Part shown: positions 1 to 64,000 of the stretch, in pieces
Position numbering within the stretch: the stretch's first letter is position 1
Layout: every line of letters starts with the position of its first letter
Source: a bacterium
GTDB taxonomy: Bacteria; Armatimonadota; Chthonomonadetes; Chthonomonadales; JAMCWF01
Direction: 5' to 3'
NCBI GenBank assembly: GCA_021842405.1
Contig: JAKBZR010000005.1
Location: forward strand, 2,354 to 66,353
Length of the DNA stretch: 64,000 nt
Program-made: the position numbers and the translations under genes
Notes under the pieces: model-generated
The model's database searches: none
What the model was told of the DNA's origin: nothing
What the model saw: the letters and a program-made list of their open reading frames with translations, nothing else

Positions 1-1
1 G

Positions 2-199
2 GGTATCGTAAAACGGAATTTGGATATACCCGATCCCGTTCGAGTGGTGACGATTGTAGCCGTCGCTCATCCCGGAAATGTGGAGGAAATGGATGAGGAT
101 CTCCAACGGCGCGAAAAATCACCCCGCGCCCGAAAGCCGCTAGAGGAAATAGCTTGTTGGGATGAGTGGACGCTGCCGGTTACCCTGCCGGAGTGCTAG
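2..199 (+). CDS. 3' end of a CDS entering from upstream of the window; product unknown (tail loosely nitroreductase-like)
   Basis: In my own translation, frame 2 is open from the window edge to TAG at 197-199 (GIVKRNLDIPDPVRVVTIVAVAHPGNVEE...TLPEC*). It has no start in the window, so it is absent from the ORF track. Confidence 0.35.
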   Translation, partial: GIVKRNLDIPDPVRVVTIVAVAHPGNVEEMDEDLQRREKSPRARKPLEEIACWDEWTLPVTLPEC

Positions 200-287
200 C
201 CGAACCAATAAAAAACGTTGCCACCTTTGGCTGAATCTGAATTTAAATTGATCAAACATTAAACCGAGAGGAGAGACGAACGTTACG

Positions 288-1379
288 ATGCTTGCCCATT
301 CAACCTTGAAGGATCTCGCTCGTCGGCGGGAGGGCCGAACCCGCCGATCTTCCAGCTTTGACCGCACGGGCGGTAACCGCGATTTTATCAGCATACCGGT
401 TGGTGAAACGGCCACGCTGGCCGATATCAAGGGCGCCGGCTGCATCACCCATATCTGGTTTACCGTCAACTGCCGCGACCGATACTACCTGCGCCAGCTC
501 ATTCTCAAAATGTACTGGGATGGAGAAGAGTGTCCATCCGTCGAATGTCCGGTTGGCGATTTCTTTAACCTCGGTCACGGTATTGCGGCTTCGAACGCCT
601 CGCTGCCTTTGACCACCATCGCCCCCAAGGATGATGAAAAGAAGTTGGGCGGCCACATGGCGATGAACTGCTACTTTCAAATGCCGTTCGGGAGCGGCGC
701 CCGCATCACCATCTCCAATGAGTCCAGTGAAGCGGTTGACAGCTTTTATTACTACATAGACTATGAAGAGCACACTGCGCCAGACCCGGACGGGCTGCGG
801 TTTCATGCCCAATGGAGGCGGGAAAACTCCACCCATACTCTCGAAGGCGAGCTGGCGCTCAAAGGGATCAACTACTGGTCGCGAATGGAGGCCCCCAACC
901 TGGATGGCGCCGGCAACTATCTTATCCTGGAGGCTGAAGGCGCCGGGCACTTCGTGGGATGCAATCTTTCGGTGGATAACATAGATCCAACCCCGGATGG
1001 GCTAACCTGGTGGGGCGAAGGCGACGATATGATTTTTATTGACGGGGATCAGGTGCCCACCATCAATGGAACCGGCTCGGAGGACTATTTCGGCCATGCA
1101 TGGGGTATGCACGATCGGGCTTATCCCTACAACGGCACCTCGCTGCACGAGTACGATCCTGACCGCCCAACGAGGCGAAAATGCACCTCTTATCGTTTCC
1201 ACATTGAAGATCCGGTCCTATTTAACCGTTCCATTCGAGTGACCATTGAGCATGGGCATGCAAACCTTCAGGTCAACGATTACGCCAGCACCGCCTACTG
1301 GTATCAGACGGAGCCCCATGCGCCATTCCCACCGTTGCCGGACAAGGTGGGGCGGTTGCCACGACCGGATCGAGGTTGA
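288..1379 (+). CDS. DUF2961 / GH172-family glycoside hydrolase, cytoplasmic (no signal peptide)
   Basis: 363-aa ORF. Motifs IKGAGCITHIWFT, WGEGDDMIFIDG and C-terminal ASTAYWYQTEPH match my recollection of DUF2961. A paralog lies at 54770-56320. Confidence 0.75.
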   Translation: MLAHSTLKDLARRREGRTRRSSSFDRTGGNRDFISIPVGETATLADIKGAGCITHIWFTVNCRDRYYLRQLILKMYWDGEECPSVECPVGDFFNLGHGIAASNASLPLTTIAPKDDEKKLGGHMAMNCYFQMPFGSGARITISNESSEAVDSFYYYIDYEEHTAPDPDGLRFHAQWRRENSTHTLEGELALKGINYWSRMEAPNLDGAGNYLILEAEGAGHFVGCNLSVDNIDPTPDGLTWWGEGDDMIFIDGDQVPTINGTGSEDYFGHAWGMHDRAYPYNGTSLHEYDPDRPTRRKCTSYRFHIEDPVLFNRSIRVTIEHGHANLQVNDYASTAYWYQTEPHAPFPPLPDKVGRLPRPDRG

Positions 1380-1493
1380 TGGCAACCTATCCGTCACATT
1401 GTCGGCCGGCAATAGTACTAGACAAGTGAGCAATCAACCGATATACTAATGGCGCTCAATTTATCCTTCTGTCAGTTTGAAAGGAGGTGAACA

Positions 1494-3389
1494 ATGCCAA
1501 ACTTCTCGAAATCACGAGTTTCGTTATTAACCATAGCTTTTACGTTGCTGGCCGGTCAACTCAGCTTGACCGCGCGCGCTGATACGATACGTCCGATTAA
1601 GCTTAAGGTCGGCGGCAAAAAAGTTCAGTCCGCCACCCCGATTTTAACCGACGGCAGCGATGTCTACCTTCCCTTGGATGATGCATCGGTATTGGGATGC
1701 ACCGCCCAACTTTCAAGGAGAAAAGACACCGCCACGGTGACTCCATTGGCAGGCAACCCATTTGAGGTCCCAGTGGTTAAGATAGCTGGTAATCGGCTGC
1801 TTTCGATGAATGCAATCGCGAATGCGTTGCAGTGCCTTTTGAGCATTCCCAGCGGAAAAGGAGATGCGGTGCTCAGCGCCTCGATTCAAGAGGTGAAATT
1901 AACTGGGAATCGCCTGATGATCCGAGCCGGCCTGCCTATTCAGGCCGTTCTCCACCAGGATTTCAATCATCAGCCGCCGATGTTTTACCTTGATTTGCCC
2001 GATACCTTTTTACCGGAGGGCTTCAAGGCCGCTCCGATTCGGTCCGGTGGCGCCGCTGCTGCAACCAATCTGAGGGTTGGACAGTTCGACCCAACCACGG
2101 TTCGGGTCGTGGTGGAGACGGGGCAGCCGGTCGCCGTCAACTTGCTCAAGAAAACGGCGTCCGGTACGGTGGCGTTGCAGTTTGAACCGGTGCAGGCACC
2201 GCTTCCCATTACAAATCCGGCCATTCAAAATGTATCGCCAGCCAGAAAGAATACACCATCCAGCAATCCGGAGCAGGCCAATCAGAGGGCAGGGAACAAT
2301 CTACCGAGCCGCTCCGAAACGCTGGAGCAGGCGGAACAGCCGTCATTACCGGTATCCGGTGGTATTTCATCCCCTACGAGTAATGGCCCATCAATTCCAG
2401 CCAATCCGAACCTTCCTATGATTACGGGTATACAGATCAAGCATTCGGGCATAAATCGCGCCGTACTCCACTTCACGACCACCGGCCCGGTGCAAACGAT
2501 GATGAGGATTTTAAAGGGTGGTGCGGAGCTGGCCATTGATTGCATCCATGCAGGGGTCAGCCTGCCGGCCAGCACGATCCCGCTCAACCTACCCTTAATC
2601 AAGACCGTTCATGTAATCGGCAAAGTGGCCGGCGAGGACGCGGAGCGAATCGTGCTGGATACCGCTCGAATATTGGCCTACCACATGCAGCCCGACGCGG
2701 TTGCTGGTCAGGGCTTTACGCTCAACCTGAATGTTCCGACCAGTACCGGTATGCAGCTCAGCAATACGATCATTGTGGTTGATCCAGGCCATGGGGGCAC
2801 CGAGTCAGGAGCGGTTTGGCATGGGCAAAATACGACCGTCTACGAGAAGGATTTAACGCTGCAGATCGGTTTGAAGTTGGCGGCATTGCTTCAAAATGCG
2901 GGTGCTCAAGTGATCATGACGAGGACAACCGATACCACTGTTCCACTAGATAGCCGTCCCGAGCTTGCCAATCAAAATCACGCAAATATCTTTGTCAGCG
3001 TACATATTGATGATTGTCCTGGGCACAACGTGGCCTCCGGCAGCACCGTCTATTATCACATGGACAGTGCGGACAGCCGAGCGCTGGCCGAATCGGTCGA
3101 CTCACAGATTGCAGCCGTAAGCGGCCTTCCAAATCGGGGCGCGCTGTCGGACGGCGTGCTCTATCAATCGGGGTTAGCCGTGCTGCGGCTCAGTACGATG
3201 CCGGCCATACTGGTCGAATGCGGCTTCATCAATAATGACACCGATCGTTCGCTGTTGATGAATTCGGACTATCAAGAGAAGTTTGCTCAAGCGATCTGTC
3301 AGGGAATCATAAATTATGTGGAAAGCGGTGCGATGCCGGCAAATTCCAATAATCAGCCGATATCTCCCAATACACTGAACCAACAATGA
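1494..3389 (+). CDS. N-acetylmuramoyl-L-alanine amidase (Amidase_3 catalytic domain) with long N-terminal beta-rich/AMIN-like region and Pro/Ser-rich linker
   Basis: Strong SD (gaaaggaggtg) lies upstream of the ATG and there is a signal peptide. The C-terminal domain carries VVDPGHGGTESGAV...FVSVHID...ILVECGFINN, as in AmiC-type amidases. Confidence 0.85.
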   Translation: MPNFSKSRVSLLTIAFTLLAGQLSLTARADTIRPIKLKVGGKKVQSATPILTDGSDVYLPLDDASVLGCTAQLSRRKDTATVTPLAGNPFEVPVVKIAGNRLLSMNAIANALQCLLSIPSGKGDAVLSASIQEVKLTGNRLMIRAGLPIQAVLHQDFNHQPPMFYLDLPDTFLPEGFKAAPIRSGGAAAATNLRVGQFDPTTVRVVVETGQPVAVNLLKKTASGTVALQFEPVQAPLPITNPAIQNVSPARKNTPSSNPEQANQRAGNNLPSRSETLEQAEQPSLPVSGGISSPTSNGPSIPANPNLPMITGIQIKHSGINRAVLHFTTTGPVQTMMRILKGGAELAIDCIHAGVSLPASTIPLNLPLIKTVHVIGKVAGEDAERIVLDTARILAYHMQPDAVAGQGFTLNLNVPTSTGMQLSNTIIVVDPGHGGTESGAVWHGQNTTVYEKDLTLQIGLKLAALLQNAGAQVIMTRTTDTTVPLDSRPELANQNHANIFVSVHIDDCPGHNVASGSTVYYHMDSADSRALAESVDSQIAAVSGLPNRGALSDGVLYQSGLAVLRLSTMPAILVECGFINNDTDRSLLMNSDYQEKFAQAICQGIINYVESGAMPANSNNQPISPNTLNQQ

Positions 3390-3907
3390 AGAAAAAGACA
3401 CTTATTTGGATCGGGATTTGCATTGCAATTGCGGCGATTGTGCTATGGCGATGGCTCCCCAGCCGATCCTCATACTATCAGGGGAACGGGAGTATTCGGA
3501 TACCGATGGTGCAAGTGCATAACAACCAATTTAAAATGGCAATGCGGCTGTACCACGTAGATCCCAAACAGGACGTGGTAGCGGAGGCGCTGCGCAAACT
3601 GCTTTCCGATGGCGGGGCGCTCTCTCCATTTCCATCCGGTACCCGGCTGCTGGATTTACGAGTGCAAAACAGCATCGCTTACGTCAATTTCAGCTCCGAG
3701 TTCAACCAAATCCGTGAAAATGGTGATACCACTGAGTCGCTGGCGCAAAATGCGCTGCGCAAGACACTGGCTCAGTTTGAGCAAGTTAAGGCCATGCGCA
3801 TCATGGTAGATGGCAAGCCGTTTGTGGGGGAACACTCCGATTGGTCACAACCAATCCCGGTGAGGGGCACCGACGGCGGCGTCACGCAAGGCGCAAGCGC
3901 CGGATGA
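3386..3907 (+). CDS. GerMN-domain protein (membrane anchored)
   Basis: ATGA overlap with the amidase stop. N-terminal TM helix. The segment LLDLRVQNSIAYVNFSSEF...MRIMVDG resembles the GerMN domain often found beside amidases. Confidence 0.6.
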   Translation: MKKKTLIWIGICIAIAAIVLWRWLPSRSSYYQGNGSIRIPMVQVHNNQFKMAMRLYHVDPKQDVVAEALRKLLSDGGALSPFPSGTRLLDLRVQNSIAYVNFSSEFNQIRENGDTTESLAQNALRKTLAQFEQVKAMRIMVDGKPFVGEHSDWSQPIPVRGTDGGVTQGASAG

Positions 3908-4761
3908 TGAAGTGTGGACCAGTCGGTGTGTTTGATTCGGGGGTTGGCGGCTTCAGTGTAATCAACGCGATGCGGCGCGTGTTGCCGTTCGCGCCCATCC
4001 TTTCCATCGCCGATCAAGCCCATGTTCCTTACGGGGGTAGGCCCTTAGAGGAGATCAATACGTACGCATTGGGGATGACCCGGTATCTGGTTGAAAAGGG
4101 CTGTTCGGCGGTTGTGATGGCCTGCAATATCTCCTCGGCGGTGGCGCTCGATGACGCTCGTGAGGCGTTTCCCGAATTACCCATCATCGGGGTGATTGAG
4201 CCGGGAGCGGCGCTGGCTGTCCAAACGACAAAAAACGGGCGAATTGGAGTGCTGGCCACGGTTGGCACGGTTCGAAGCGGCGCTTATACCCAAGCCTTGA
4301 TACGGGTGCAATCGCAGGCTGAAACATTTGAGGTGGCCTGTCCCAATCTAGTTCCACTGATTGAGAGGGGAGACACGGCCGGCTCGCAAGCCGAAAGGGA
4401 GGTGCGTGCCGTTACCGAGCCGCTATTGAAAGCCGAGGTGGATACCATCGTTTTAGGCTGCACCCACTACCCATTTCTGGCCGATGTGATCCAAGAAATA
4501 GTCGGGCCGTCCATTCGACTGGTGGATCCGGCTGAGGCAGTGGCTCAAGAGGTGGCGCTGCGATTGCAGGATTGTGAAGAGGGGTGGAGAAGCTATCTTG
4601 CGGAATCGGTCTACTGCACAACCGGCGATCTCGCCCATTTTAAACGGCAGACACGCCGGTTGTGCATGGCGGAGGAAGGCGATTTCAAAGTTCTAACCTG
4701 GGATAACGGGAAATTGAGTGATGCCCCGCAATTTGTAAAAGTTCCGAGCAATAAGGGCTGA
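3904..4761 (+). CDS. murI: Glutamate racemase
   Basis: An internal ATG at 3904 forms an ATGA overlap with the GerMN stop. VGVFDSGVGGFSV, MACNISSA and LGCTHYPF are MurI signatures. The track ORF start at 3841 is probably too long. Confidence 0.9.
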   Translation: MMKCGPVGVFDSGVGGFSVINAMRRVLPFAPILSIADQAHVPYGGRPLEEINTYALGMTRYLVEKGCSAVVMACNISSAVALDDAREAFPELPIIGVIEPGAALAVQTTKNGRIGVLATVGTVRSGAYTQALIRVQSQAETFEVACPNLVPLIERGDTAGSQAEREVRAVTEPLLKAEVDTIVLGCTHYPFLADVIQEIVGPSIRLVDPAEAVAQEVALRLQDCEEGWRSYLAESVYCTTGDLAHFKRQTRRLCMAEEGDFKVLTWDNGKLSDAPQFVKVPSNKG

Positions 4762-4819
4762 GGGTTTCCACGATATCACATAATACCGGAAGAGTGCTTT
4801 CATTACGGATGAGGAAAGG

Positions 4820-5572
4820 ATGTATAACGGAGTGCCGCGAGTAGATGGGCGTGAAAACGGGGAGTTGCGAACAGTTAAGCTTATACGAGGGGTGATGGCT
4901 TATGCAGAAGGCTCTTGCCGGATTGAAGCAGGCTTTACCCATGTCCTTTGCACCGCTACGGTTGAGGAAAAGGTGCCTCCATGGCTGAAAGGTCGTGGGC
5001 AAGGTTGGGTTACGGCCGAATACAGCATGCTGCCGCGTTCATGCCGCCAGCGAATCCCACGCGAAAAGAACCAGTCCAGCGGGCGAACGATGGAAATCCA
5101 GAGACTGGTTGGACGGAGCTTGCGCGCGGTGGTGGATATGACCGCTTTGGGTGAGCGCACGATCTGGCTGGATTGCGACGTTTTACAGGGCGATGGGGGG
5201 ACTCGAACCGCATCGGTGACCGGCGCCTACGTTGCGCTGGCCGATGCCTGCCGCTGGTTAAAGGATCAAGGTTTGGTGAAGCGAAATCCACTGACCGGCG
5301 TGGTGGCGGCAGTGAGCGTGGGCCATGTGAACGGAGAGGCCTTACTCGATCTTTGCTATGAAGAGGATTCACGAGCAGCGGTGGATATGAATATCGTTAT
5401 GACCGATACCAACCGCTTTGTGGAGGTTCAAGGAACGGCTGAGGGCTTGCCTTTCGACCGGAATCAGCTTAACTCCTTACTGGACCTGGCGCAATCCGGA
5501 ATTCGTAAGTTGATGGCAATCCAGAAGGAAACCCTGGAAGAAGCACTGCCTGAAACATCGAATTCGAAATAG
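4820..5572 (+). CDS. rph: Ribonuclease PH
   Basis: [30 protein letters not shown]...[11 protein letters not shown]...[19 protein letters not shown] aligns along its full length with RNase PH as I remember it. Confidence 0.9.
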
Positions 5573-5607
5573 CCGGTCCATATTTTTAAATTCAAAAGGC
5601 TCACAAT

Positions 5608-6195
5608 ATGTCCGATGATTCCCAATTGGAAGCAACCGCTGAAAAACTGAAGCACGTGAAGCTGCTCGCGATGGATGTGGATGGTGTTTTAACCGATGGA
5701 GCAATCTGGCTGGAATCGGATGGCAGCGAGGCAAAGCGGTTTAGCGTGGCCGATGGCTTGGGCATTGTGCTGATGTTGAAGGCGGGGCTGCTTGTCGTTT
5801 GGATATCGGGCCGCCGATCGGTGGCGGTGGAAAAGCGCGCGGCTGAGCTGAGCATCACCCACCTGTTTCAGGGGGCCCGGAATAAAAGTCGCGTCATTGC
5901 GCAGCTTATGGCAACCTACTCGCTCGGCTCCGCCAATATCGCCTACATCGGCGATGACCTAAACGATCTCCCCGCTTTCGCCACCGCCGGCGTTCGATTT
6001 GCGACGGCCAATGCAGCCGGTGAAGTAAAAGCGGTTGCCGATTTTGTCACCGATAATTCGGGTGGGGGCGGCGCAATTCGCGAAGTTTGTAATGCGATCC
6101 TGAAAGCGCAAAACCGGTGGACATCGGCCGTCGAAAGCTATTTGAGCGAAATTCTCCAGTCAAACGAGGCTGAATCGCAGAATACTGCGATCTGA
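5608..6195 (+). CDS. kdsC: KDO-8-phosphate phosphatase-like HAD-IIIA hydrolase
   Basis: LLAMDVDGVLTDG...SGRRS...YIGDDLNDLP...GGGGAIREVC closely parallels E. coli KdsC. Confidence 0.7.
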   Translation: MSDDSQLEATAEKLKHVKLLAMDVDGVLTDGAIWLESDGSEAKRFSVADGLGIVLMLKAGLLVVWISGRRSVAVEKRAAELSITHLFQGARNKSRVIAQLMATYSLGSANIAYIGDDLNDLPAFATAGVRFATANAAGEVKAVADFVTDNSGGGGAIREVCNAILKAQNRWTSAVESYLSEILQSNEAESQNTAI

Positions 6196-6210
6196 AATCG
6201 TGATTGGAGA

Positions 6211-6360
6211 GGTTGTTGAAAAAATCGTAGAAGCCCGCTGCTTCGTCATTCCCGCCTGCCTACCTGTCTGCAACACCTGCCTTCCGCGCTGGGCTTGGCG
6301 CAGGCAGGGGCAGGCCGCAGGCAGGCGAAAGCGGGAATCCAGTTCCCTCGGGAGGATGCT
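6211..6360. repeat. GC-rich palindromic intergenic repeat, family B (gttgttgaaaa...tcgtcattcccgc...gcgggaatcc)
   Basis: Shares its opening module and the cattcccgc/gcgggaatcc arms with 12954-13145, 44781-44937 and 46021-46175. The ORFs predicted here (6160-6429, 6200-6421) are repeat artefacts. Confidence 0.6.
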
Positions 6361-6420
6361 TGTTATATTGGCTGAGAGTGACCAAATCCAATTTATCATT
6401 CTGAAACCGGAGGTAGGATA

Positions 6421-8406
6421 ATGCGGCAATTCGGACTTAGGAATTTTCTCTCGGTTATAGTAATTATCGTGTTAAGCGTACCGGCGGCCGCCCAATCGAG
6501 CTTTCCGGTTAGGGTGAACGTGGAAGTCGACTCGGCAATCCGCCGGGTACCGCCCTTGCTTTACGGCCAGAATACCGAATGGACATCCAACGGCGACAAC
6601 CTCTGGAATCCAGCGACCGGCCATGCAAAGGAGGCGGTGGTTGCGCTGGTGAAGCCGATTCATCCGGCCCTCATCCGTTTTCCGGGAGGCTCCCTCTCCA
6701 ACTGCTACCGATGGGAGTGGGCGGTCGGCCCCATCGCGGCACGAAAACCCAATATGGTCTGGTTCAGCGCACGACCCTCCACCGCCAACGGTACCTGGAG
6801 TCTGCAGGGTGGAAGCACCGCCCCGAATGACTACGGCTTTGATGAGCACATGCGGTTTATTCGTGAAGTGGGAGCAAAGGGGGCGCTGGTGACGGTCAAT
6901 GCAACTTACTTCCCCGGCTCCCCTGAATACGGGGGCAGCCCCCAGGAGGCCGCCGCCTGGGTTGCCTATGCCAATGCCAGAGTTGGTGGACGCGACGTGA
7001 AGATCGGTACCGATTACCGAGGTATTAACTACCACAGCAGCCGCTATTGGGCGCAATTGAGGGCTAAAAACGGCCATCCCGCTCCCTACGATGTCCGTTA
7101 TTGGGAGATCGGTAATGAGGTCAACGACATCAGTCAGGGAGCCGGTATGAGCGGCAGAACTTATGCGGAGCGGGTTCACGAATACGCCAAATTGATGCAC
7201 GCGGTGGACCCGTCGGTGCGGATTGGAGCAGTGCTGGGATTTCGCTGGCTAAAGGACATCCTAAGCATAGCGGGGCGCGATATCAGCTTTCTAATCTATC
7301 ACTTTTATGCTCCCGGCATTGATAATCAAGGCTTTACCTTATGGAGCAACAGCTCGAAGGATATCCCTTTTACCGTGACCGCCGATGACAGCGCGGTGAT
7401 CGTGCGCGCATCAGGCACCCCGGCCAACGGAGGCTGGCCCGATATGGTCGTTTCGATTGATGGGAAGCAGATCGGGAGCTATACAATAACGGCTGATCAA
7501 CGCAAGAGCGCCTTTGATGAGGAGAGGATACCTCTTCAGGTCTTGCCCGGCAAGCATAGACTGGCGATTGCCTTTACCAACGATATGATGACCAAAACGG
7601 AAGACCGCAACCTGTACATTGATGGCATTTGGTTGGAGGAAAGCAATCACCGGCGGACTGCCGTATCAGTGATAAATTCGACCGACATGATGCATCTGCT
7701 GTCCAGTGAGCCGGCTGCTTTCGCTAGCCGTTTTCAAACGATTCGCCAAGCCGTTCATCAGTACGCACCGGCGAGGGCGGGGCATGTCCATGTGTTCGTC
7801 ACCGAGTTTAACGCGATGTACTCCCTGACCGGTACTTCACCTCATCAAATTCGGCAGCTTAAGAGCGCGTTGATGGTGGATGGAATTCTCCAGCGCGCCC
7901 TCACCGAGCCGCTGTGTCAGGAGACCAACTTTTGGTGCTTGAATTCGTGGTACTTTCAGATCGTGCAGATGGGGCGGGATGGATCGTTCTTCTATTCACC
8001 ACAGGGCTTGGTCTACCGAATTATGCAGCCGCTCTATCAGGGCGAGGTGGTTCGATCGGTGGTGGAAAGCCCTGACTTTCCACCACCTCATACGATGCCG
8101 ATTCCGGCCTCACCCAAAGTTGCGGCGGTGGCAGTTCGAAATGGAAGGCAGCTTGCGGTGAATCTGGTCAACTACGATGTGGGTGGAACGGCGCGCATCG
8201 CTCTGCGGATAAGTGGGGTATTCACGGCTCGACGCTCCAGGTTACTTCTCTGCACCGGGCTTAGCTACAACTCAGAAAACAGCACCGCCGATCCTCGTCA
8301 GGTTCATATCGTTGAACAGAGGCCGAGAATGATCGGTAAGGCCGTTGATTTCAATTTGCCCGCCCATTCCTGCGCCACGCTGATCCTGTCGGAAGGAGTG
8401 AAATAG
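6421..8406 (+). CDS. Secreted clan GH-A-like glycoside hydrolase (arabinofuranosidase/GH51-39-79-like) with inserted carbohydrate-binding-like module
   Basis: Signal peptide. YWEIGNEV (acid/base-like) and VFVTEFN (nucleophile-like) motifs. Inserted segment SIDGKQIGSY...DRNLYIDGIWLE resembles a CBM. Confidence 0.6.
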   Translation: MRQFGLRNFLSVIVIIVLSVPAAAQSSFPVRVNVEVDSAIRRVPPLLYGQNTEWTSNGDNLWNPATGHAKEAVVALVKPIHPALIRFPGGSLSNCYRWEWAVGPIAARKPNMVWFSARPSTANGTWSLQGGSTAPNDYGFDEHMRFIREVGAKGALVTVNATYFPGSPEYGGSPQEAAAWVAYANARVGGRDVKIGTDYRGINYHSSRYWAQLRAKNGHPAPYDVRYWEIGNEVNDISQGAGMSGRTYAERVHEYAKLMHAVDPSVRIGAVLGFRWLKDILSIAGRDISFLIYHFYAPGIDNQGFTLWSNSSKDIPFTVTADDSAVIVRASGTPANGGWPDMVVSIDGKQIGSYTITADQRKSAFDEERIPLQVLPGKHRLAIAFTNDMMTKTEDRNLYIDGIWLEESNHRRTAVSVINSTDMMHLLSSEPAAFASRFQTIRQAVHQYAPARAGHVHVFVTEFNAMYSLTGTSPHQIRQLKSALMVDGILQRALTEPLCQETNFWCLNSWYFQIVQMGRDGSFFYSPQGLVYRIMQPLYQGEVVRSVVESPDFPPPHTMPIPASPKVAAVAVRNGRQLAVNLVNYDVGGTARIALRISGVFTARRSRLLLCTGLSYNSENSTADPRQVHIVEQRPRMIGKAVDFNLPAHSCATLILSEGVK

Positions 8407-8422
8407 GGCGCTTCTCGCCGAT

Positions 8423-9589
8423 CTATTCGGAAGGGCGCCCGCCGACGTCGCTGCCTGCCAGCGATGCCATTGGGATAAGTCCCACCGTCGTCTCTTCGCG
8501 TTGAGTAAAAAATGTTTTGCAAAACTGATCGCATGAGGCACAGGTTTTGCTGGGTGGCTCATTGCGTAAGGCCAGCTCGCGGTTACGCTGGAAAAGCTCG
8601 TTGTTCCAGATATCCCAAAAGTCGTGCTCCAAAAGATTCCCGTAGGAGTAGGTTTCTTTGAAGGGGGTGCAGCATCCCAACGTGATATCGCCGCTGTAGG
8701 CGACCCGAAACTCCTCACCCCAGAAGAAGGGGCAGAAGAAAGGCTTGCTGGGGTCGCTCCAACTGGCGTTTTCGTCGGGAAACGATTTACAGCGGACTCC
8801 TAATTGCTCCATCCGCGCCTTCGCCTGCTCCAACTCAACGTGATAAGATTCCCGACTGCGCCGATTTTTAAAGCCCCAATCATAGGCGGCAAAGGTGATG
8901 CAGTTGATAAAATCAACCCCAAACTCATGCGCCTGTTCCACAAATGGAACCAACTCCCCCACGTTTTCATTCAGCATGACGAAATTGATACCCAGCATCG
9001 GGAAACGGGCGCCGGTCTGACGCTTGGTGCGAACCAGACGCCGGATATTTTCATGGAGCACCTCCAGGTTGCCTCCACGCCTCACTCGGCGGTAGGTGTT
9101 GGGAAAAGCAGCGTCAATGCTGATGTTCAGCTCGGTGAGGCCGCTATCCATTAACCGCTCCGCCTTCTCTTGGTCAATGAGCATTCCGTTCGAGTAGATT
9201 CCGATTTTGCACCATGGACGCTCTTTACGGGTATAAGCGATCACATCGAAAAACCGCTTATACATCATCGGCTCCCCAAAACCGTTGACTGAAAGGTTCA
9301 TCACATAAGGGAATTGGGCCAGGATTCGCTGGAAATTTTCGTACTCGATGTCGCCCAGTTTGTATGGCTTCAACCCCAGCGACCTCAAGCATTGTATGCA
9401 GGCCAGATTGCACCGGTTTGTCAACTCAATCTCAATTCCGGGGGGCTGGCTCTTCATAATCAGCGGGCGCTCTCGGTACTCCTTCTGATACTGGCGGTAG
9501 TTCTTGAGGACCGCTGGGTGAACCAGTATGGTGAAGGCGTCATTTTCCTTTAATCTGCGGTAGTTATCTAACACACTCGTAAAAGCCAT
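8423..9589 (-). CDS. Radical SAM enzyme with C-terminal SPASM-type Cys cluster
   Basis: CNLACIQC (CxxxCxxC) lies near the N-terminus. The C-terminal Cys-rich tail reads FFCPFF...GCCTPF...CASCDQFC. Confidence 0.8.
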   Translation of the reverse strand: MAFTSVLDNYRRLKENDAFTILVHPAVLKNYRQYQKEYRERPLIMKSQPPGIEIELTNRCNLACIQCLRSLGLKPYKLGDIEYENFQRILAQFPYVMNLSVNGFGEPMMYKRFFDVIAYTRKERPWCKIGIYSNGMLIDQEKAERLMDSGLTELNISIDAAFPNTYRRVRRGGNLEVLHENIRRLVRTKRQTGARFPMLGINFVMLNENVGELVPFVEQAHEFGVDFINCITFAAYDWGFKNRRSRESYHVELEQAKARMEQLGVRCKSFPDENASWSDPSKPFFCPFFWGEEFRVAYSGDITLGCCTPFKETYSYGNLLEHDFWDIWNNELFQRNRELALRNEPPSKTCASCDQFCKTFFTQREETTVGLIPMASLAGSDVGGRPSE

Positions 9590-9699
9590 CTTAGCACCTC
9601 TTTTCCCGGGCCTACTTAGAATAGCGGGTCCTCATGCGATTATTAATTAGGACATTTGTTAATAGACACATGAGAATTCATTTCTCTTGGGATGATGGT

Positions 9700-9833
9700 G
9701 GAAGCATCGGCAGGCACCCCCACCCTAACCCTCCCCCTCAAGGGGAAGGGGAATATTTCTCCTCTCCAAACTTGGAGCGGGGACAGCGGTGAGAGCCTTC
9801 CACTTGAATTATCCAGAAAACAGAATCAATTCA
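9700..9833. repeat. Degenerate copy of the GC-rich MITE/repeat modules
   Basis: Contains cccccaccctaaccctccccctcaaggggaagggg and a degenerate right terminus ccagaaaacagaatcaattc. Coordinates are approximate. Confidence 0.4.
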
Positions 9834-9865
9834 TAATGTCAAATATATTACGTCCGGCGTAATAA

Positions 9866-11440
9866 CTAAGGCTGCTGTGCCTTAATTGGAGCGGCAACGG
9901 CTCTGGTTTCCGGCTTGTGTTTAGCAAATCGGGAGCGCCACCAGACATATCCCCTTACCCATGACCGCACCATCATATGAGGGATGTGGTGAATGTAAGT
10001 TCGGGTGACGGCCTGCCGTCCCTGCGCTTGCGCTCGGCGAAGTCGGTAGGGAATGATGGTCTCCAGCCTTGCCCATAACCGCGCGTAATCCAGATCGCGG
10101 GGCGTCAGGTGATTGGTCCGCATCGTGGCGGTGTAGCTGTTCCAATCCGAGTAGCGCATCCGCTTTGGTAGCAACCCTTCTGATAGGGCGCGCCAATACA
10201 TGGGCGTTCCGGGGAAGGGGGTCATCACCGTAAAGCCGCTCTCAACGTCCAGTTGCTGGGCAAACTCCCACGTTTTGCGGACGGTATCCCAATTCTCCTC
10301 CGGCGTTCCGAGGCAAAAAGTGCCGTAGATATGAAAGCCCAGTTCGTGGCAAAATTTAATTCGCTGCGCCAATTTCTCGTTGACCGATATCTTCTGGCCA
10401 ATGCTTTCCATGCAGGCGGCGTCCGCGGTCTCGATGCCGGTGGTGATGGTTGAGATACCGGCCTGCCGCATGGCTCTCAAAGTATCCTCATCGAAAACCT
10501 CAACCGAGGTCTCCACGGTTGCCTCTAACTTGACGTCCCGGCGAATAATGGCTTCGCAAAGCTCGCGGGCATATTTTCGGTTAAAACCGAAGTTGGGGTC
10601 TCGAAACCGCATCTTGTAGATGCCGTAGGTCTTGTTTAGGTATTCGATCTCGTCCACCACCTGCTCGATGGGGTTGGCGCGCCACGGTTTGCCCTCCAGC
10701 AACATATAGGGGCACATCGTGCAACCGATCGGGCACCCGCGGCTTGCCTGGATGTAGACGCCGAGTTTATCGAGGCGGCCGCCGGGAGCATAACGCTCCA
10801 GCGGCAGAAGGTGCCAGGCTGGACGCGGCAGCTCCTTCAGCTTATTCTGTTTCACCCAACCGCGGTATTGCTCCTCGTTTTTACTACCCATATAAAGCTC
10901 ATCGGACCGAAGCGGAACCCAATTTTTGGGGCAGATCACGCCCACCACCCGGTGATAATCCGGTGCATCCAGGATGTCGCCCATAACCGATTCCGGCTCG
11001 CCGAAAATCAAGAAATCAACGTCACACTGATGGATCCAGTGATTGACGGTGGTCATGATTACGCTGCCGAAAACGAAAACCTTCGCTCCGGGCAGCAGTT
11101 CCTTCATTCGATTGGCGAAATCGAGATCGAGCAATAAGGATGGGATGGATAGACGGATGCCGACCCACAGATCGCGGCTGCACTCCGGGTCAATGTGGTT
11201 TAATACGAATCGTTCCGCGCGCGGACCGTGCCAGCGATCCAGCAAAAGGTCAACAATATTAACCTTGCATCCCTTTTGTTCAGCCACCGCCGCCGTATAT
11301 AAGATATCAATGGGCGGCAAAACGGTTGCATCGCGCTCGAAAGGCTTCAGCTTCCGGGAAACACCGATCCCCCCCGAATAGGTACGCTCGTTGGTGTAGC
11401 CTTTCAGCTCGGGGGGGTTAACTAACAAAAGTTGTCGCAT
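9866..11440 (-). CDS. B12-binding-domain radical SAM enzyme (class B, methyltransferase-like)
   Basis: N-terminal Rossmann-like B12-binding region, then ASRGCPIGCTMCPY (CxxxCxxC). Confidence 0.8.
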   Translation of the reverse strand: MRQLLLVNPPELKGYTNERTYSGGIGVSRKLKPFERDATVLPPIDILYTAAVAEQKGCKVNIVDLLLDRWHGPRAERFVLNHIDPECSRDLWVGIRLSIPSLLLDLDFANRMKELLPGAKVFVFGSVIMTTVNHWIHQCDVDFLIFGEPESVMGDILDAPDYHRVVGVICPKNWVPLRSDELYMGSKNEEQYRGWVKQNKLKELPRPAWHLLPLERYAPGGRLDKLGVYIQASRGCPIGCTMCPYMLLEGKPWRANPIEQVVDEIEYLNKTYGIYKMRFRDPNFGFNRKYARELCEAIIRRDVKLEATVETSVEVFDEDTLRAMRQAGISTITTGIETADAACMESIGQKISVNEKLAQRIKFCHELGFHIYGTFCLGTPEENWDTVRKTWEFAQQLDVESGFTVMTPFPGTPMYWRALSEGLLPKRMRYSDWNSYTATMRTNHLTPRDLDYARLWARLETIIPYRLRRAQAQGRQAVTRTYIHHIPHMMVRSWVRGYVWWRSRFAKHKPETRAVAAPIKAQQP

Positions 11441-11494
11441 AACTTCTCCTCAAACGCCCATCACCTTCCAAGTGAAGCCGATAAAAACCTTCGT

Positions 11495-12748
11495 TTAGAC
11501 TTGCCGGCAAATCCGGCGGTATATCGCTGCCATGGCAGCGGCCTGATGGCGCGGGCTGAATTGGTTGAGAACCTTTTCCCGGCCAAGTCGTCCCATCTCA
11601 CGGCGCCGATCCGGGTCTCCCAGCAATTCGCACAGTCCACGTGAAAGTTGTTCCACATTTTTCGGTTCGACCAACAAACCCTCTTTACCATCCTCAATGA
11701 TCTCGGGTAGAGCGCCTGATCGAAAACCGACGACCGGCTTCTCCATCGCCATCGCTTCCGTAACGACCAGGCCGAAAGGCTCCTCCCATGAGGGGACCGC
11801 CAGTACATCCAGGCCAGCCATCACTTCCGGTATCTCATTGATCCAGCCGGCCCAGATTATGGATTGACCAACGCCCAGCTCCTTGGCCCGCGCCTTCACC
11901 TGCTGGTCATAGCTATCTGGGCTTGTCACCTTGTCCGGCAGACCGACAACCAGCAGCTTCACATTTGGAAACTCTTTGCGAATGAGCGCCAGCGCTTCGA
12001 CCAGCTCCCGATGCCCCTTCCAAACCATAATTCGCGCCACGATTCCGATCAAGGGCGCACTTTCACCAATGCCGTATCGTCGGCGAATTTGACAGCCTTC
12101 AAACCGCGCCGGGTCAAACTCTTCCGGATCGGTGGCGTTATGAACCCGATATATTTTCGAGGCCGATATGCCGCCATCAACCAACGAATTCCGAACAAAA
12201 TCCGATATGGCGATCACGCCGGTCGCCTTTCGTAGCGCCCAATTGGTCAGCCGGCCGATTTCGGGATACCACTTGATATGAACGTGAATCAAATTCGGTC
12301 GGCCAGACGATTTTGCAAGCCAGGTTGAAAGCAGGGCATCCCGCGGCCGATCGGTTGAATGAATGATCTCGATTCGATCCTGTTTGATCCGTCTTCGCAG
12401 TTCAGGTAGCGCCTTAGCCAGCTCATACAGGTTTCCGATCATTCCGGCGACCCGACTGATTCGATCGCGTCGGTTCACGAGCTCATAGCCCAACCGCATT
12501 GGAGCCGCTTTCACCTTGCCGAACGATTGCAATCTTTCAATTGTGGTTGCCGCATCGGAGGCGCGGGAATTGGTGATAAAGGTGGTGCTGCACTCCTCAA
12601 CCGGGTAGGCTTTGGCCAGGGTGAGGTGAACGGCAACATCCGCCCCCAACGCACTTCTCGTATTTAAGAACAGAACTCGTATCGGCTCCTTCGCCGATTG
12701 CTCCCTTTGCCCGCCCCTTTGCGCCTTGCTTACCAAGCTCAAATCCAC
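11495..12748 (-). CDS. Glycosyltransferase family 4
   Basis: GT-B fold signature EPFGLVVTEAMAMEKPVVG...G.LVEP in the C-terminal half. Confidence 0.8.
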   Translation of the reverse strand: MDLSLVSKAQRGGQREQSAKEPIRVLFLNTRSALGADVAVHLTLAKAYPVEECSTTFITNSRASDAATTIERLQSFGKVKAAPMRLGYELVNRRDRISRVAGMIGNLYELAKALPELRRRIKQDRIEIIHSTDRPRDALLSTWLAKSSGRPNLIHVHIKWYPEIGRLTNWALRKATGVIAISDFVRNSLVDGGISASKIYRVHNATDPEEFDPARFEGCQIRRRYGIGESAPLIGIVARIMVWKGHRELVEALALIRKEFPNVKLLVVGLPDKVTSPDSYDQQVKARAKELGVGQSIIWAGWINEIPEVMAGLDVLAVPSWEEPFGLVVTEAMAMEKPVVGFRSGALPEIIEDGKEGLLVEPKNVEQLSRGLCELLGDPDRRREMGRLGREKVLNQFSPRHQAAAMAAIYRRICRQV

Positions 12749-12953
12749 CTTCTAAACTTGCAAGAATCGTGCCAAAATCCCTTAGAATTGCTAAATGCCT
12801 AACATTTTTCTATTTTAATTAAGATATTTCCACTTTATCATTTTTTTTATGCAACGATTTTCACCGCTCGCTTGCCGGGATGTCGGTAAAAATGCGAGCC
12901 TAATTCTTTCAGCGCGGGCATACCGATTACGCCCAGTCTGTCAATCTTTAGGC

Positions 12954-13145
12954 GAATGTTGAAAAATCGCTGGATCCCGCCGCTTTATCATTCCCGCGAA
13001 AGCGGGAATCCAGTCCCCCGCCTACCGGTAGACTGGGACACTGATCTACTGGATTCCGGGTTCCGCTTTGCTGCCCCCTGTCTGCTTGCGGACACGCACA
13101 GGCAGGCGGAATGACGATCCGGGGAGCGTTACAGCGTTTTTCCAT
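12954..13145. repeat. GC-rich palindromic intergenic repeat, family B, apparently complete (both arms)
   Basis: Left end gttgaaaaatcgctggatcccg...tcattcccgcgaaagcgggaatcc. The right end is its approximate inverse (...ggcggaatgacgatccggggagcg...cgtttttcc). The track ORF 12948-13145 lies inside it. Confidence 0.6.
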
Positions 13146-13166
13146 TTCCTCTTAGGCTTGGCCCGA

Positions 13167-13568
13167 TCACAATGAAATAAATGGCGCCTTAGGTAGTAAA
13201 CTTTCATCGTAAAGGGTCACTCGGTCGCGGCCGATCTGCTTGAGATGGGCGCTGAATGCCTGTGCCTGCCCGATCAAGGGTTCCAGGCTGAAACGGATAA
13301 ATTGTTTTGATTTGCGAAGTCGCTCAACGCCGGCATCCAGCTTATTGACCGCGCCCACCCAGTTGTGTCGCTCTACCAGGTGATAGCAGCCCACTGCGAT
13401 TTGAAGCACCCCCTGATAGACCTCCCGGACGGGACCTTTTTCACGGCGCCAGATAACTTCCAATGTCTCGTGGCACTCGAAGTAGCGCCGTTGGTCCAAT
13501 TGATCCAGGCCATGCTGAAACTCAACCGGCAAGGCGGATAGGGGATCTATGGCGTCTTGGCTATCCAT
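13167..13568 (-). CDS. DUF309 domain protein
   Basis: YFECHETLEVIW...YQGVLQIAVGCYH matches the DUF309 helical motif. Confidence 0.65.
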   Translation of the reverse strand: MDSQDAIDPLSALPVEFQHGLDQLDQRRYFECHETLEVIWRREKGPVREVYQGVLQIAVGCYHLVERHNWVGAVNKLDAGVERLRKSKQFIRFSLEPLIGQAQAFSAHLKQIGRDRVTLYDESLLPKAPFISL

Positions 13569-13616
13569 ATCATATTGGGATATTGATCCATTAACGAGCG
13601 CACGATTGGCCGGTGC

Positions 13617-14102
13617 TCAGTGGTCAACCGGCTCATTTTTCATCAATGAGACGATATGCGCCAGCAGCGGCAAAATCACTTCGAGACCCTCCGAGACCGC
13701 TCTGGTGCTGCCCGGTAAATTGATGATCAAACAGCTCCCCCGCGTGCCGGCAACACCCCGCGAGAGGGCAGCACGCGGATTTTTGGAATAGCCGCTCCAG
13801 CGCAGCAGCTCGGAGAGGCCGGGCGCCTCCCGCTCGATCACCCTCCGGGTCGCTTCGGGCGTTATGTCACGAGGCGCAAAGCCGGTCCCGCCGGTCGTAA
13901 AGATCACATCGCATTGCGCGTGATGTCCGATGAGCCACTCTTCAATCTCATTCTGTTCGTCCGGTACGATGCTCCGGAAAACGACCTCATAACTTTCCCG
14001 CTGGAGCGCCTTCTCGATCAGTGGGCCGGATAGATCATCGGTAGTACCGGCCGCAGAGCGGTCGCTGATCGTCAAGATGCCGGCTTTTATCTCATTTGAC
14101 AT
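13617..14102 (-). CDS. mog: Molybdopterin adenylyltransferase (Mog/MoaB family)
   Basis: AGILTISDRSAAG...FTTGGTGFAPRDITPEAT...LPGS parallels E. coli Mog. The start was moved to the internal ATG at 14102 (MSNEIK), so the start is uncertain. Confidence 0.8.
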   Translation of the reverse strand: MSNEIKAGILTISDRSAAGTTDDLSGPLIEKALQRESYEVVFRSIVPDEQNEIEEWLIGHHAQCDVIFTTGGTGFAPRDITPEATRRVIEREAPGLSELLRWSGYSKNPRAALSRGVAGTRGSCLIINLPGSTRAVSEGLEVILPLLAHIVSLMKNEPVDH

Positions 14103-14305
14103 TAAATTCATACCGCCAAGTACCGGATTCTGGGAGGTGAAACCTTTCACCCCATCTCATTTGAACGAGCCCTAGCAAGACGATTTATCCATTACGGCAG
14201 GATTTATGCGCCGATGAAACGAATTTTAAGCCGCCATCTCAGTGCATTCGTGTCAATAAATCGCTGAATCGCGCTTTCATGACGGCTTTCAACTAAGGAG
14301 AAAGA

Positions 14306-16669
14306 GTGTTGCTATTCCTCCACCTTTTATGCCTATTAGTATCGGCTAAACCGAGTCCGTCCATCACTTCTATCGCGCCAGGCAATGTTTTCTTGCAAGG
14401 AGAGGCGGTTCAGCTTCAGCTTTCCGACTATACCGCCTTGCCGACCGCCTACACTCTACAAGATTATAGCGGAAAGACGGTGAAAAGCGGCGCTACCGGC
14501 GCCGATTTGAATTTGGGGCGGCTGCCGATTGGGTATTACCGCCTGACGATAGGTACTGGTAACGAAACCGTTTCAGAGCCGGTCGCGGTGGTATTTCGAC
14601 CTAAACCGGATTATCACGGGCCGATCGCGATTGATACCGCCAGCGCCTGGCTGGTAAAGCCGGATCAGTTCGATGAGGTGGCCGCACTGTTGCAGCGCGC
14701 CGGTTTTGGGTGGATACGCGAGCGCTTTTCTTGGGGAGAGGTGGAACCGCAAAGGGGGCATTTCGTGTGGGGCAAATACGACCAGTGTACCGATGCGGAG
14801 GTTGCCCATGGACTTCACGTCTATGACATCTTTCACGCAATCCCTGCTTGGGCGAGAGCCGACCATGCCACCGATCGCTTTCCAGATGATCTGCGCGATG
14901 CCTATCAATTCACCAAGCGTCTGGCGGAGCATTATCGAGGCAAGGTCCGTGTCTGGGAGGTCTGGAACGAAGCGGACGGCGGCTTTTCGGTTGATCTGGC
15001 CGACCAGTACGCCGCCTTTCTGAAGGCCTGCTATCTCGGTTTTAAGGCGGGCGATCCCAACGTGCGAGTTACCCAGGTCTCCATGGCGGCGCCGGCCGGC
15101 CGTTACGAGGAAGACCTCTATCGGAATGACACCGAGGACTATTTCGACATATTTAACTATCACATCTATGCCGATCCATTGGACTATCCGGCGCGCGCGG
15201 AGGGGCATTTCGCGTTGTTGCGCCGTTTTGGGATTGGCGGAAAGCCGGTTTGGGTCACCGAAGCCGGCATCCCGTTGCACGTGGTCAATGGTGGCCTACC
15301 TTGGGATGAGCAGCGACAGCAGACCGATTTCATTCCCAAAGCCTACGCGATGTCACTGGCTTCGGGTGTAACCAAGCATTTCTTCTTCGTCTTTCCCCAT
15401 TACATTGAGCCGGGGATCGAGTGGGGCGTACTGACGCCCGATTTACTGCCCTATCCGGGCTACTGCGCGCTGGCCGCATCGGTGCACCTGCTTGGGCAGG
15501 CACGGTACCTGGGACGGATTCCAATTGCTGGTGACTTGAAAACATTTGCGCAAGCGTTCGACAACGGTCACTCGGCCACGATTGTCATCTGGAGAAATGG
15601 GGAGGACCGGAAGGTCAAACTACCGACTGAGTTAACTCAATCTCATGTTTTCAATGCAGTGGGCGGCGAAATGCAACCGGTTAATCCCTCTTCGCCCTTT
15701 TTACTATTAGGCCAAGCGCCCCTCTTTATGGTGGTTCCACTGCAAGTGGCAAAGCGACTCGCACAGAACGCAAATCCAATATCGCCGCCGAATAAGCAAA
15801 CCGCTCGTCCGCCGGCTTTACGGGATATTGTGCTGCGCGTCATTATGCCGACCGCATCCATCAATAAGAACCGTGAAGCCTACACGCTTGACGCCGGGCA
15901 GCCGGCACGCATACGGGTGCAGGCTTACAATTTCAGTCAAAAGGCATTCAGCGGCGATATCCGTTTTCGCATGCCACTCGGGTGGCAGATGCAGCCGGCC
16001 ACGAGCAAGGTCACAATTCAGCCGATGGGAATGATCGAAGTGAGCGGCACAATCACACCGCCCGACAATGGTGACCTCCATCGAGTCCGCATGATCGGAG
16101 TGGTGGCTGACCGTCGAAATCCCAGCTTGACCAGCAGCCCGGCCAATCTTTACCTGGCTTTGCGGCTCAGATCGGTTAAGCCGAGTGAAATCCACCCCTT
16201 ACGATTAAATCAAGCGGCGGATTGGAGCAACAACATATCGGGAAACGGTGTGATGACGATCACTTCCGCATCCTCGGATGCAGTTCGGTTTAATTTTCAG
16301 TTCAATGCGCCCGGTGATCGCTGGGCCTACCCAAAAACGGTTTTTAATCCACCGGCCGATTTCAGCCGGTACGAGGCGATCCGTTTTGAATATCGAACCA
16401 GCGTGACCGACCCTGCAACCCAAGTACGCTTAATGATTGGGAAGCCGAACGGCTCGACCTACTATACGGAAGGTGGATTTCCAGCAACGAAACAGTGGGT
16501 CTGGACGGCCATACCGATACGATCTTTGACTTGGGGATCGTTCAGTCCATCCGATCCTGCTGGCGGCCTGCACGGAGGTCATCACGTTGCTTCTTTATTG
16601 ATCGGCTGCAACACAAATCTAAACCTGCTGACGCTATGGGTGCGCCACATTCAGTTAGTGCGATATTGA
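14306..16669 (+). CDS. Secreted clan GH-A-like glycoside hydrolase with C-terminal beta-sandwich (CBM-like) domains
   Basis: GTG start 5 nt after aaggag. Signal peptide. VWEVWNEADGG and WVTEAG motifs are typical of GH5/GH39-type TIM barrels. The family is not resolved. Confidence 0.6.
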   Translation: MLLFLHLLCLLVSAKPSPSITSIAPGNVFLQGEAVQLQLSDYTALPTAYTLQDYSGKTVKSGATGADLNLGRLPIGYYRLTIGTGNETVSEPVAVVFRPKPDYHGPIAIDTASAWLVKPDQFDEVAALLQRAGFGWIRERFSWGEVEPQRGHFVWGKYDQCTDAEVAHGLHVYDIFHAIPAWARADHATDRFPDDLRDAYQFTKRLAEHYRGKVRVWEVWNEADGGFSVDLADQYAAFLKACYLGFKAGDPNVRVTQVSMAAPAGRYEEDLYRNDTEDYFDIFNYHIYADPLDYPARAEGHFALLRRFGIGGKPVWVTEAGIPLHVVNGGLPWDEQRQQTDFIPKAYAMSLASGVTKHFFFVFPHYIEPGIEWGVLTPDLLPYPGYCALAASVHLLGQARYLGRIPIAGDLKTFAQAFDNGHSATIVIWRNGEDRKVKLPTELTQSHVFNAVGGEMQPVNPSSPFLLLGQAPLFMVVPLQVAKRLAQNANPISPPNKQTARPPALRDIVLRVIMPTASINKNREAYTLDAGQPARIRVQAYNFSQKAFSGDIRFRMPLGWQMQPATSKVTIQPMGMIEVSGTITPPDNGDLHRVRMIGVVADRRNPSLTSSPANLYLALRLRSVKPSEIHPLRLNQAADWSNNISGNGVMTITSASSDAVRFNFQFNAPGDRWAYPKTVFNPPADFSRYEAIRFEYRTSVTDPATQVRLMIGKPNGSTYYTEGGFPATKQWVWTAIPIRSLTWGSFSPSDPAGGLHGGHHVASLLIGCNTNLNLLTLWVRHIQLVRY

Positions 16670-16715
16670 TTTAATGGTCAGGGGGCAAAGATCGGTTCAA
16701 TCCGGTGTGGTGTGG

Positions 16716-17255
16716 TTATTGTGATAGGAGCTGTCGGATATACTGCGTGAGATCATGATCGGTGCTTAAGCTGTATCCCTCCTGGTGCCATCGGATCCGC
16801 CCGTTTTTGTCAATCAAGAAAAAGCTTGGAATGGGACTGACTCCGTAATCAGACGGGATAGTCGTTTTTACGCCCATAATGATCGGATAGGTCATGCCGT
16901 TTTGCTTGACGAAATCCCTCACCAGTGCGGATCCCCCTTCATCCAACGAGATTCCCACCACGTCAAAGCCATCCTTGTGAAACTTCTGGTAGAGCTTCTC
17001 GGTTCCTGGAATTGACATACGGCATGGAGGGCACCAAGTTGCCCAAAAATCGAGCAGCACGACCTTACCGCGAAGTGATTGCAATGAGATAGGCAGGCCG
17101 GTGAGGGTGGTCGCGTGAAAATCGGGCGCTGGTCTGTTTTCAACTATTGCTGGCGCCTGAGAAGATTTCAGCAACAGCACAATGAGAGCGATAAAAAGCA
17201 TCACCCCTGCAATTCGAGAGGCACCTATACGAACCAGCCTTTGTTTCAATGTCAT
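16716..17255 (-). CDS. TlpA/ResA-like thiol:disulfide oxidoreductase (membrane anchored)
   Basis: N-terminal TM helix and FWATWCPPC thioredoxin motif. Confidence 0.8.
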   Translation of the reverse strand: MTLKQRLVRIGASRIAGVMLFIALIVLLLKSSQAPAIVENRPAPDFHATTLTGLPISLQSLRGKVVLLDFWATWCPPCRMSIPGTEKLYQKFHKDGFDVVGISLDEGGSALVRDFVKQNGMTYPIIMGVKTTIPSDYGVSPIPSFFLIDKNGRIRWHQEGYSLSTDHDLTQYIRQLLSQ

Positions 17256-17270
17256 GTTTTTTGCTGTTTT

Positions 17271-17405
17271 GTAAGAGTTCAGTTTTGCGGGAGTGATTTT
17301 TGTTCGCCCCCACCCCAGCCCTCCCCCGTCAACGGGGGAGGGAGTTGATTATTGCTATAGGGGTAAAGCCTGCTGCCTAAATTACCCAGAGAACTGAACT
17401 CATTC
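17271..17405. mobile_element. MITE-like element, short variant (135 bp)
   Basis: Termini gtaagagttcagttttgcggg ... cccagagaactgaactcattc are inverted repeats. The internal hairpin is ccctcccccgtcaacgggggaggg. It sits between the two tlpA paralogs. Confidence 0.6.
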
Positions 17406-17476
17406 GCTGTTTTTTCGATATTGGATTGCTCAATTGTTGTCCCGAATGGATGGCTTCAAGTTGGTGAAAGCCTTCA

Positions 17477-18019
17477 TCAACGCCGGGCGATTTTCTCTTT
17501 GAGCAGCTTTGCGATCAGATGGTGCAGTTCCGGCACCTCTTCGGACCCGTAACCGACCTGTGAAAAGCGGATAATACCTTTTTTGTCTATGATGTAGGTG
17601 GTGGGCATAGCGTTGAAATCGAACCGTTGGCCGATTCGCATCGCGACATTTTGTGGCGCATAAGCAACCGGATAGGTCAGATGGTTGCTATGAACGAAAT
17701 CCTTCACCGCATTGACGCTCTGATCTCCGACCGATACCCCCAGTACAACCAAGCCCTTCTTGGCGTTTTGTTTATAGAGCGATTGCAGATGGGGTATTTC
17801 CATCCGGCAGGGTGGGCACCAAGTTGCCCAAAAATCCACCAGTACGACTTTGCCTTTGAGCTGAGAGAGCTTAATGACCTTACCGTTTAGAGCGGTGACC
17901 CAGAGAGCCGGCGCCTTAGTGCCGACGGGGAGCTGAGCCGATGCAGCCATTTGGAGGGCTGTCAGCAGCAACATCGGGATAACGATTTTATTGAAAAAAC
18001 GGACATGTGCTTTGATCAA
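17477..18019 (-). CDS. TlpA/ResA-like thiol:disulfide oxidoreductase, paralog
   Basis: Signal/anchor sequence and FWATWCPPCRMEIP motif. Similar architecture to 16716-17255. Confidence 0.8.
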   Translation of the reverse strand: MIKAHVRFFNKIVIPMLLLTALQMAASAQLPVGTKAPALWVTALNGKVIKLSQLKGKVVLVDFWATWCPPCRMEIPHLQSLYKQNAKKGLVVLGVSVGDQSVNAVKDFVHSNHLTYPVAYAPQNVAMRIGQRFDFNAMPTTYIIDKKGIIRFSQVGYGSEEVPELHHLIAKLLKEKIARR

Positions 18020-18198
18020 TTAATCACCTCGATCAGTCAATTTTGGATTCGCGACTTCGTCCGCTCGGTTCGACGAGAGTCATTTGGTTTTAGTATACGC
18101 TTCGCTTGAAAGTGAAGTTGCGTTGTTCAGTGAAGCACCTTTTATTTTACACCAGATCAAAGGAGTTTTGTTCCCTTCTCGAGGGGGATCGGTCAACG

Positions 18199-19275
18199 TC
18201 ATAGAAGAAGCGACCCGGATGCATGGCCGCTTTGCAGTCCCAGCGCATGAGCCAAAAATGGATAGGCCATCTGGCCGCTGATTCGGTGAACATCATCAAA
18301 AAACTCAGCGGAAAAGTGATCGCCATAACCTAATTTGTGATAGAGGGTTGCCAGTATCGCAGCCGTTTTTCGGGTTGCATCAATCGGGAAAATCGGATCT
18401 TGGATGCCCGATTCCAGGCAAAGCGATCGGGGCGCGATGGTCGCCGCATAGTCGGCCATTTCGGCGTCGGCCAGCAGCCCATGGGCATAGTTGCAGATGC
18501 AGTGTTCGATGGAAAGCACGCTTGAGCGAAAAGTATTGAGGTATCCGCTGATGCAGACCGCGCTGAGCCTTTGATCCAACGCCGCTGAAAAAAGGGTGAC
18601 CATCCCACCGCCCGATATGCCCATGATCCCGATCCGATCCGGGATCACCTCCTGCCGAGTGGTGAGGTAATCCACGGTGCGCATGATATCCCAAGCCCGC
18701 ACCGCGATGGGAGAGCTGCCCATCATGAGCGACCAAATGAAGAGCTCCTGGCAGGAGCTGGCCGACCGGCTGTCGGCAATGGCAGACAACTCACGCCGCC
18801 GGCCAAATCCGGCCATCTCCGGCGCGATGACGACAAACCCCAGCCGGCACAACGCCAGGCCGAAATCCCGGTGGTAAGTCTCCGGCTCTTGGCGCCGACT
18901 CCCATCCTCCCGAATCCCAACCACGTCATCGGCGCCGTAACCGTGGCCATGTATTGCGATGATGGCAGGTCGAGCCTCTTTAACATCCGGCAAGAGCAGG
19001 TGAGCGGGAATTCGATCTCCCGGCGCCCCAATGTAATCTACCAGCTCGTGGATGTAGCCATGCTGTTCCGATCGTGAAAGGAGGCGCGGTTTCAACGCGG
19101 TGCGGCGAGGCCAGGGACCCAGTCGCCGCTTGAGGCGATCTCTGGCTTTATCCTGCCAGCGGTAAAAATCGGCTGGATCGGACCAATCGGGCATACGGTA
19201 GGGGCGGTTGCCGCGGTCATATCGGCGGATGAAGGGACCGATAGCACGGTACTCAGATTCATTTATTTCGGACAT
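18199..19275 (-). CDS. Alpha/beta hydrolase (dienelactone hydrolase / acetyl-esterase-like)
   Basis: Nucleophile elbow GISGGG, and HGHGYG upstream. The substrate is unknown. Confidence 0.6.
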   Translation of the reverse strand: MSEINESEYRAIGPFIRRYDRGNRPYRMPDWSDPADFYRWQDKARDRLKRRLGPWPRRTALKPRLLSRSEQHGYIHELVDYIGAPGDRIPAHLLLPDVKEARPAIIAIHGHGYGADDVVGIREDGSRRQEPETYHRDFGLALCRLGFVVIAPEMAGFGRRRELSAIADSRSASSCQELFIWSLMMGSSPIAVRAWDIMRTVDYLTTRQEVIPDRIGIMGISGGGMVTLFSAALDQRLSAVCISGYLNTFRSSVLSIEHCICNYAHGLLADAEMADYAATIAPRSLCLESGIQDPIFPIDATRKTAAILATLYHKLGYGDHFSAEFFDDVHRISGQMAYPFLAHALGLQSGHASGSLLL

Positions 19276-19507
19276 AGCGGGGTGGTCTCATCTCTAGTTC
19301 GAATTGGCTGAGTGCCATCGGAGGTACAGCGATCTACACTGAAATCTACGATCTTATCACCATTCAACTGCGATAATTACAGACTAATCAATTCAAGATC
19401 AACCGATTTCACGGGCGTGGTTAGTGCCCGCCGAAACTGTCGGCTGCAATCCATTAGGGAATAAAGCCATAGCATCAGTTAATTGGTTAACCGTGTCGGT
19501 GGATAAC

Positions 19508-19636
19508 CGACCAGCATCAGCCCGTCATCGTTATCGTTGCGGTATCCCGATGTGGCCGCAAACAGGTAGGGCGAGCTGGTTGAGCCGCTGGTTGAAACCG
19601 TGTTGCCGTAACCGTCGTAGATTGCGCTGGCGGTCT
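19508..19636 (-). pseudogene. Orphan rhs core fragment (third copy), truncated
   Basis: My own reverse-strand translation gives TASAIYDGYGNTVSTSGSTSSPYLFAATSGYRNDNDDGLMLVG, then divergence and a stop. It is near-identical to the corresponding part of 21296-22357. Confidence 0.65.
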
Positions 19637-19678
19637 TCCTCCGTTGTGAGTTACGCCACTGGTCTCTTTAACTTTCCA

Positions 19679-20029
19679 CTATTTCCGGGACAAGTTTATA
19701 TGAAATTCTCTAACGTAATATAAATATAAGAGAATTTCGTATAGAATAACAAACCATTTAATAAAATGGTCACTAGAATTTAAACTCAATATCAAGCTCT
19801 GTAGTATTGCAAGTATTACTATGACATGACCTTTTGGATGATTATGAGACGCCAAAGGCAAAATTGCTGATAAGAATAAAATGCAAACTGAAGCAGTGAT
19901 CAGGTACCAATAATCTCTATTAAGCCAATATTCCGATACGAAATATATAGAAGTAACGAATCCAGCTAAAATTATTAAATAAATCTCAGCTAATGGATAA
20001 GATTTAATTATACGACAAATTGGATTCAT
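19679..20029 (-). CDS. Small polytopic membrane protein, candidate immunity protein for the orphan Rhs toxin tip
   Basis: 116 aa, mostly hydrophobic helices, in very AT-rich DNA (~27% GC in one spot count). It lies immediately downstream of the toxin-tip ORF. Confidence 0.5.
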   Translation of the reverse strand: MNPICRIIKSYPLAEIYLIILAGFVTSIYFVSEYWLNRDYWYLITASVCILFLSAILPLASHNHPKGHVIVILAILQSLILSLNSSDHFIKWFVILYEILLYLYYVREFHINLSRK

Positions 20030-20109
20030 ATATTTAGGCGAAATTCTTCTTGAAGATGAAGGGGATAATGAAGATGCTCGTTATCCCCTTCATAGATTGT
20101 ATTAGTTAA

Positions 20110-20598
20110 TTACAACCAACCAATCCCACGCCCAATTGAAACTGCAACTTCTCCGATTCCATAGGCGGCAGCCACGATACCAATGCCGATTAAAATTGGA
20201 GCACCAATTACTGCAGCACCTCCTGCGCCAATCAATCCAATTCCAACATCTATCACGCCGACACTTCCTCTGGTTCCGAGCGCTCCTCCTAAACCATTGC
20301 CGATATCATCTCCAATTCCTGGGTCGGGACCATAAAGCCCTGATCCAAAAGCTCCATTCCAGATTGTTCCTACCGAGCCTGCAACTCCAATTGACATCAT
20401 AACTGGATTTGCAGAATCAAGCTGTATTGCCTCTTTAAATTGGTTCCCCAATTCACTCCAACTAAAGTGCCCACTCGGATCAACCGCGTTGATTGGATCG
20501 TCGTTGCAGTACTGATAGGGCGGCTGGCTGAGCAGGGTGTCCCGCGTGATGAATAACCCCACCGCCGGATCGTAGTACCTTGCCCCGGCCAGCATCAA
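20110..20598 (-). CDS. Orphan Rhs C-terminal module: core-domain end plus glycine-zipper-like toxin tip
   Basis: ARYYDPAVGLFITRDTLLSQPPYQYCNDDPINAVDPSGH is followed by a Gly-rich hydrophobic ~115-aa tail. DNA homology to the upstream rhs continues to ~20652, past the annotated ATG, and there is no full N-terminus. Confidence 0.65.
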   Translation of the reverse strand: MMLAGARYYDPAVGLFITRDTLLSQPPYQYCNDDPINAVDPSGHFSWSELGNQFKEAIQLDSANPVMMSIGVAGSVGTIWNGAFGSGLYGPDPGIGDDIGNGLGGALGTRGSVGVIDVGIGLIGAGGAAVIGAPILIGIGIVAAAYGIGEVAVSIGRGIGWL

Positions 20599-20664
20599 CC
20601 CATCATCGTTATCGTTCCGGTAACCAGAGGTTGCGGCAAACAGGTAGGGCGAGAAGAATTGATT

Positions 20665-21210
20665 TTACTGCAAATACCAGCACCGCTCTCGAAGCATCTT
20701 TTCAATTGTTTCGATCTTTTCAACAGAATCTTTAAATGAGCCCCTCGGAAATAGAAACCAGCTTGTTTTTCCTCGAAGAAAGTAGAAATCGGTCCCTTTC
20801 GTGGTCTCAATAACTAAGAACGGAAACGGCCTACCCTTATAAGTTCTCCAACCTTTAATGTCACGCCAGGCTGTAATCGTTATCCGATCTGATGCCTCTT
20901 TAGCGATTAATTTTCGAAATCTATTATTAAGAATCCCGTGGAACTCTAAATCAATCCCCTCATCATCAAGAATAAAACGTTCTCTTACATAAGGCAAATA
21001 CTCCCAAAACAGAATTATTATTGTGGGTATTGTCGCATCCATAAAGTGAGGGGATAAAATGATTGATAAAATCGCAAAAATAAAATAACATATCCCAATA
21101 TACCATAAATTTTCAACTATATCTTTAATACCTGCCACGTCTCGCCAATACCAGATCAACTTTTTCCATTGGGCATGTTCGATAACTAGATGCGAACTTA
21201 CTCTATCCAT
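20665..21210 (-). CDS. Membrane protein with C-terminal PH-like (bPH/YdbT-like) region, candidate immunity protein
   Basis: 181 aa with two central TM helices, in low-GC DNA directly downstream of the rhs toxin tip. The domain call comes from sequence feel only. Confidence 0.45.
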   Translation of the reverse strand: MDRVSSHLVIEHAQWKKLIWYWRDVAGIKDIVENLWYIGICYFIFAILSIILSPHFMDATIPTIIILFWEYLPYVRERFILDDEGIDLEFHGILNNRFRKLIAKEASDRITITAWRDIKGWRTYKGRPFPFLVIETTKGTDFYFLRGKTSWFLFPRGSFKDSVEKIETIEKMLRERCWYLQ

Positions 21211-21241
21211 ATTTGGGCAATCTCCCTATTGCTTCAGTTAT

Positions 21242-21280
21242 CAACCTGGTGGGGGAAAGACATCCCACCAGGTTGTTTTT
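21242..21280 (+). terminator. 12-bp GC-rich stem-loop followed by T5 (canonical intrinsic terminator shape on the + strand)
   Basis: caacctggtggg / cccaccaggttg arms with a 10-nt loop, then ttttt. It lies between the rhs stop (21296) and the immunity start (21210), both of which are minus-strand genes. Confidence 0.45.
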
Positions 21281-21295
21281 CAGCAAATGCATTAA

Positions 21296-22357
21296 CTAAT
21301 GTAGGCCGAATGGAGGACGTGAGTTAAACATTCTGGTCAAAAAAGCCGCGAGCGCTTCCAACTCTTCCGCGCTGACCCCTGATCTTAAGAATGTCCCTAA
21401 GGCCGGAATTGCAGGGTAGGTTATGAAGGTACCACCACCGACAACTACTCCCTCACCTATAGAAGACCCCACAGAACCACCATCACCATAGTAGGTACCT
21501 AGGCCCGCCCCCAAGCCTGCACCAATTGAACTACCGTACCATGCTCCTGGCGGACCTGCTATTACATAACCAATTGCACCTCCTACTATACCACCAACTA
21601 TTCCTCCTACGTCTGACCAACTTACCTGCCCACTCGGATCTACCTTGTTGACTGGGTCGTCGTTGCAGTACTGGTAGGGCGGCTGGCTGAGCAGGGTGTC
21701 TCGCGTGATGAACTCTCCCACCGCCGGGTCGTAATACCGCGCGCCGACCAGCATCAGCCCGTCATCGTTGTCGTTCCTATACCCCGATGTGGCCGCAAAC
21801 AGATAGGGCGAGCTGGTTGAGCCGCTGGTCGCAACCGTGTTGCCGTAACCGTCATAGATGGCGCTGGCGGTTTGTGATCCGCTGCTGTTGGTGATTGTCC
21901 GGGTTGAGCCTAAGCCGTCGTACTGGAAGTACTCGCCGTTCCTGCGAATGAGCGACGCCCCATAGGTGTAGGTTCCGGTAAATGTCCCTCCTTGCGACTC
22001 AAGAATGACGTTGCCACCATCATACCAGAAATCGGTGGTGGTATTTCCACTGGCGCGGGCAACCCTTCTCCCAATTGCATCGTAGGCGAAGCTGGTGGTG
22101 TTGCTCCCAGTGGCGATGGAGACCAATTGATCGGCATCGTTGTAACTCAGGTTGCTGGTTACGCCGCCGATGGTTCGCGTGATCTGATCGCCGTCGGCGT
22201 TGTAGGTGTAGCTGTTAGTGCCGGCTGACTGAAGCTCATCGTCGCTGTCGTAGCTGTAGCTGATCGGGTTGCCGTTCAGCGTCAGTTGGGTTCGGTTGCC
22301 GGTCGGGTCGTAGGTGAAGCTCTCGGTGTTTAACAAAACACATTGCCCACGGCGCAT
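21296..22357 (-). CDS. 5'-truncated Rhs/YD-repeat protein with core domain and glycine-zipper-like C-terminal toxin tip
   Basis: YD repeats (YDPTGNRT, YSYDSDDEL, YTYNADGDQ, FAYDAIGRR), then ARYYDPAVGEFITRD...NDDPVNKVDPSGQ, then a Gly-rich tail. An in-frame stop lies 6 codons upstream of the ATG, so the large N-terminal shell part is missing. Confidence 0.8.
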   Translation of the reverse strand: MRRGQCVLLNTESFTYDPTGNRTQLTLNGNPISYSYDSDDELQSAGTNSYTYNADGDQITRTIGGVTSNLSYNDADQLVSIATGSNTTSFAYDAIGRRVARASGNTTTDFWYDGGNVILESQGGTFTGTYTYGASLIRRNGEYFQYDGLGSTRTITNSSGSQTASAIYDGYGNTVATSGSTSSPYLFAATSGYRNDNDDGLMLVGARYYDPAVGEFITRDTLLSQPPYQYCNDDPVNKVDPSGQVSWSDVGGIVGGIVGGAIGYVIAGPPGAWYGSSIGAGLGAGLGTYYGDGGSVGSSIGEGVVVGGGTFITYPAIPALGTFLRSGVSAEELEALAAFLTRMFNSRPPFGLH

Positions 22358-22386
22358 GGCCAGTTCGTTTGTATGTTATGAACCTC

Positions 22387-22434
22387 ATATAGTAGAGGAG
22401 TGGCTCGTTTCAGCCTCCACCTCCTCTACTATAT
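22387..22434. terminator. Long near-perfect stem-loop downstream of the 615-aa gene
   Basis: atatagtagaggagtgg ... ccacctcctctactatat (17-bp arms, one bulge). There is no clear U-run on the minus strand, so its terminator function is uncertain. Confidence 0.4.
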
Positions 22435-22466
22435 GAATAACTTCTTATGGCCGGTCGGCAGGCCTT

Positions 22467-24314
22467 TTACTGTCCAGGCGGCGGGGGCGGTTGAAACGCC
22501 CCTAGCGTCACCGTCGTTGTTTGTGATATGCCTACCTGCACATTGACGCTCGCTTCACCCGGCGAGCGATAGGGGGCGGTGGCCTTTACCGTATAAGTTC
22601 CTGGTGGAACGGTGATAAAGGTGGCAACGTCATTCCCTTTGCCGTCGGAGGCGCTGGTCGCCTGGCCGAACACCTGTCCGCTGCTGTTGATCAACTGCAC
22701 CTGCGCGCTGACCGGCTCGCTCGGATCCGAAGTGTAAACCTGCAACTGCAAAAGCACCGTTAGCTTTACCGGGATCGTCACGGTTCCACTGGACGGAGAG
22801 GTAAACTCCTTAAAGCCACCTTGATAACCCATCGGAGCAGTGATATTGCCACTTGCCTTCCATTTCCATCCTTTAGCAATAGTTAAATTGGTGCTCCAAT
22901 TAGGAGGATTGAATGAAAGAGTGGTGCCGCCGGTAGGGTAGGGTGGTGGAGATGGAGTGGTAGAGGCTCCTTCCAAGTCTAACTGACCCATTCCCATTCC
23001 ACCCATACTGCTGGGCGGTGGAATATCCGGCTTCAACTGGAAGGTGACATTTTGTAGAATCGGCATAAGGTTACGTGGTTCCGCAGCTCCTTGTGAAGCG
23101 GTGAGCACGTAGATATCCCCTAAGGAGAAAACATCACCCGGCCTTAAACCCGAAGCCTGCTGGTTGGCCTGGTTGGCAAGCCAGTCAGTGGCGGCGGCGA
23201 TGACGAGATGCGATAAAAAGTCGGCCTTCGGTTGGAGAATGGGAACAATTGCATTGAGCACGATGCTCCAGTTGCCCCCTTTTCTTTCCCGCTCAAATGG
23301 GATCGCCAGTATCGCGGTCGCCTGACCCTGAAAGTCAATTCTCCAGTAGGCGTAACCTTTTGAGTAAGGTGGAAATGTCACGCCTGAGAGCGCCGGCGTT
23401 GGGTCGGTTTGGGTGAGCGATGCGATAAGGTTCTGCAATTGGGTATAGGAGGCTGGATCCTTAATTTTGATACCTGCTAAAGATACCGTATCACAATCCA
23501 GACCCTTCTTAACGAACGAATAGGCACTCGGCGGACCGATAGAGATAGTGTTTCCCTGGTCATTGGTGACATCTTGGGTCGCGCAGCCGCGACTCCTTCC
23601 CATATAGCTGATGCCGGTCAACACACCGGGAGCCTTGGTGGGATCACCGATCACTCCAAAGTAATCGCTGCCGTTTGGGGGACCGGCCGGCGTATATTGG
23701 GAACAGGCGATCGGTGCAGGACAAAACGGCTCAAACCCACCGCCTTGGCTGTACCATGCAATGGTATCCCACTTTCCTAAATCCACCGCCAGAGTAGACA
23801 GGGTCGTGCCGCTGGTACTGAACACGGTCGCCACATAATCGCGCACACTCGAATCGTTCTGGAATGAACCCTGGATTTCGCTGTGGGCGGCATTCGCCTG
23901 AAGGTCGGCCACCAGTTTACCCGTATCGTTTTCCTTAACCACAATGTGGCCCAGCCGATTCTTTGCGTCGGTGATGTGGACGGTGGTGGTGAGTGTTGCA
24001 TCAATTGAGTTGAAGTAGCCCCAACCTCCCTCATCCGGTAGGCCGAGCGTCAGGAAGGCTTTATCGGTTATGCTGGAGAAATCAATCTGTTCGCCCGGGG
24101 TGTAGGCGGCCACCCAGCAGCTCATGGTCAATTGGCGCTGCTGCCCGCTGAGGTTTCTAAAATTGCCGCTGACCGAGATGTAGGCGGCCAAGTTGGTGTC
24201 GGTGGGCAAGGGGAATGGAGCTTGAGCGAGGGCCGGTTCATTCCCGATAAGGCTGCCGGCAGCAAAGAGAAGCGCCAGCCGATAAATGAACATGCATCTT
24301 TTTGTGACTGACAT
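22467..24314 (-). CDS. Secreted protein of unknown function with Pro-rich linker and C-terminal CarboxypepD_reg-like beta-sandwich
   Basis: Signal peptide (LALLFAAGSLIGNEPALAQA). No family is recognised in the first ~430 aa. The tail VPPGTYTVKATAPYRSPGEASVNVQV resembles carboxypeptidase-regulatory-like folds. Confidence 0.55.
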   Translation of the reverse strand: MSVTKRCMFIYRLALLFAAGSLIGNEPALAQAPFPLPTDTNLAAYISVSGNFRNLSGQQRQLTMSCWVAAYTPGEQIDFSSITDKAFLTLGLPDEGGWGYFNSIDATLTTTVHITDAKNRLGHIVVKENDTGKLVADLQANAAHSEIQGSFQNDSSVRDYVATVFSTSGTTLSTLAVDLGKWDTIAWYSQGGGFEPFCPAPIACSQYTPAGPPNGSDYFGVIGDPTKAPGVLTGISYMGRSRGCATQDVTNDQGNTISIGPPSAYSFVKKGLDCDTVSLAGIKIKDPASYTQLQNLIASLTQTDPTPALSGVTFPPYSKGYAYWRIDFQGQATAILAIPFERERKGGNWSIVLNAIVPILQPKADFLSHLVIAAATDWLANQANQQASGLRPGDVFSLGDIYVLTASQGAAEPRNLMPILQNVTFQLKPDIPPPSSMGGMGMGQLDLEGASTTPSPPPYPTGGTTLSFNPPNWSTNLTIAKGWKWKASGNITAPMGYQGGFKEFTSPSSGTVTIPVKLTVLLQLQVYTSDPSEPVSAQVQLINSSGQVFGQATSASDGKGNDVATFITVPPGTYTVKATAPYRSPGEASVNVQVGISQTTTVTLGAFQPPPPPGQ

Positions 24315-24816
24315 TTGAATAACCTCTGCTTGAATTTACTCAACTTGTTGTGCAGAAGCAAACGTGGAGATCAGCCTAATCCTGGCCTCGCATAGGCGGG
24401 GCGAGAGGCGGCTTGCAACTAAAACAGCGGGTACAGTCGCCTGCCTACCAGTCCGGTAGGTTCGGCGCGACTTTCAGGTGGAGATCGGGAAGCTAGGGAT
24501 AGAGGCGAGTAATATCGCCCCCCCGTTGAAGCATGTCCCCAACTCGATTGGGAATATGGGAAGGTCGGATATTTAGAGGTGTACAGTTGGTTTACAGTAC
24601 TCATCGTCTACTCGTACCGAGTAAGGAAAACCGTGAATAGCTTAATACTATCAGGATAGTAAATCAGCTTTACCCGGATGTAAATAGACCAATTAGTACT
24701 ACCAAAATAGTACTTTTGGTTCATTTATTATTTATCATCCGTAAATATTATCTTTTAATTCTCCCTTCACCCGCTCCTCGCTTACCGCCAACCCCGCCAC
24801 CGTTTTGGCCAATTGC

Positions 24817-24936
24817 GGGTGCAAGCGGCTCCATCAGGTCATAGACCAAGGCGGAGCGACCGGGGCGGCAGGCGTGCAGGTAACCGATGGTGGGATCAAG
24901 TCCGGCTGCCACCGTTGGGATCCGAACCTGGCTCAT
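24817..24936 (-). pseudogene. cas1: Possible cas1 relic (about 35 codons)
   Basis: The reverse translation [29 protein letters not shown] resembles the conserved Cas1 block (GLDP.iGFLH..rpGR.SLalDLMEeFRP). A stop lies immediately upstream and the sequence diverges downstream. There is no array and there are no other cas genes. Confidence 0.4.
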
Positions 24937-25083
24937 CTATCCCATTAACTCCATTCGTCTTATTTCCGATGACCTGCCGGCTACGACGCAGTCGGTTATT
25001 GACTGGTTCATTCCATTAGGGGGCGATTAAAAGCATTATCGGATAAAATGGGGGCAAGTTGGAAATGGAGGGGGAGATTTGCC

Positions 25084-26694
25084 ATGCCTTGTGATAAGGA
25101 ATTTGAACAATTTTTACAACATCATCTGGAGATCATCGAGCCGCTCAATCGGGAAGCCGCCTTGGCTTGGTGGGATGCCGCATTGACTGGCGCCGAAGAG
25201 CATCTCAACCGGAGCGCCGAGCTTTCGGCCCGACTCTGGAAAATCTACTCCGAACCGAAGGATTACCAGAGGATATTGCGGATGAGCGATGACCCGCCCT
25301 CCGATCCGCTATTGGCCCGTCAGCTCAAGCTGCTGTTGAACGCCTATCAAGGCGGCCAGTTTCCGCCCGACGTGATTGATCGGATCGTGAACATTGAAAA
25401 GGAGATCGAGGCTGAGTACGATAACTTCCGGGCGCCGTTGCGGGGCAAGCCGGTCACCGATAATCACATTGCCGATATTTTGCGCAGCTCCAACGATGTG
25501 GCGCTGAGAAAAGATGCTTGGGAGGCGAGCAAGCTCATCGCGCCCAGAGTGGTAGATCGAATCCAGGAGCTGATTCGACTGCGGAATCGTGAAGCGCAGC
25601 GACTCGGCTATGCCGATTTTTATTCGATGTCGCTCCACCTTTCGGAGCTGGATGAAGAGGGCCTGTTTGCGATTTTGGAGGATCTCCACCGGCAGACGGA
25701 ACCGCTTTGGAGGCGTTATAAGTCGGATCTGGATGATCAGCTCGCCGCTCGCTTTGGAACAACCAGCGATCATATCTATCCCTGGCACTATAGCGACCCC
25801 TTTTTCCAGGAAGCGCCGCCGGACGACTTGGCCCTGTATCAGCTTTTCTCCTCCGCGAATCTGGTTGAGCTGGCCAGCCAATTTTACACCGAAATCGGGC
25901 TTCCGGTGGATGACATTCTGGCGCGCAGCGATCTCTATGAAAAGTCCGGTAAGTCTCAGCATGCCTTTTGCACCGATATTGACCGAAATGGTGATGTCCG
26001 CATCCTCTGCAATTTGAGACCCGATGCGCGATGGATGACCACCATCCTGCACGAGCTGGGCCATGCGGTTTACGATAAATACAACGATCCACAGTTGCCT
26101 TACCTGCTGCGTGAACCAGCCCATACACTGTTTACCGAAGCGATCGCGGAGCTGATGGGGCGGTTGAGCATGAATCGGGATTGGCTGGAGCGGTATCTCG
26201 GCTTGGATGAGCAGCAGGCCATCTCAATCGGCCGCACTACGGATCGGGCGCTGGGGTCTCATCTGCTTGTTTTCACCCGCTGGTGTTTGGTGATGATTCA
26301 CTTTGAGCGCGAGATGTATCGCCAGCCGGACCAAGACTTAAACCGACTCTGGTGGGATCTAGTGGAGAAATACCAGGATATCCGTAAGCCGGAAGGCCGC
26401 AGTGAGCCTGATTGGGCGGCAAAAATTCATCTGGCTCAGGTTCCGGTCTACTATCAAAATTATCTGCTGGGCGAGATGGTAGCCTCACAGCTCCATCATT
26501 ATATCGTGTCTCAAGTCATCGCCGATGAGGGAGAAAAAGCCTTGGTGAACAGCCCGAAAGTCGGTCGCACTCTGCAGGAGCGGGTTTTCAAATTGGGCGC
26601 TACCCACCCTTGGGATGAGACGCTGAAGCTGGCAACCGGCGAACCCTTGAAGGCCGAATATTTCGTTACTCAGATGGGTGTGGAGGTGGGTTAA
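25084..26694 (+). CDS. Clan MA zinc metallopeptidase (M2/M3/M32-like gluzincin)
   Basis: HELGH zinc motif with a downstream FTEAIAELMG glutamate motif. The start was moved to ATG 25084, which is preceded by ggaggggga. Confidence 0.7.
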   Translation: MPCDKEFEQFLQHHLEIIEPLNREAALAWWDAALTGAEEHLNRSAELSARLWKIYSEPKDYQRILRMSDDPPSDPLLARQLKLLLNAYQGGQFPPDVIDRIVNIEKEIEAEYDNFRAPLRGKPVTDNHIADILRSSNDVALRKDAWEASKLIAPRVVDRIQELIRLRNREAQRLGYADFYSMSLHLSELDEEGLFAILEDLHRQTEPLWRRYKSDLDDQLAARFGTTSDHIYPWHYSDPFFQEAPPDDLALYQLFSSANLVELASQFYTEIGLPVDDILARSDLYEKSGKSQHAFCTDIDRNGDVRILCNLRPDARWMTTILHELGHAVYDKYNDPQLPYLLREPAHTLFTEAIAELMGRLSMNRDWLERYLGLDEQQAISIGRTTDRALGSHLLVFTRWCLVMIHFEREMYRQPDQDLNRLWWDLVEKYQDIRKPEGRSEPDWAAKIHLAQVPVYYQNYLLGEMVASQLHHYIVSQVIADEGEKALVNSPKVGRTLQERVFKLGATHPWDETLKLATGEPLKAEYFVTQMGVEVG

Positions 26695-29352
26695 TCAGGG
26701 ATCATTCCTCACCAGTACCCTGACCTGATAGGGCTTCATCGAGAGACTGCTGCCATCACTTAACCGAATCGGCTGATCAGCGAGGCGGTCTTCCCAGCGG
26801 CCATTGAGTTTAGTGGGCAGACGAAGCTCGGTTTTGATCGGGTCGGGGTTGAAGCTGATTAAAACAATGGCCTGCTGCTTTCGATACTGCCGGAGGCAGG
26901 TGAAGATTCCGTTGGTCGCCTTTATCATATCATAATGCGCGGATCCTCGATTTAAGGCCGGGGTGAGATTCCTTAATCCATAGATGCGCGATAGATAGTC
27001 TACGTTATCAACCCCTTTACCGCCGTAAATAGCCGGGTTTTCATCACCTTGATAGAGCATCGGCACGCCGGGAATAGTGGCGCATAATGCCCATAACGCC
27101 CGTAATTTCGGCACGCCGTAAATGGTGGCCGGTCGCCCTTTTTGAAATGTCCAAGAGACGGTATCGTGGTTGCTGACCCACCGCATCTTGATCGCGCCGA
27201 GTGGCAGCGTTAACTGTTGATCGTGAAGAAAGAGGCCAAGAGAGTGCGCCCATTCCGATGGATTGGCGTTTCGATCCTGCAGGTCCATCATGAGGTAGTA
27301 AAGCTGCGCGTCATAGGTCAGGTCAGCGGCGCGGTAGTAGATATTATCACCGCTGTATTCCTCCGGCAGCAAAACGGCTCGGTGATTAACCGACAAAAAT
27401 CCGTCCCGTATCGCACGGTTCATCTCCAGACCGCCGCCTAATGTCGGAAAGCTGGGCCTATACTTGACATCCGGATTCCAATTAGGGGGGCTGCCGTTTC
27501 CACAATCCACCCTGGCCCCCACCGCACCATATTGTTTGGCATCCCAGGAGGCTACTCGCCGCATATAATTTTGCCAGCCAGGCTGCGCATAATCAAAACT
27601 GACCTGACCCCATTCATAGTGAAATGATCCATCTTGATTGCGGCATATCCACTGAGGGTGGTCTTTCGCCAGTGGGGTGAAATCGGGAGGGCCGTGCGGA
27701 ACCATGTCGAAAATGAGCCGAATTCCGTCCTTTTTTGCATCGCTTGAAAGTTTTTGCAACTGTTTGGAGGTGCCGTACAATTTACTAACCTTAAATTGAT
27801 CAAAAGGCGCGTAGAGGTTCCAGCGAGGATCCGATCCGTGATCCCAGATCGGCAGCATCCAAAACAGGCTGATCCCCATCTTTTTCAGCGTGGGCAGGTA
27901 TTTATCCAGCGCCTTAAAGCCGCCGTAGCCTATAAAGTGCATCTCGGGAGTTCCACCCGGATGGCCGCAATAGAGGATTTTCCGGCCCAGATGTTTATAC
28001 TGCCTGTTTGGTGGATGAAGTCCGATCCGCCGGTAAACCATCTGGACGTCTTCCAGTGCTGCATCGCGACTATTATGTGAAAGCCAGATATATTCCCGGC
28101 TGAGCGCCACTGTATTTCCCGGTTTCAAGGGATCAATAATGCCCTGATAAAAATTGATCCGCGCACCGTCGCCATCCCTTTGGACTGAGGCGGATGCCGA
28201 TTCCTGCTCGCTATCATACCAGGCGCCCAATCCAATCTTTGTATTACGATCCCAGAACACTACGAGTGGATTTTGATCTCGGGCGCTCAAGACGGCGCCG
28301 TTTTTCAACTGACTTAGCGGGTTATCGCCGACCGGAAGCGTACCGGGAAAGATGATCTGTTGGTCGGAGCCGATTTGAAATGGGGAAGTTTGGCAGTTTA
28401 TTCCATTCATGATCTGCACGTTGCCCGCTGTGTTTTGAACGAACAACTGCCTCCAAAACAGGGGTCGGTTTTTGCTCAACGTATATCGGTAGGTGCAGCG
28501 GTAAGTGCCGTAATGCGCGCTCAAATCGAGGGCGGCTCGATCGTTACTTTGATGAATGGAGTAGCTGGATAGGGTGGGTCCTTGCAGGAGGGGTTCTTTC
28601 AGCGCGGAGACGAGCGCCACGACTTCAGGACCCTCCGTAATCCCTCCATCGAAGGCGGCGTTGATGACTTTAATCAAGAGCCGATTGGGCCGATCGGTAT
28701 GGATAATTCGGGCTGGGATGTGATAGAGCCGCGGCGTTTCCCAGTTAAAGGGGGTGCCGAGACCGGTCTCGCCCACTTCAACTCCGTTCACGTAGGTGAC
28801 ATCGAAATCATCAACCGCTCCAACGATCAGCAACAGGTTTTTACCCTGCCAATCGCTCGGTATCTGGAACTCGGTTCGATACCAGAAGACGCCGATTCGA
28901 TTGTGCAGCCGGTTGTCGCCCGATCCAAGACGGCTCGGTATGGGGGTGGACCGCCAGCTCAGCCCCTGATAATCACCGCCAGGCGGATTGTTGAGAACCG
29001 CAGCGCCGGTTGGATTTGGCGCAAATTGCCAGGTTGCCGGCAAAGCGATAGCGTGATGGCTGGCGATTGCCTGGTCAATCAGTGCTTTGTTGAGCTGCGG
29101 CGGCCACAATCCGGGCGCCATCAGCCTTTCTTTGCCCGCTCGGATTAAATTGTTCCCGGTTCGGCGGTCAATCAGTGAAATCCAGGCGCCGGTCTTGCGG
29201 TCGAAACCCAGCTTGATGTAACGATTCTGAATTGTGATGGGGTTTACCTCGCTTGCGCTCTGGACGTCGGCGGCGGATATCGTGCCAAGGGTCAGTAACA
29301 ACATACCCACTCCCAGCGCAATCATCGGCGATCGGGATGTGACTATTTCCAT
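26695..29352 (-). CDS. Secreted alpha-amylase-family (GH13) enzyme with N-terminal galactose-binding-like domain
   Basis: The four GH13-like regions are readable: FDMVPHG, GARVDCGNG, LLPEEYSG, WVSNHDT. The N-terminal part has a GH2-sugar-binding-like segment (VDDFDVTYVNG). Confidence 0.7.
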   Translation of the reverse strand: MEIVTSRSPMIALGVGMLLLTLGTISAADVQSASEVNPITIQNRYIKLGFDRKTGAWISLIDRRTGNNLIRAGKERLMAPGLWPPQLNKALIDQAIASHHAIALPATWQFAPNPTGAAVLNNPPGGDYQGLSWRSTPIPSRLGSGDNRLHNRIGVFWYRTEFQIPSDWQGKNLLLIVGAVDDFDVTYVNGVEVGETGLGTPFNWETPRLYHIPARIIHTDRPNRLLIKVINAAFDGGITEGPEVVALVSALKEPLLQGPTLSSYSIHQSNDRAALDLSAHYGTYRCTYRYTLSKNRPLFWRQLFVQNTAGNVQIMNGINCQTSPFQIGSDQQIIFPGTLPVGDNPLSQLKNGAVLSARDQNPLVVFWDRNTKIGLGAWYDSEQESASASVQRDGDGARINFYQGIIDPLKPGNTVALSREYIWLSHNSRDAALEDVQMVYRRIGLHPPNRQYKHLGRKILYCGHPGGTPEMHFIGYGGFKALDKYLPTLKKMGISLFWMLPIWDHGSDPRWNLYAPFDQFKVSKLYGTSKQLQKLSSDAKKDGIRLIFDMVPHGPPDFTPLAKDHPQWICRNQDGSFHYEWGQVSFDYAQPGWQNYMRRVASWDAKQYGAVGARVDCGNGSPPNWNPDVKYRPSFPTLGGGLEMNRAIRDGFLSVNHRAVLLPEEYSGDNIYYRAADLTYDAQLYYLMMDLQDRNANPSEWAHSLGLFLHDQQLTLPLGAIKMRWVSNHDTVSWTFQKGRPATIYGVPKLRALWALCATIPGVPMLYQGDENPAIYGGKGVDNVDYLSRIYGLRNLTPALNRGSAHYDMIKATNGIFTCLRQYRKQQAIVLISFNPDPIKTELRLPTKLNGRWEDRLADQPIRLSDGSSLSMKPYQVRVLVRNDP

Positions 29353-30755
29353 AGTTCGATCGCATCCTCACGCATTTTGGCGGCGGTAAGCGTCTCGATG
29401 AGAAGTCGGCGGGCATGATCCAACACTTCAGGATGTTGTTCGGCCAGGTTTTGTTGCTGGCTGGGATCGGCTGTAAGGTCAAACAGTAGGTCGTTGGAAT
29501 GAACGGTATCACCAAGCCGCTTTTCGGAGCCGTCCACCGCTGCGTCGCTTTCACGAACCTGCCCTGGAAGACGGCCGCTCAAAACGGCTGACCAGCGGTC
29601 AAACGTTACGGTCGCTTGTGCGGATGCGGCGCCGCCTTCCAGCGCATACGGAGATGCGACCGCATAATCGCGGGCGTCGTCGCTTCCCTCTATAACGGGG
29701 CGGAATGAGATGCCATCCACCGGATCCGAAGGTTGCATGCCGGCAAAATCCAGCAAGGTTGGAAGGATATCGGGCGGTTGCACGATGGCGGAGGTTCGCC
29801 GGGGCTTGACATCCGGATAGTGCGCGATCCAGGGGATATGATTGATCTCCTCATAAAGGGGAATGTATCGGAAGCCCGATGGCTGAATCAACGACTTTCC
29901 AATGATGCCATGTTCGCCATGCAAAAAACCATGATCGCTCGTTAAGAGTACCAGCGTGTTTTCCAGCAGCCCCATATCTTCAATCTTTTCGAGCAGGCGC
30001 CCCACCCAGCGGTCCACCAGCGTCACTTCAGCGGTGTAGAGGGCGCGGCAGTGTTTCAGCTCCTCCGGCGTGAGGAATTCATCCACATACTCGTACCGCG
30101 GGTAGTCCACCACATCGCCATGGTAATTCGGATCGTATTTGTCAACCAGCCATTGCGGTGGATCCCAGGGCTCGTGCGGATCAAACGCATCCACATACAG
30201 GAAAAACCGATCCAGTTCGCGGTTGTCTTCCAGCCAGCGGCAGGCAGTGGCCATGGTTCGCGCGACAAAGCGGTCATCCTCATACCGCCATTGAGCGGAT
30301 AGGCGGTGGTGGGAGGCGGTCAGCGAATGGGGTTGGCGCAGCTTAACCGGGTCGCAAGGATAAGAGGGAGATGTTGGCGAAAGCTTCCAGCGATCCGATT
30401 CCTGGCCGCGAATCCACTCAAAGGCACTAAATCCGCGATCAAAATGATAACCGTTTTCCAGGATGTGAGGATTGTCGGCGATCATCATACTGGTATAGCC
30501 CGCCTTCCGGAGCATATCGGATAGAACCGGCTCCTTTTGAGTCAGCGGCGCCCAAGGGGTATAGGTAAAAGTGTAACGGCCGGTCATCACATCGCGGCGG
30601 TGAGGCACGGTGGGAAAGCTGGCCGAGTAAGCCCGATCGAAGACAAGCGAGCGGTTTGCAAAAGCATCAATATGGCGCGTATCCGCCTCATGTCCGCCGT
30701 AACAGCCCAAAAAATCGCGACGCAAGGTATCGCTGACGATCACGATAAAGTTCAT
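29343..30755 (-). CDS. Sulfatase-family (alkaline phosphatase superfamily) hydrolase with Thr at the nucleophile position
   Basis: N-terminal IVIVSDTLRRD metal-site motif. The active-site block reads T-V-P-H-R-R-D-V-M-T-G-R (30597-30611 encodes TVPHR) where sulfatases have C/S-x-P-x-R. Confidence 0.75.
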   Translation of the reverse strand: MNFIVIVSDTLRRDFLGCYGGHEADTRHIDAFANRSLVFDRAYSASFPTVPHRRDVMTGRYTFTYTPWAPLTQKEPVLSDMLRKAGYTSMMIADNPHILENGYHFDRGFSAFEWIRGQESDRWKLSPTSPSYPCDPVKLRQPHSLTASHHRLSAQWRYEDDRFVARTMATACRWLEDNRELDRFFLYVDAFDPHEPWDPPQWLVDKYDPNYHGDVVDYPRYEYVDEFLTPEELKHCRALYTAEVTLVDRWVGRLLEKIEDMGLLENTLVLLTSDHGFLHGEHGIIGKSLIQPSGFRYIPLYEEINHIPWIAHYPDVKPRRTSAIVQPPDILPTLLDFAGMQPSDPVDGISFRPVIEGSDDARDYAVASPYALEGGAASAQATVTFDRWSAVLSGRLPGQVRESDAAVDGSEKRLGDTVHSNDLLFDLTADPSQQQNLAEQHPEVLDHARRLLIETLTAAKMREDAIELWK

Positions 30756-31089
30756 TGAATGCTCCCAAATTCGTAAGGATGAACTTGATTGTAAAAACGA
30801 TTCATTCCATCAAATGATGGGGTAGGGCTCGTATTCCAGTCGTTTATCTCGAAAAATTCCTCATCGGAAAGACGACCGCTGCTGCCCGATTCATTATTTT
30901 TCCACTCATTGATCTTCTTAAAATTCGATGTCCGGCCTGATTTTCCTGCTGATTTTTTAATTAAGCTGTTCGGTTGAAACAATCGGGCGTTAAGTTTCCG
31001 TAAACAAAAATTGTTGTGTCTAAAATTGCATCGGTTGAGGCCGGTCCGTCGGGCTGGATATTCAGCCGGCAAAAGAGCATAAGGAGGAG

Positions 31090-31650
31090 TTGATTATGGA
31101 TTTAGCCCTATTCCACGTCATTAACGGTCTGGCGGGCAAAAATCATATTACCGATGAGCTGATGGCCTTTTGTGCCGTTTATATGCCGTGGGTTTTCATC
31201 GCACTGTTGGTGGGGTTATGGTTTACTCGTAAACCGATATCGCAGGGCACCGTTCTTATCACCGCCGCCGCAACCTCAATCGCCCTCGCCATCGGCCAAG
31301 CCATCGGCTGGACTATGCAACGACCGAGACCCTATGTCCACCATGCCGCTATCCTGCTGGTCGGCCGAACGAGCGACTTTTCTTTTCCCAGTGACCACGC
31401 GACTTTCGCCTTCTCGATCGTCTGGCCGGTACTGGCTCAGCACCGTAAAATGGGTTTTCTGATGCTGGCGATGGCGATCTGGCTCTGTTTTGCAAGGGTT
31501 TTTGTCGGCGCCCACTACCCGGGCGACGTTTTGGGAGGCGCCGTTTTGGGCAGCGTGGTCAGCTTGAGCGTATTGCGTTTTTTACGGGACCGGCGGGAGG
31601 TCGTATTAACTCCGGTTATCGGTTTCTTTCACAATCTGCACCTTGGTTAG
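31090..31650 (+). CDS. PAP2-family phosphatase (BcrC-like undecaprenyl-diphosphatase candidate)
   Basis: PAP2 motifs QRPRPY, FPSDH and RVFVGAHYPGDVLGG are present, and the protein is a multi-pass membrane protein. Confidence 0.7.
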   Translation: MIMDLALFHVINGLAGKNHITDELMAFCAVYMPWVFIALLVGLWFTRKPISQGTVLITAAATSIALAIGQAIGWTMQRPRPYVHHAAILLVGRTSDFSFPSDHATFAFSIVWPVLAQHRKMGFLMLAMAIWLCFARVFVGAHYPGDVLGGAVLGSVVSLSVLRFLRDRREVVLTPVIGFFHNLHLG

Positions 31651-31821
31651 ATCGAGGCGATCGGCCGAGCGGGTTCGGCCAGTCGGAATCACTCAGCATT
31701 CGATTCTTTCGATTCATTGACGCCCCAAGCATCCTCACTTTGGCTAACGAGGGTACAATCATTTCCATCAGCGGACGGGGGGGTAGCCGGCATCGGTAAC
31801 CACTCAATCTGGCCTGCAAAG

Positions 31822-32026
31822 GAATGAGTTCAGTTCTGTGGGAAACATTTACGACCATATTGGATGCACCCCCACCCTAACCCTCCCCCGTAAACGGGGG
31901 AGGGGATTAAGAGGGACTGGGGGGCAAGATAAAAGCGCCGCCGCTAAATTCCCTCTCCCTCCCCGCTTGCGGGGAGGGCTGGGGTGGGGTCGAACGAAAA
32001 TCATTCCCGCAAAACTGAACTGTTAC
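31822..32026. mobile_element. MITE-like element, 205-bp type (copy 1 of 3 near-identical)
   Basis: Termini are inverted repeats about 30 bp long (gaatgagttcagttctgtgggaaacattt ... aaaatcattcccgcaaaactgaactgttac). The interior is shared almost base for base with 42030-42234 and 53043-53248. Confidence 0.7.
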
Positions 32027-32082
32027 CTGCAAAGCAGTATGACTAGTCCGCAGTATCATTCCATTTGCAAGGAGCGAAATGA

Positions 32083-33084
32083 ATGCCGAGCTACGGGGTT
32101 GTGCCCATCAACTACCTACAAGCGGTTTTACTGGGATTGCTGCAAGGGCTGACCGAGTTCCTTCCGATCAGCAGTACGGCGCATATGGCGGTTATTCCTC
32201 AAATATTGTTCCGAATGCGCGATCCGGGCGCCGCGTTTTCAGCCGTGGTGCAGTTGGGACCCATCGTCGCGATCATAGCCTATTTTTGGCAGGATATAAA
32301 AAATTACCTCCGCGGGATTTGGGAAACCAAGACGCCGATGAGGGGATTAAAGGGCAGCCTGGATGCAAAATTGGGCTGGTTTACGATTTTAGGAACGATT
32401 CCCCTCATCATATTCGGAGTCGCGCTGGAACACAAGATAGATACCTCCTTCCGCAGCCTGAACTACATTGGGGCAAGCTTGATCCTGCTCGGCCTCATCC
32501 TCTGGTGGTCCGAAATGGTGGGTAAACGGATCTTTCCACTGGATAAAATCACTTTCAAGCAAAGTCAGGTTATCGGTTGGGCGCAGGTGCTCTGCCTGGT
32601 GCCGGGGGCTTCACGCTCAGGCGTGACCATTACGGCCGGTCTTTTCGAAGGATTGGATCGCGAAAGCGCGGCCAAATTCAGTTTTCTCTTGAGCATCCCA
32701 GCCATCACGGCAGCCGGTGTGTACAAATTGCAAGAGGTGCTGCGCAAGTCTCACCTGGGGCCGATGGTGTGGCCCTATCTGTTGGGTTCACTGGTGGCGG
32801 GAATATTCGCCTATATCGTTGTCCGCTGGTTTATGGGCTATATGAAGGAGCATAACACCGGCATTTTTATCGTTTATCGGATTGTGCTGGGGGCACTGGT
32901 GCTCATTCTGCTGCATTCCGGATACGTGAAGGAGCGGGGTCCTAAAGTGGATAACCCAACCCCGGTCGCTTATAAAATTTCGCACCCCGTGCGCTCGTTT
33001 CACTCCCAAAATTTCCTGCTCCCTCATATACCCGGGGGAGCAGAAGCGGCGGCACAATCGGGGGGAGTTTTCCCGAAGGGCTAA
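32083..33084 (+). CDS. uppP: Undecaprenyl-diphosphate phosphatase
   Basis: LLGLLQGLTEFLPISSTAHM at the N-terminus and the PGASRSG motif. It carries an extra tail of about 50 aa relative to typical UppP. Confidence 0.9.
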   Translation: MPSYGVVPINYLQAVLLGLLQGLTEFLPISSTAHMAVIPQILFRMRDPGAAFSAVVQLGPIVAIIAYFWQDIKNYLRGIWETKTPMRGLKGSLDAKLGWFTILGTIPLIIFGVALEHKIDTSFRSLNYIGASLILLGLILWWSEMVGKRIFPLDKITFKQSQVIGWAQVLCLVPGASRSGVTITAGLFEGLDRESAAKFSFLLSIPAITAAGVYKLQEVLRKSHLGPMVWPYLLGSLVAGIFAYIVVRWFMGYMKEHNTGIFIVYRIVLGALVLILLHSGYVKERGPKVDNPTPVAYKISHPVRSFHSQNFLLPHIPGGAEAAAQSGGVFPKG

Positions 33085-33160
33085 TCCCCATTCAATCCAG
33101 CGAGGATGCCAAGATCAGGTTTCCACACTATTTTAGTGGCAGCCGAACTCAACATTGACG

Positions 33161-33365
33161 GAATGAGTTCAGTTCTCTGGGTAATTGAGGCGGGTATTAC
33201 AGGGCGGTGTGTCTTGACCCCCATCCCGCCCAATCCTGAGAGAGGACTGGTGAAGGAGATTGCTTCGCTTCGCTCGCAATGACACCCTCCCCCCTCGTGG
33301 GGGAGGGTTGGGGTGGGGGGCGACTAATGCTGCTAGAAAACATTCCTCGAAAATTGAACTCTTTC
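33161..33365. mobile_element. MITE-like element, variant with different internal modules
   Basis: The left end gaatgagttcagttctctggg is identical to the inverse of the 17405 end. The interior contains cattgcgagcgaagcgaagcaatc (inverted) and ccctcccccctcgtgggggaggg. The right end is cgaaaattgaactctttc. Confidence 0.6.
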
Positions 33366-33405
33366 CATTGACGATAGCGCCCATTCTGACTATAATGACG
33401 CCAAC

Positions 33406-34938
33406 ATGTTCACGAAATCATCATATCGGTTACACCGAAGCCATCGGAAAATGACAGGAATACCACGATTGCCGGTCGCCCTCTTTTCACTCTTCTTATT
33501 GCCGCGCCTCTGCTTTGCAAACCCGATCACGAATGATCTCAGTGACCTATTCAGCGCTCACCCGTTGCCCGGCGCAACCGTCGGTGTGATGGTTCAATCC
33601 CTGCTGGACGGGCAGGTCTATTACCGGAAAAATGCCGATTCCGATCTGATGCCGGCCTCCAATTTGAAGCTGCTGGTCAGCGCGGCGGCGCTTCACTGGC
33701 TCGGCCCCACTTTTCGTTATCAAACGCAACTGCTCTACACCGGCACAATTACTCACAAAGGCGTCCTCGATGGGAATTTAATCCTGAAGGGCGCCGGCGA
33801 CCCCAGTTTAACCACCGCTGATCTCATTCAGATGGCGAACCGCGTAAAGAGAGCCGGCATTCATCAAATCAACGGCCGGATTGTATTGGATAATCACATC
33901 TTTGACGATCGGCGTATCGGATATGGGTGGGAATGCGATGACCTGCCTTACTATTATGCGGCGGGTAACGGCGGGCTGAACGTCAACCACAACCTGATGA
34001 GGGTGCAGGTATTGCCCGGTCGTCGGGCCGGCGAGCCGGTTCACGTCTTCACAAAGCCGCTGCGCACCTATTTTGCGGTGGAGAATCATGCCGTTACTGC
34101 TCAGGCGGGCGACCCCTCTCACCTAGTGGTCACTCGTAAGATGGGACGCGATGTGCTCGTTGTATCGGGCCGATTAGCCATGAATTTAAGCCCTGACCAG
34201 TACCGACCGACTGTCATCACCGTGAACAATCCAGCGCGCTACGTCGGTCTATTGTTTTGCCACATCCTTACGCACGATGACATGAGTGGGCTGACAAACC
34301 GATCTCGGAGCAAGCCCGCCTATGTGATCGGTACTACTCCGGCAAGCGCCCATCTGCTGGCGACCCACTATTCGGTTGCGCTTTCGAGATTGCTGCAGTT
34401 GATGAATCGTCCCAGTGATAATTTCATTGCGGAATGCCTCTTGAAAACGGTGGGCGCGGTCGTCAGTCATAAAGGCTCTGACGCAAGCGGAATTGCGGAC
34501 GAGATGAGATGGTTCAGCACATTGGAGCTGCCAGTTGATCAAATCAATGTGGTGGACGGATCGGGCTTATCCCGCCACGACCTGGTAACGCCCCATTTTT
34601 TCTGTGATCTGCTGAGCGATATGCGCCTTTCATCCAACGTATTTACGTACGTGGAATCGCTGCCGGTTGCCGGCCGATCGGGAACGTTAAAGTACCGAAT
34701 GCATGGAACCCTCGCTGCCGGAAACTGCACCGCCAAGACCGGTTCGCTCGATCACGTCAGCACGCTGTCCGGTTATGTGACCACCAAGGATGGAGAACCG
34801 CTCTGCTTCAGTATTCTGCTCAATAATTTTCTGACCAGTGATGGGCAGGCTGAGCAGTTAGAGGATCGGTTGGTGGAAAAGTTGGCCGATATTGATCGCT
34901 TCGTTTCCAGCGATTCCGGCAAAGCCGGTTCCAAATAA
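33406..34938 (+). CDS. dacB: D-alanyl-D-alanine carboxypeptidase/endopeptidase (PBP4, peptidase S13)
   Basis: SxxK (ASNLK), SxN (PSDNF) and KTG (AKTGSL) motifs are correctly spaced. A signal peptide is present. The start could be 33451. Confidence 0.8.
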   Translation: MFTKSSYRLHRSHRKMTGIPRLPVALFSLFLLPRLCFANPITNDLSDLFSAHPLPGATVGVMVQSLLDGQVYYRKNADSDLMPASNLKLLVSAAALHWLGPTFRYQTQLLYTGTITHKGVLDGNLILKGAGDPSLTTADLIQMANRVKRAGIHQINGRIVLDNHIFDDRRIGYGWECDDLPYYYAAGNGGLNVNHNLMRVQVLPGRRAGEPVHVFTKPLRTYFAVENHAVTAQAGDPSHLVVTRKMGRDVLVVSGRLAMNLSPDQYRPTVITVNNPARYVGLLFCHILTHDDMSGLTNRSRSKPAYVIGTTPASAHLLATHYSVALSRLLQLMNRPSDNFIAECLLKTVGAVVSHKGSDASGIADEMRWFSTLELPVDQINVVDGSGLSRHDLVTPHFFCDLLSDMRLSSNVFTYVESLPVAGRSGTLKYRMHGTLAAGNCTAKTGSLDHVSTLSGYVTTKDGEPLCFSILLNNFLTSDGQAEQLEDRLVEKLADIDRFVSSDSGKAGSK

Positions 34939-35002
34939 CGGCTGCAATCCGCTTATTGACCGGTTGTGAACGTATTTCAAAGTTAATCATAAGGAGAACG
35001 AT

Positions 35003-36010
35003 ATGAAGCCTCGCGCTGACGCCAAATATGTAATTGGAGTGGATCTGGGCGGCACGAACGTCCGGGCCGGTGTGGTGGATCGCAACGAAAAGATCATCGG
35101 CCAGGATAAGCAGCCATCCGATGCGAAGGCAGGAACCGACGTAGTGGTGGATCGCATCGCCGATACCATACAGAAGGCGATCGACAAGGCGAATCAACAT
35201 CCGGAGGACATCGCTGCGATCGGAATGGCGGTTCCGGGCCAACATGACGTTGCAAACGGAGTGGTGCGGTGGGCTCCCAACTTCGGCGCGATGGTGGATG
35301 ATAAATTTCAGATGTGGCACAACGTTCCACTTAGGAAGCGGTTGGAAGATCGCCTTTCGATTGCGGTCGTTTTTGACAACGATGCCAATGTCGCCGCGTT
35401 GGGCGAGTTTCGCTACGGGGCCGGTCGTAAGGTTCAAACGATGGTCATGTTTACGCTGGGGACCGGTATCGGTGGCGGAATCATTATCAATGGCAAGGTG
35501 GTGCAGGGAACAACGGGCGGGGGCGGCGAAATCGGACACATGGTTATCATGCCGGGCGGACGGCGTTGCGGTTGTGGGACCTATGGGTGTTTGGAAGCGA
35601 TGACGGCGCGCGATGCGATTAGTGATCGGGCTGCGCGAAAATTGTCGGAAGGCCGCCCCAGCCTGCTCTGGGAATTGGTGAAAGGGGATAAGCTCGCCCT
35701 CACCCCGGCCATCATTGACCAGGCGGCACGAGCGAACGATCCGATTGCTATCGAGACGTTCCAGGAGACGGGCTACTATCTAGGAATCGGTGTGGCGAAC
35801 TTAATTAATTTAATCAACCCGGAGATGGTGGTAATCGGGGGTGGGATTGCGGCTGCGACCGGCTTGTTGGAGGCGACCGAAAGAAGCGCCCGCGCGAACT
35901 CGATTCGCAGCATTGCGGAGGCTTGCACCATTGTCAGAGCGGAGCTTGAGGATGAAGCCGGAATTATGGGAGCCGCCGAGCTGGCATCCCAATACGCGGC
36001 GGCCGGCTAA
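35003..36010 (+). CDS. ROK-family glucokinase
   Basis: aaggag SD. VIGVDLGGTNVRAG, GEIGH and the CGCGTYGCLEA zinc motif are present. Confidence 0.8.
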   Translation: MKPRADAKYVIGVDLGGTNVRAGVVDRNEKIIGQDKQPSDAKAGTDVVVDRIADTIQKAIDKANQHPEDIAAIGMAVPGQHDVANGVVRWAPNFGAMVDDKFQMWHNVPLRKRLEDRLSIAVVFDNDANVAALGEFRYGAGRKVQTMVMFTLGTGIGGGIIINGKVVQGTTGGGGEIGHMVIMPGGRRCGCGTYGCLEAMTARDAISDRAARKLSEGRPSLLWELVKGDKLALTPAIIDQAARANDPIAIETFQETGYYLGIGVANLINLINPEMVVIGGGIAAATGLLEATERSARANSIRSIAEACTIVRAELEDEAGIMGAAELASQYAAAG

Positions 36011-36045
36011 TTCATCGTTAATTCACCGCTTTCAAAGCGGTTGTA

Positions 36046-37320
36046 TTGGTTGAGAGGAGAGATTGGTCGCTGAGCCACGAAACAGTTGCAATCGCAATAT
36101 TTGCCCTGACCTATTTGATCATCTTGGCCGGGGAAAATTCTCCTCGTAAATTGGATCGCCCGGCTGCCGGCTTGATCGGCGCCGTCTTGATGGTGGTGAC
36201 CGGAGTCCTAACCCGCCACCAGGCGGCAGCCAGCATAGACTTGAGCGTTTTGAGTCTTTTGCTTGGCATGATGCTGTTGATCAGCTATTTCGTTCGCTCC
36301 GGTCTTATCTCCTGGATGGCCGGCCGGTTGGTAACCCTCAGCTCAAATCCGATTCAGCTTCTGTGGATAACCGTCTGGGGCGCCGGTATCCTCTCCGCGC
36401 TTTTCGTAAACGATACGATCTGCCTCCTGATGACGCCGTTGGTGATTGCAGCAGCCCGTTTTCGCCGACTCAATCCAGAGCCCTACTTGCTGGCACTGGC
36501 CACCTCCAGCAATATCGGTTCGGTGATGACTTTGACCGGTAATCCACAAAATATGCTGATTGGGCAGTCTTCCGGCTGGTCATGGCCTGGCTTTGCCCTC
36601 TTTATGATGCCGATTGGTTTGGTGTGCCTATCCATCAACGGCGGCGTGATTCAGCTTTTTTATCGCAAAGCCATTTCTCATCAACCTTTCACTCAGCATC
36701 TGGATGAATCGGTCGCAGTGGATCGCCGCCTGGCGTTGAAGGTTGTGGTGGTGGTGACTCTGCTGCTCATTGCCTTTTTGAGCGGTGCGCCGCTGGATAT
36801 CAGCGCGCTCACCGCCGCGGTCGTCATTTTTGTTTGGGCAGGAGAACCGCCTGAGAAGGCTTTCAGCGATGTGGATTGGTCATTGCTGATATTTTTTGCC
36901 GGGCTTTTCGTCGTAATGGACGGCGTTACGCGGGCCGGCAACCAATGGATCAATCACATGATGCCGCTTGTCGTCGGAGGAAATAGGGGGCGGCTGCGGC
37001 AGATCGCCGAATTTTCAGCGATCAGCACCATCGGCAGCAACCTCTTTTCCAACGTTCCATTTGTGATGCTGATGAAAACCTCGTTGACCAAGCTGCATCA
37101 TGCCTCCCTGTTTTGGCTGGCGCTAGCGGCCTCCAGCACATTCGCCGGCAATTTGACGATGATCGGCAGCGTGGCCAATATGATTGTGGCTCAGCGGGCG
37201 AAGGACGATTGTCCACTGAGTTTTTGGACATTTTTACGGGTTGGGCTTGCCACCACCCTGCTGACCGTTACCGCAAGCATCTTAATGCTGTGGATTGTGG
37301 CAAAGTGCGGTTGGGTATAA
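36046..37320 (+). CDS. ArsB/NhaD-superfamily anion permease (YbiR-like)
   Basis: 424-aa polytopic membrane protein whose N-terminus IAIFALTYLIILAGE...R resembles this permease family. The TTG start from the track has no good SD, so the start is uncertain. Confidence 0.65.
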   Translation: MVERRDWSLSHETVAIAIFALTYLIILAGENSPRKLDRPAAGLIGAVLMVVTGVLTRHQAAASIDLSVLSLLLGMMLLISYFVRSGLISWMAGRLVTLSSNPIQLLWITVWGAGILSALFVNDTICLLMTPLVIAAARFRRLNPEPYLLALATSSNIGSVMTLTGNPQNMLIGQSSGWSWPGFALFMMPIGLVCLSINGGVIQLFYRKAISHQPFTQHLDESVAVDRRLALKVVVVVTLLLIAFLSGAPLDISALTAAVVIFVWAGEPPEKAFSDVDWSLLIFFAGLFVVMDGVTRAGNQWINHMMPLVVGGNRGRLRQIAEFSAISTIGSNLFSNVPFVMLMKTSLTKLHHASLFWLALAASSTFAGNLTMIGSVANMIVAQRAKDDCPLSFWTFLRVGLATTLLTVTASILMLWIVAKCGWV

Positions 37321-37430
37321 TAGGGTAAAATTTCTTAAAATATCTCCGGAAGTTCAATATCCGATTAAAAAATTCTTTATCTATCCTTAGGATGCACCGA
37401 CTTTTTCAACAACTTCTTAGAGGTAATTCG

Positions 37431-37619
37431 ATGGTGGAACCAAAAATATCAATTAAGAACATGCGTAAAGAGCGTATTTTAAAGGAGGATGGGCGTTTTC
37501 TCTATCTTTACCACTTTGATGAGGACCTGTCGGACTATTACCTGAATCGGCCTACTCCTTCCAGCGCATCGGCTAAAGAAAAAAAGAGATCGGAATCGCA
37601 AAATACCACCGGCGAATAA
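37431..37619 (+). CDS. Small ORF corresponding to a detached N-terminal extension of GalT
   Basis: ILKEDGRFLYLYHFDE resembles the ..LADGRELIYYD.. N-terminal extension of long-form (actinobacterial/Thermus-type) GalT. It is in the same frame as galT and separated from it only by TAA plus 3 codons. Confidence 0.4.
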   Translation: MVEPKISIKNMRKERILKEDGRFLYLYHFDEDLSDYYLNRPTPSSASAKEKKRSESQNTTGE

Positions 37620-37628
37620 AAGGAGGAG

Positions 37629-38630
37629 GTGCCATTGTCCGAGCTGCGTTGGAATCCACTGCTGGAGGAATGGGTCATTACGGCAACCCATCGCCAGGAG
37701 CGAACCTTCTTTCCCCCGCGCGACTACTGTCCGCTCTGTCCCACTCGACCCGGTGCTTTTCCAACCGAAATCCCGGCGCCGGACTATCAAATCGCCGTCT
37801 TTGAGAATAAGTTTCCTTCACTGCAACGGGAGCCACCGGCCCCATCTTTGAACGATGACGATTTTTATCCGGTAAGGCCTGCCGCCGGCGTCTGCGAAGT
37901 GGTATGTTATAGCTCCAATCATGATGTCGAGCTGGCCGATCTGCCGTTGAAAAATATTGAGAATCTGATTTCGGTATGGGTTGACCGATTTGTCGAGCTG
38001 GGAGCACGCGATGATGTCTCATACATACTGATATTTGAAAATAAAGGCAAAGAGATCGGCGTTACACTCTCGCATCCGCATGGCCAAATCTACTCCTATC
38101 CGTTCATACCGCCCATCCCAGCCAAAGAGCTAGAGGCAGCGAAGCGACATCATGATAAAACCGGTCGCTGCTTGATTTGTGATATTATGGGTCGAGAGCT
38201 GGCCGACGCCAAGCGAATCGTATATGAGAACGAAGGCTTCGTCATCTATGTGCCGTTTTTCGCGCGATATCCCTATGAAACGCACTTAGTGTCCCGAAAT
38301 CACCATCCGACACTGGCATCACTTTCAAGCCGGGAACAGCATTATTTTGCTGTCGCGCTGAAGACGATCACGACCAAGTACAACCACCTCTGGGGCTTCT
38401 CGCTGCCCTATATGATGCTGATGCACCAGGCTCCTACTGATGGGAGGCACTACGAGGGAGCCCATCTGCATATCGAATTCCAACCGCCTTATCGAACGCC
38501 CGATAAGCTCAAATATCTAGCCGGCTCCGAGGCGGGTGCCGGTGTTTTCATCGTGGATACTCACGCGGAAGATACCGCTGCGACCCTGCGGAAAGCCGAA
38601 CCGCGGTCGCTGCTGCCGACCGACCCATAA
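37629..38630 (+). CDS. galT: Galactose-1-phosphate uridylyltransferase
   Basis: GTG start directly after aaggaggag. LRWNPLLEEWV, CPLCP and the HPHGQIY active-site motif are present. Confidence 0.85.
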   Translation: MPLSELRWNPLLEEWVITATHRQERTFFPPRDYCPLCPTRPGAFPTEIPAPDYQIAVFENKFPSLQREPPAPSLNDDDFYPVRPAAGVCEVVCYSSNHDVELADLPLKNIENLISVWVDRFVELGARDDVSYILIFENKGKEIGVTLSHPHGQIYSYPFIPPIPAKELEAAKRHHDKTGRCLICDIMGRELADAKRIVYENEGFVIYVPFFARYPYETHLVSRNHHPTLASLSSREQHYFAVALKTITTKYNHLWGFSLPYMMLMHQAPTDGRHYEGAHLHIEFQPPYRTPDKLKYLAGSEAGAGVFIVDTHAEDTAATLRKAEPRSLLPTDP

Positions 38631-38668
38631 CCGCATGACCCATTGCAACAAATTTGAGGGGGTGCCCC

Positions 38669-39784
38669 ATGAAGATCGTTCAGGTTGAAACCTTTTCAGT
38701 GGAGCCACGCTGGGTTTTCATAAAAATAAGCACCGACGAGGGACTTCACGGCTGGGGTGAATCGCTGGGAGACAAAGCTCCGGTCATCGCTGCAGCAGTT
38801 CACAATTATGAGGACGGATTGCTCGGGCAGGATCCGCGGCGAATACAGCATCTCTGGCAGGCGCTCTATCGGGGCGCGTTTTGGCGCGGGGGGCCGGTGC
38901 TCAACGCCGCCATCAGCGGTATCGAGATGGCGCTATGGGATATTCTCGGCAAATCGCTGGGGGCGCCGGTCTACCAGTTGCTTGGCGGCGCGGTTCGTGA
39001 TCGTATCCGCGTCTACTCCCGTCCCCATGGAAGCACTTCGACCGAGCTGGCGGAGAGCGCGCGCAATCTGGTAACTCAAGGATTTACCGCCTTTAAGCTC
39101 TGTCCATTTGATCGGGTGAAGATGGTGGACCACTACCAGGTGGTGGAAGAGGCGGTGAACCGGGTGAGCGCCATTCGTGATGCGGTAGGCTCCGGCGTTG
39201 ATATCCTGCTGGATTTTCATGGCCGGGTAACGCCGGCAATGGCCATCTGGTTGGAGGAGGCTTTACGTTCATGTCATCCGATGTTCATTGAAGAGCCGGC
39301 GCTGCCTGAAAATGTGGATGCAATGGCTAACCTGGCGCGTCAGTTTAAAACCCCGATTGCAACTGGCGAGCGCCTTTTCACCAAATGGGGCTTTCGGGAG
39401 ATACTGGAGAAGTCGGCGGCCGCCGTTTTACAGCCGGATCCCTGCATCTGCGGCGGCATCTTTGAAGCCCGCGCCATTGCGGCGATGGCCGAAGCCTACT
39501 ATGTGGCGGTCGCGCCGCACAATCCCTACGGTCCTATCAATCTGGCTGCCGCCCTTCAAATTGACGCCTGCACGCCCAATTTTCTCATCCAGGAGTACGT
39601 GCATCTCGGTGAAGGCTATCTAAAGGCGCCATTTGAGGTGACAAACGGTTACATCGAGCTGCCTAATGGGCCGGGGCTGGGTATCGAGCTGAATGAAGAT
39701 TTTCTGAAATCGCGTCCGCTCCAGCCCAAGCCGGATGTGGGGCGCTGGTTCCATGCCGACGATGGCTCGATGGCGGATTGGTAG
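38669..39784 (+). CDS. dgoD: D-galactonate dehydratase (enolase superfamily)
   Basis: MKIVQVETFSVEPRWVFIKISTDEGLHGWGE closely parallels the DgoD N-terminus. The start was moved to ATG 38669, 6 nt after gaggggg. Confidence 0.8.
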   Translation: MKIVQVETFSVEPRWVFIKISTDEGLHGWGESLGDKAPVIAAAVHNYEDGLLGQDPRRIQHLWQALYRGAFWRGGPVLNAAISGIEMALWDILGKSLGAPVYQLLGGAVRDRIRVYSRPHGSTSTELAESARNLVTQGFTAFKLCPFDRVKMVDHYQVVEEAVNRVSAIRDAVGSGVDILLDFHGRVTPAMAIWLEEALRSCHPMFIEEPALPENVDAMANLARQFKTPIATGERLFTKWGFREILEKSAAAVLQPDPCICGGIFEARAIAAMAEAYYVAVAPHNPYGPINLAAALQIDACTPNFLIQEYVHLGEGYLKAPFEVTNGYIELPNGPGLGIELNEDFLKSRPLQPKPDVGRWFHADDGSMADW

Positions 39785-39806
39785 GTCTCAATTTAAGACG
39801 ATTGGA

Positions 39807-40292
39807 TTAGTTTCGCTGAAATAGCTCCCGCCGCCGTTCCCGCTCCGTGTCGCGTTCCGCAATGTCTTTGCGACGGTCGTAAATCTTTTTGCCCTTCGCC
39901 AACCCGATCTCAAGCTTCACGAATCCTCGCTCAAAGTAGAGGGAGAGGGGAACGAGGGTCAGCCCTTTTTGCTCGGTATGGGCGCGCAGGCGGTTGATTT
40001 CCCAGCGGTGCAGCAGCAGTTTTCGGCGTCGATTCGGCTCCAGGTTGAAGCGGTTACCTTGAGGAAATGGCTGGATATACATCCCGTAAATCCAGGCTTC
40101 GTTTCCTTCGATGCGGCAGTAAGCTTCCTGCAGGCTGACCTTACTGCTTCGAATTGATTTCACCTCGGTGCCGGCCAGTGAAATCCCAACCTCATACGGC
40201 TCCAGTATCTCGTACTCATGACGCGCCCGGCGATTGGTGGCGACGAGGTGCTTTGCTCCGCGCTCGGTTGGGGTGGTAGGATGCTTGGGCAT
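39807..40292 (-). CDS. smpB: SsrA-binding protein
   Basis: ATNRRARHEYEILEPYEVGISLAGTEVKSIR...LLLHRWEI matches SmpB. The start was moved to the internal ATG at 40292. Confidence 0.9.
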   Translation of the reverse strand: MPKHPTTPTERGAKHLVATNRRARHEYEILEPYEVGISLAGTEVKSIRSSKVSLQEAYCRIEGNEAWIYGMYIQPFPQGNRFNLEPNRRRKLLLHRWEINRLRAHTEQKGLTLVPLSLYFERGFVKLEIGLAKGKKIYDRRKDIAERDTERERRRELFQRN

Positions 40293-40478
40293 GGCGAAAT
40301 TATACCCCCACCTGAACCCTATCAATTGGGGAATTCAGTGTAATGGCAGCCGAAAACGGTAAGGTCGGCTTTGTTGAGTAAGTCACCGGATTGCAAAATT
40401 AAGGTTTCGCAATCCGGATTGTAACTCGGAAGGGCTGCAGTAGCAACCTATCGAGACGCAATATCGGAGCGGTGTCGT

Positions 40479-41147
40479 TTACGCGCCGATGTGATGAATT
40501 GGGGAAGGCTTGTTCATCTTGGTATTATGCTGCTGTGCACGCGCCCGTGTCGTCGTGCGGTTGTGATCACCGCTATTGGCGGTCAGCAATCGTCGCAGCA
40601 TCTGCCGCCCGCGATGGATCCGTGAGCGAACGGTCCCGATCGAGGTACCCATCACGTTGGCGATCTCTTCATAAGACATCTGATCCACATCGCAGAAGAG
40701 AACCGCCAGTCGAAAGTCTTCCGGCAGTGATGCGAGCGCATTTTCAAGCGGCTCAGCCATACGGGTGGTTAAAAACGTCTCTTCCGGATTCGGGGTAGGA
40801 TCGGGGATATCGAGCGCCACGCCGTCTTCCTCGTTCGTTTCGCTGACCGGTTGATCCAGCGAAACCGCCTTTTGGCGCGGGCGGCGCCGCAGTCCGTCAA
40901 TGAACAGGTTCGACAAAATGCGGTAGAACCAGCTTTCGAACGGCATATCCCGATGATAGGTATGAAATGACCGATAGGCTCGCAAGTAGGCTTCCTGAAG
41001 CAGATCCTCAGCGTCGTCCCGATTTCCGGTCATTCGATAGGCCATGTTATAGGCTTTTCGTTTGGTGTTGGCTATTAGTTTCTCAAACTCCTGCTGCAAA
41101 GCCGGAGTTGATGTATTTGCGTTTAATGCGATTTGCTGAACACTCAT
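40479..41147 (-). CDS. ECF-type RNA polymerase sigma-70 family factor
   Basis: Region 2 (DAEDLLQEAYLRAYRSF) and region 4 (MSYEEIANVMGTSIGTVRSRIHRGR) are present. gggagg SD. Confidence 0.8.
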   Translation of the reverse strand: MSVQQIALNANTSTPALQQEFEKLIANTKRKAYNMAYRMTGNRDDAEDLLQEAYLRAYRSFHTYHRDMPFESWFYRILSNLFIDGLRRRPRQKAVSLDQPVSETNEEDGVALDIPDPTPNPEETFLTTRMAEPLENALASLPEDFRLAVLFCDVDQMSYEEIANVMGTSIGTVRSRIHRGRQMLRRLLTANSGDHNRTTTRARAQQHNTKMNKPSPIHHIGA

Positions 41148-41206
41148 GTCGGCCTACCTCCCTCTCTTGGCTTAGTGCGTGCATACTCCCATTAACGTAT
41201 AAGTGC

Positions 41207-41228
41207 TAGGTAGAACCAGTCCGTCCTA
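41207..41228. promoter_or_regulatory. 22-nt motif taggtagaaccagtccgtccta upstream of the sigma gene (candidate TetR operator, weaker dyad)
   Basis: 20 of 22 positions are identical to 41967-41988. It lies 60-80 nt upstream of the sigma-factor start. Confidence 0.45.
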
Positions 41229-41260
41229 TTTACATAGACGAGTGAACTGACAAAAAAGTT

Positions 41261-41881
41261 TCATTGCGTCTGCAATTGATCTGATATTGCTGTCGGTTCA
41301 TTCGACAGGAGCTGCCGGAAGACTTTGGACACGCTCAGGTACGGGGACAGGCTCTTGCTGGTCTTGGTCAATACCAGCATCCCTTGCCAGGTTGCCAGCA
41401 AAAAGAGAGCGGTATCATCCACCGGCAGATCGTCCCGAAAATCACCGGTTCCCATTCCATCTTGAAGGCATTGAGCCAGCTCTTCCTGCAACTGCCGAAA
41501 AACGTCGGCGATGCGGCATCGAAACAGGTCACTGTGCTCGCTCATCTCGACCGACAGGTTGCCGAAGGGGCATCCTCCCTTGTTTAGGACCTGAAGCTGT
41601 TCCTGCGCAATGTTGTCGAAAAAGGCAGCCAGCCGCTCTTTCGGCTGCCGATTGCCGTCCTTTAGGGTTTTGCCCAACGATCGGGAAAAATTGCAGAGCC
41701 TCTCTTCCAACACCGCAAGTCCCAGATGCTCTTTACTCTTGTAATGGTAGTAAAAATTGCTTTTTGAAACTCCGCTTGCGGAAAGCACCTCATCCAGGCT
41801 GGTTGCGCGATAGCCCTTTCGGTAGAAGAGATCGGTTGCCACTCGCAGGATTTTCTCTTTATTGCAGCAGCCATTTGCCAT
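41261..41881 (-). CDS. TetR/AcrR-family transcriptional regulator
   Basis: The HTH segment reads ILRVATDLFYRKGYRATSLDEVLSASGVSKSNFYYHYKSKEHL. The start was moved to ATG 41881, 6 nt after gaggtg. Confidence 0.8.
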   Translation of the reverse strand: MANGCCNKEKILRVATDLFYRKGYRATSLDEVLSASGVSKSNFYYHYKSKEHLGLAVLEERLCNFSRSLGKTLKDGNRQPKERLAAFFDNIAQEQLQVLNKGGCPFGNLSVEMSEHSDLFRCRIADVFRQLQEELAQCLQDGMGTGDFRDDLPVDDTALFLLATWQGMLVLTKTSKSLSPYLSVSKVFRQLLSNEPTAISDQLQTQ

Positions 41882-41966
41882 CCAACTCACCTCGCCCATC
41901 CAGATTTGTATGAGAGAGAATGAAAGACACTAAAGCCGTGACCTTCATTAACTCGCTTCACATAAT

Positions 41967-41988
41967 TAGGTAGTACCAGTCCGTACTA
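41967..41988. promoter_or_regulatory. 22-nt motif taggtagtaccagtccgtacta upstream of the tetR gene (candidate operator, perfect 7-bp dyad arms)
   Basis: GTAGTAC-cagtcc-GTACTAC. The arms are exact reverse complements. The site lies about 90-105 nt upstream of the tetR start. Confidence 0.5.
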
Positions 41989-42029
41989 CAATATTGTACC
42001 ACCCATTCCAATATTTATCAATACAAATC

Positions 42030-42234
42030 GTAAGTGTTCAGTTTTACGGGAATCATTTACGACCATATTGGATGCACCCCCACCCTAACCCTCCCCCGTA
42101 AACGGGGGAGGGGATTAAGAGGGACTGGGGGGCAAGATAAAAGCACCACCGCTAAACTCCCTCCCCCTCCCCGCTTGCTGGGAGGGCTGGGGTGGGGTCG
42201 AACGAAAATCATTCCCATAAAACTGAACTCTTAC
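42030..42234. mobile_element. MITE-like element, 205-bp type (copy 2 of 3)
   Basis: The left end gtaagtgttcagttttacgggaatcatttacg matches the inverse of the right end (gtaagagttcagttttatgggaatgattttcg). The track ORF 42034-42276 lies inside it. Confidence 0.7.
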
Positions 42235-42524
42235 TATCAATACAAATCAACCTTTTCAAAAAAATTTTCGCACTGAGTTAGTTTTTTAACAACTTCTAAG
42301 GACTCCGATTTTCACCCTTTGCTAAAAAGCCCTGCTTTAAAATGCTTCCTTGCGCCGATCACCCCCCCTCCCATCTCAAAACCGGTTCTGCCGCCTATTC
42401 AAAAGTGACAGGATTTAACCGGTTGAATGGTTAATCTATCGTTCACTGTTTCAAGCGGGCTTGCTTGGGGTTGATTTCGGCTGTTTGGCAGGCGTTAATT
42501 TGCTTTAGGAGGAGAGCAACACGC

Positions 42525-44756
42525 GTGAAGATTTTAACGATTATCACCGCCGTCATCGCCATCATGACACTGGCGGGTGATCGCTCAATCGCGGAGCCGT
42601 TGGTGGACTATGTCAATCCGTTCGTTGGCACCGCCCATGGCGGCAACACGTTTCCCGGCGCCAGCGCGCCGTTCGGGATGGTGCAGTTCAGCCCAGACAC
42701 CCGCGCGCCATCGGTAGGCTATAACTACAATGATCGTGATATTCAAGGGTTCAGCTTGACCCATATGAGTGGGGTGGGGTGCACCGATTACGGCGATGTG
42801 TTTCTAACCGCGACCACCGGGCCGGTTAAAACGGATGATGTCTCCGACTACCGGTCGAGATTCAGTCACTCCACCGAAGCGGCATCTCCCGGTTACTACC
42901 GGGTTCGACTGGATCGGTGGGGTGTTAATGTTCAGTTAACCGCAACCACCCGGGCCGGAATGGCCGAGTTTCAGTTTCCGGCTGGGGGAATGGGCAACAT
43001 CCTGGTTCCTATCAGCCATACCCTGACACGAAGCTTCGCGAGCCGAATAAAGATCGTCAACTCAACCACCATCGAAGGATCGGTTACCAGCCAGGACTTC
43101 TGCGGCGCTCCCAGCCGGTACACCGTTTACTTCGTGATGGAGTTTAATCAACCTTTTGAGCACCGGCAAGTGTGGGGGCACGGTGACGCATCGGTTACCG
43201 CCGATTCAGCGGTTCAAAACAGCAGTGGCAGCGATGTCGGGGCGGCGGTCAGTTGGAACTGCAAACGACCGAGAACGATCATCGCTCGAATCGGCATCTC
43301 ATTTGTGGATATTGCCGGCGCCCGTAAAAATCTAAGCCGCGATATCAAAACTTGGAATTTCAATCAGGTCCGTTTGGCCGCGCTCCACCGCTGGGAGAAT
43401 GCTTTGAGCGTGATTAAAGTTCGTGGCGGCGATCGCCGGACGTTGAGCATATTCTACACCAGCCTTTATCATGTGCTGCTGATGCCGAATGTCTACAGTG
43501 ACGCGGACGGTCGCTACCTCGGATACGATAACAAAATTCATCATGTGGCGCCCGGCCACGCCATCTATGCCAACTTTTCGGGCTGGGATATCTATCGAAC
43601 CGAAGTGCCGTTGTTGGCCTTGATCGAGCCGCGGCGATTGGAGGATATGTGCCAGTCCATCGCAAAGATGTATCAGTACGGCGGCTGGATCGGCCGCTGG
43701 CCGCAAGCCAACACCTACACCAACGTGATGTGCGGCAGCCCGCTTACCACCGCGATGGTTACCGCATGGACCGCGGGCTTGCACCGATTTGACATCCACA
43801 CCGCTTATCAAGGAATGTGGAAGGATGCCACCGAGCCGGCGCCTCCTGGCCATCCCTACGCGGGAGAGAGTGGAATTGCCTACCTCAATAAGCTAGGCTA
43901 TATCCCTTATAATCGGATCGGCTACGGGGCGGTTTCACAGACGGAGGAGGATTGTTATGCCTACTCGGCGCTGGCTTTGCTCTCGGCGGAACTGGGTAAT
44001 TCGACCAATGCCCGTATAATGGAGCATCGCGCGCTATTTTACCGGAACTTATTCGACCCCCAGACCGGCTTTATGCGGCCGAAGGCGGCCAACGGTTCCT
44101 GGCTAACCCCATTTAACCCGAACAGCGGCCACGGCTACGTGGAGGGTTCCGGGTGGGAGTACCTCTGGTTCGTACCGCAGGATGTAGCGGGGCTGATTCA
44201 CTTGCTGGGCGGCGATAAACCGTTCAACGCAAAGCTGGATGAGTTCTTTAATGGGCATCACTATGATCCTGGCAATGAGCCCGACCTGCAGGCGCCCTTC
44301 CTCTATGACTATTCGGGCGAGCCCTGGAAAACGCAGGCGCTCGTGCGCAATCTGATCTCCACCGCTTACCATAACAACCCAGGAGGATTGCCGGGAAATG
44401 ACGACTGCGGCACCATGTCGGCCTGGTATATCTTTTCGGCGATCGGCTTCTATCCGACCGATCCGGCCCGGGACGATTATGAGCTGGTCAGCCCGATCTT
44501 CTCTCAGGTGGAGATGAGGGTCGGATTGAACCGGCATCGAATGATCGTAACCGCTTATAATGTGTCAAAGCGAGATCAGTACATCGAAAAGGTCTCTCTA
44601 AACGGCAAGACGTGGGGTCGTCCCTGGCTTTCTCTGAAGGACATGATTAACCGGGGGCGTCTCTATTACCGGTTGGGGTCGAGCCCCAATAAATCATGGG
44701 GAGTAGCGGAAAGGGTGAGGCCGCCGTCCCTTTCAACCACCGGCCTCAAAAATTAG
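42525..44756 (+). CDS. GH92 alpha-mannosidase
   Basis: VNPFVGTAHGGNTFPGASAPFGMVQFSPDT and GNDDCGTMSAWY are GH92 hallmarks. The start was moved to GTG 42525, after aggaggagag, which gives a signal peptide. Confidence 0.85.
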   Translation: MKILTIITAVIAIMTLAGDRSIAEPLVDYVNPFVGTAHGGNTFPGASAPFGMVQFSPDTRAPSVGYNYNDRDIQGFSLTHMSGVGCTDYGDVFLTATTGPVKTDDVSDYRSRFSHSTEAASPGYYRVRLDRWGVNVQLTATTRAGMAEFQFPAGGMGNILVPISHTLTRSFASRIKIVNSTTIEGSVTSQDFCGAPSRYTVYFVMEFNQPFEHRQVWGHGDASVTADSAVQNSSGSDVGAAVSWNCKRPRTIIARIGISFVDIAGARKNLSRDIKTWNFNQVRLAALHRWENALSVIKVRGGDRRTLSIFYTSLYHVLLMPNVYSDADGRYLGYDNKIHHVAPGHAIYANFSGWDIYRTEVPLLALIEPRRLEDMCQSIAKMYQYGGWIGRWPQANTYTNVMCGSPLTTAMVTAWTAGLHRFDIHTAYQGMWKDATEPAPPGHPYAGESGIAYLNKLGYIPYNRIGYGAVSQTEEDCYAYSALALLSAELGNSTNARIMEHRALFYRNLFDPQTGFMRPKAANGSWLTPFNPNSGHGYVEGSGWEYLWFVPQDVAGLIHLLGGDKPFNAKLDEFFNGHHYDPGNEPDLQAPFLYDYSGEPWKTQALVRNLISTAYHNNPGGLPGNDDCGTMSAWYIFSAIGFYPTDPARDDYELVSPIFSQVEMRVGLNRHRMIVTAYNVSKRDQYIEKVSLNGKTWGRPWLSLKDMINRGRLYYRLGSSPNKSWGVAERVRPPSLSTTGLKN

Positions 44757-44780
44757 CGAAGGGTGAGGTATTGTTAAGTG

Positions 44781-44937
44781 GTTGTTGAAAAGGTCGTTAA
44801 AGCCTGCCGTTTCGTCATTCCCGCATGGCTCCACTCCAGTGGAGTGGATGGCGGGAATCCATCCCTCCGTCTAACGGCAGGCAATTATGGAGATGTTCTG
44901 GATCCCAGGTTCCGCATTGCGGCCCTGAAATGATGCA
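44781..44937. repeat. GC-rich palindromic intergenic repeat, family B
   Basis: gttgttgaaaaggtcgttaaagcc...tcgtcattcccgc...ggcgggaatcc...ggatcccaggttccgc are modules shared with 6211-6360 and 12954-13145. Confidence 0.55.
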
Positions 44938-45131
44938 CGAGTGGGAGTTACCGTATTTATCTGCACCTTCGTGAAAAGGCGAACGGCCTTTAGTCTTCGA
45001 GCACCAGTGAAAGGATGCCTTTTTGGGGGCACGTCATGCCGTGTCCCTGAGTTCTAAAAAAGAAAATTCATTCAGCAACAACCCATTTTTTATTGGATGT
45101 TCACCGATCAGTAGTGTTTTCAATCGCTTCG

Positions 45132-45467
45132 CTATCGCGCCGGTACCGGATCGTAGGTTCCCAAGGGCACATTTGAGCGGCAAGACCAGACTCGACGGAT
45201 CGTTAAATAAAGGCCATGGGCGATGCCGAAGCGGTGCACCGCCTCAACTGAATATTCAGAGCATGTAGGCCGGTAACGACATTCGATGTAGTCGTTGAGA
45301 TGCGGGCTGATATGGCACTGATAAAGGTGCACCGCCGAAATGTAAAATCGTGCCGTAAACTGATCCGACGGTTTCCGACAAGAATCAATGCCAGTTAGTA
45401 GCACCAACAGCAAGAGAAGGGCAAGCCATGTCTGCGGTCTTTTCAGGGATTTCCGCAATGCGGGCAC
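45132..45467 (-). CDS. yidD: Membrane protein insertion efficiency factor YidD (with N-terminal hydrophobic extension)
   Basis: LYQCHISPHL...CRYRPTCSEYSVEAVHRFG...RRVWSCRSNVP..YDPVP matches YidD. Confidence 0.7.
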   Translation of the reverse strand: MPALRKSLKRPQTWLALLLLLVLLTGIDSCRKPSDQFTARFYISAVHLYQCHISPHLNDYIECRYRPTCSEYSVEAVHRFGIAHGLYLTIRRVWSCRSNVPLGTYDPVPAR

Positions 45468-45817
45468 TTTGCGCTTACCTGAAGCCGACTATTTCGACAA
45501 TGTGGACACCGCACCACTATGCCTTGGGGCCGCGAAAAAAGGTAGATGATCAATCCGATCAAACCGGTGAACCATACTAATATCATCCAGAGGGCTGCAC
45601 TATCCATTCCTCTTGCTTTGGCGTCGCGGGCAACCCAAATCAGCAAAGCAATGTTGAGCACAATCCAAGCTACAATGACGAGAAGGATGATTGAGCAAGC
45701 AGCCGCCGCAGCGCCGGCGCCACTATTTCCTGAGTCATTGTAATAACCTTGTGCGAGCGCCATACAACATAATGCTTCCAAAATCAACGTGAGAAATAGG
45801 CTTTTCAGATTTTTCAT
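45443..45817 (-). CDS. Small membrane protein with C-terminal zinc ribbon
   Basis: The start was moved to ATG 45817, directly after aggaggagg. The protein has a signal/TM segment, two TM helices, and CPHC...CPHC at the C-terminus. Confidence 0.5.
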   Translation of the reverse strand: MKNLKSLFLTLILEALCCMALAQGYYNDSGNSGAGAAAAACSIILLVIVAWIVLNIALLIWVARDAKARGMDSAALWMILVWFTGLIGLIIYLFSRPQGIVVRCPHCRNSRLQVSAKCPHCGNP

Positions 45818-46020
45818 TGCGCCTCCTCCTGATAAAAACATGCCGATATTCAATTTTGCCGATTGAAATTTCGCGGCGGATTCTAGTTGCAGCAATTGAA
45901 ACAATATTAAAACTATGGGAACGCCTCATACAGGAGCATCGGATAGGGAATGCTATATTCGCATTGTTATCATTTGGGAGTATTATAGGACTCGGAAGTG
46001 GTTTTGTCAATTAAAATGTG

Positions 46021-46175
46021 GTAAGAGTTCGGTTTTACGGGAATGATTTGCCTGTCTGTGCGGGTCCGCGCACGCAGATAGGTGGCGGCAGCCCCCCCAT
46101 CCCTGCCTGCGGTAGGCAGGCGGAAATAACGATGTGAAAGTCTCCAGAAACTTTTCCAACAACCTCTTAAGGAAC
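46021..46175. repeat. Composite repeat: MITE-type terminus fused to inverted family-B modules
   Basis: It starts gtaagagttcggttttacgggaatgattt (MITE terminus) and ends with the inverse of gttgttggaaaag (family B opening). The track ORF 46007-46417 is an artefact. Confidence 0.5.
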
Positions 46176-46203
46176 TGAAGAGATTTCAGCCTCCGCGTTG
46201 ATT

Positions 46204-48507
46204 CTATGGCACGTAGGCCACTCCTTCCGATGGTGGGTTTTGGTGACCATCTTGAAAGAGCGCCGTTATTCGATACCACGGCTTTTCCGCGCTGAAATGC
46301 AGATCCAGATAGCGATTTTGGCGTGTTTTTGCCACTAGATTGGTAGGAGAAGGGGTCAAATTTCGATTTGCCCCGTGGTAGATACAAAATGTCACGAAGC
46401 CCGGCATATCCTGCCATTTCACCCCGCTCGGAGTTCGATCTGACCAGGAGAGCAGTACTTTTCCACTCATATTTTTCCCGTATGCCAATACGTTGACTAC
46501 CGGTGGTAGGCGGTTAGCCGCCTTAACCGGCATGACCACCCTAACCACCGGTGACCACGGTCCTTCCATACCATCTCCGTTAATGGCACGAACTCGGCAA
46601 TAGTACTCTCGCTCACCGGCCGGCAATGGGAACTCATTAGCGGTCGTCGTGACTCGTTTTGCCATTAACCGATCGGCATTGGAGGCAAATTCAATCCGAA
46701 AGCGCTGCACGAACAATCCGCCTGGCTCAGCCCAGCGCAATACCCCCTGTTCAGCTCGGGCATCGGGCACGATCGGCGGCAATGCAATGATTTCGGTACA
46801 CTGAGCGGTGACACGATATTGTCCTCGTGCAGGAACAGAAATCTGGCTCCCACTGGTTTCTGCAACCAGCCGGTGACCCTCCCAAACCTGAAACTTTTTA
46901 AAACCGTGTAAATCGCTCCAGCGCCATCTCATACCTGGCCAGATATAGGGAGACCAGGTTAGATGGTGCCCGGTGCCTGAAGAGATCAGACGCACTTTTT
47001 GGACTGGCGGAGGGGTGAAACGCCGGGAGCTTCGATCGGAGTAGGGCCGGTCTGGAAGCGTCGAGAACAGTGATTGTATCGCATCCGCAAATGGGCCTGT
47101 TCGAACTATAAAATCGTGCGCCGACTCTTGCCAACTGATCGGCGTCAAGATATGAGAGCGAAATCGGAGGCAGACATTGAGACTATGGGTATAGGCGCCG
47201 GGTGGCGCAGCCAATGAGTTGATTGGGTATGGATGGTATTCAAAAATGCCCCAGTTCGGATTGAGGTTAACGATCTGGCTGAAGGAGGCCGTATCGCTGG
47301 CGGCGCCGAAATAGGTCGTGATGCCAATGGAGCCGTCTGGCGTTGCGGCGGTCCATGCCGGGCTGGCACCCAGCATCAATCTTAAATTACCGTAAGATTG
47401 GCCTGGAACCTGGTGGCTGAAAATTCGTTTTCGGGGGATCCCAGCCTCATATAGCCACCGGGTTGCATCCGCGACCCACTCCTGCACCAGTTTTTGCCGG
47501 AAGCCGGGGTGGTGCAGGTTGCTGCTGCTCCAAGCTTGCCAAAACGGATCTCCCGGCTTTTCGGCTCGCGGCGCATCGAAACCGCCTTCAGTAAATCCGT
47601 CATCGCCCGGCTTCGGCATGCCGAGAGCCTCGACTGGAAGACGAGCTGGATACTTTTCGATATCCCAATACTCTAACATCCAGGTCTTATAATCGGTGCC
47701 GAAATATTGGTTAAACGAAGGGCCGGCCTTTGGATGCTCTTGAGGGCTTGGATCATCCCTCCAGCGCTCTCCACCGGGAAATCCTCGTCCTTTGCGCGCG
47801 CCGTGGCGATCATCGTAAATTCCACGGTGGGTCAGCCAATCCCGAAACTCCGCGATGGTATAGGGGCTATAATCGCCGAAATGATGGCCCTCCATCTGCG
47901 TTTCAACCTCGATCGGTCCGCTGGTTCCAACCACCGTCTCAGGGAAGTGTCGTAATGCGGCGGCGACCTGTGACGCGCGTTGTGAGTCGACCTCATGACG
48001 CAAGTTATGAACGGCCCGGCAGTACACCGATAGGCAAGCGCGTAATCGGAAGCCAGCTCCGGCCGTCTCCGCGATATAATCGCCGTTTTCAAGCCACTGG
48101 GCGTTTCGGCGATCGCCTTCCGGTCCGATGATGAGACTTTCTCCGCCCCACTCACGCATGTGGTGGTCGGTGGCTCCCCCTTGCAGCACCAAGCAAATTC
48201 CCAGCTTTTCGGCCAGCGCATAGGTATCGGTTTCCGCTCCGGTTGAAATGATGGCGAAGCCCAGCCGCATATAGGGGTGTTGAGGTCCCAATCGTTTCAG
48301 CATCTCTTGCGCCTCACGGGTTCGCAATGGAATGTCGGATGGCTTCCTCACATGCCAAGATTCAAAAATGGGCAGCATATAGAAGGTGTTGTCAAAATTG
48401 GGTGGCGGCAGAGTCTGCGGTGTAACAGTTTGTGGCAATGAGTGAGTCAGGATTGAGGCGGCGGAGGCTTTGAGAAAGGTGCGGCGGGTTAAATTAAGAG
48501 GGTTCAT
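46204..48507 (-). CDS. Tat-signal secreted protein of unknown function with C-terminal FN3/Ig-like beta domains
   Basis: The N-terminus RRTFLKASAASIL is a twin-arginine motif. The large N-terminal domain is not recognised, and the C-terminal ~250 aa look like tandem beta-sandwich domains. Confidence 0.55.
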   Translation of the reverse strand: MNPLNLTRRTFLKASAASILTHSLPQTVTPQTLPPPNFDNTFYMLPIFESWHVRKPSDIPLRTREAQEMLKRLGPQHPYMRLGFAIISTGAETDTYALAEKLGICLVLQGGATDHHMREWGGESLIIGPEGDRRNAQWLENGDYIAETAGAGFRLRACLSVYCRAVHNLRHEVDSQRASQVAAALRHFPETVVGTSGPIEVETQMEGHHFGDYSPYTIAEFRDWLTHRGIYDDRHGARKGRGFPGGERWRDDPSPQEHPKAGPSFNQYFGTDYKTWMLEYWDIEKYPARLPVEALGMPKPGDDGFTEGGFDAPRAEKPGDPFWQAWSSSNLHHPGFRQKLVQEWVADATRWLYEAGIPRKRIFSHQVPGQSYGNLRLMLGASPAWTAATPDGSIGITTYFGAASDTASFSQIVNLNPNWGIFEYHPYPINSLAAPPGAYTHSLNVCLRFRSHILTPISWQESAHDFIVRTGPFADAIQSLFSTLPDRPYSDRSSRRFTPPPVQKVRLISSGTGHHLTWSPYIWPGMRWRWSDLHGFKKFQVWEGHRLVAETSGSQISVPARGQYRVTAQCTEIIALPPIVPDARAEQGVLRWAEPGGLFVQRFRIEFASNADRLMAKRVTTTANEFPLPAGEREYYCRVRAINGDGMEGPWSPVVRVVMPVKAANRLPPVVNVLAYGKNMSGKVLLSWSDRTPSGVKWQDMPGFVTFCIYHGANRNLTPSPTNLVAKTRQNRYLDLHFSAEKPWYRITALFQDGHQNPPSEGVAYVP

Positions 48508-48776
48508 TCAGCTTACTCACCTCAGTGGATTTGATAGATATTTGGCGTCACATGAAGACATCTTGATCTGCTTCCTCCCATATCGTTCTCGTTATTCGAC
48601 AAGTTGACCGGATTATCCTGTACGACTGAGCGATGGGCTGGCGTGTTTTTCAACAGCCTCGTAGATGCGGAGCGTTAGCTCAAGCAGCCGTCTTCGCTGC
48701 CGGAGCAAGGCGGTTGTTTGAGCTAACCGAATGAGTTTAGAAATGAGGAGAAGCAACTACATCGGACGACAATAAT

Positions 48777-48872
48777 ATCTCAGTTTTGTGGGAATGATTT
48801 TCGTTCGCCCCCACCCCGGCCCTCCCCGTAAAGGGGGGAGGGTGTCATTGCGAGCGAAGCGAAGCAATCTCC
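48777..48872. repeat. Truncated MITE variant (one terminus only)
   Basis: atctcagttttgtgggaatgattttcg...cccccaccccggccctccccgtaaaggggggaggg..cattgcgagcgaagcgaagcaatctcc corresponds to the inverted right half of 33161-33365. Confidence 0.5.
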
Positions 48873-48889
48873 TTGCCTTTTAGTCTTGG

Positions 48890-50527
48890 TTATTTATTTA
48901 TGATATTAGCACATCGTTTGAGGACGAGCATATCGCCGTTAGTGGATACGATCTTATAATAACCGTATTTAACTGCGGCCTGGAGCAGTGGTTTATACTG
49001 TTCCGGATCGGTTGCAACGATATAATCTATTTTATATTTTGACAGGAGCGGTTTCAATTTTGCCGGAAGTGGCGGGTGGTAGTTCAAATCTTCCTGTCGG
49101 ATAACTGCAGCGCCTGCCCCGTACCATGCCTTGATAAAAGGATTGGGAAACATGTAGATTTGATCGCGATGCGCCAGGTGAACCACCAGGCTGGGCGATG
49201 CGGATACCGAGGCTTGGGGCGGGATTTCAGCCAATATGGCATTCCGTTCTTGGAGGGCCACTTGGGGTGGCGCGTGTTTCCATAGATACGCCATGTTTTC
49301 CCACGGCCCAAAGCTCCAGAAGCAGAAGGTGCCCAAAAGCAGCAGCACCAAGCCAGCCAACTCGCCGCCGTACCGTGGTATCAAGTCGAAGCGCTTCAAT
49401 AGGTACCACAACCTCCCCAAACCGATGGCAGCCGCGCCGTAGACGAAAGGCAAGATGGCCGGCGTGTACTGCGCGTAGATCGTTTGCATAATTTGCCTTG
49501 TGCTCAGCAGGTCCATCATCAGCTCCGGCAAGGCGGCCAGCAGCAGTTCCGGGCATAAAAGGCAGAGGCCGGCGGCCGGTATAATAATCCGAAGCATGAA
49601 ATTAACATTGCCGGGCACCGCATAAGAGATCGTCCGGATCGGATGGAGGAGCACGTTCATTACGATCTGGAGCGGCGTTCGGCCCAGATAGCTGTAAAGC
49701 GCAACGTACCCGGTACCAGCTCCCGAAAGCCGGTGCATAACGGGCAGGCAGATGAGCAGCCACACGATGCCGGACATCATCACGGCAAAACCGGCGATCA
49801 GCCGCGTGTTGCGGCGCTGCCGCGAATCGCGTTGATGGGATTGTTTCGGCTCATTAATTGGTGAATTACCACCTCTGAATGCAGCCGATCTTAACATGAT
49901 AGCTATACCGTACACGGCCACGCTCAGCGCGATGTCCTGTCGGCAGCAGAGCGCCAGCAGCACCCAGACCGCAAGCATGCGGTAATTTTCACGCTCCATC
50001 GCGTCAATCGCGAACAGCAAGATCGGAGCGGCCGGCATATTCGGGTGAAAATCGAAGAGTGTGGGGTATCCCAGCGCCGGTGCGAACAGATAGGTGAAGC
50101 TCAAGCCGGCCGCCGCCGCTGGCGGCGCTGAATGGTGGCGGGCGATCCGGTATATCGGCCAAGCGCCGAGCGCCAGCGCAGCCGACTGGAAGGCCACCAG
50201 ACCCTGCGGCTCCGGTATGAACCAGTAGATCGGGGCGAGCAGAAACAGGATCGGCGTGAAATGATCGCCGAAGAGGTTCATTCCGCGGATCGTGTTGAAA
50301 AGGGACTGGAAGTGTGCGATTTGCCAAAGCGTCTGGTCATAAATACCAAGGTCAAAAGCATCCGCCTCAAATGCGGTGACTTTCTTGATGGACCATATCC
50401 CGTAGACGATCGCATAGGCCAGAATGCCAAGCCAGACGAGGTTGGAGGCAATCTGTTCGCTGGAGGCTGTGTTTTTGGAGCCTAAATTGGTTTTACTATT
50501 ACTAATCTTCTCCCCTTTTCTTTGCAT
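48890..50527 (-). CDS. DUF2079-family polytopic membrane protein (GT-C-like)
   Basis: DAFDLGIYDQTLWQIAHF lies near the N-terminus, there are at least 10 hydrophobic helices, and the C-terminal domain is soluble. Confidence 0.65.
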   Translation of the reverse strand: MQRKGEKISNSKTNLGSKNTASSEQIASNLVWLGILAYAIVYGIWSIKKVTAFEADAFDLGIYDQTLWQIAHFQSLFNTIRGMNLFGDHFTPILFLLAPIYWFIPEPQGLVAFQSAALALGAWPIYRIARHHSAPPAAAAGLSFTYLFAPALGYPTLFDFHPNMPAAPILLFAIDAMERENYRMLAVWVLLALCCRQDIALSVAVYGIAIMLRSAAFRGGNSPINEPKQSHQRDSRQRRNTRLIAGFAVMMSGIVWLLICLPVMHRLSGAGTGYVALYSYLGRTPLQIVMNVLLHPIRTISYAVPGNVNFMLRIIIPAAGLCLLCPELLLAALPELMMDLLSTRQIMQTIYAQYTPAILPFVYGAAAIGLGRLWYLLKRFDLIPRYGGELAGLVLLLLGTFCFWSFGPWENMAYLWKHAPPQVALQERNAILAEIPPQASVSASPSLVVHLAHRDQIYMFPNPFIKAWYGAGAAVIRQEDLNYHPPLPAKLKPLLSKYKIDYIVATDPEQYKPLLQAAVKYGYYKIVSTNGDMLVLKRCANIINK

Positions 50528-50539
50528 TATTGTTATATA

Positions 50540-51613
50540 TTATTGAATACCGCCACTAATTAGAAGGTTTGTAAGAGTATTAGTAATAGGCATCCCCGTC
50601 AAGTTTTCGATCCATTGCCATTGACCTGCCGTGTTGACTTCTAAAAATACATATTCACCTTCTGGGGTTAAGATCATATCAACACAACCGAATACCAAAT
50701 TAAGCTCTCTCATCAATATCAATAATTTGTTACTAATTTCATCGGGTAAATTATGTGGTTCATGATGGAGTAATCCGGAAGATTCAGCTAGTGCTTGAGC
50801 ACGAAAATCCACCTTCGTATCTTCACGTTCCTGAGAATGTATTTCAGCGGCGAAAATATTATTTCCGATAATAGTTATCCTTATTTCGATGCGTTTATTG
50901 ATATATTCTTGAAATATAGCAGGGCATCCTGCAACCAATTTCAAATATGGAATTTTATCAATGGTTAATAATTGAGATAATAATGCTTTTACTTCAGGTT
51001 CTCGGTTGATAGGTGGAGCAGGTGGAATGTTAAAATGATTTTTATAAGCTGTCTGAATTTCTAATGAAAAATCAGGCGGACCACCAGTTGTTAGTCCAAT
51101 AACAGGTTTAAACAAGACTGTTCCGGATATTGATTCTACAAATTCATTAACTGCAGCGGGATCATTTGTAATGATGGTTTTAGGGACTTTAAGACCAACT
51201 CTTCTTGCTACTTCAAATTGGTATGGTTTGACATTCGCTCGATAATCGCTGATAAAATGATTTACCCAAAAACAATGCATACTTTCAAATGCACCGTGCA
51301 GCATACTGGCGCATTCATGCCTTATGAATCCTCTCTCCTGCTCTGTTTTAACGTTGGGGAATACGAACTCTCCTATCCTGCGTCTCCATAATGCTGTTAT
51401 ATTTCTAGTATCAATCTCAGTTCCATTGAATTTAAATACGGCATATAGTTCTTCATTGCCGGCAAATAATCTTACGTTTGTAATAAGAGGTATAGTCTCC
51501 GTATTCAAACGAAACCACGGGATCTCTTTTTTATCCAACTGTGCAGTAACGCTATCAACGTTTGGTTCAAAGTATTGAGTAATGATGAAAACAAATGGTT
51601 TTTGATGTTTCAT
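50540..51613 (-). CDS. ATP-grasp enzyme of the MdnC/MvdD-like 'ribosomal peptide maturase' type
   Basis: 357 aa. The N-terminal pre-ATP-grasp domain reads VFIITQYFEPNVDSVTAQLDKKEIPWFRLNTETIP...ALWRRR. The C-terminal signature reads YVFLEVNTAGQWQWIENLTGMPI. The gene lies in AT-rich DNA. Confidence 0.7.
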   Translation of the reverse strand: MKHQKPFVFIITQYFEPNVDSVTAQLDKKEIPWFRLNTETIPLITNVRLFAGNEELYAVFKFNGTEIDTRNITALWRRRIGEFVFPNVKTEQERGFIRHECASMLHGAFESMHCFWVNHFISDYRANVKPYQFEVARRVGLKVPKTIITNDPAAVNEFVESISGTVLFKPVIGLTTGGPPDFSLEIQTAYKNHFNIPPAPPINREPEVKALLSQLLTIDKIPYLKLVAGCPAIFQEYINKRIEIRITIIGNNIFAAEIHSQEREDTKVDFRAQALAESSGLLHHEPHNLPDEISNKLLILMRELNLVFGCVDMILTPEGEYVFLEVNTAGQWQWIENLTGMPITNTLTNLLISGGIQ

Positions 51614-51615
51614 TT

Positions 51616-52209
51616 TTATTCTGTTTTATTGCACACATTCAGAGCTTTACGCATTTCTTTTGCAACTAATGGGTTTTTTTCAGACAATAAAGCCGCGGAT
51701 AGTGATTGGAGTGTTCCTGTCAACCGCTGTCTTTCAATAAGATAGGCTGCATCCCAGCGCACTGCTGGTTGGGGGTTTTTGATGAATGTTGTCGCTGCCT
51801 TTGTCATCCAATTGACCTCGTACATTCTAAAAGCCACATCATTTTTAGGCAAGTCTATTGAGAGTAGTGCGCCCAATGCGCCGACATTGACCACCCAATC
51901 ATACGGATTTTTATCAGGATAAAAAACAAATGTCAAAAGCTGATCGAATTGTTGCTGCGTATAGTGTTTTCTCCTAGGATTTTGTACACCTCGCGGAGCA
52001 GATAAAGCATACAAATTTGCACATGCCTCCATTGCGATCGGCGTTGGATGCATTTCTTTAGGTACAAGACGCTGTAAATCTTGCGTGTTCGAGTTTTCAA
52101 ATGGAGATGAGAAATTCCCCCCGATGATTCCTGCCACGTAAAATATAGTTATAACACAAATGAATAATATTAGTCCGATGAATATTTTTTTTGATGTCAA
52201 ATATTTCAT
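51616..52209 (-). CDS. N-terminally membrane-anchored HEAT-like repeat protein
   Basis: The TM helix is IFIGLILFICVITIFYVAGII. Repeats such as DKNPYDWVVNVGALGALL, NPQPAVRWDAAYLI and EKNPLVAKEMRKAL follow. The stop lies 2 nt from the ATP-grasp ATG. I preferred the ATG at 52209 over the GTG at 52221. Confidence 0.5.
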   Translation of the reverse strand: MKYLTSKKIFIGLILFICVITIFYVAGIIGGNFSSPFENSNTQDLQRLVPKEMHPTPIAMEACANLYALSAPRGVQNPRRKHYTQQQFDQLLTFVFYPDKNPYDWVVNVGALGALLSIDLPKNDVAFRMYEVNWMTKAATTFIKNPQPAVRWDAAYLIERQRLTGTLQSLSAALLSEKNPLVAKEMRKALNVCNKTE

Positions 52210-52265
52210 CTGAGGGCTCACTTTGTTCTAGAAATTTATCAATTTGTTTTAGTCATCACTAAATT

Positions 52266-52306
52266 GGGTACTGCCCCAATTTAAGTTAAAAGCTGCGGCA
52301 GTACCC
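52266..52306 (-). terminator. 10-bp perfect GC-rich stem-loop between the 128-aa ORF and the next gene (candidate attenuator or partial terminator)
   Basis: The arms gggtactgcc / ggcagtaccc enclose a 21-nt loop. On the minus strand the hairpin is followed by aattt. Confidence 0.4.
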
Positions 52307-52342
52307 TCCTCTTTCCTTCCAGTTACTTGATGTTATATGTAA

Positions 52343-52729
52343 CTAAAAAGTGTAAGTATAGGAAGTTTCAATTTGACCTGGTGGGCTTGTCTCACTGCCA
52401 TCACTGTCGCTATCATCTGGGAAAATACGAGGGTTGCCTACCGCTTCTGAAAAGACGGAATTGTGTCCGTAAAATGTTTCGGCAGGCACATTTTTCGCCC
52501 AGAGCATTACGAATGGCGTATAATGCTCAACTTCCAAGTTTCCCTTATTCTCTAGCAAAGCTTCCACTTTAATCCCCCCTTTCCGAACCGTACTATTTTC
52601 GGAACTATACCAGTTATCCTTAGCTCCGATATCGACAGATGAGATTTTATCACGTAAGATTTGATCACGCAATACTGCAATTGCATTATTTTTATTCGCT
52701 TTGACCGATACTTTCCTTGTCCTCTTCAT
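52343..52729 (-). CDS. 128-aa protein with Asp/Ser/Thr-rich C-terminal tail; candidate substrate of the ATP-grasp enzyme
   Basis: ATG 52729 forms an ATGA overlap with the regulator stop. The tail reads FPDDSDSDGSETSPPGQIETSYTYTF. There is no signal peptide and no family is recognised. Confidence 0.45.
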   Translation of the reverse strand: MKRTRKVSVKANKNNAIAVLRDQILRDKISSVDIGAKDNWYSSENSTVRKGGIKVEALLENKGNLEVEHYTPFVMLWAKNVPAETFYGHNSVFSEAVGNPRIFPDDSDSDGSETSPPGQIETSYTYTF

Positions 52730-52959
52730 TTTGAGGGGGGGGGGGGCAATTCGATCCATCCCATCTGTAAGGCGATGATCAGAGCCTCGGTTCGCTCATG
52801 AGCCCCTAAATTGATGCAAATCTGCTGGAATTCAGTGCGTACCGTGTTGTTGGAAATGTAGAGCAGGCGGGCCAGCTTTCGGCTGTTGACGGTTCGGTGA
52901 TTCAATCCGGCTTGAAGCAACCTGATTTGCGTGCTTGTCAAAGGGTTGCGATTATTCAT
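52726..52959 (-). CDS. GerE/LuxR-type stand-alone HTH regulator (77 aa)
   Basis: LTSTQIRLLQAGLNHRTVNSRKLARLLYISNNTVRTEFQQICINLGAHERTEALIIALQMGWI. The start was moved to ATG 52959 after ggaggag. The longer track ORF runs into the MITE. Confidence 0.7.
   Translation of the reverse strand: MNNRNPLTSTQIRLLQAGLNHRTVNSRKLARLLYISNNTVRTEFQQICINLGAHERTEALIIALQMGWIELPPPPSK
52735..52746. repeat. Homopolymer G12 (C12 on the coding strand)
   Basis: I counted it directly. It encodes PPPP, starting 3 codons before the stop of the HTH gene, and lies 6-17 nt upstream of the next ORF's ATG. Confidence 0.95.
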
Positions 52960-53042
52960 TACCGCTCCTCCACGGCAAAAAACACCATCACTTCCATTAT
53001 AATACGCTTGCGAATGGCCGTCAAGCGGCCGTATTACTAGAG

Positions 53043-53248
53043 GTGAGAGTTCAGTTTTACCGGAATCATTTACGACCATATTGGATGCACCCCCACCCCG
53101 GTCCTCCCTCGTAAACGGGGGAGGGGATTAAGAGGGACTGGGGGGGCAAGATAAAAGCACCGCCGCTAAACTCTCTCCCCCTCCCCGCTTGCGGGGAGGG
53201 CTGGGGTGGGGTCGAACGAAAATCACTCCCACAAAACTGAACTCTTTC
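53043..53248. mobile_element. MITE-like element, 205-bp type (copy 3 of 3)
   Basis: gtgagagttcagttttaccggaatcatttacg ... aaaatcactcccacaaaactgaactctttc. The interior is near-identical to the other two copies. It lies immediately upstream of the ATP-grasp island. Confidence 0.7.
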
Positions 53249-53383
53249 CCAGCTTGCAATTGCGGTAAAAATGGTATATACATGTATCCGGTCGCTGTCA
53301 GCTCCCGACTTGGAATGATACCACGCTGAATCTTCTGCAAACTGCTGAAAGACCTATTTCAACGAAAGGATTCAAAATTAGAC

Positions 53384-54625
53384 ATGAACAAAGGAAAAAT
53401 TGGAGTGGGATGGGCAACCGGCTTGCTCACCCTCACCCTCTTTGCCGGTACCGCGCTCGTCAGCCAGGCTCAGCCCGGCTCCCCCTCGCACTGGAGGGCG
53501 CACCGCCCCCTGATCGTGCGGGGAATGCTTATCGGTCCGCCTCGTCCCGGCGCTCCCTTCATCCAATTCCCGATTCCAAATGCGAGAAAGAGCAACAAGG
53601 GTAAGGGCGGCGGCGGCGGGACCAGCTCCTCGTCCATAGTCTACTACGGCCCTCAATCCATTTGGTACGCTTATAACTATCCATTTACAACATCATCTAT
53701 CGGCTCAAGTAATGACGGCTCCGGCCAAACCATTGCGATCGTGGACGCATACTCTGATCCTTCCATCTTTACAGACCTGTCGGCCTTCGATTCTCACTTC
53801 GGCCTGCCGGATCCCCCATCCTTTGCGATTTTACAGCCGGAAGGAACACCGGCACCTAACAGCAATTGGGCGACCGAGCAGTCGCTGGATGTCGAGTGGG
53901 CCCACGCGATGGCGCCGGGCGCTAACATCGTGCTGGTTGAGGCGACAAGCAGCTCATTGAGCAATCTTCTGAATGCGGTGGCTGCAGCAGTAAAGTCCGG
54001 AGCGAGCGTCGTTTCGATGAGCTGGGGTGGCAGCGAATTTTCCAGTGAAAGTTACTACGATTCATTCTTTAGCGCCAGTGGTGTAAGTTTTGTCGCATCG
54101 TCCGGCGATTCACATGGCGTCTTCTGGCCCGCCGCCTCGCCCGATGTGATCGGCGTCGGCGGCACGACGCTGGATATGAGTGGAAATTCCGTCACCAGCG
54201 AGACGGCTTGGTCCGACAGCGGGGGCGGGTTCAGCTCGTATGAAGCAGAACCCTCATGGCAAGTCAGTTTTGCTGCCACGCCTGATGGTGGGTCGCTTAC
54301 CAAAGATCGCAAACATACACGCGGCGTTCCCGATGTGAGCTACGATGCAAACCCCAATACCGGTTTGCTGATCGTCTATAATGGTACTTGGTACGTGGTG
54401 GGCGGCACCAGTTGCGGCGCGCCTCAGTGGGCGGCGATAATCGCGCTCGCAAACCAGAAGCTTGCTTCAACGACCGTCGGTGGATCGGCGGGATCAGACC
54501 TTTATGGGCTGGCCACCAACGGATATAGCACCTATTTCAGAGATATACTGAATTCAGGCACCGGATATGATCTTTATACCGGGCTGGGAAGCCCCAATGT
54601 CAATCATTTAATTTCCGGATTGTAA
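53384..54625 (+). CDS. Secreted S53 (sedolisin-type) serine peptidase
   Basis: Signal peptide. IAIVDAY, LDVEWAHAMAPGA, SGDSHG and GGTSCGAPQWAA fit the Ser-Glu-Asp sedolisin pattern. Confidence 0.7.
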   Translation: MNKGKIGVGWATGLLTLTLFAGTALVSQAQPGSPSHWRAHRPLIVRGMLIGPPRPGAPFIQFPIPNARKSNKGKGGGGGTSSSSIVYYGPQSIWYAYNYPFTTSSIGSSNDGSGQTIAIVDAYSDPSIFTDLSAFDSHFGLPDPPSFAILQPEGTPAPNSNWATEQSLDVEWAHAMAPGANIVLVEATSSSLSNLLNAVAAAVKSGASVVSMSWGGSEFSSESYYDSFFSASGVSFVASSGDSHGVFWPAASPDVIGVGGTTLDMSGNSVTSETAWSDSGGGFSSYEAEPSWQVSFAATPDGGSLTKDRKHTRGVPDVSYDANPNTGLLIVYNGTWYVVGGTSCGAPQWAAIIALANQKLASTTVGGSAGSDLYGLATNGYSTYFRDILNSGTGYDLYTGLGSPNVNHLISGL

Positions 54626-54769
54626 AATTATGATGACCGGAGAGAGCAAGAAGCTAAAGTAGCTCATTCCAACCGATACCCAGCCGCGCCATCGCCCTGA
54701 TCGCACTCCTCGGCATGCCTGCCTCGAACGACGGTAGGCATGCCGAACTTATACAGGAGCACTAAGCAC

Positions 54770-56320
54770 ATGAGAGGTTGCAACTCCCTGTTCGTGATTG
54801 CCGCGGTTTACCTTTTCCTCACTGCTTCCGGTGAACTGCAAGCGGCCCCCGTTTCGGGCGCCACCGCATTTTCCCAGCTCTACAACCCCCACCTCAATGA
54901 CACTCATATGGTGAATTCGCTGTGGATCGAGACGCCGAAAGACCGGCAGTTTACCACACGGCGCACCGTCACCATCGCCGATATCAAAGGTCCGGGAGTG
55001 ATCACGATGATCCACTTCGCTATGCCGGCCACGCTGCATCTGGGTCGCGAGGTGGTCCTGCGGATTTATTGGGACGATGAAAAGCAACCCAGCGTCGAAG
55101 CGCCGCTGGTGGACTTTTTCTGTGATCCGAACGGCCAGTTGGATCGAGTCAACACCCTGTTCCTAAACAAAAACCGGGGCTGGAACTGTTACTTTCCGAT
55201 GGCGTTTCGGCACCGGGCGCTCATCACTTTGACCAACGATGCGCCCGATCCGGTTGGGCAAGGACTCTGGCAGCTCTCACCTTGCTATGCCTATGTGATC
55301 TGGCATGATGCCCCTAACCTTCCTCACAACGTGCTTTATTTTTGTGCTCACTGGCGTCAGCAGACCTTGCTGCTGGGCAAGCAGGATTACGTGGCGCTGC
55401 GCGCCGCCGGCTCCGGGCGTTTTGTGGGGTGGAATATAACGGTTCGTGGCGTTGCACCGGGGGACATGGGCTATCCGGTGGATGAAAACGAAAAGTATTA
55501 CGTGGATGGCGCGCGAAAATCAACCTTCCAGTTTATGGGACTGGAGGACTCATTCGGGTTTTCATGGGGCTTTCCTGAAAAGGCGAGCCAATTCTTATAT
55601 ACCGGTTGGGATCCCTATTATCAAGGTGCTTCGGCCTACCGGTTTTTTGTGAACGATTCCATCACCTTCCATAAAAGCTTGAGGGTTGCAATTGGTTTCG
55701 GGCCGCGCGATGACCCCTCGTTCCGCAAGATATTCAGCCAGCCGGATCATGTTTTACAGATCAGTAGTTGCTGCTACTGGTATCAGACTGAGCCTCACCT
55801 GGCCTGGGGCAAATTTCCCTCGCTCGCCGAACGCCAACCGGCGCTGGATTTAGCCCAGCAGGTACAATGGGAGAAGAAGGCAAAAAAATATCTTGATAAA
55901 AATGAAACGCTGGCAGTGAATTGCGGTGACCCCAACGATACCATCGAGTTTGCGGATAACGGATGGAACTGCATTTTGTCTCGGGGATACGGCTACAACG
56001 GCTTCCCGCGTAAGGTCACCCACTGCTGGGCTGACTATCATAATTTAAAGGTGACGATCGTTTGTCCAAAGAACGTGCTGGGCATGCTGCGGCTCTACCT
56101 GCTGGACGGCGACCGGTTTATGGGCGGCCGGAAGGAGCGGATTTGGGTGGACGGCCGCGTGATTGGCGATTTCAATGATTTTTATGAGGGGAAATGGGTT
56201 GAAATCCCCATTACGCCGGCGGAAACGGCACGCGGCAGAATTTACATCCGCGCTCAAAACTTGATCCCGAAGAATAATGCGGTGATTTCCGCCATTATTT
56301 TTCAAACCAAAGATCAATAG
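54770..56320 (+). CDS. Secreted DUF2961 / GH172-family glycoside hydrolase with extra C-terminal domain
   Basis: IKGPGVITMIHFAM and CCYWYQTEPH parallel the paralog at 288-1379. The start was moved to ATG 54770, which gives a signal peptide, because the 54740 ATG is buried in a 12-bp hairpin. Confidence 0.7.
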   Translation: MRGCNSLFVIAAVYLFLTASGELQAAPVSGATAFSQLYNPHLNDTHMVNSLWIETPKDRQFTTRRTVTIADIKGPGVITMIHFAMPATLHLGREVVLRIYWDDEKQPSVEAPLVDFFCDPNGQLDRVNTLFLNKNRGWNCYFPMAFRHRALITLTNDAPDPVGQGLWQLSPCYAYVIWHDAPNLPHNVLYFCAHWRQQTLLLGKQDYVALRAAGSGRFVGWNITVRGVAPGDMGYPVDENEKYYVDGARKSTFQFMGLEDSFGFSWGFPEKASQFLYTGWDPYYQGASAYRFFVNDSITFHKSLRVAIGFGPRDDPSFRKIFSQPDHVLQISSCCYWYQTEPHLAWGKFPSLAERQPALDLAQQVQWEKKAKKYLDKNETLAVNCGDPNDTIEFADNGWNCILSRGYGYNGFPRKVTHCWADYHNLKVTIVCPKNVLGMLRLYLLDGDRFMGGRKERIWVDGRVIGDFNDFYEGKWVEIPITPAETARGRIYIRAQNLIPKNNAVISAIIFQTKDQ

Positions 56321-56671
56321 TCGAGATGGACCTAATTCTTGGCTCAATAGCCCATTTACTTTTTGGGACAGGTCCGCTAATTCAAAAGCGGACATTCGAG
56401 CGTTCAGAAAGGGAACAAAACAATGCCAAATAGCCAATGATCTGCCTGCTGCGGGCAGGCGTCGAACCTTCTCGGCTACACTAGCACCGGCCGAGATTGA
56501 GTGGCATGTCCGAGCCCAGTCGGGCAATGGGAACAACAGGTCATATCATAAAAAATGCCAAAAAGCGGTCCAAAAAAAATCGATCGGGGTGCAGATTGAG
56601 TTTAATCTTCAACGCATATTGAATATAATTTGGGTGATTGGATTTAAAACGTACAGGAAGGATATTTAACG

Positions 56672-57637
56672 ATGCCGCGAGCAGTGGTTACCGGCGGGGC
56701 CGGATTTCTCGGATCGCATCTTTGCGATCGGCTTATCAGCGATGGCTACGATGTGGTCGTTTTGGATAACTTGATAACGGGCAGTACCGATAATATCGTC
56801 CACCTTATGGGCAATCCTCACTTTCGATTTATCAAATACGACGTCACCGAGTATCTTTTTGTGGATGGTAAGGTGGACGTCATTTTTCATCTCGCCTCGC
56901 CGGCCAGTCCCATAGATTTCCCCACCCGCCCCATTCAAATTTTAAAGGTAAATGCGCTGGGCACTCACAAGGCGCTGGGTTTGGCTCGATCGAAGAGCGC
57001 TCGATTTTTCTTGGCATCAACTTCAGAGGTTTACGGCGATCCTTTGATGCATCCCCAGGTTGAGGAGTACTGGGGGAATGTCAATCCGGTCGGAGTACGC
57101 GGCGTGTATGACGAATCGAAGCGGTTTGCCGAGTCGATCACAATGGCCTATCACCGCACCCATGGAGTTGATACCAAGATCGTCCGCATCTTTAACACCT
57201 ACGGGCCGCGGATGAGGCTGGACGATGGCCGCGTGGTGCCCAATTTTATTGGCCAGGCGCTTCGTAACGAGCCGATTACCGTTTATGGCAACGGCTCTCA
57301 AACCCGCTCATTTTGTTACTGTAGCGACCTCATTGATGGCTTTATTCGGCTCGCCAATTCCAATGAGGCTGGCCCGATCAACATCGGCAATCCAACCGAG
57401 CGGACGATCATGGAATTTGCGCAGGAGATCAAACGGCTGACCGGTAGCTCCAGCGAGATTGTGATGGTGCCGTTACCGACGGCAGACGACCCTAAACAGA
57501 GACGGCCCGATATAACGAAAGCACGCACTCTTTTGAATTGGGAGCCGAAGGTGTCGCTGGAAGATGGCCTTCTCAAGACGATTGCCTACTTCCAGGAGGC
57601 CGTCAAGAAAGCGGGAAACGGTTCGCGATCACATTAG
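56672..57637 (+). CDS. UDP-glucuronate decarboxylase (UDP-xylose synthase), SDR family
   Basis: [41 protein letters not shown] and similarity along the full length to UXS-type enzymes. Confidence 0.8.
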
Positions 57638-57656
57638 TTTTTGCCGGATACAATCC

Positions 57657-57788
57657 GGCTTGTTGCTCCATTCTCTATTGGCAAACCTTCTTAGGTCGGC
57701 TGCCGAGAAAGCTCAGGTATTAGTAGCAACTCAGTCTGTTACGCTGGTGAATCAATTTGAACCTTTACAGGTGTATGTCGTAGAGAGA
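57657..57788 (+). pseudogene. Relic of the C-terminus of an AAA_15/AAA_21-type (abortive-infection-like) ATPase
   Basis: GLLLHSLLANLLRSAAEKAQVLVATQSVTLVNQFEPLQVYVVER resembles the ..GLHP.l...L......QvivtTHSP.l...l.p..v.vveR ending of these ATPases. There is no upstream part (the UXS gene ends at 57637), and the downstream side abuts a MITE terminus. Confidence 0.35.
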
Positions 57789-57800
57789 ACTGAACTCTTA
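57783..57800. repeat. Solo MITE terminus
   Basis: agagaactgaactcttac matches the right terminal inverted repeat (compare 17387-17405). Confidence 0.5.
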
Positions 57801-57888
57801 CACTCACCGGTTTTTTAAGCGTTCAAGGGTACTATTGGGAGTAGCTTAAACATTATAAGATAAGATCAATTTCCAGAAAGTTGAGTGC

Positions 57889-58734
57889 ATGAAAAATAAA
57901 ACAAGTCTCCCATATTCTTGGGGTAGTCGGGCGCGAGTGCTGGTCTGGGGGCTACTGGCTCTCACTATCCCGACTGTCTCTCGAGCCTCCATCCATCAAC
58001 TGGCCGACCTAAATCTACTTCCCCCAACTGCTGCCAATTTACACATGACACCGTCATTCGTTGAACGGCCATCCGCGCACCTGCTTCCTGTCCGCCTGGT
58101 TCTATCCTGTTCAAATTACCGAAAAAAGAGGGCGTCCAAGGGAAACGGGTTGGATTTCGGCGCCGCGCCGCAGACAAAGCCGGTGCTCATTGGATTAACC
58201 GCGGCAGGTGTTATCTTGCTGCCGTTTGGTGAAATTATTCGGAATTGGAGCGTGTCGCACTGGCAAGGAAGCTTCTGGCATCAGGCGGCGCAATTTGGCA
58301 ATACGGTGGGTTCGACCGGCGGAATCGCCGCCTTGCTTGCCACCTATACGTTTGGCAAGCATTACGATCGCCGTACCTCGATCATCGCGATGTCAGCCGT
58401 CGCCGATGCCTTTTTGACTACCTATGCGATTAAATTGGTCGCCGGCGCCAACCGGCCGGACACCGGCGATGATGAGGTATTTCGCGGCCCCTTGAGGGGA
58501 ACCTCATTCCCCTCTGGCCATACCTCCTTCGCATTTGCAATGGCCACCGTCTATGGAGCCCGTTATCCTCATGCGAAGTGGCTCTTTTATGCGCTTGCCA
58601 GTTGGGTAGGGCTGTCCCGCATTGAGAGCAACCATCACTTCCTCAGTGATGTGCTGGTCGGCGCCGGTATCGGCATCAATTCCGGGCAGATGGCGCTGGA
58701 TGGTCGCTTCAACATGCTCAGATGGCGTTTTTAA
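57889..58734 (+). CDS. PAP2-family membrane phosphatase
   Basis: FPSGHTSFAF and SRIESNHHFLSDVLVGAGIG motifs, plus a signal/TM segment. Confidence 0.7.
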   Translation: MKNKTSLPYSWGSRARVLVWGLLALTIPTVSRASIHQLADLNLLPPTAANLHMTPSFVERPSAHLLPVRLVLSCSNYRKKRASKGNGLDFGAAPQTKPVLIGLTAAGVILLPFGEIIRNWSVSHWQGSFWHQAAQFGNTVGSTGGIAALLATYTFGKHYDRRTSIIAMSAVADAFLTTYAIKLVAGANRPDTGDDEVFRGPLRGTSFPSGHTSFAFAMATVYGARYPHAKWLFYALASWVGLSRIESNHHFLSDVLVGAGIGINSGQMALDGRFNMLRWRF

Positions 58735-58873
58735 CCTCGATGGGATGATATGTGGTAGTTTACCAGGGAAATTATTTTGAGTCAGATAGATCGGATGGAT
58801 AAAATTACTCATTCAGTGCAATAGCCGATCTAAAGTAGCTGTTTTGCGGTAGGTAGATGGCGAGGGGAGTCCG

Positions 58874-59554
58874 ATGCGGGTACTGGTAGTGGAAGACGAA
58901 AAGAAGGTCGCCGCCTTCGTGGCTCAAGGGCTGAGGGAGCAGAGTTATGCGGTGGACATAGCGCCCGATGGGGAGATGGCGCTCGATCTGGCCGCCATTG
59001 TGGATTACGATTTAATCATATTGGATGTCATGCTGCCCGGTATAGACGGCGTTGCGGTTTGCCAGCGCCTTCGAGATCGAAAGTCGCCGGTGCCCGTTTT
59101 AATGCTCACTGCCCGGGATGCGGTGGAGGACAGGGTCATTGGTCTGGATTCGGGAGCTGACGATTACCTCACGAAACCCTTTTCTTTTGTCGAGTTGTTG
59201 GCAAGGGTGCGAGCACTGATCCGCAGATCACCATCTCCACCCGTTGCGAAGCTGGTGGTCGAAGATTTGCAGCTCGATCCGATCACGCGGCGGGTATCAC
59301 GAGCAGGTAAGCCCATTCATCTCTCGGCGCGTGAGTTCGCACTGTTGGAGTATTTAATGCGCCACGCCTACCAGGTGATACCGCGCACGGTATTGATGGC
59401 GCACGTCTGGGAATTTGATTTCGAGGGCGGCACCAACGTGCTGGAGGTCTATGTCAACTATCTCCGTAATAAGGTGGATCGCAGCTTCGGAAAGAGATTG
59501 CTTCACACCGTTCGGGGGGTGGGTTATCGCCTAGGGGATGAGGATGCGCTTTAG
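58874..59554 (+). CDS. OmpR-family response regulator
   Basis: The receiver domain reads MRVLVVEDE...DLIILDVMLPGIDG. The winged-helix output domain reads LSAREFALLEYLM...VRGVGYRL. Confidence 0.9.
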   Translation: MRVLVVEDEKKVAAFVAQGLREQSYAVDIAPDGEMALDLAAIVDYDLIILDVMLPGIDGVAVCQRLRDRKSPVPVLMLTARDAVEDRVIGLDSGADDYLTKPFSFVELLARVRALIRRSPSPPVAKLVVEDLQLDPITRRVSRAGKPIHLSAREFALLEYLMRHAYQVIPRTVLMAHVWEFDFEGGTNVLEVYVNYLRNKVDRSFGKRLLHTVRGVGYRLGDEDAL

Positions 59555-60974
59555 GAGCGCCCGATTTCACTTGACCACCGTTTTTGTGCTCACATTGGGA
59601 CTTATATTGTCTTGCGGCGCAGGAACCTTTTATCTGTGGACCTGGCATAATGAACGATCCCAGTTAGACCTGCTACTAAAGATAACGGCATCCGATACGG
59701 CCACTGCATTTCGGGAGAATGAGCCGGATTTTGATATACAAGAGATTGCCGGTCAACACCTCCAACAGCAGACCACCACTCCGGTGCGCGCCCTCGACCT
59801 GGCAATCCGCGATGTAAATGGGCGTATTCTAAGGCACTCCCACGGGTTTAATCTCTTTATTTCCAACTCCGACCCCTCGGTAAGGCGGGCGTTGAGCCGC
59901 TTTCAGCCGAGCTATGAGACGCTGGGGCATGGGGAGGAGGCCGTCCGGCTCTTAAATTACCCAGTGCGTTTAGATGGGAATCGAGGGGTGGTTTTGATTG
60001 AAGCGGCCGCCCCTTCCGATCCGGTTGAGGATTCGCTCCTGAGATTGGGTGAAACGCTGGCCGCCGGCGTCATTGTGGCACTCATGGCGGCTGGAACCGG
60101 AGCGTGGATCGTGGTCGGCCGTACGCTTCGTCCCATTGATCAACTGGCAATGGATGCACAACGCATCTCCTCGCATAACCTGCACGAACGGCTGGCCGCC
60201 ACTGAAACGGACAGCGAAATCGGGCGTCTGGTGTCAACGCTTAACGACATGGTATCACGATTGGAGGTGTCGTTCGAGAGCCAACGACGCTTCACGGCCG
60301 ATGCATCCCACGAACTTAGAACCCCATTAACCATCTTGCGAGGTCAGATTGAAGTCGCATTAGCGCGGGCAAGATCGGTGGAAGAGTATCAGGCAGTAAT
60401 CCGGAGTGCGTCGGAAGAGATAGATCGAATGGATTGCATTGTAAACGATTTACTAATGCTGGCACGCGCTGATGCGGGACAAGTTGCACTGGAATTGGAA
60501 CCGGTGGCGCTCGATCAGGTTTGCCAAACGGTGGTGGATCATTTCGCCCAATTGGCTGCTCACAAACACCAGTCCCTTGAAGCGGTTAAATTGGAGCGGG
60601 TGGTGATGATCGGCGATGCATCACGGTTGCATCGGATGGTGAGCAACTTGGTGGATAACGCGATTAAATATACCGCCGATGGTGGTGCGATTTGCTTGGA
60701 GTTGCAGCAGGATAAAGCGAATGCACAATTGAAAGTTAAGGATACCGGATGCGGGATGCCCGAGCCTCAAATTAATAGGATATTTGAACGATTTTACCGC
60801 ATTGATAAGGGGCGTTCCCGCGATTTGGGCGGCAGCGGTCTTGGTTTGGCGATCGTTCACTGGATTGCGGAGGCGCATCACGGCGCCATTCAAGTGGAAA
60901 GCAAGCCGGGTCATGGCAGCGCGTTCACCGTCACGCTGCCATTGGTGCCGCCCGGTGATATTTCCGAATTATGA
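59538..60974 (+). CDS. Sensor histidine kinase (TM-periplasmic-TM, HAMP, HisKA, HATPase_c)
   Basis: The H-box is ADASHELRTPLT, and the N, G1 and G2 boxes are DNAIKYT, DTGCGM and GGSGLGLAIV. It overlaps the regulator gene by 17 nt. Confidence 0.85.
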   Translation: MRMRFRSARFHLTTVFVLTLGLILSCGAGTFYLWTWHNERSQLDLLLKITASDTATAFRENEPDFDIQEIAGQHLQQQTTTPVRALDLAIRDVNGRILRHSHGFNLFISNSDPSVRRALSRFQPSYETLGHGEEAVRLLNYPVRLDGNRGVVLIEAAAPSDPVEDSLLRLGETLAAGVIVALMAAGTGAWIVVGRTLRPIDQLAMDAQRISSHNLHERLAATETDSEIGRLVSTLNDMVSRLEVSFESQRRFTADASHELRTPLTILRGQIEVALARARSVEEYQAVIRSASEEIDRMDCIVNDLLMLARADAGQVALELEPVALDQVCQTVVDHFAQLAAHKHQSLEAVKLERVVMIGDASRLHRMVSNLVDNAIKYTADGGAICLELQQDKANAQLKVKDTGCGMPEPQINRIFERFYRIDKGRSRDLGGSGLGLAIVHWIAEAHHGAIQVESKPGHGSAFTVTLPLVPPGDISEL

Positions 60975-61008
60975 TAAAATACTGAGTACCAATTAAGGAG
61001 GGATTAGT

Positions 61009-62346
61009 ATGTGCTATAAGTGGCTTATCGGCGCCATTGTAATCGGATTCATCGTGTTATCCGGGTTGGTGGTGAATGCGGCTCCGGCTACCGCTCCAAC
61101 GCCTACGGCCATCTCGCTCCGCGCTTCCAACACAACCGTGCCGGAAGGGGATATTGTAGCCTTTACTGCCATCGCAACCGACGCGTCAAATAAGCGGGTT
61201 CCCGGCGTCCAACTGCAATCGCTGATGGATGGAAAGCCCTGGTGCGGCCCCTATACAACCAACGATTTCGGCGTCGTTCGTTTCGTGCTGCCGATGCCGG
61301 AGACCGGCGCCCATTCTATCCGGGTGGCGGCCGGTGATCTCAACTCACCCAGCATTGAAATTCAGGTGACTCCTCGCCACTTTCATATCATCACCGATCC
61401 GAATCATCTTGTGGGGATGGATTGGGAAACATGGTTCGGACCTGGATATGCTCAGTGGGGTCATCAGGAAGCGACACCGATATTGGGCGAATACTCTTCA
61501 CTCGACCCGCGGGTTCTCCGGCAGCAGACTCTGTGGATGAACGATTTGGGCATCAATTTCGTGCAGCTCGACTGGAGCAACAATTTGAACGGGCCATGGC
61601 CGACACCGGTTGCAAAAGAGATGCGTGACGCCACCAACCTCGTATGCGACCTCTATCTCACCATGCCTCAGCACCCCAAGATCGTCCTGCTGGTCGGTCC
61701 TGACCACGGGCAGTGGGGGACATCCAACTTTATGAAGGAAGTGGATTACATTTGGAGCCACTACATGGAGAACCCCCGTTATCGAAAGCTGTTTATCACC
61801 TATCTGGGCAAACCGTTGCTGGATGTCTATATGGGAGGGCCGACCACTAATCCGCCGCCAAAATGGAGCGATCCTCGATTTACGATCCGTTACGTGAATG
61901 CCTGGCTGGAGACGGTGCACGGCGCGAAGTACGGCTACTGGTCTTGGTATGACCGCGTTCCACAGGTCACCAGGTACCAGGGGAAGCCGGAAGCGATGAC
62001 GGCGGTGTTCGGCTATCCGGGCAACATCTCCGATCCCGCCAGCGGCAACTATGAATCGCCCGACGCCGACGGACATGATTACGGCGTCACCTTCCGAAAC
62101 CAGTGGCGAAGGATCATGGCGGCAAAACCCCGCTTCGCCTTCATCTGCCAGTGGAACGAATTCGAGCCGCCTGACGAGTGGTCGCAAAATATGAGTAATG
62201 ACATGGAGCCCACGCTCCATCGGGGATTCGGGAATCGCGGTGACGGCGGCTGGGGATTTGAGTACTACTGGCTTTGCCGGCATGAAATCCGGAAGTACCA
62301 AGAGGCGTTGGGCAACATCAAGGTGACACGGCGTTTTGCCCACTAA
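61009..62346 (+). CDS. Secreted protein: Ig-like domain plus TIM-barrel-like glycoside-hydrolase-like domain (family unresolved)
   Basis: Signal peptide. The Big-like segment is SLRASNTTVPEGDIVAFTAIATD. FVQLDWSNN and FICQWNEFEPPDEW are reminiscent of GH71/GH99-like folds. Confidence 0.45.
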   Translation: MCYKWLIGAIVIGFIVLSGLVVNAAPATAPTPTAISLRASNTTVPEGDIVAFTAIATDASNKRVPGVQLQSLMDGKPWCGPYTTNDFGVVRFVLPMPETGAHSIRVAAGDLNSPSIEIQVTPRHFHIITDPNHLVGMDWETWFGPGYAQWGHQEATPILGEYSSLDPRVLRQQTLWMNDLGINFVQLDWSNNLNGPWPTPVAKEMRDATNLVCDLYLTMPQHPKIVLLVGPDHGQWGTSNFMKEVDYIWSHYMENPRYRKLFITYLGKPLLDVYMGGPTTNPPPKWSDPRFTIRYVNAWLETVHGAKYGYWSWYDRVPQVTRYQGKPEAMTAVFGYPGNISDPASGNYESPDADGHDYGVTFRNQWRRIMAAKPRFAFICQWNEFEPPDEWSQNMSNDMEPTLHRGFGNRGDGGWGFEYYWLCRHEIRKYQEALGNIKVTRRFAH

Positions 62347-62584
62347 TGAAACACGGGCAGAGTTGTATATCAGCCAGGTGGAAAGAGTTCAGTTACCTGG
62401 TTATTTTGAGGGCAAAGCGAAAAATTTTTCAAAAGAGGAGATATCGAGGTTATCGGGTTCAAAGCCAGCGTGAATAAAGCCGAATACACAAAAAGAGGAG
62501 ATGCGACCTCGTAAGCGTTGCCGGAGATCGTATAGCCGTTCCCCTATGGGTTGTCCATAAATGGGAGGGCAGAAGGTTGTATCA

Positions 62585-63643
62585 ATGAGAAACTCTCTGA
62601 TAATTTACCTAATCGCGCTATCCCTTGTTTCCCTGATTATAGTTGGATGTGCTCACACCAATCAGCAACTCTTACACCCTTCTTTTAACACACAAAGAGT
62701 GGGACACAGTCTTATTAAACAAATTAAGGGGCGGGTTTTTGGCGTTACCTTTTCTCCCGATGGTAAGTTATTGGCCACCGCTGGTGGGGACGGAACCGTC
62801 AGGATATGGGATACAGGGACTTGGGAAGAGAGCCGAGTTCTGTCAGACGGTCGCGCTGCTGTTTCCGTCGAATTCTCGCCAAACGGCAAACTGTTGGCAG
62901 TCGGTACTGTTGGTAAAAAGGTGAGGTTATTTTCCACTGTCACATGGAAGACTGTATCCACCCTAACAGTTCCGCATCTATGGATGGCAGTGTTCATCGC
63001 ATTTTCACCTGACAGTAGGAGATTAGTGGCCACGAGTGGGGGATCGGTAGTAATCTGGAGCCTTGTCAACAATGAGATAGTGCGTACTCTCGGTGAGTTT
63101 AAGGATTTCATATTCGCGGTTGCATTTTCGCCAAATGGCAAGCGACTGGCAGCGGGAAGTTATGACGGCACTGTTCGGATATGGAACACGTCGAATTGGC
63201 GACCGGTGTATACATTCACCAATACTGGCCGGATCAACTCCCTTGCGTTTTCGCCAAACGGCAAATGGCTGGCGGCTGGAAGCAATGAAGGCACTGTTCG
63301 GATATGGAACACGTCGAATTGGCGACAGGTATATATATTCACCGGTATTGGTGAGGTCAACTCAATTGCGTTTTCGCCAAACGGCAAATGGCTGGCGGCT
63401 GGAAGTTATGACGGCACTAACGGCACTGTTCGGATATGGAACACGTCGAATTGGCGACTCGCGTCCACTCTTTCAGGGCATAAGGGTGTGATAATGCAAA
63501 TCGTGTTCTCTAATGATTGTAAAAGACTAGCTTCCGCAAGCGACGATCATACCGTTCGTATCTGGAATACAACAACTTGGCGACCGGTACGCATCATCTT
63601 ACCAATAATAGGACGAAGTTATCAGCCCAATCATTTGAAGTAA
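62585..63643 (+). CDS. WD40-repeat lipoprotein
   Basis: The lipobox is LIIVGC. Seven to eight FSP(D/N)GK.LA.G..DGTVRIW blades follow. The stop codon lies inside the adjacent MITE terminus (gTAAcagttcag). Confidence 0.8.
   Translation: MRNSLIIYLIALSLVSLIIVGCAHTNQQLLHPSFNTQRVGHSLIKQIKGRVFGVTFSPDGKLLATAGGDGTVRIWDTGTWEESRVLSDGRAAVSVEFSPNGKLLAVGTVGKKVRLFSTVTWKTVSTLTVPHLWMAVFIAFSPDSRRLVATSGGSVVIWSLVNNEIVRTLGEFKDFIFAVAFSPNGKRLAAGSYDGTVRIWNTSNWRPVYTFTNTGRINSLAFSPNGKWLAAGSNEGTVRIWNTSNWRQVYIFTGIGEVNSIAFSPNGKWLAAGSYDGTNGTVRIWNTSNWRLASTLSGHKGVIMQIVFSNDCKRLASASDDHTVRIWNTTTWRPVRIILPIIGRSYQPNHLK
63125..63499 (+). repeat. Intragenic tandem repeat, 3 x 123 bp (WD40 blades)
   Basis: cactgttcggatatggaacacgtcgaattggcgac occurs three times exactly, at 123-bp spacing. 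Unit 3 carries a 6-bp internal duplication (ggcactaacggcact). Confidence 0.85.
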
Positions 63644-63783
63644 CAGTTCAGTTCTCTGGGTAATTTAGGCAGCAGGCTTTTACCACTATAGCAATAATCA
63701 ACTCCCTCTCCCCTCGTGGGAGAGGGTTGGGGTGGTGGCGGCAAATGCTGCTAGAAAACATTCCCCGAAAATTGAACTCTTTC
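63640..63783. mobile_element. MITE-like element, short variant (inverted relative to 17271-17405)
   Basis: gtaacagttcagttctctgggtaatttaggcagcaggc... matches the inverse of the 17405 end. The right end is ccccgaaaattgaactctttc. Confidence 0.6.
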
Positions 63784-63940
63784 AATATTATTGCATAAAT
63801 CGCGCCAACTTCATCGAAATAATTGGTCATTTTCAATTGTGTCTAATGCTATTTAAATGCGGCTAATTATTAGCAGAGTTCAATTTCCGAGGATTTGGAA
63901 CGATAACTGCCCTCCTATAAAATCTAAAAAATGGGCTCTT

Positions 63941-64000
63941 TCAGTTTTTAAATTTATATATGGATTCCAGCACAAGAACCCAGTCCGGCGCCGCGTAATC
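63941..64000 (-). CDS. 3' end of a minus-strand CDS whose body lies beyond the window; product unknown
   Basis: My own reverse translation from the window edge gives DYAAPDWVLVLESIYKFKN*. With only 19 codons this is very weak. Confidence 0.2.
   Translation of the reverse strand, partial: DYAAPDWVLVLESIYKFKN

Follow-up and report, generated by a model that had tools for sequence, protein, structure and literature searches.

Background

RhsE of E. coli K-12 is a 5'-truncated Rhs element, in which the main gene keeps only the 3' core part and the tip. Orphan rhs-CT/rhsI modules have been described in Enterobacteria, at rhsC of Dickeya dadantii 3937 and in Salmonella Typhimurium (PMC3150448, PMC7043789). 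The locus analyzed here is like these modules in that core homology runs up to DPxG, unrelated tips follow, each tip precedes a small candidate immunity ORF, and the orphans have no start signals at their 5' edge. An earlier note on this DNA had compared the locus with orphan toxin/immunity cassettes that keep core homology, and its two downstream pieces fit such modules (PMC3150448).

Tse5/Tsi5 of Pseudomonas aeruginosa combines an Rhs scaffold with a pore-forming tip and a membrane-bound immunity protein, and the shell protects the cytoplasm of the producer (PMC12744356, PMC11630599). The tips of the present locus are putatively alike. Nearly all channel-forming effectors are neutralized by polytopic membrane immunity proteins, and orphan copies of such immunity genes persist in non-producers (PMC12744356). 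Orphan immunity islands, namely the Bacteroidales acquired interbacterial defence (PMC10470768) and ExiCD (PMC12744356), contain immunity genes without a deliverable toxin, as the present locus putatively does, and their presumed role is protection against neighbours.

The window, i.e., the whole stretch of 64,000 nucleotides that was analyzed, contains toxin/immunity cassettes of the Rhs C-terminal kind in a "headless" stack; the host is a probable Armatimonadota (Chthonomonadales-like) bacterium. The array is an ordinary orphan Rhs array; as Rhs leftovers of this kind are common in the bacterial group of the host, no new system is involved. Rhs tip displacement classically gives loci of this kind, so that this one adds little in itself; it is of value as a documented case in a phylum that has hardly been studied. 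The preferred reading, with a probability of roughly 0.6, is that the headless array was built by displacement, no longer delivers toxins and is kept mainly for its two membrane immunity genes.

Layout of the locus

Three in-frame copies of the Rhs core were found in one orientation, on the minus strand. Copies 1 and 2 carry unrelated, Gly-rich hydrophobic tips, each followed by a low-GC ORF, while copy 3 is a bare stub. Everything described in the earlier note was present where it had been placed; the features are as follows.

22385..22436: stem-loop with a perfect 16-bp stem and a 20-nt loop, between the stop of the 615-aa gene (22467) and the rhs ATG (22357)
21296..22357, minus strand: rhs gene truncated at its 5' side, 353 aa; the final YD repeats and the core occupy residues 11-244, ending DPVNKVDPSGQ
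21626..22329, minus strand: YD shell remnant and core, homologous to full-length Rhs, GC 0.585
21299..21625, minus strand: tip 1, 109 aa, 25% Gly
21240..21280: stem-loop, ~19 nt past the tip-1 stop and 30 nt before the immunity-1 ATG
20665..21210, minus strand: putative immunity gene 1, 181 aa, GC 0.374
20110..20652, minus strand: orphan 2 (core end and tip 2)
20464-20652, minus strand: core end of orphan 2, SPYLF...DPSGH
20113-20463, minus strand: tip 2, 118 aa, 25% Gly, two hydrophobic segments
20056..20093: stem-loop, 16-bp stem with one mismatch, 17 nt past the tip-2 stop and 27 nt before the immunity-2 ATG
19679..20029, minus strand: putative immunity gene 2, 116 aa, GC 0.293
~19507-19637, minus strand: terminal core stub, 43 codons, TASAIYDGYG...LMLVG

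The genes between the core copies are indeed low in GC, as claimed earlier (0.374 and 0.293 vs 0.529 for the window). The 5' edge of orphan 2 lacks a start codon, and the orphan shares its reading frame with immunity gene 1, from which a single TAA separates it. The stub is truncated at its 3' side, ahead of ARYYDP, and has neither a tip nor an immunity gene. No further Rhs sequence was found elsewhere within the 64 kb window, and Rfam and tRNA scans of the whole window returned nothing.

The truncated rhs gene

The earlier note had read the minus-strand ORF at 21296-22357 as an Rhs protein of 353 aa with YD repeats and a core, and profile matches agreed with this. RHS_repeat (PF05593) was matched at E=5e-6 and 27.2 bits (cut-off 22), TIGR01643 at 21.2 bits (cut-off 15.8), and the RHS repeat-associated core (TIGR03696) at 52.4 bits (cut-off 32.5) over residues 168-244, with ...YYDP...ITRD...DPSG. 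The stop codon reported six codons 5' of the ATG was read in the sequence as TAA, and the stem-loop reported close to the ATG corresponds to an inverted repeat (22385-22400/22421-22436) that stops 28 nt short of it. The note had also considered the N-terminal shell and delivery region to be absent and the "main" gene itself to be a fragment. Both claims held, as the product aligned to the C-terminal part of full-length relatives only. Because the match was limited to residues ~720-960 of these 1053-aa relatives (for example, the protein of locus L023), ~700 residues are missing. Only ~235 of ~950 residues of shell and core are left; the Sec signal peptide, DUF6531 and most YD repeats are gone. 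In solved Rhs shells, the fragment likewise aligned to the final ~210 residues (chain 8h8a: 941-1151 of 1152). Residues 1-10 of the ORF (MRRGQCVLLN) were without homology, and nucleotide homology to the nearest relative begins at 22329, with 83% identity over 21626..22329 to a 599-aa fragment in locus L009.

As repeated genes are prone to mis-assembly and the window is part of a metagenome-assembled genome, an assembly or sequencing artefact could conceal a contiguous full-length gene, and the earlier note had allowed for an N-terminal Rhs region appearing once errors were corrected. The 353-aa protein was carried by 22 contigs. Seven samples or assemblies in NCBI, ENA and Logan yielded the eight contigs that were retrieved, which were clonal; all had the identical arrangement, were 99.99–100% identical across the junctions and showed no such region. 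Thus, the arrangement is not an assembly error. With the upstream gene, encoding 615 aa, also being intact and unrelated to Rhs, the chance of an artefact is close to nil.

Also considered was a genuine family of short Rhs proteins, or a split gene for which the upstream 615-aa secreted protein provides the N-terminal half. The first homologue search gave almost solely proteins of 200–613 aa. The N-terminus of the 615-aa protein resembles a signal peptide, and its C-terminal part gave a weak CarboxypepD_reg-like match. However, the N-termini of the short homologues could not be aligned and start at scattered repeat positions, and the short proteins map to C-terminal parts of 1000–1180-aa relatives. 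The 615-aa protein has no YD similarity, occurs in no related Rhs locus and has no PDB match, and a stop codon, 109 nt and a hairpin separate its gene from the fragment. Accordingly, this explanation is largely refuted already and very improbable.

Full-length relatives and headless arrays

The full-length Armatimonadota relatives (~1000–1180 aa) consist, in order, of a Sec signal peptide, DUF6531, 16–19 RHS repeats, the core and a ~100-aa tip. Among the 37 related arrays that could be determined, 26 were headless and 11 were headed. Headlessness is therefore the commonest state in this lineage and no oddity. The 5' truncation points of relatives were scattered from about residue 187 to 930 of the 1053-aa reference, with no conserved N-terminus, and many of the fragments had no start codon. 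A terminal core stub ended 17 of 67 arrays, and the copies within one array all had the same orientation. Most of the tips read in the lineage were Gly-rich and hydrophobic. Two truncated, paralogous scaffolds of one metagenome-assembled genome (scaffolds P0016 and P0024) shared the same 5' end but had different tips, indicating that tip exchange occurs on truncated scaffolds. A candidate for a full-length partner, P0230, was rejected, as it belongs to another metagenome-assembled genome.

Core copies and selection

The recurrence of the core end, joined to a different tip ending at 20110, was reproduced on alignment: 20458-20653 and 21617-21812 were 84% identical over 196 nt. The third partial copy, said to break off after LMLVG, was likewise recovered (19507-19634 vs 21744-21871, 92% over 128 nt) and reads YPPTRLTN* after that point. 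The earlier note had reckoned with the block showing no significant nucleotide identity, but the repeats were far above chance and are in-frame homologues. Protein identity of the cores is 89%, whereas the tips diverge wholly immediately past DPSG.

The copies have diverged by 8–16%, nearly all through synonymous changes, and share identical runs of 26 nt at most. Omega between the core copies of the window was 0.07 (dS 0.85) and 0.06 (dS 0.35). As nearly all differences are synonymous, the sources were separate functional rhs genes rather than local duplication and decay; the core copies are not recent local duplicates. Against the 599-aa fragment, omega was 0.12 (dS 0.72), and since both fragments were truncated independently, this value could reflect ongoing selection on the fragments themselves.

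[quoted passage not shown] As a reservoir, the array would store silent cassettes. Tip/immunity cassettes would then move by core-block recombination or gene conversion into a full-length, Sec-exported rhs gene, located at another site of the genome or, following transfer, in a recipient, and the deployed toxin would be switched. The in-frame core blocks under strong purifying selection, the single orientation in each array and the P0016/P0024 exchange agree with such a store, as does the mobilization of Salmonella orphans by duplication and recombination, documented in work cited in PMC7043789. However, recombination between copies 8–16% apart with runs of at most 26 nt would be inefficient, and dS of 0.35–0.85 shows that the copies were not homogenized recently. 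Moreover, no full-length protein more than 58% identical to the core region was present in a collection of 5.8 billion proteins, in which the close relatives were all fragments, and JGI metagenomes, scanned both for an exact pattern and at the protein level, gave nothing close. A reservoir is therefore considered rather unlikely.

Tips and putative immunity ORFs

Toxin and immunity roles were assigned from position and composition, and are accordingly putative. Glycine-zipper motifs were scored as (G/A/S)xxxGxxxG or GxxxGxxx(G/S/T). Tip 1 had 13 matches, compared with 3.5 ± 1.9 in shuffles, and none of 2000 shuffles reached 13; the five matches of tip 2 were not above composition expectation. 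Tip 1 matched PF05433 ("Glycine zipper 2TM") at E=0.028 and 14.8 bits, under the cut-off of 24.2, and tip 2 gave no match to this family. Tip 1 had no real homologue in 1.84 billion representative proteins, giving low-complexity Gly-rich matches only. Tip 2, when queried together with the core, aligned weakly to the tips of three full-length proteins (L016, L018 and L026). When the tips and immunity genes were searched by tblastn against 83 related loci, only one weak match was obtained.

Immunity ORF 1 is hydrophobic in one N-terminal segment and gave no match in Pfam or NCBIfam; as it matched only itself among 5.8 billion proteins, it is an ORFan. Immunity ORF 2 has 3–4 hydrophobic segments and is thus probably a polytopic membrane protein. 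Judging from composition, both putative immunity ORFs probably encode membrane proteins. In its motif-packed hydrophobic tip, which adjoins a predicted membrane protein, tip 1 is similar to the glycine-zipper depolarising toxins (EsxX, TelE and TspA of T7SS and Caulobacter CdzC/D; PMC12744356, PMC5380434), although the Pfam match is sub-threshold.

The first fragment has an ATG of its own and the ORFs of both tips are intact, which would agree equally well with toxin parts that are still in use. Translation in the cytoplasm could start at this ATG or, for a shorter product, at the internal Met in GLMLVG, and the membrane-active tip would then be restrained by the adjacent immunity protein. Such an internal toxin–antitoxin or addiction module would stabilize the locus or modulate growth, as for the main and orphan Rhs toxins of Salmonella, and internal Rhs toxin expression has precedent (PMC7043789). 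A pore-forming tip would be unshielded once the shell is gone; in Tse5, whose tip is toxic when acting from the cytoplasm, the Rhs barrel normally provides the shielding (PMC12744356). The strong stem-loops 27–30 nt before ORF starts could also shape mRNA ends. On the other hand, there was no obvious Shine-Dalgarno sequence before the ATG, and the scattered 5' ends and frequent lack of start codons in relatives also count against this reading. A sigma-70 scan, uncalibrated for this phylum, found no promoter-like site upstream of the fragment, but scored fewer matches than shuffles and was thus uninformative. An addiction module is considered distinctly unlikely.

Hairpins of the locus

A terminator-shaped hairpin opposite to the genes, between toxin 1 and its putative immunity gene, had been pointed out in the earlier note without an explanation. 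It was found at 21242-21275, with 13 pairs, a plus-strand tail TTTTTCAGCA and a folding z-score of -4.3 to -4.7, and scores as a plus-strand terminator. The T-run of this hairpin (21240-21280) is on the plus strand only; on the minus (gene) strand the stem is followed by GAUAACUG, which is not the U-tract of a Rho-independent terminator. The hairpin is one of three at the locus. The gap containing the 22385..22436 stem-loop had an RNA MFE of -39.2 kcal/mol over 102 nt (z=-6.0), and the DNA of this stem-loop, 5' of the homology breakpoint at 22329, is unique to the host genome.

In relatives, a similar tail-less hairpin was found past 31% of toxin stops, compared with 10% of other gene ends; a T-rich tail was present in 4 of 40 such hairpins and an A-rich leader in none of 40. 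The hairpin at 21240-21280 is thus a member of a recurrent tail-less class between toxin and immunity genes, and its antisense-terminator look is probably incidental. The hairpins of this class were diverse in sequence and constant in structure. Integron attC sites were considered and rejected: the RYYYAAC / GTTRRRY core sites were absent by inspection, and the position of the hairpins is between toxin and immunity genes instead of at the ends of cassettes.

It is conceivable, though quite doubtful, that headless arrays, the commonest form in Chthonomonadales-like genomes, are pilS-like silent stores, on which a compact Sec-exported Rhs expression locus would draw by gene conversion via the core block. 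The hairpins would then act as a signal for RNA processing or stability that is specific to the lineage and uncouples immunity from toxin expression. If the hairpins or the headless arrays are functional, they would bear on how immunity can be kept on while toxins are silenced or stored.

Proposed origin and persistence

In the preferred reading of a displacement-built array kept for immunity, the stack would have been built by repeated "C-terminal displacement", in which each newly arriving rhs end recombined at the core block, shifting the older tips downstream. A later deletion or rearrangement would have removed the 5' ~700 codons. As the product has no signal peptide and no closed shell, its toxins would be neither exported nor encapsulated, and we infer that the locus delivers no toxin. 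The two membrane immunity genes could still act against relatives firing cognate membrane-active tips, and this protection is probably the main reason for the persistence of the array. The toxin fragments would then hitchhike, while still being potential substrates for recombination.

Comparison with known systems

Compared with RhsE of E. coli K-12, the present locus belongs to a different phylum and family and has extra stacked orphans and a terminal stub. Unlike the orphan modules of Enterobacteria, the array is not headed by a full-length rhs gene but has an unrelated 615-aa gene upstream, and its host is Armatimonadota-like. The proteins of its parent family are compact (~1050 aa), have DUF6531 and a Sec signal peptide, and are not PAAR/VgrG-linked T6SS cargo, while the cleavage motif is DPSG[QH] rather than the DPxGL of Enterobacteria. 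Compact Sec-exported Rhs proteins, arrays that are mostly headless, and a long tail-less hairpin just ahead of the immunity gene after about one-third of toxin genes are the traits of this lineage.

Tse5 is full-length and T6SS-delivered, whereas the gene in the window is truncated, and the tips show no sequence similarity to that of Tse5. The glycine-zipper toxins EsxX, TelE, TspA and CdzC/D use other delivery domains (LXG, T1SS). Finally, orphan immunity islands usually contain immunity genes alone, some with recombinases, whereas the present locus keeps its toxin fragments and core repeats.

Organization of the Rhs locus

The locus was read on the minus strand, and its elements are listed in that order.

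Elements of the Rhs locus (19507-22436, minus strand)
22385-22436: perfect 16-bp stem-loop
21296-22357, minus: ORF of 353 codons, the main Rhs fragment
21240-21280: stem-loop between the main fragment and the 181-codon ORF
20665-21210, minus: low-GC ORF of 181 codons, putative immunity gene 1
20110-20652, minus: copy 2 (orphan 2), a second Rhs core end in frame with a different tip, 12 nt past the 181-codon ORF
20056-20093: third stem-loop, between copy 2 and the 116-codon ORF
19679-20029, minus: ORF of very low GC, 116 codons, putative immunity gene 2
~19507-19637, minus: core stub of 43 codons, homology ending after LMLVG

The earlier note had described a 353-aa Rhs protein with YD repeats and a core, closed by a stop six codons before its ATG, followed by a core end joined to another tip and by a third partial copy, and this arrangement was recovered. 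The product of the main fragment matched RHS_repeat and the RHS repeat-associated core domain, both above curated thresholds, and a TAA lies six codons 5' of its ATG. Nucleotide identity of the repeated blocks, on which that description depended, was found on alignment: 20458-20653 was 84% identical to 21617-21812 over 196 nt, and 19507-19634 was 92% identical to 21744-21871 over 128 nt. Immunity gene 1 and orphan 2 share a reading frame, with one TAA and four codons between them (20652-20667), and start codons occur within orphan 2 only in the conserved GLML motif, as its TTG/ATG (20595-20598).

Other repeats were also present in the window.

Other repeats
31828-32026, 42036-42234, 53047-53243: ~200-nt element, three copies, 91-94% identical
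~17305-17400 and 63645-63740: 97-nt repeat, 89.7% identical, in two distant intergenic regions

The ~200-nt element is bounded by terminal inverted repeats of ~23 nt (GTTCAGTTTTACGGGAATCATTT) and contains two GC-rich hairpins; it resembles a MITE, and no match to it was found in Rfam.

Truncation of the main rhs gene

The matches from the first homologue search were nearly all short (200-613 aa), chiefly from metagenome-assembled genomes (MAGs) of Armatimonadota. Thus, a genuine short Rhs family was considered, and it was rejected because the aligned short proteins start at scattered YD-repeat positions, with their first few residues unrelated. When one genome per species was scanned, 78 related loci were obtained, nearly all in Chthonomonadales-like Armatimonadota; the phylum assignment was taken from the related records' names. 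Continuous Rhs similarity of ~985-1180 residues was found in 11 of them, most of which encode a Sec-type signal peptide, DUF6531, 16-19 RHS repeats, the core, and a ~100-aa tip in an uninterrupted frame. With the N-terminal 700 residues as a profile query, many more proteins were found, most of ~1000-1270 aa. The full-length Rhs proteins of loci L015, L016, L018, L021, L023, and L026 were unusually compact (~1000-1180 aa). Those of the lineage carry a Sec signal peptide and DUF6531, not PAAR/VgrG-type delivery domains, and mostly end in glycine-rich hydrophobic peptides; the hosts are presumably diderm.

The main fragment aligned with the 1053-aa L023 protein only within residues ~720-960, and in solved Rhs shells it aligned with the last ~210 residues (e.g., 941-1151 of 1152 in 8h8a). 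No other Rhs sequence was found elsewhere in the 64-kb window. Thus, as the earlier note had proposed for the shell and delivery region, the ~700 N-terminal residues, including all parts for export and shell closure, are truly absent from the locus. The closest relative is a 599-aa fragment from another MAG, with 83% DNA and 89% protein identity in the shared part. Nucleotide homology to it starts at position 22329, and the first ten codons of the main fragment are therefore non-homologous.

The exact main-fragment protein was present on 22 contigs, and all eight retrieved contigs, which came from seven samples or assemblies, were 99.99-100% identical to the window, by which an assembly or sequencing artefact is effectively excluded. 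Upstream, where error correction might have restored a contiguous N-terminal region, lies an unrelated gene.

Features upstream of the Rhs fragment
22467-24314, minus: gene for a 615-aa protein; N-terminus resembling a signal peptide; the sole match, CarboxypepD_reg/T9SS-tail-like, is weak and C-terminal
24748-24936, minus: isolated Cas1 fragment of 62 aa, ~2.4 kb upstream of the main fragment

The 615-aa gene is intact and its product secreted-looking. It had no YD similarity, no counterpart in any related Rhs locus, and no PDB relative; the first two results effectively exclude a split gene. A Cas1 fragment also lies a few kb upstream of the closest relative's Rhs fragment (L009, 280-477; 48% identity over 25 aa), which hints that the two Rhs loci are orthologous remnants beside a decayed CRISPR-Cas locus.

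Headless arrays in related genomes

An array was called headless when its first unit was 5'-truncated and the DNA upstream was free of Rhs similarity for 1.5 kb or more (in most cases ~10 kb). Among arrays with upstream DNA available, 26 were headless and 11 began with a full-length gene; a further 38 ran into contig ends and were left outside this count. A headless array is thus not unusual in this lineage. In four gene-table look-ups, the fragments were preceded by unrelated genes (ABC transporter components, a glycoside hydrolase, an rve integrase-family transposase gene, and an uncharacterised ORF of 413 aa) and followed by more Rhs fragments. A terminal 3'-truncated core stub closed 17 of 67 determinable arrays, including that of the closest relative. 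The copies inside each related array were all co-oriented, and one locus, L025, held seven units.

Origin of the core copies

Differences among the three core copies were almost exclusively synonymous. The main and copy 2 cores differed at 31 of 189 nt (dS 0.85, dN 0.06, omega 0.07), the main and stub cores at 11 of 129 nt (omega 0.06), and copy 2 and the stub at eight sites, all synonymous. Local duplication followed by neutral decay does not fit this pattern. Judged from these substitutions, each copy must have diverged inside a working rhs gene before being brought into the array, which is consistent with the account in which orphan modules arise when C-terminal ends are exchanged and displaced (PMC3150448). 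Moreover, GC falls stepwise from the core (0.58-0.60) through the tips (0.48-0.51) to the immunity ORFs (0.37 and 0.29; window, 0.53), bearing out the two intervening low-GC genes of the earlier note. Such a GC profile is typical of imported tips.

Between the main fragment and its 599-aa relative, omega was 0.12 at dS 0.72, the truncation points differed, and the tips were unrelated; the truncations are therefore independent. Either they are young compared with the divergence, or constraint persisted after them.

The array could also serve as a reservoir, a role for which the conserved core frame and orientation would speak, as would the presence, within a single MAG, of two truncated paralogous scaffolds that have a common 5' end and different tips. 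However, the core copies are 8-16% diverged with identical runs of at most 26 nt, and no full-length protein more than 58% identical to the window core was found in the protein collection or JGI metagenomes, so that this role appears unlikely.

Intergenic hairpins

Each of the three intergenic gaps holds one hairpin, 17-31 nt past the preceding stop and 27-30 nt ahead of the next ATG. Four of the eight stems in the 64 kb with at least 11 bp and at most one mismatch fall within the 2.8-kb Rhs locus (19697-22436). In the related loci, a stem of 10 bp or more was found in 39 of 127 distinct toxin-downstream segments (31%), compared with 2.05 ± 1.3 (1.6%) after dinucleotide shuffling of the same segments and 56 of 564 other long-ORF ends (10%), these being ends of stop-to-stop ORFs and not curated genes. 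The hairpins typically lie ~20 nt past the toxin stop; where the gap was at least 25 nt, 34 of 84 had one, at a median of 34 nt before the next start. No shared sequence was found among those of the related loci.

The earlier note had seen a terminator-like hairpin in the opposite orientation between toxin 1 and its immunity gene. The plus-strand T-run (21276-21281) is indeed present, but a T-rich tail accompanied only 4 of 40 hairpins of the related loci and an A-rich leader none, so the run is most likely incidental, and the hairpin at 21240-21280 is not a canonical terminator in either direction. We infer, as a still unproven role, that the hairpins act at the RNA level between toxin and immunity cistrons, through attenuation, as 3'/5'-end stabilisers, or as RNase III-type sites; processing of the last type, if true, would uncouple the toxin and immunity messages.

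Candidate toxins, immunity genes, and the proposed role

Tip 1, the candidate toxin end of the main fragment, comprises 109 aa with 25% glycine and has 13 glycine-zipper motif matches against 3.5 ± 1.9 expected by composition, while its match to Pfam 'Glycine zipper 2TM' was sub-threshold. Tip 2 (118 aa, 25% glycine) has two strongly hydrophobic segments and, when queried with its core, aligned weakly to the tips of three full-length relatives. Most relatives' tips that were read were likewise glycine-rich and hydrophobic. One hydrophobic segment was found in the product of immunity gene 1 and three to four in that of immunity gene 2. Protein database searches returned no real homologue of tip 1 or immunity gene 1. 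The toxin and immunity roles are putative, being based on position and composition. Polytopic membrane immunity proteins neutralise almost all studied channel-forming effectors, and non-producers keep such immunity genes as orphans (PMC12744356).

TA-like internal expression of the fragments has a precedent in Salmonella (PMC7043789). With no shell to shield the tips, such expression would be hazardous; it is considered quite improbable. The reading we prefer, at a probability of about 0.6, takes the array as a non-deliverable remnant; its two putative membrane immunity genes would be what is of lasting value, the toxin fragments being carried along as passengers.

The decayed Rhs locus with orphan toxin/immunity cassettes recognised in the earlier note is upheld by the missing N-terminal residues and the in-frame core copies, and it fits the published orphan modules (PMC3150448). 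The locus is an orphan Rhs toxin/immunity array of an already known kind, and its modest interest rests on the lineage-level features.

Follow-up and report, generated by a model that had tools for sequence, protein, structure and literature searches.

Graspetides are ribosomal peptides that are stapled into rings by an ATP-grasp enzyme. In the microviridin/chryseoviridin group (group 1), the ligases MdnB, MdnC/MvdD and CdnC carry an MvdD-type pre-ATP-grasp domain, and microviridin clusters contain two ligases, a GNAT and an ABC transporter, with a precursor gene upstream of the ligase and a core of the form TxKYPSDxE[DE]. The hairpin graspetides fuscimiditide, amycolimiditide and albusimiditide have TxTxT...DxDxD ladders, and equal spacing on both sides predicts their connectivity (bioRxiv 10.1101/2023.06.21.545981). 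All mapped graspetides have the nucleophile N-terminal to its carboxylate partner (bioRxiv 10.1101/2023.06.21.545981; PMC12291112), and ThfB failed to process a substrate in which the stem strands were swapped (PMC12291112). Some graspetide synthetases are partner-dependent (PMC13097080); in the rosaritide system of Actinomycetota (group 21), MirB needs MirC, a SurA/PpiC-like protein.

The window, a stretch of 64,000 nucleotides of bacterial DNA, carries on its minus strand what we take, with a probability of about 80%, to be a graspetide (omega-ester RiPP) locus made up of five genes, from a bacterium of the Armatimonadota type. The elements of this locus would follow one another as promoter candidate, HTH gene, 74-aa precursor, stem-loop, solenoid, ATP-grasp macrocyclase and DUF2079 gene. 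The features, from the upstream edge, are:

53043–53246, no strand assigned: MITE-like repeat copy of ~204 bp (blastn within the window), abutting the upstream edge of the cluster
52996–53024, minus strand: sigma-70-like promoter candidate TTGACG-17-TATAAT upstream of the HTH gene, a consensus match only
52726–52959, minus strand: stand-alone HTH regulator, LuxR/GerE-like, 77 aa (sub-threshold profile matches)
52343–52567, minus strand: putative graspetide precursor, 74 aa, starting at GTG 52567 inside an annotated 128-aa ORF (52343–52729)
52496–52516, minus strand: leader recognition motif PFVMLWA, precursor residues 18–24, conserved among family precursors
52346–52420, minus strand: predicted core peptide, residues 50–74, PDDSDSDGSETSPPGQIETSYTYTF (from the close-clade consensus)
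52266–52306, minus strand: stable stem-loop directly after the precursor stop codon, a candidate attenuator or mRNA-stabilising hairpin
51616–52209, minus strand: orphan membrane-anchored ARM/HEAT-like alpha-solenoid, 197 aa, here called TM190 (AF2 model, Foldseek)
50540–51613, minus strand: graspetide synthetase, an ATP-grasp macrocyclase, 357 aa (NCBIfam, Pfam and PDB matches)
48890–50527, minus strand: DUF2079 polytopic membrane protein, 545 aa (PF09852, 204 bits), the fifth syntenic gene
48780–48842, no strand assigned: partial MITE-like copy (blastn, 90% identity over 63 bp), just past the DUF2079 stop

The ligase scored far better against graspetide maturase models (TIGR04187, 225 bits; MvdC, 200; MvdD, 194; grasp-with-spasm, 103) than against amino-acid ligases (RimK, 45 bits; LysX, 29; Ddl, 13; GshB, 11), the RimK, LysX and GshB scores being 5- to 20-fold lower than 194–225 bits and those for RimK and LysX lying below the NCBIfam cutoffs of 143 and 276. 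With these it has the ATP-grasp fold in common, as well as a C-terminal half that binds ATP (PF08443, 29 bits), but RimK, LysX and GshB lack the MvdD-type pre-ATP-grasp domain that is present at residues 18–120 (PF21068, 45.1 bits; cutoff 27). All six PDB matches of the 357-aa protein are graspetide ligases, among them MdnB (1.7e-40, 142 bits), MdnC (7e-38, 134 bits), AMdnB and CdnC, so that group 1 supplies the nearest solved structures. Across 36 family members, D269 and R271 (DFR), E325 and N327 (FLEVN, the Mg/ATP site of the form FLE[VI]N), K169 and Q235 are invariant, and VDFR aligns with VDWR of MdnB, in keeping with the D-[FW]-R motif described for graspetide ligases (PMC13097080). By homology, the ATP-grasp protein is thus a graspetide macrocyclase of the MdnB/MdnC/MvdD family with its catalytic residues kept, and not a RimK, Ddl or GshB enzyme. 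The original prediction had read it this way from its N-terminal pre-domain and FLEVN..GQWQWIE..TGMPI signature; both elements are present, and the profile comparison it called for comes out in favour of the graspetide maturases. If the enzyme follows the chemistry of its family, it would bind the leader helix PFVMLWA...FSE and phosphorylate core Asp/Glu carboxylates with ATP, and Ser/Thr hydroxyls would attack these to form macrolactones.

Nevertheless, the ligase stays under the curated trusted cutoffs of all three graspetide models (MvdC, TIGR04185, 425; MvdD, TIGR04184, 475; SAV_5884, TIGR04187, 350), in contrast to microviridin ligases in the case of MvdC and MvdD. From these scores, it is a member of the superfamily but of none of these three subfamilies. 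The linker between its two aligned halves is longer than that of MdnB by about 26 residues. The locus resembles microviridin clusters in having the precursor gene upstream of the ligase and a leader helix of the Pro-hydrophobic-hydrophobic...aromatic type (PFVMLWA here, PFFARFL in microviridins). It has a single ligase, however, and no GNAT or ABC gene. We rejected membership in group 1, as leader, core, ligase number and GNAT/ABC content all differ. The best NCBIfam model of the ligase, TIGR04187, is also the one to which MirB of rosaritide is assigned. As in the rosaritide system, a non-catalytic protein strictly co-occurs beside the ligase; here it is an orphan TM-anchored ARM/HEAT-like solenoid rather than a SurA/PpiC-like protein, PCAT is absent, and the host belongs to Armatimonadota. 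Genes for a second ligase, a GNAT, a protease and an ABC exporter are missing from the cluster, as is one for a leader peptidase. This accessory set is non-canonical, as had been predicted, with a membrane HEAT/ARM-like protein in place of the usual genes.

The four ORFs first listed lie at the coordinates proposed for them, and so do the ATGA at 52726–52729, in which the HTH stop overlaps the ATG of the 128-aa ORF, the 2-nt gap between the TM190 stop and the ligase ATG, and the 12 nt that separate the ligase stop (50540) from the DUF2079 ATG (50527). The putative promoter is the best promoter-like site within 48400–53500 and matches 11 of 12 positions. The 77-aa protein it precedes is HTH-like, with a subfamily assignment below threshold: GerE gave 15.9 bits, short of the Pfam gathering score of 23.5, and Mga and the C-termini of CsgD and MadR gave weak sub-threshold matches. 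Its gene has the Shine-Dalgarno sequence GGAGGAG 5 nt before the ATG, and the protein ends in PPPP, encoded by a poly-C tract (52735–52746) whose length is 12 or 11 C depending on the sample. Orthologues with 42–49% identity stand upstream of the precursor in the related loci L002 and L004, which agrees with the proposal that the cluster has a small regulator of its own.

The low GC content first estimated from spot counts holds up in 400-nt windows (35–45% over 50400–52800 vs. 53–60% on both sides) and gene by gene (ligase, 36.4%; TM190, 40.1%; 128-aa ORF, 41.9%), with DUF2079 at 54.6% and a window mean of 52.9%. Horizontal acquisition had been proposed. The composition is indeed foreign to the host, but the cassette is AT-rich relative to its flanks in each related genome examined; AT-richness is therefore a trait of the cassette family and no sign of recent acquisition in the present genome. 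The MITE suggested at the upstream edge is a real, multi-copy repeat by blastn, with full copies at 42030–42232 (93%) and 31826–32027 (91%) and partial copies at 17273–17342 and 48780–48842. Three full copies at 91–93% identity plus fragments within 64 kb, and two arms that are inverted repeats of one another, mark it as MITE-like. Since one copy lies at 53043–53246 and another just past the DUF2079 stop, the repeat brackets the five-gene unit.

Five genes, and only five, are syntenic in the close relatives (HTH, precursor, solenoid, ligase and DUF2079), the flanks being otherwise unrelated. This close clade comprises five distinct Armatimonadota/Chthonomonas-like loci, and the four genes originally grouped together are retained together in its diverged members. 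DUF2079, which had been correctly named (PF09852) but treated as a mere neighbour of a four-gene unit, is adjacent as described, yet it is itself the fifth syntenic gene: in 5/5 distinct close-clade loci it is the next gene after the ligase, in the same orientation, at gaps of 12–41 nt. It is thus a probable member of the functional unit. Its acidic residues D59 and D64, just after TM1, are invariant. Sequence comparison linked DUF2079 to no PDB chain, and the AF2 single-sequence model (pLDDT 42) was unusable for fold. The family is placed in Pfam's GT-C clan; GT-C glycosyltransferases are polytopic membrane proteins whose first extracytoplasmic loop carries a catalytic acidic motif. The role of DUF2079 is probably to modify the product, or to export it, at the envelope.

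An appreciable, though minority, possibility is that the unit consists of HTH, precursor, solenoid and ligase only, and that DUF2079 is a resident envelope gene beside which the AT-rich cassette was inserted in an ancestor, for example a glycosyltransferase of GT-C type that serves a prepilin-like protein encoded next to it in some genomes. The host-like GC of DUF2079 (against 36–42% for the cassette) would fit, as would its absence from all wider-family loci, the presence of further DUF2079 paralogues in L001, and its overlap with a downstream prepilin-type gene in L001 and L004 (a remnant in L008). On the other hand, the adjacency has been kept in every close-clade locus at ligase identities of 56–70% while all other flank genes differ, the short same-strand gap contains no promoter-like site, and the divergence ranking of DUF2079 runs parallel to that of the ligase. 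We keep DUF2079 in the five-gene locus as its probable last member.

TM190 is modeled by AF2 (pLDDT 84, pTM 0.73) as a TM helix (residues 2–29) followed by a helical repeat domain (40–195). HEAT_2 gave a sub-threshold match (14.9 bits vs. a cutoff of 27.7), and the best PDB matches in Foldseek were designed armadillo peptide binders, at marginal significance (E 3.6e-3 to 0.06; ~115 aa at 3.6–4 Å, TM 0.39–0.47). Only seven homologues were found among 1.84 billion representatives. No close-clade locus lacks TM190, and L001 has three copies of it; there [precursor + solenoid] is amplified in tandem. The solenoid domain is basic in 5/7 homologues, as against cores with a net charge of −5 to −7, which offers weak support for peptide binding. 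With three or four Lys/Arg before the TM helix and none to four after it, the positive-inside rule, taken by itself, favours an N-in/C-out topology with the solenoid outside the cytoplasm. We suggest that TM190 is a non-catalytic binding module whose most likely target is the acidic peptide at the membrane. It would serve there in immunity or sequestration, or else assist the ligase as partner or chaperone; the former role is suggested by the co-amplification of precursor and solenoid genes in L001.

That TM190 is no extracytoplasmic immunity or binding protein but an obligatory ligase partner or chaperone on the cytoplasmic face, as MirC is for MirB, we consider somewhat unlikely. Partner-dependent synthetases provide the precedent; the 2-nt gap suggests translational coupling of TM190 and ligase, the two strictly co-occur in the close clade, and the fold is of a peptide-binding type. 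However, the charge bias at the TM helix would place the solenoid on the other side of the membrane, and wider-family ligases (38–49% identity) use the same leader without TM190. TM190 is also the fastest-evolving protein of the set (37–42% identity), which argues against an obligatory partner, and its co-amplification with precursor copies is in the manner of bacteriocin immunity genes.

The original prediction found no short precursor next to the ligase and considered an unusually long one. Neither idea is borne out. Genes of 70–75 aa, two of them in L001 and one each in L002, L004 and L008, align end to end with the last 74 residues of the 128-aa ORF, and Pro18 of PFVM stays in register across the homologous loci. 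The Shine-Dalgarno sequence and start are likewise homologous (aaaGGGGGGattaaaGTG in this window, gaAGGAGGtttaaaaagTTG in L001/L008). In contrast, no Shine-Dalgarno sequence precedes ATG 52729, which follows the poly-C run. A homologue search with the full-length 128-aa protein gave none, and nothing in the homologues corresponds to its N-terminal 54 residues. The real gene is thus most likely the final 74 codons, from GTG 52567 to the stop at 52343, which would be a precursor of normal length. Its leader is conserved as PF[VIT][ML][LMKIFT]W[AVT] in 16 precursors adjoining ligases of the present family, and a second motif, FSE, occupies residues 39–41. PFVMLW (residues 18–23) fits the generic graspetide motif Phhx(1,2)h plus an aromatic residue (PMC8939145). 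The same leader adjoins the wider-family ligases, but there the cores differ; a shared leader with divergent cores is typical RiPP behaviour. Downstream of the precursor, the 124-nt intergenic RNA folds at −33.4 kcal/mol (z = −4.5; 0/200 shuffles as stable), and hairpins of other sequence occupy the equivalent position in L002 (z −5.3), L001 (two, z −3.6 and −4.5) and L008 (z −1.8). Through this hairpin, precursor transcript is probably kept at a high ratio over that of the enzyme.

It is very improbable that the full 128-aa protein is the substrate, either as an over-long graspetide precursor or as a carrier whose tail is modified in the manner of RimK/LysX. The frame is open, even beyond the ORF to 52759, its ATG and the HTH stop overlap, the 128-aa version is the one that gene callers annotate, and in L004 HTH and precursor lie in one continuous frame. 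Against this, the first 54 residues are peculiar to this ORF, homologues have a strong Shine-Dalgarno sequence of their own where GTG 52567 sits, and the ligase prefers graspetide maturase models as described above. A RimK/LysX-type tail ligase system, which had been offered as an alternative, was rejected from the RimK and LysX scores and from the candidate substrate, which has a RiPP leader and ends in YTF instead of an acidic acceptor tail. Finally, it is hardly credible that the cluster is what remains of a horizontally acquired island, now non-functional and in decay: the AT-rich composition, the MITE copies at both ends and the variable poly-C tract in the regulator gene would suit this, but none of the five ORFs is broken, the ligase has kept its invariant catalytic residues, assemblies from several independent samples carry the cluster intact at 99.94–99.98% identity with no disruptive change, and diverged relatives keep the same five genes intact.

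Returning to the graspetide locus, the predicted core differs from those of the known systems in the order of its cross-linking residues. The close-clade consensus is P-x-D-x-D-x-[DE]...E-x-T...[ED]-[TS]-S-x-[TS]-Y-T-[FWG], with conserved D, D, D/E, E and E/D and conserved T, T/S, S, T/S and T. In the window, the region after FSE (residues 42–74) contains six Asp/Glu, nine Ser/Thr and no Lys, and four of the Ser/Thr come after the last acid. Whereas microviridin cores have a lysine, PDDSDSD...ETSYTYTF has no conserved Lys, so that esters only, and no lactam, would be expected. Throughout the close clade, an acidic block (D-x-D-x-D/E) is N-terminal to a Ser/Thr block (S-x-T/S-Y-T-F/W) at the extreme C-terminus. 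The two blocks are equally spaced, as in hairpin graspetides, but inverted, with acids N-terminal and hydroxyls C-terminal; microviridins, too, have the other order. From the consensus, this arrangement is the opposite of that in every mapped graspetide. Also unlike hairpin graspetides, the locus lacks a methyltransferase of the PIMT type, and its peptides conserve no Asp-Gly site for an aspartimide.

The number of rings and their connectivity are predictions. Just one conserved pair can obey the nucleophile-first rule, and it would allow one small ‘forward’ ring that joins the Thr/Ser of E-x-T with the Glu/Asp of [ED]-[TS]-S. Of the other conserved partners, all come after the D-x-D-x-D/E block and before the S-x-[TS]-Y-T block. 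A three-rung hairpin ladder, with D52/D54/D56 paired with T73/T71/S69, may also be allowed, but because the acid block before the hydroxyl block conflicts with the nucleophile-first order, it may not form. We regard as doubtful, though worth stating, the idea of ‘reverse-polarity’ graspetides, in which a D-x-D-x-D/E strand would be ester-linked to an S-x-T/S-Y-T strand by three rungs and the product, its Ser/Thr tail perhaps glycosylated, would be handled outside the cytoplasm by the ARM-like binder and a DUF2079 protein of GT-C-like type. The family to which the cluster belongs is small and apparently unclassified; two unusual membrane proteins are its partners, and the cross-linking residues come in an unusual order. 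If the reversed ladder is real, the nucleophile would be C-terminal to its carboxylate partner, a connectivity unseen in any mapped graspetide.

The locus is a real graspetide cluster (graspetides are ribosomal peptides, or RiPPs, ring-linked by an ATP-grasp ligase), and its parts, together with the genes and repeat on either side, are as follows.

46204-48507, minus strand: 767-aa protein
48890-50527, minus strand: DUF2079 protein
50540-51613, minus strand: 357-aa ATP-grasp ligase
51616-52209, minus strand: 197-aa protein, a predicted solenoid
52343-52567, minus strand: 74-aa precursor (probable GTG start at 52567; predicted core, residues 50-74), within an annotated 128-aa ORF (52343-52729)
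52726-52959, minus strand: HTH regulator
52735-52746, minus strand: 12-C homopolymer within the regulator gene
53043-53246: MITE-like repeat of about 204 bp
53384-54625, plus strand: 413-aa protein

The four ORFs from regulator to ligase are present as originally described. The raw sequence bears out three junctions: the HTH stop overlaps the start codon of the 128-aa ORF as ATGA (52726-52729), 2 nt separate the 197-aa ORF stop from the ligase ATG, and 12 nt separate the ligase stop (50540) from the DUF2079 ATG (50527).

The ligase matches the MvdD pre-ATP-grasp domain PF21068 (45 bits; cutoff 27), and its C-terminal half is RimK-type (29 bits). Against NCBIfam graspetide models it scores 225 bits (TIGR04187), 200 (MvdC), 194 (MvdD) and 103 (grasp-with-spasm), versus 45 for RimK, 29 for LysX, 13 for Ddl and 11 for GshB. 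All six of its sequence relatives in the PDB are graspetide ligases: MdnB (1.7e-40), MdnC, AMdnB, CdnC, 9BOU and PsnB. The best score thus does not fall to the RimK, cyanophycin synthetase or glutathione synthetase families, and the identification of the enzyme as a graspetide ligase stands. Every curated graspetide model has a trusted cutoff above its score, and the enzyme therefore represents a separate subfamily; the linker joining its two aligned halves is longer than that of MdnB by about 26 residues. Invariant across a 36-member family alignment are D269 and R271 (the D-F-R motif), E325 and N327 (FLEVN), K169 and Q235.

The original prediction saw no short precursor next to the ligase. 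A 74-aa precursor is in fact present, set apart from the ligase only by the 197-aa gene and concealed in an over-extended ORF call. A word-indexed homologue search with the full 128-aa protein returned only itself, and a contig search started from the ligase sequence alone yielded a single locus, distant and uninformative; a metagenome scan gave 80 loci, among which only L008-L012 are family members. Homologues of the 128-aa ORF and the 197-aa protein were found via ligase neighbourhoods and an exhaustive HMMER search. Genes of 70-75 aa lie upstream of the ligase in the close-clade loci L001 (ligase 69% identical to that of the window), L002/L003 (69%), L004 (56%) and L008 (70%), and can be aligned along their full length with the ORF's final 74 residues: MEALLENKGNLEVEHYTPFVMLWAKNVPAETFYGHNSVFSEAVGNPRIFPDDSDSDGSETSPPGQIETSYTYTF. 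An HMM made from the close-clade precursor peptides matches each at E<1e-32. L002/L003 are annotated as Armatimonadetes, and the 90% cluster of the L004 ligase contains a Chthonomonas sp. protein.

In the homologues, AAGGAGG stands 6-8 nt ahead of the M-E start of the precursor. The window counterpart at 52567 is aaaGGGGGGattaaaGTG, with Pro18 of PFVM in register, and the ATG at 52729 is preceded by a poly-C run and has no Shine-Dalgarno sequence. These ribosome-binding sites support 52567 as the probable precursor start. The precursor frame in the window is also open upstream, back to the HTH stop, and in L004 (1155-1727) HTH and precursor form one continuous 190-aa frame with no intervening stop, with an internal AAAGGAGG and ATG ahead of the precursor part. 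The overall reading survives in part: the enzyme was named correctly, and its substrate was misjudged.

The generic graspetide leader motif consists of Pro, two hydrophobics, any residue, a hydrophobic and an aromatic, and is thought to act like the PFFARFL of microviridin (PMC8939145). The window leader, PFVMLW, matches it. Beside ligases of 38-49% identity in the wider family (L005, L006, L010-L012, L091-L093), a PF[VIT][ML]xW[AVT]...FS[EP] leader is found with differing cores. One leader with differing cores is classical RiPP behaviour. After the precursor stop the window has a stable stem-loop (52266-52306; -33.4 kcal/mol, z = -4.5), and hairpins of other sequence stand at the matching position in L002, L001 (two) and L008. 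In lanthipeptide operons, hairpins after the structural gene increase precursor transcript relative to enzyme transcript.

The 12-C homopolymer at the 3' end of the HTH gene codes for a C-terminal PPPP and lies just ahead of the ATGA overlap. Among same-species loci from other samples, the tract has 12 C in L088, as in the window, but is one shorter, at 11 C, in L089 and L090. No other indel occurs in these 4.6 kb, which are otherwise 99.94-99.98% identical. With 11 C the regulator has 88 aa and a different tail; with 13 C the HTH would be fused to the 128-aa frame. The corresponding run in L002 is 8 C long. The length difference could reflect either slipped-strand phase variation or an error of assembly.

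When the window (±10 kb) was compared all-against-all with L001, L002, L004 and L008, five genes proved to be shared, and all other flanking genes differ. The four genes first described are among them, and DUF2079 is the fifth: the precursor is present in all five loci, and identities are 43-45% for the HTH, 37-42% for the 197-aa protein, 56-69% for the ligase and 52-63% for DUF2079. At every wider-family locus the 197-aa protein and DUF2079 are absent, and other genes stand beside the ligase. L005, L006 and L091 lie in a flagellar locus with a prepilin-type gene. The ligases P0039 and P0025 have MarR and a MacAB-type ABC exporter upstream; directly downstream of both, and of the L093 ligase, is a Pkinase-WD40 (Ser/Thr kinase) protein of about 1150 aa (in L093 at 3514-6972), the only feature that L093 has in common with those two contexts. 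A 238-aa tyrosinase directly follows the ligase P0046, and L092 has a GNAT and an FAD oxidase. Since the accessory genes differ among the wider-family loci, the mobile core is a two-gene module of precursor and ligase; the Armatimonadota clade carries its own fixed accessory set.

Windowed GC confirmed the AT-rich island, at 35-45% over 50400-52800 versus 53-60% on either side. By gene, GC is 36.4% in the ligase, 40.1% in the 197-aa ORF, 41.9% in the 128-aa ORF and 54.6% in DUF2079 (window mean 52.9%). The MITE-like element at the upstream edge is a true repeat, palindromic, its arms inverted copies of each other. Further full copies lie at 42030-42232 (93%) and 31826-32027 (91%); partial ones are at 17273-17342, 48780-48842 and about 63702-63783. 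The fragment just past the DUF2079 stop and the full copy upstream bracket the five-gene block (48890-52959); the repeat is frequent in this genome.

GC of the ligase gene against its flanks in related genomes
L001: 47% vs 53-56%
L002: 41% vs 53-55%
L004: 43% vs 55-56%
L006: 43% vs 60-63%
L005: 44% vs 62%

Since ligase GC falls below that of the flanks in every related genome checked, AT-richness is a trait of the cassette and no sign of recent import here. The suggestion of horizontal acquisition is retained in qualified form: the transposases beside the module in L005, the MITE copies on both sides in the window and the varied genomic contexts are compatible with a module that spreads horizontally. 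Within the window's species, several samples carry the cluster, at 99.94-99.98% identity. A known structured RNA was rejected, as Rfam gave no match in 48000-54000, and so was a defence system, as PADLOC matched none of the five proteins.

The close-clade cores follow the pattern P-x-D-x-D-x-[DE] ... E-x-T ... [ED]-[TS]-S-x-[TS]-Y-T-[FWG]; a conserved Lys is absent, and the last acidic residue is followed by four or more Ser/Thr. Ser/Thr also follow the last acid at the core ends of L010, L011, L012 and L093; the L006 and L091 cores have the ordinary hydroxyl-first order. In all mapped graspetides the nucleophile is N-terminal to its carboxylate partner (bioRxiv 10.1101/2023.06.21.545981). Rosaritide obeys this rule, with Ser8/Ser9/Thr11 linked to Asp22/24/26, and ThfB yielded no product from a substrate whose two stem strands had been swapped (PMC12291112). 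In the close-clade core only the Thr of E-x-T, paired with a downstream Glu/Asp, can satisfy it. The two blocks that are conserved best, D-x-D-x-D/E and S-x-T-x-T, agree in their i, i+2, i+4 spacing but stand in inverted order; matched spacing is the criterion by which hairpin ladders are predicted (bioRxiv 10.1101/2023.06.21.545981). From these patterns we regard a reverse-polarity ladder in the close-clade peptides as conceivable, if rather unlikely. Alternatively, the C-terminal Ser/Thr tail may be used otherwise, for example to bind a target or to be glycosylated.

The 197-aa protein is an orphan: a word-indexed search returned itself only, and exhaustive HMMER over 1.84 billion representatives gave seven matches, four of them strong. 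AlphaFold2, run on a six-sequence alignment, confidently predicts (pLDDT 84, pTM 0.73) a TM helix (2-29), a disordered linker and an eight-helix solenoid (40-195). Foldseek matches in the PDB were designed armadillo-repeat peptide binders, alpha-Rep proteins, beta-catenin and importins, all marginal (E 3.6e-3 to 0.06; about 115 residues at 3.6-4 A). These matches suggest a binding scaffold rather than an enzyme. With 3-4 Lys/Arg ahead of the TM helix and 0-4 after, the flanking charges favour an N-in/C-out topology that would place the solenoid outside the cytoplasm. A lipoprotein was rejected, as the Cys in the TM segment has no lipobox and is not conserved. L001 (2364-4987) contains a tandem amplification in which three solenoid genes alternate with two precursor genes; the precursors differ in their cores, and solenoid copies 1 and 3 are nearly identical. 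The solenoid protein also evolves fastest of the five-gene set. Its soluble domain is basic in five of seven homologues (pI 6.1-9.5) and core net charges are -5 to -7, which lends weak support to a possible electrostatic complementarity of the two. Topology, amplification, fast evolution and the basic domain facing an acidic core make immunity or sequestration a slightly better fit than a MirC-like role as ligase partner (PMC13097080).

DUF2079 (PF09852, 204 bits) probably belongs to the functional unit: it adjoins the ligase in all five close-clade loci, on the same strand and with gaps of 12-41 nt, and no promoter-like site lies between the two. Against this, its GC is host-like, the wider-family loci lack it, and in L001 and L004 its 3' end is overlapped by a gene of prepilin type; the overlap suggests an alternative client. 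That gene (N_methyl plus SBP_bac_10; N-terminus AFTL[IV]ELLVVI) overlaps the DUF2079 stop at L001 7761-8546 and L004 5002-5868, survives as a remnant at L008 4200-4340, and in the flagellar-locus lineage stands just upstream of the precursor (L005 675-1625; L006 3496-4446; L091 2384-3337); there is none in the window or L002. Its product could be a real client of DUF2079, and such genes are abundant enough in these genomes for a chance association. A single-sequence model of DUF2079 was unusable (pLDDT 42), sequence and profile searches gave no PDB match, and when five orthologues were scanned permissively against Pfam, no second family came up consistently. Residues D59 and D64, just beyond the first TM segment, are invariant. 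In GT-C glycosyltransferases the catalytic acidic motif is located just after the first TM segment, and DUF2079 is a family that we take Pfam to place in the GT-C clan.

Two neighbours flank the cluster. The divergently transcribed 413-aa protein has no Pfam match at E<=1, but it is a secreted serine-carboxyl peptidase of the sedolisin/kumamolisin type (S53), with a match to kumamolisin at E=1.5e-28 and a GTSCGAP motif. Many graspetides inhibit proteases; the peptidase gene is not conserved beside the cluster in the other genomes compared. Downstream of DUF2079, the 767-aa protein has a TAT-type signal, is conserved within the same species only, and gained no family assignment from a Pfam search beyond a weak fn3 match.

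None of the representative precursors of graspetide groups 25-43 open to inspection resembles the window leader or core. As far as they are searchable, the text and supplements of PMC13097080 and PMC8939145 contain no DUF2079/PF09852, PFVM/MLWA-type leader or Chthonomonas accession; a dataset listing is possible. DUF2079 has no mention in the searchable graspetide literature, nor is the accessory pair of orphan membrane-anchored solenoid and DUF2079 reported there with graspetides.

The graspetide lineage to which the cluster belongs comes from phyla that have been little studied (Armatimonadota and Planctomycetota-like genomes). Conservation of the accessory pair provides a functional context in which both orphan families can be tested. 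Gene callers wrongly annotate the precursor as 128 aa, an error that would conceal the cluster from precursor-based genome mining. Graspetides increasingly supply protease inhibitors as well as enzymes that cyclise peptides and proteins. The acid-first, hydroxyl-last core with matched spacing offers a natural, cheap test of whether the nucleophile-N-terminal rule is absolute; if the ligase accepts the reverse order, the engineering scope of ATP-grasp macrocyclases would be wider.

Follow-up and report, generated by a model that had tools for sequence, protein, structure and literature searches.

Graspetides are a fast-growing class of RiPPs that includes potent protease inhibitors, with diversity in both ring topology and accessory proteins. 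The leaders of graspetide precursors carry a 'Phhx(1,2)h' signature (PMC8939145), and their cores have a general polarity, with a donor-rich region on the N-terminal side and an acceptor-rich region on the C-terminal side (10.1101/2023.06.21.545981). In rosaritide (group 21; MirA/MirB/MirC), an ester-only product with three macrolactones, the P-D-T-D-S-D triad supplies the three proven ester acceptors (PMC13097080). We analysed a 64,000-nucleotide stretch of an Armatimonadota contig (JAKBZR010000005.1; hereafter the window), in which the initial annotation had singled out a 128-aa ORF as a candidate ATP-grasp substrate. Comparative evidence (the tails of homologs, co-occurrence with a ligase, the lack of any known family, and the lack of an alternative ORF) supports that candidacy, and we consider it likely from sequence comparison that the C-terminal 74 residues constitute a graspetide precursor that is cross-linked by the ATP-grasp enzyme encoded two genes downstream. 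The features of the locus are collected in Table 1.

Table 1. Features of the candidate graspetide locus, in window coordinates
Feature	Coordinates	Strand	Remarks
Candidate leader recognition motif P-F-V-M-L-W-A (within TPFVMLWA)	52496..52516	-	residues 72-78 of 128-aa form
Second conserved motif F-S-E	52445..52453	-	F93, S94 invariant
Putative core, acid segment P-D-D-S-D-S-D	52400..52420	-	family pattern P-x-D-x-D-x-(D/E)
Putative core, C-terminal hydroxyl cluster E-T-S-Y-T-Y-T-F	52346..52369	-	pattern (E/D)-(T/S)-S-x-(T/S)-Y-T-(F/W/G)
128-aa ORF, including stop codon	52343..52729	-	ATG overlaps TGA stop of upstream regulator gene (ATGA)
Conserved unit of putative precursor, 74 aa	52343..52567	-	GTG at 52567-52565; residues 55-128 of long ORF
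Shine-Dalgarno-like run GGAAAGGGGGG	52574..52584	-	6 nt 5' of GTG; most homologs have an AAGGAGG-type site at the equivalent place
54-codon N-terminal extension (MKRTRKVSVKANKNN...GGIK), coding status uncertain	52568..52729	-	conserved in no homolog
P201, conserved protein, 201 aa from GTG	51616..52221	-	gene callers: 197 aa from ATG at 52209
DUF2079 polytopic membrane protein	48890..50527	-	PF09852 7.3e-60; syntenic with ligase in five lineages
ATP-grasp ligase, RiPP-maturase (MvdD/MdnC-like) type	50540..51613	-	PF21068 1.3e-11; TIGR04187 9.9e-67, below cutoff
LuxR/GerE-like HTH regulator	52726..53079	-	ORF 117 aa; likely start M41 = 52959, giving 77 aa
C12 homopolymer (PPPP), regulator/precursor junction	52735..52746	-	length polymorphic between assemblies
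Candidate operon promoter, sigma-70-like match TTGACG-17-TATAAT (11/12)	52996..53024	-	consensus match only; upstream of regulator's likely start
Stem-loop between precursor and next gene (GGGUACUGCC...GGCAGUACCC)	52266..52306	-	10-bp G+C-rich stem; U-tract absent

The D/S/T-rich tail that first drew attention to the ORF is as described: its last 26 residues (FPDDSDSDGSETSPPGQIETSYTYTF) contain six Asp/Glu and 11 Ser/Thr/Tyr, and no Lys. Alignment of six sequences showed the acid and hydroxyl positions of the tail to be conserved while the linker between them varies. In the closest subfamily (six sequences), three alternating acids and one further acid are invariant by class, as are four C-terminal Ser/Thr positions and one Tyr position, and the precursor of a further locus, L017, ends in D-T-S-I-T-F, similar to the hydroxyl cluster of the window. 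The tail exceeds what would be expected of chance composition, since six independent sequences share its acid and hydroxyl positions and purifying selection acts on the precursor frame (dN/dS = 0.18-0.29 in non-saturated pairs). On the N-terminal side of the core, the P, W, and A of the leader motif are invariant in every family member, as are the F and S of the second motif, and the core is hypervariable between subfamilies. PFVMLWA matches the 'Phhx(1,2)h' signature and is, by analogy with microviridin PFFARFL, a candidate ligase-recognition motif.

The initial annotation recognised no family for the ORF, and we obtained no Pfam or NCBIfam match to the 128-aa sequence; it belongs to no known unrelated family. 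A word-indexed protein search with the 128-aa ORF returned the query itself only, and an exhaustive HMMER search added three true relatives; one additional HMMER match (P0125), a eukaryotic FN3/fibrinogen repeat protein, was discarded as spurious. Relatives are very rare, forming about 10 clusters among 5.8 billion proteins, and the precursor is, judged from these matches, a member of a small undescribed family found mainly in Armatimonadota-type bacteria. In the supplementary text of Carter et al. 2026 (groups 1-43) and Makarova et al. 2022 (174 families), as far as that text was accessible, the leader strings, MCL5283626/MCL5283628, and DUF2079/PF09852 do not occur.

The placement of an MvdD-type ATP-grasp gene two genes downstream of the ORF was borne out, and its association with the family is strict. 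Every homolog with readable DNA keeps the tail and has an orthologous ATP-grasp gene immediately downstream, and in all 12 related loci that were read, from about ten lineages (L006, L007/8, L009, L010-L013, L014/15, L016, and L017), one or more precursor-like ORFs lie 0.1-0.7 kb upstream of the orthologous ligase. Loci L014-L016 were retrieved by the precursor motif alone, and the ligase is present there too. A scan of genome contigs for the ligase added one distant gammaproteobacterial relative only. No better short precursor was found elsewhere in the island, as a tblastx comparison between the island and nine related loci revealed no other conserved small coding segment.

The ligase carries the MvdD-type pre-ATP-grasp domain (PF21068; 45.1 bits, cutoff 27) and an ATP-grasp domain (PF08443; 29.2 bits, cutoff 21, 8e-07). 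All of its best NCBIfam matches are 'ATP-grasp ribosomal peptide maturase' models, with TIGR04187 at the top, and none of their cutoffs is reached (score/cutoff in bits: TIGR04187 225/350, TIGR04185 200/425, TIGR04184 194/475, and TIGR04192 103/230), which marks it, by its scores, as a divergent member outside the curated maturase subfamilies. Its nearest solved structures are MdnB (5IG8; 1.7e-40), MdnC (5IG9), AMdnB, and CdnC; it aligns to MdnB over both domains, and the E-x-N motif ('FLEVN') is conserved. Its third-position GC content (GC3) is 0.28, as compared to 0.66, a host-like value, for the DUF2079 gene.

RimK-type models also give weak matches to the ligase (PF08443 8e-07; TIGR00768 6e-12), and this raises a different reading of the small protein, as an accessory factor (for instance a chaperone, a small acidic-tailed regulator, or a protein that confers immunity) rather than a substrate, with the ATP-grasp enzyme modifying something else, such as P201, or adding C-terminal amino acids like RimK. 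Such a role would be in keeping with the conservation of P201 between precursor and ligase in the closest subfamily, with the duplication of P201 together with the small ORF in L006, and with the existence of partner proteins in graspetide systems (PMC13097080). However, the subfamily B loci and L017 lack both P201 and DUF2079 and nevertheless encode a small ORF with the leader motif directly upstream of the ligase. The P201 domain is apparently extracytoplasmic by its predicted topology, whereas the ligase lacks both membrane and signal segments, and the MvdD pre-ATP-grasp domain marks peptide maturases. An invariant leader joined to a hypervariable D/E/S/T-rich C-terminus is, moreover, typical of RiPP precursors and not of accessory proteins. 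We regard the accessory role as highly improbable.

The extent of the small protein has to be reconsidered. The 128-aa ORF is present, running from ATG to TAG, and is predicted as a gene on 14 same-species contigs, but it is the longest ATG-initiated ORF and not necessarily the product; the open frame itself extends over 150 codons. Homology is confined to query residues ~55-128 or ~60-128 (exhaustive HMMER and profile search). The homologous ORFs, bounded by stop codons and mostly 66-83 aa long, begin 7-17 codons 5' of the leader motif; the GTG of the window lies 17 codons 5' of it. Because the conservation, the start positions of homologs, and the Shine-Dalgarno-like run agree, the GTG at 52567 is likely the start that is mainly used, probably giving a 74-aa product. 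For the first part of the 128-aa form, the description as a folded or leader-like region was not borne out: the N-terminal 54 residues are not conserved, being found in the source species alone, and AF2 modelling of the 128-aa form gave one helix (residues 13-31, pLDDT ~70) with disorder elsewhere and no folded domain (pTM 0.19). We agree that no signal peptide is present, as the N-terminus has no hydrophobic signal-like segment. The worry that 128 aa is long for a precursor is lifted because the conserved unit is 74 aa, and a 138-aa precursor adjoins a related ligase (L018). The correction of the gene model from 128 to 74 aa is relevant to any heterologous expression.

The upstream codons nonetheless suggest another reading, in which the functional product is the whole 128-aa chain or a fusion of regulator and precursor. 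The 54-codon extension is free of stops in just 0.9% of shuffles; it is thus open beyond chance, and the product may exceed 74 aa. The extension would then be a genuine extended leader or a link to the HTH regulator, translated by coupling at the ATGA overlap, where the ATG meets the regulator stop codon, or by a +1 slip in the C12 tract, and either the making of the peptide or its control would be linked to the regulator ORF. The regulator itself has weak GerE/Mga/MadR matches and is reported by gene callers in its 77-aa form; L007/L008 and L009 likewise carry a homologous HTH gene ahead of the precursor. The C-tract at the junction varies between assemblies (C12 in the window, L001, L003, and L004; C11 in L002; C8 versus C9 at the same place in L007/L008), and a length of C13 or C10 would fuse both ORFs. 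Regulator and precursor also form one continuous ORF of 184-190 aa in a Chthonomonas-type lineage, in four samples. On the other hand, when the protein variants predicted for C9-C15 were looked up as exact sequences, the C12 form was found on seven contigs and the C11 form on one, compatible with an assembly error, and none of 15 billion recorded proteins is a fused C10 or C13 variant. The fused ORF of the Chthonomonas-type genomes holds an internal AAGGAGG and ATG from which NCBI annotates a 70-aa form, and in most other lineages the ORF is short, has a Shine-Dalgarno site of its own, and is closely preceded by in-frame stops. With the extension kept in no homolog, and the ATG at 52729 having no ribosome-binding site, we find a longer functional product doubtful. 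On thin evidence, the junction, where the window has a poly-C tract and relatives have fused ORFs, could represent a new RiPP-regulator coupling.

The claim of a leaky hairpin directly after the precursor gene was correct as to the structure: the 124-nt intergenic region has a folding energy of -33.4 kcal/mol (z = -4.5; 0 of 200 shuffles as stable), and a hairpin recurs at the equivalent position in most orthologous loci, which lends support to the idea of an over-expressed precursor. A U-tract follows the hairpin in three of those loci. The window hairpin has no U-tract, and a terminator scan did not call it, which counts against the idea. Rfam gave no match in the island, hairpin included.

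Between the precursor and ligase genes lies P201, which has an N-terminal membrane anchor and an all-helical domain with weak HEAT-repeat (HEAT_2) similarity; no PDB or Pfam assignment was obtained beyond that, and its single-sequence AF2 model (pLDDT 50) was too poor for a fold search. From this architecture, the protein seems to be anchored in the membrane and to expose its domain on the extracytoplasmic side; it is limited to subfamily A loci. No paper on DUF2079 was found in the literature searched, and a membership in the GT-C glycosyltransferase clan was not backed by secondary Pfam matches, PDB relatives, or papers. The conserved cluster encodes no leader peptidase or transporter, and there is no methyltransferase in the island or in subfamily A loci. 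A neighbouring sedolisin-type S53 peptidase was considered as a leader peptidase or target and set aside, being adjacent in the source species only. Likewise, 63-nt inverted repeats flanking the five-gene block were rejected as island boundaries because the window holds 10 copies of this element, which is thus a genome-wide intergenic repeat. The gene listing for the neighbourhood of P0047 has a 77-aa ORF, a ligase, and a tyrosinase.

Taking the 74-aa protein as the precursor of a graspetide, we propose the following pathway. Transcription of the operon probably begins at a promoter that precedes the small HTH regulator gene. The stem-loop that follows the precursor gene probably makes the transcript more stable or causes partial termination, which would leave more precursor mRNA than enzyme mRNA. 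The leader TPFVMLWAK and the downstream FSE would dock on the ligase, as the microviridin PFFARFL helix does on MdnC. The ligase, with ATP, would phosphorylate core Asp/Glu, and Ser/Thr hydroxyls would attack the acyl phosphates to form macrolactones; because the core has no Lys, the product would hold esters only. The acceptors are most likely the conserved D-x-D-x-D triad (D106, D108, and D110 in 128-aa numbering), and the most parsimonious donors are those of the conserved C-terminal S-x-T-x-T (S123, T125, and T127). These donors stand in exact antiparallel register with the triad, and a three-rung hairpin ladder with a mass loss of 54 Da is thus predicted, in which D110 would pair with S123, D108 with T125, and D106 with T127. 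The pairing could be different, with the invariant Ser of FSE or other upstream hydroxyls as donors. In this family the conserved acid triad lies on the N-terminal side of the conserved hydroxyl cluster, with one invariant Ser (that of FSE) upstream of the triad, and the proposed acid-first, hydroxyl-last core runs opposite to the general graspetide arrangement (10.1101/2023.06.21.545981), which counts against the proposal.

We also raise, as a rather unlikely extension, an undescribed graspetide class that would combine a core of reversed polarity, two extracytoplasmic membrane partners, and expression tied to its own HTH regulator. In such a class, a D-x-D-x-D acceptor strand on the N-terminal side may form a ladder with an S-x-T-x-T donor strand at the C-terminal end of the peptide, and maturation or action may depend on the HEAT-like P201 and on DUF2079, both new to RiPP clusters. 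The link to the regulator could come about through the continuous ORF of Chthonomonas-type genomes or through the slippage-prone poly-C tract of the window, and if it is true, peptide production would be phase-variable or autoregulated. As a graspetide family, these proteins would add a precursor type from Armatimonadota, a phylum that has been little studied, as well as a core with conserved acids before conserved hydroxyls and a simple three-ester ladder prediction, and two conserved membrane partners.

Among known systems, RimK/LysX-type ligases share the ATP-grasp fold with the window ligase, match it weakly by model, and act on an acidic protein C-terminus. Unlike it, they have no MvdD pre-ATP-grasp domain and no leader-bearing precursors, and the window ligase scores 45 bits against such models as compared to 225 bits for maturase models. 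Rosaritide has a similar Pro-preceded alternating acid triad (R-P-D-T-D-S-D-F in MirA versus P-x-D-(S/T)-D-x-(D/E) here; PMC13097080) and a conserved, non-enzymatic-looking protein beside the ligase, and MirB is of the type of TIGR04187, the top NCBIfam model of the window ligase. However, the MirA triad is at the extreme C-terminus with its donors (S8, S9, and T11) upstream (PMC13097080), whereas the window triad is followed by a conserved Ser/Thr cluster and has one invariant Ser upstream. The MirA leader is of the PCAT-type GG kind, without a PF..WA motif, and a PpiC-type PPIase takes the place of P201 as partner. Rosaritide clusters also have a PCAT transporter, which is absent from the cluster described here, and rosaritide comes from Actinomycetota and not Armatimonadota.

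The stem-loop graspetides (fuscimiditide, amycolimiditide, and albusimiditide; graspimiditides) have equally spaced donors and acceptors on two strands, giving ring-within-ring ladders (10.1101/2023.06.21.545981), and in the window core, too, both sides are spaced i, i+2, i+4. The related ligase L018 (33-34% identity) sits in a PIMT-containing cluster, and its adjoining precursor has a ...FLTWAEE leader. Contrary to the graspimiditides, the island has neither a PIMT-type methyltransferase, which is found only near this distant relative, nor a conserved Asp-Gly aspartimide site; the acid strand comes first, which reverses the strand order, and the accessory genes differ.

Microviridin (group 1; MdnA, MdnB/MdnC; chryseoviridin CdnC) differs in its precursor, which has no detectable sequence homology to that of the window. 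The window core (PDDSDSDGSETSPPGQIETSYTYTF) has neither the TxKxPSDx(D/E)(D/E) motif nor a Lys, so that no lactam is possible, its acids precede the hydroxyl cluster, and its leader reads PFVMLWA and not PFFARFL. The window system also has one ligase only, and no acetyltransferase or ABC transporter. Microviridin nevertheless resembles the window system in having a Pro-hydrophobic leader before an Asp/Glu/Ser/Thr-rich core, a precursor gene upstream of the ligase gene, and ligases that carry the MvdD pre-ATP-grasp domain and are, with AMdnB and CdnC, the closest to that of the window.

Re-reading the sequence bore out the initial annotation as to the position of the candidate ORF, its Asp/Ser/Thr-rich, Lys-free tail and the ligase downstream (Table). 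The final 26 residues, FPDDSDSDGSETSPPGQIETSYTYTF, include six Asp/Glu, eleven Ser/Thr/Tyr and no Lys; the reading frame is open over 150 codons, and its placement in no recognised family stands, with no match in either Pfam or NCBIfam. A search of the island, including tblastx, found no other conserved small ORF that might be an alternative short precursor. A word-indexed search of 5.8 billion proteins returned the query alone, and HMMER, run exhaustively over 1.84 billion representatives, gave three true relatives (190, 74, and 70 aa), all aligning solely to candidate residues ∼60–128, and a spurious fourth match, a eukaryotic FN3 repeat protein. A profile built from ten sequences gave ten clusters in total. 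As a second route to the family, neighborhoods of ligase relatives (graded at 69%, 56%, 45–49%, and 36% identity) were read, and every locus held, 5′ of the ligase, one or two small ORFs that share the N-terminal motif. A metagenome scan seeded with the precursor motif alone recovered three loci, with the ligase directly downstream in 3 of 3. Co-occurrence of precursor and ligase is complete over about ten independent lineages, the precursor lying upstream of the ligase in every locus read, in keeping with the ATP-grasp substrate originally proposed.

Table. Coordinates of features at the candidate precursor locus and in a related lineage
Feature	Position	Strand	Remarks
Candidate ORF	52343..52729	-	ATG to TAG, 128 aa
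Candidate GTG start	52567	-	exactly 17 codons 5′ of leader motif; yields 74 aa
C12 tract	52735-52746	-	encodes PPPP ending HTH protein; 5 nt 5′ of ATG
Small LuxR/GerE-like HTH gene (regulator)	52726..53079		5′ of candidate
Stem-loop	52266-52306		10-bp G+C stem
P201	51616..52221	-	201 aa, no known family; 3′ of candidate
ATP-grasp enzyme (ligase)	50540..51613	-	3′ of candidate
DUF2079 membrane protein	48890..50527	-	3′ of candidate
Secreted sedolisin/kumamolisin-type (S53) peptidase	53384-54625	+	divergent; PDB 1T1E, 1.5e-28
G+C-rich intergenic repeat, core CCCCACCCCRGCCCTCCCC	9718, 17308, 31870/31971, 33300, 42078/42179, 48809, 53091/53193		
Fused regulator-precursor ORF	L009:1110-1727		proteins P0122, P0146, P0147, P0148

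In the ligase, PF21068, the MvdD pre-ATP-grasp domain, scores 45 bits (over cutoff), and every top NCBIfam match is an ‘ATP-grasp ribosomal peptide maturase’ model (TIGR04187, 9.9e-67; MvdC; MvdD), each with a score under its curated cutoff. Among solved structures, it comes nearest to the microviridin ligases MdnB (5IG8, 1.7e-40) and MdnC (5IG9), then to AMdnB and CdnC, and its FLEVN Mg/ATP motif aligns with the solved ligases. By these matches it is a divergent graspetide synthetase and belongs to the branch for which leader-helix recognition is known.

The precursors share the motif T-P-F-V-M-L-W-A, in which P, W, and A are invariant in all members, and a second motif, F-S-E, in which F and S are; the C-terminal part is hypervariable between subfamilies A and B. 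Invariant leaders with variable cores are the signature expected for RiPP precursors. In subfamily A (ligases at least 56% identical: the window, L006 with two copies, L007/8, L009, and L014/15), the core follows P-x-D-x-D-x-(D/E) ... (E/D)-(T/S)-S-x-(T/S)-Y-T-(F/W/G), its positions invariant by class and its linker variable, so that the tail acids and hydroxyls are conserved as an ester core had been expected to require. Subfamily B (L010–L013, L016) has other D/E/S/T-rich cores, and the precursor of L017, a locus with a 36% identical ligase, likewise ends in D-T-S-I-T-F. The first motif fits ‘Phhx(1,2)h’, the general graspetide leader signature derived by Makarova et al. and functionally equated with the ligase-activating microviridin PFFARFL helix (PMC8939145). 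The nearest named ligase relative lies in a Chloroflexi graspimiditide-style cluster with a PIMT-type methyltransferase (L018:1984-4735), whose 138-aa precursor has KPFGYHFLTWAEE as its leader, a hint that the ...WAE leader feature has a wider distribution. Substitution patterns (dN/dS 0.18–0.29, unsaturated pairs only) show the precursor frame to be translated and constrained. AF2 with the family alignment predicted no folded domain (pTM 0.19); local confidence peaks on the leader motif, and the single helix, of moderate confidence, lies in the non-conserved N-terminus.

Most homologs start 7–17 codons ahead of the leader motif, mostly after an AAGGAGG-type site, with an in-frame stop a few codons further upstream. 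Because GGAAAGGGGGG lies 6 nt ahead of the window GTG, whereas no ribosome-binding site serves the ATG at 52729, which comes after the C-run, and because tblastx conservation ends at 52528, the conserved precursor is predicted to be 74 aa (52343..52567). The early doubt that 128 aa is too long for a precursor thus falls away, and the L018 precursor indicates that long ones also occur near related ligases. A long form may nevertheless be made through translational coupling: the candidate ATG shares ATGA with the TGA stop of the regulator, and the 54-codon N-terminal extension is stop-free in just 0.9% of shuffles. The A+T-rich, 160-nt regulator-precursor spacer has two of three frames open, and a 44-aa ORF in frame +1 of the extension (52552-52686, minus strand) makes a second frame nearly stop-free.

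The C homopolymer sits precisely where the regulator stop meets the precursor ATG, and a window tract of C13 or C10 would join both ORFs in one frame. Of four other assemblies of the window locus, one has C11 (L002:2888), and the equivalent tract is C8 in L007 (L007:3914) and C9 in L008 (L008:2529), loci otherwise near-identical. Phase variation through this tract is only weakly indicated, because exact look-ups found the C12 form in seven contigs, the C11 form in one and no other form; the length differences may possibly be assembly errors. In a Chthonomonas-type lineage, regulator and precursor form one uninterrupted 184–190-aa ORF in four samples, which embeds a 70-aa precursor with its own AAGGAGG and ATG; NCBI annotates only the 70-aa peptide (WP_324199480.1).

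The hairpin reported after the precursor is real (folding z = −4.5 for its intergenic region), has no U-tract and gave no call in a terminator scan. Strong stem-loops of unrelated sequence directly follow the precursor stop in most orthologous loci, with U-runs next in L011, L012, and L013b. This recurrent position supports the over-expressed-precursor pattern first suggested, in which, by analogy with other RiPP and bacteriocin operons, the hairpins would allow precursor and enzymes to be expressed at different levels.

Only subfamily A clusters carry P201 and DUF2079 alongside the ligase. At its N-terminus P201 carries a membrane helix, followed by an all-helical domain that weakly resembles HEAT repeats in 4 of 6 members (E down to 0.03); PDB holds no relatives, and its single-sequence model is poor. 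For DUF2079 we found no solved relative, secondary Pfam match or paper in the literature searched, and PF09852 does not appear in the available part of the co-occurrence tables of 43 published graspetide groups. P201 and precursor are duplicated as alternating units in L006:2364-4987, where a single ligase follows three copies of P201, one of them apparently degraded, and two divergent precursors; a split second DUF2079 paralog lies downstream (8553-10051). Cluster genes are GC-poorer than their surroundings in all loci and may thus be accessory and horizontally mobile in origin; GC3 is 0.40 for precursor, 0.37 for P201, and 0.28 for ligase, versus 0.66 for DUF2079 and 0.57–0.65 for flanking genes. 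This sharp break falls within the syntenic cluster (48890-52729), yet ligase-DUF2079 adjacency is kept in five lineages. In the complete 4.2-Mb genome of L010, transposase genes precede the ligase; the cluster copy there is probably decaying, since its precursor-like sequences (L010:1571-1807 and L010:4610-4855) are truncated or lack an evident start codon. Subfamily B clusters are inserted between flagellar blocks, with FliM/FliN and FliL/MotAB on opposite sides, consistently beside a prepilin-type N-methyl/SBP_bac_10 (DUF1559-like) gene 5′ of the precursors (L011–L013, L010). Inverted repeats flanking the five-gene block were ruled out as island boundaries, being a genome-wide, REP/MITE-like element (10 copies in 64 kb versus 0.03 expected), often in inverted pairs ∼100 nt apart. 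The S53 peptidase (no Pfam call at E≤0.01) was rejected as a cluster member, as it adjoins the cluster in the window species only, and the island had no Rfam match.

Leader/core architecture, ligase type, co-occurrence and selection are established, and an ester-only graspetide is, on sequence grounds, the best-supported reading. The features looked for in a graspetide precursor, namely a neighboring ligase, a leader motif and a core with conserved acids and hydroxyls, were all found, and the system is predicted to work like a microviridin/rosaritide-type pathway; identity with microviridin (core motif absent) or graspimiditide (no PIMT) was rejected. The graspetide class is already divided into 43 groups, with more than 170 families predicted. 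The available supplementary data of two large surveys contained neither the leader strings, the relatives' accessions nor DUF2079, and we predict that this precursor family is new, as are its accessory proteins, and that the polarity of its core is unusual. A less likely reading would join to a ladder of reversed polarity both the membrane partners and a coupling of regulator to precursor. The leader would dock on the ligase, core Asp/Glu side chains would be phosphorylated, and Ser/Thr hydroxyls would attack the phosphorylated acids. The predicted acceptor segment is closely paralleled in rosaritide, made by a TIGR04187-type ligase, whose precursor MirA ends in R-P-D-T-D-S-D-F with D22, D24, and D26 as three proven ester acceptors (PMC13097080). 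The window triad D106/D108/D110 stands in exact antiparallel register with the conserved S123/T125/T127 that comes after it (74-aa numbering, 52+73 = 54+71 = 56+69 = 125), and we therefore propose that the two sets may pair as a three-rung hairpin ladder; alternatively, the invariant Ser of F-S-E could act as an upstream donor, as in rosaritide. Such a ladder would resemble the amycolimiditide and albusimiditide stems but place the acceptor strand first, a polarity opposite to the general graspetide rule of N-terminal donors and C-terminal acceptors (10.1101/2023.06.21.545981).
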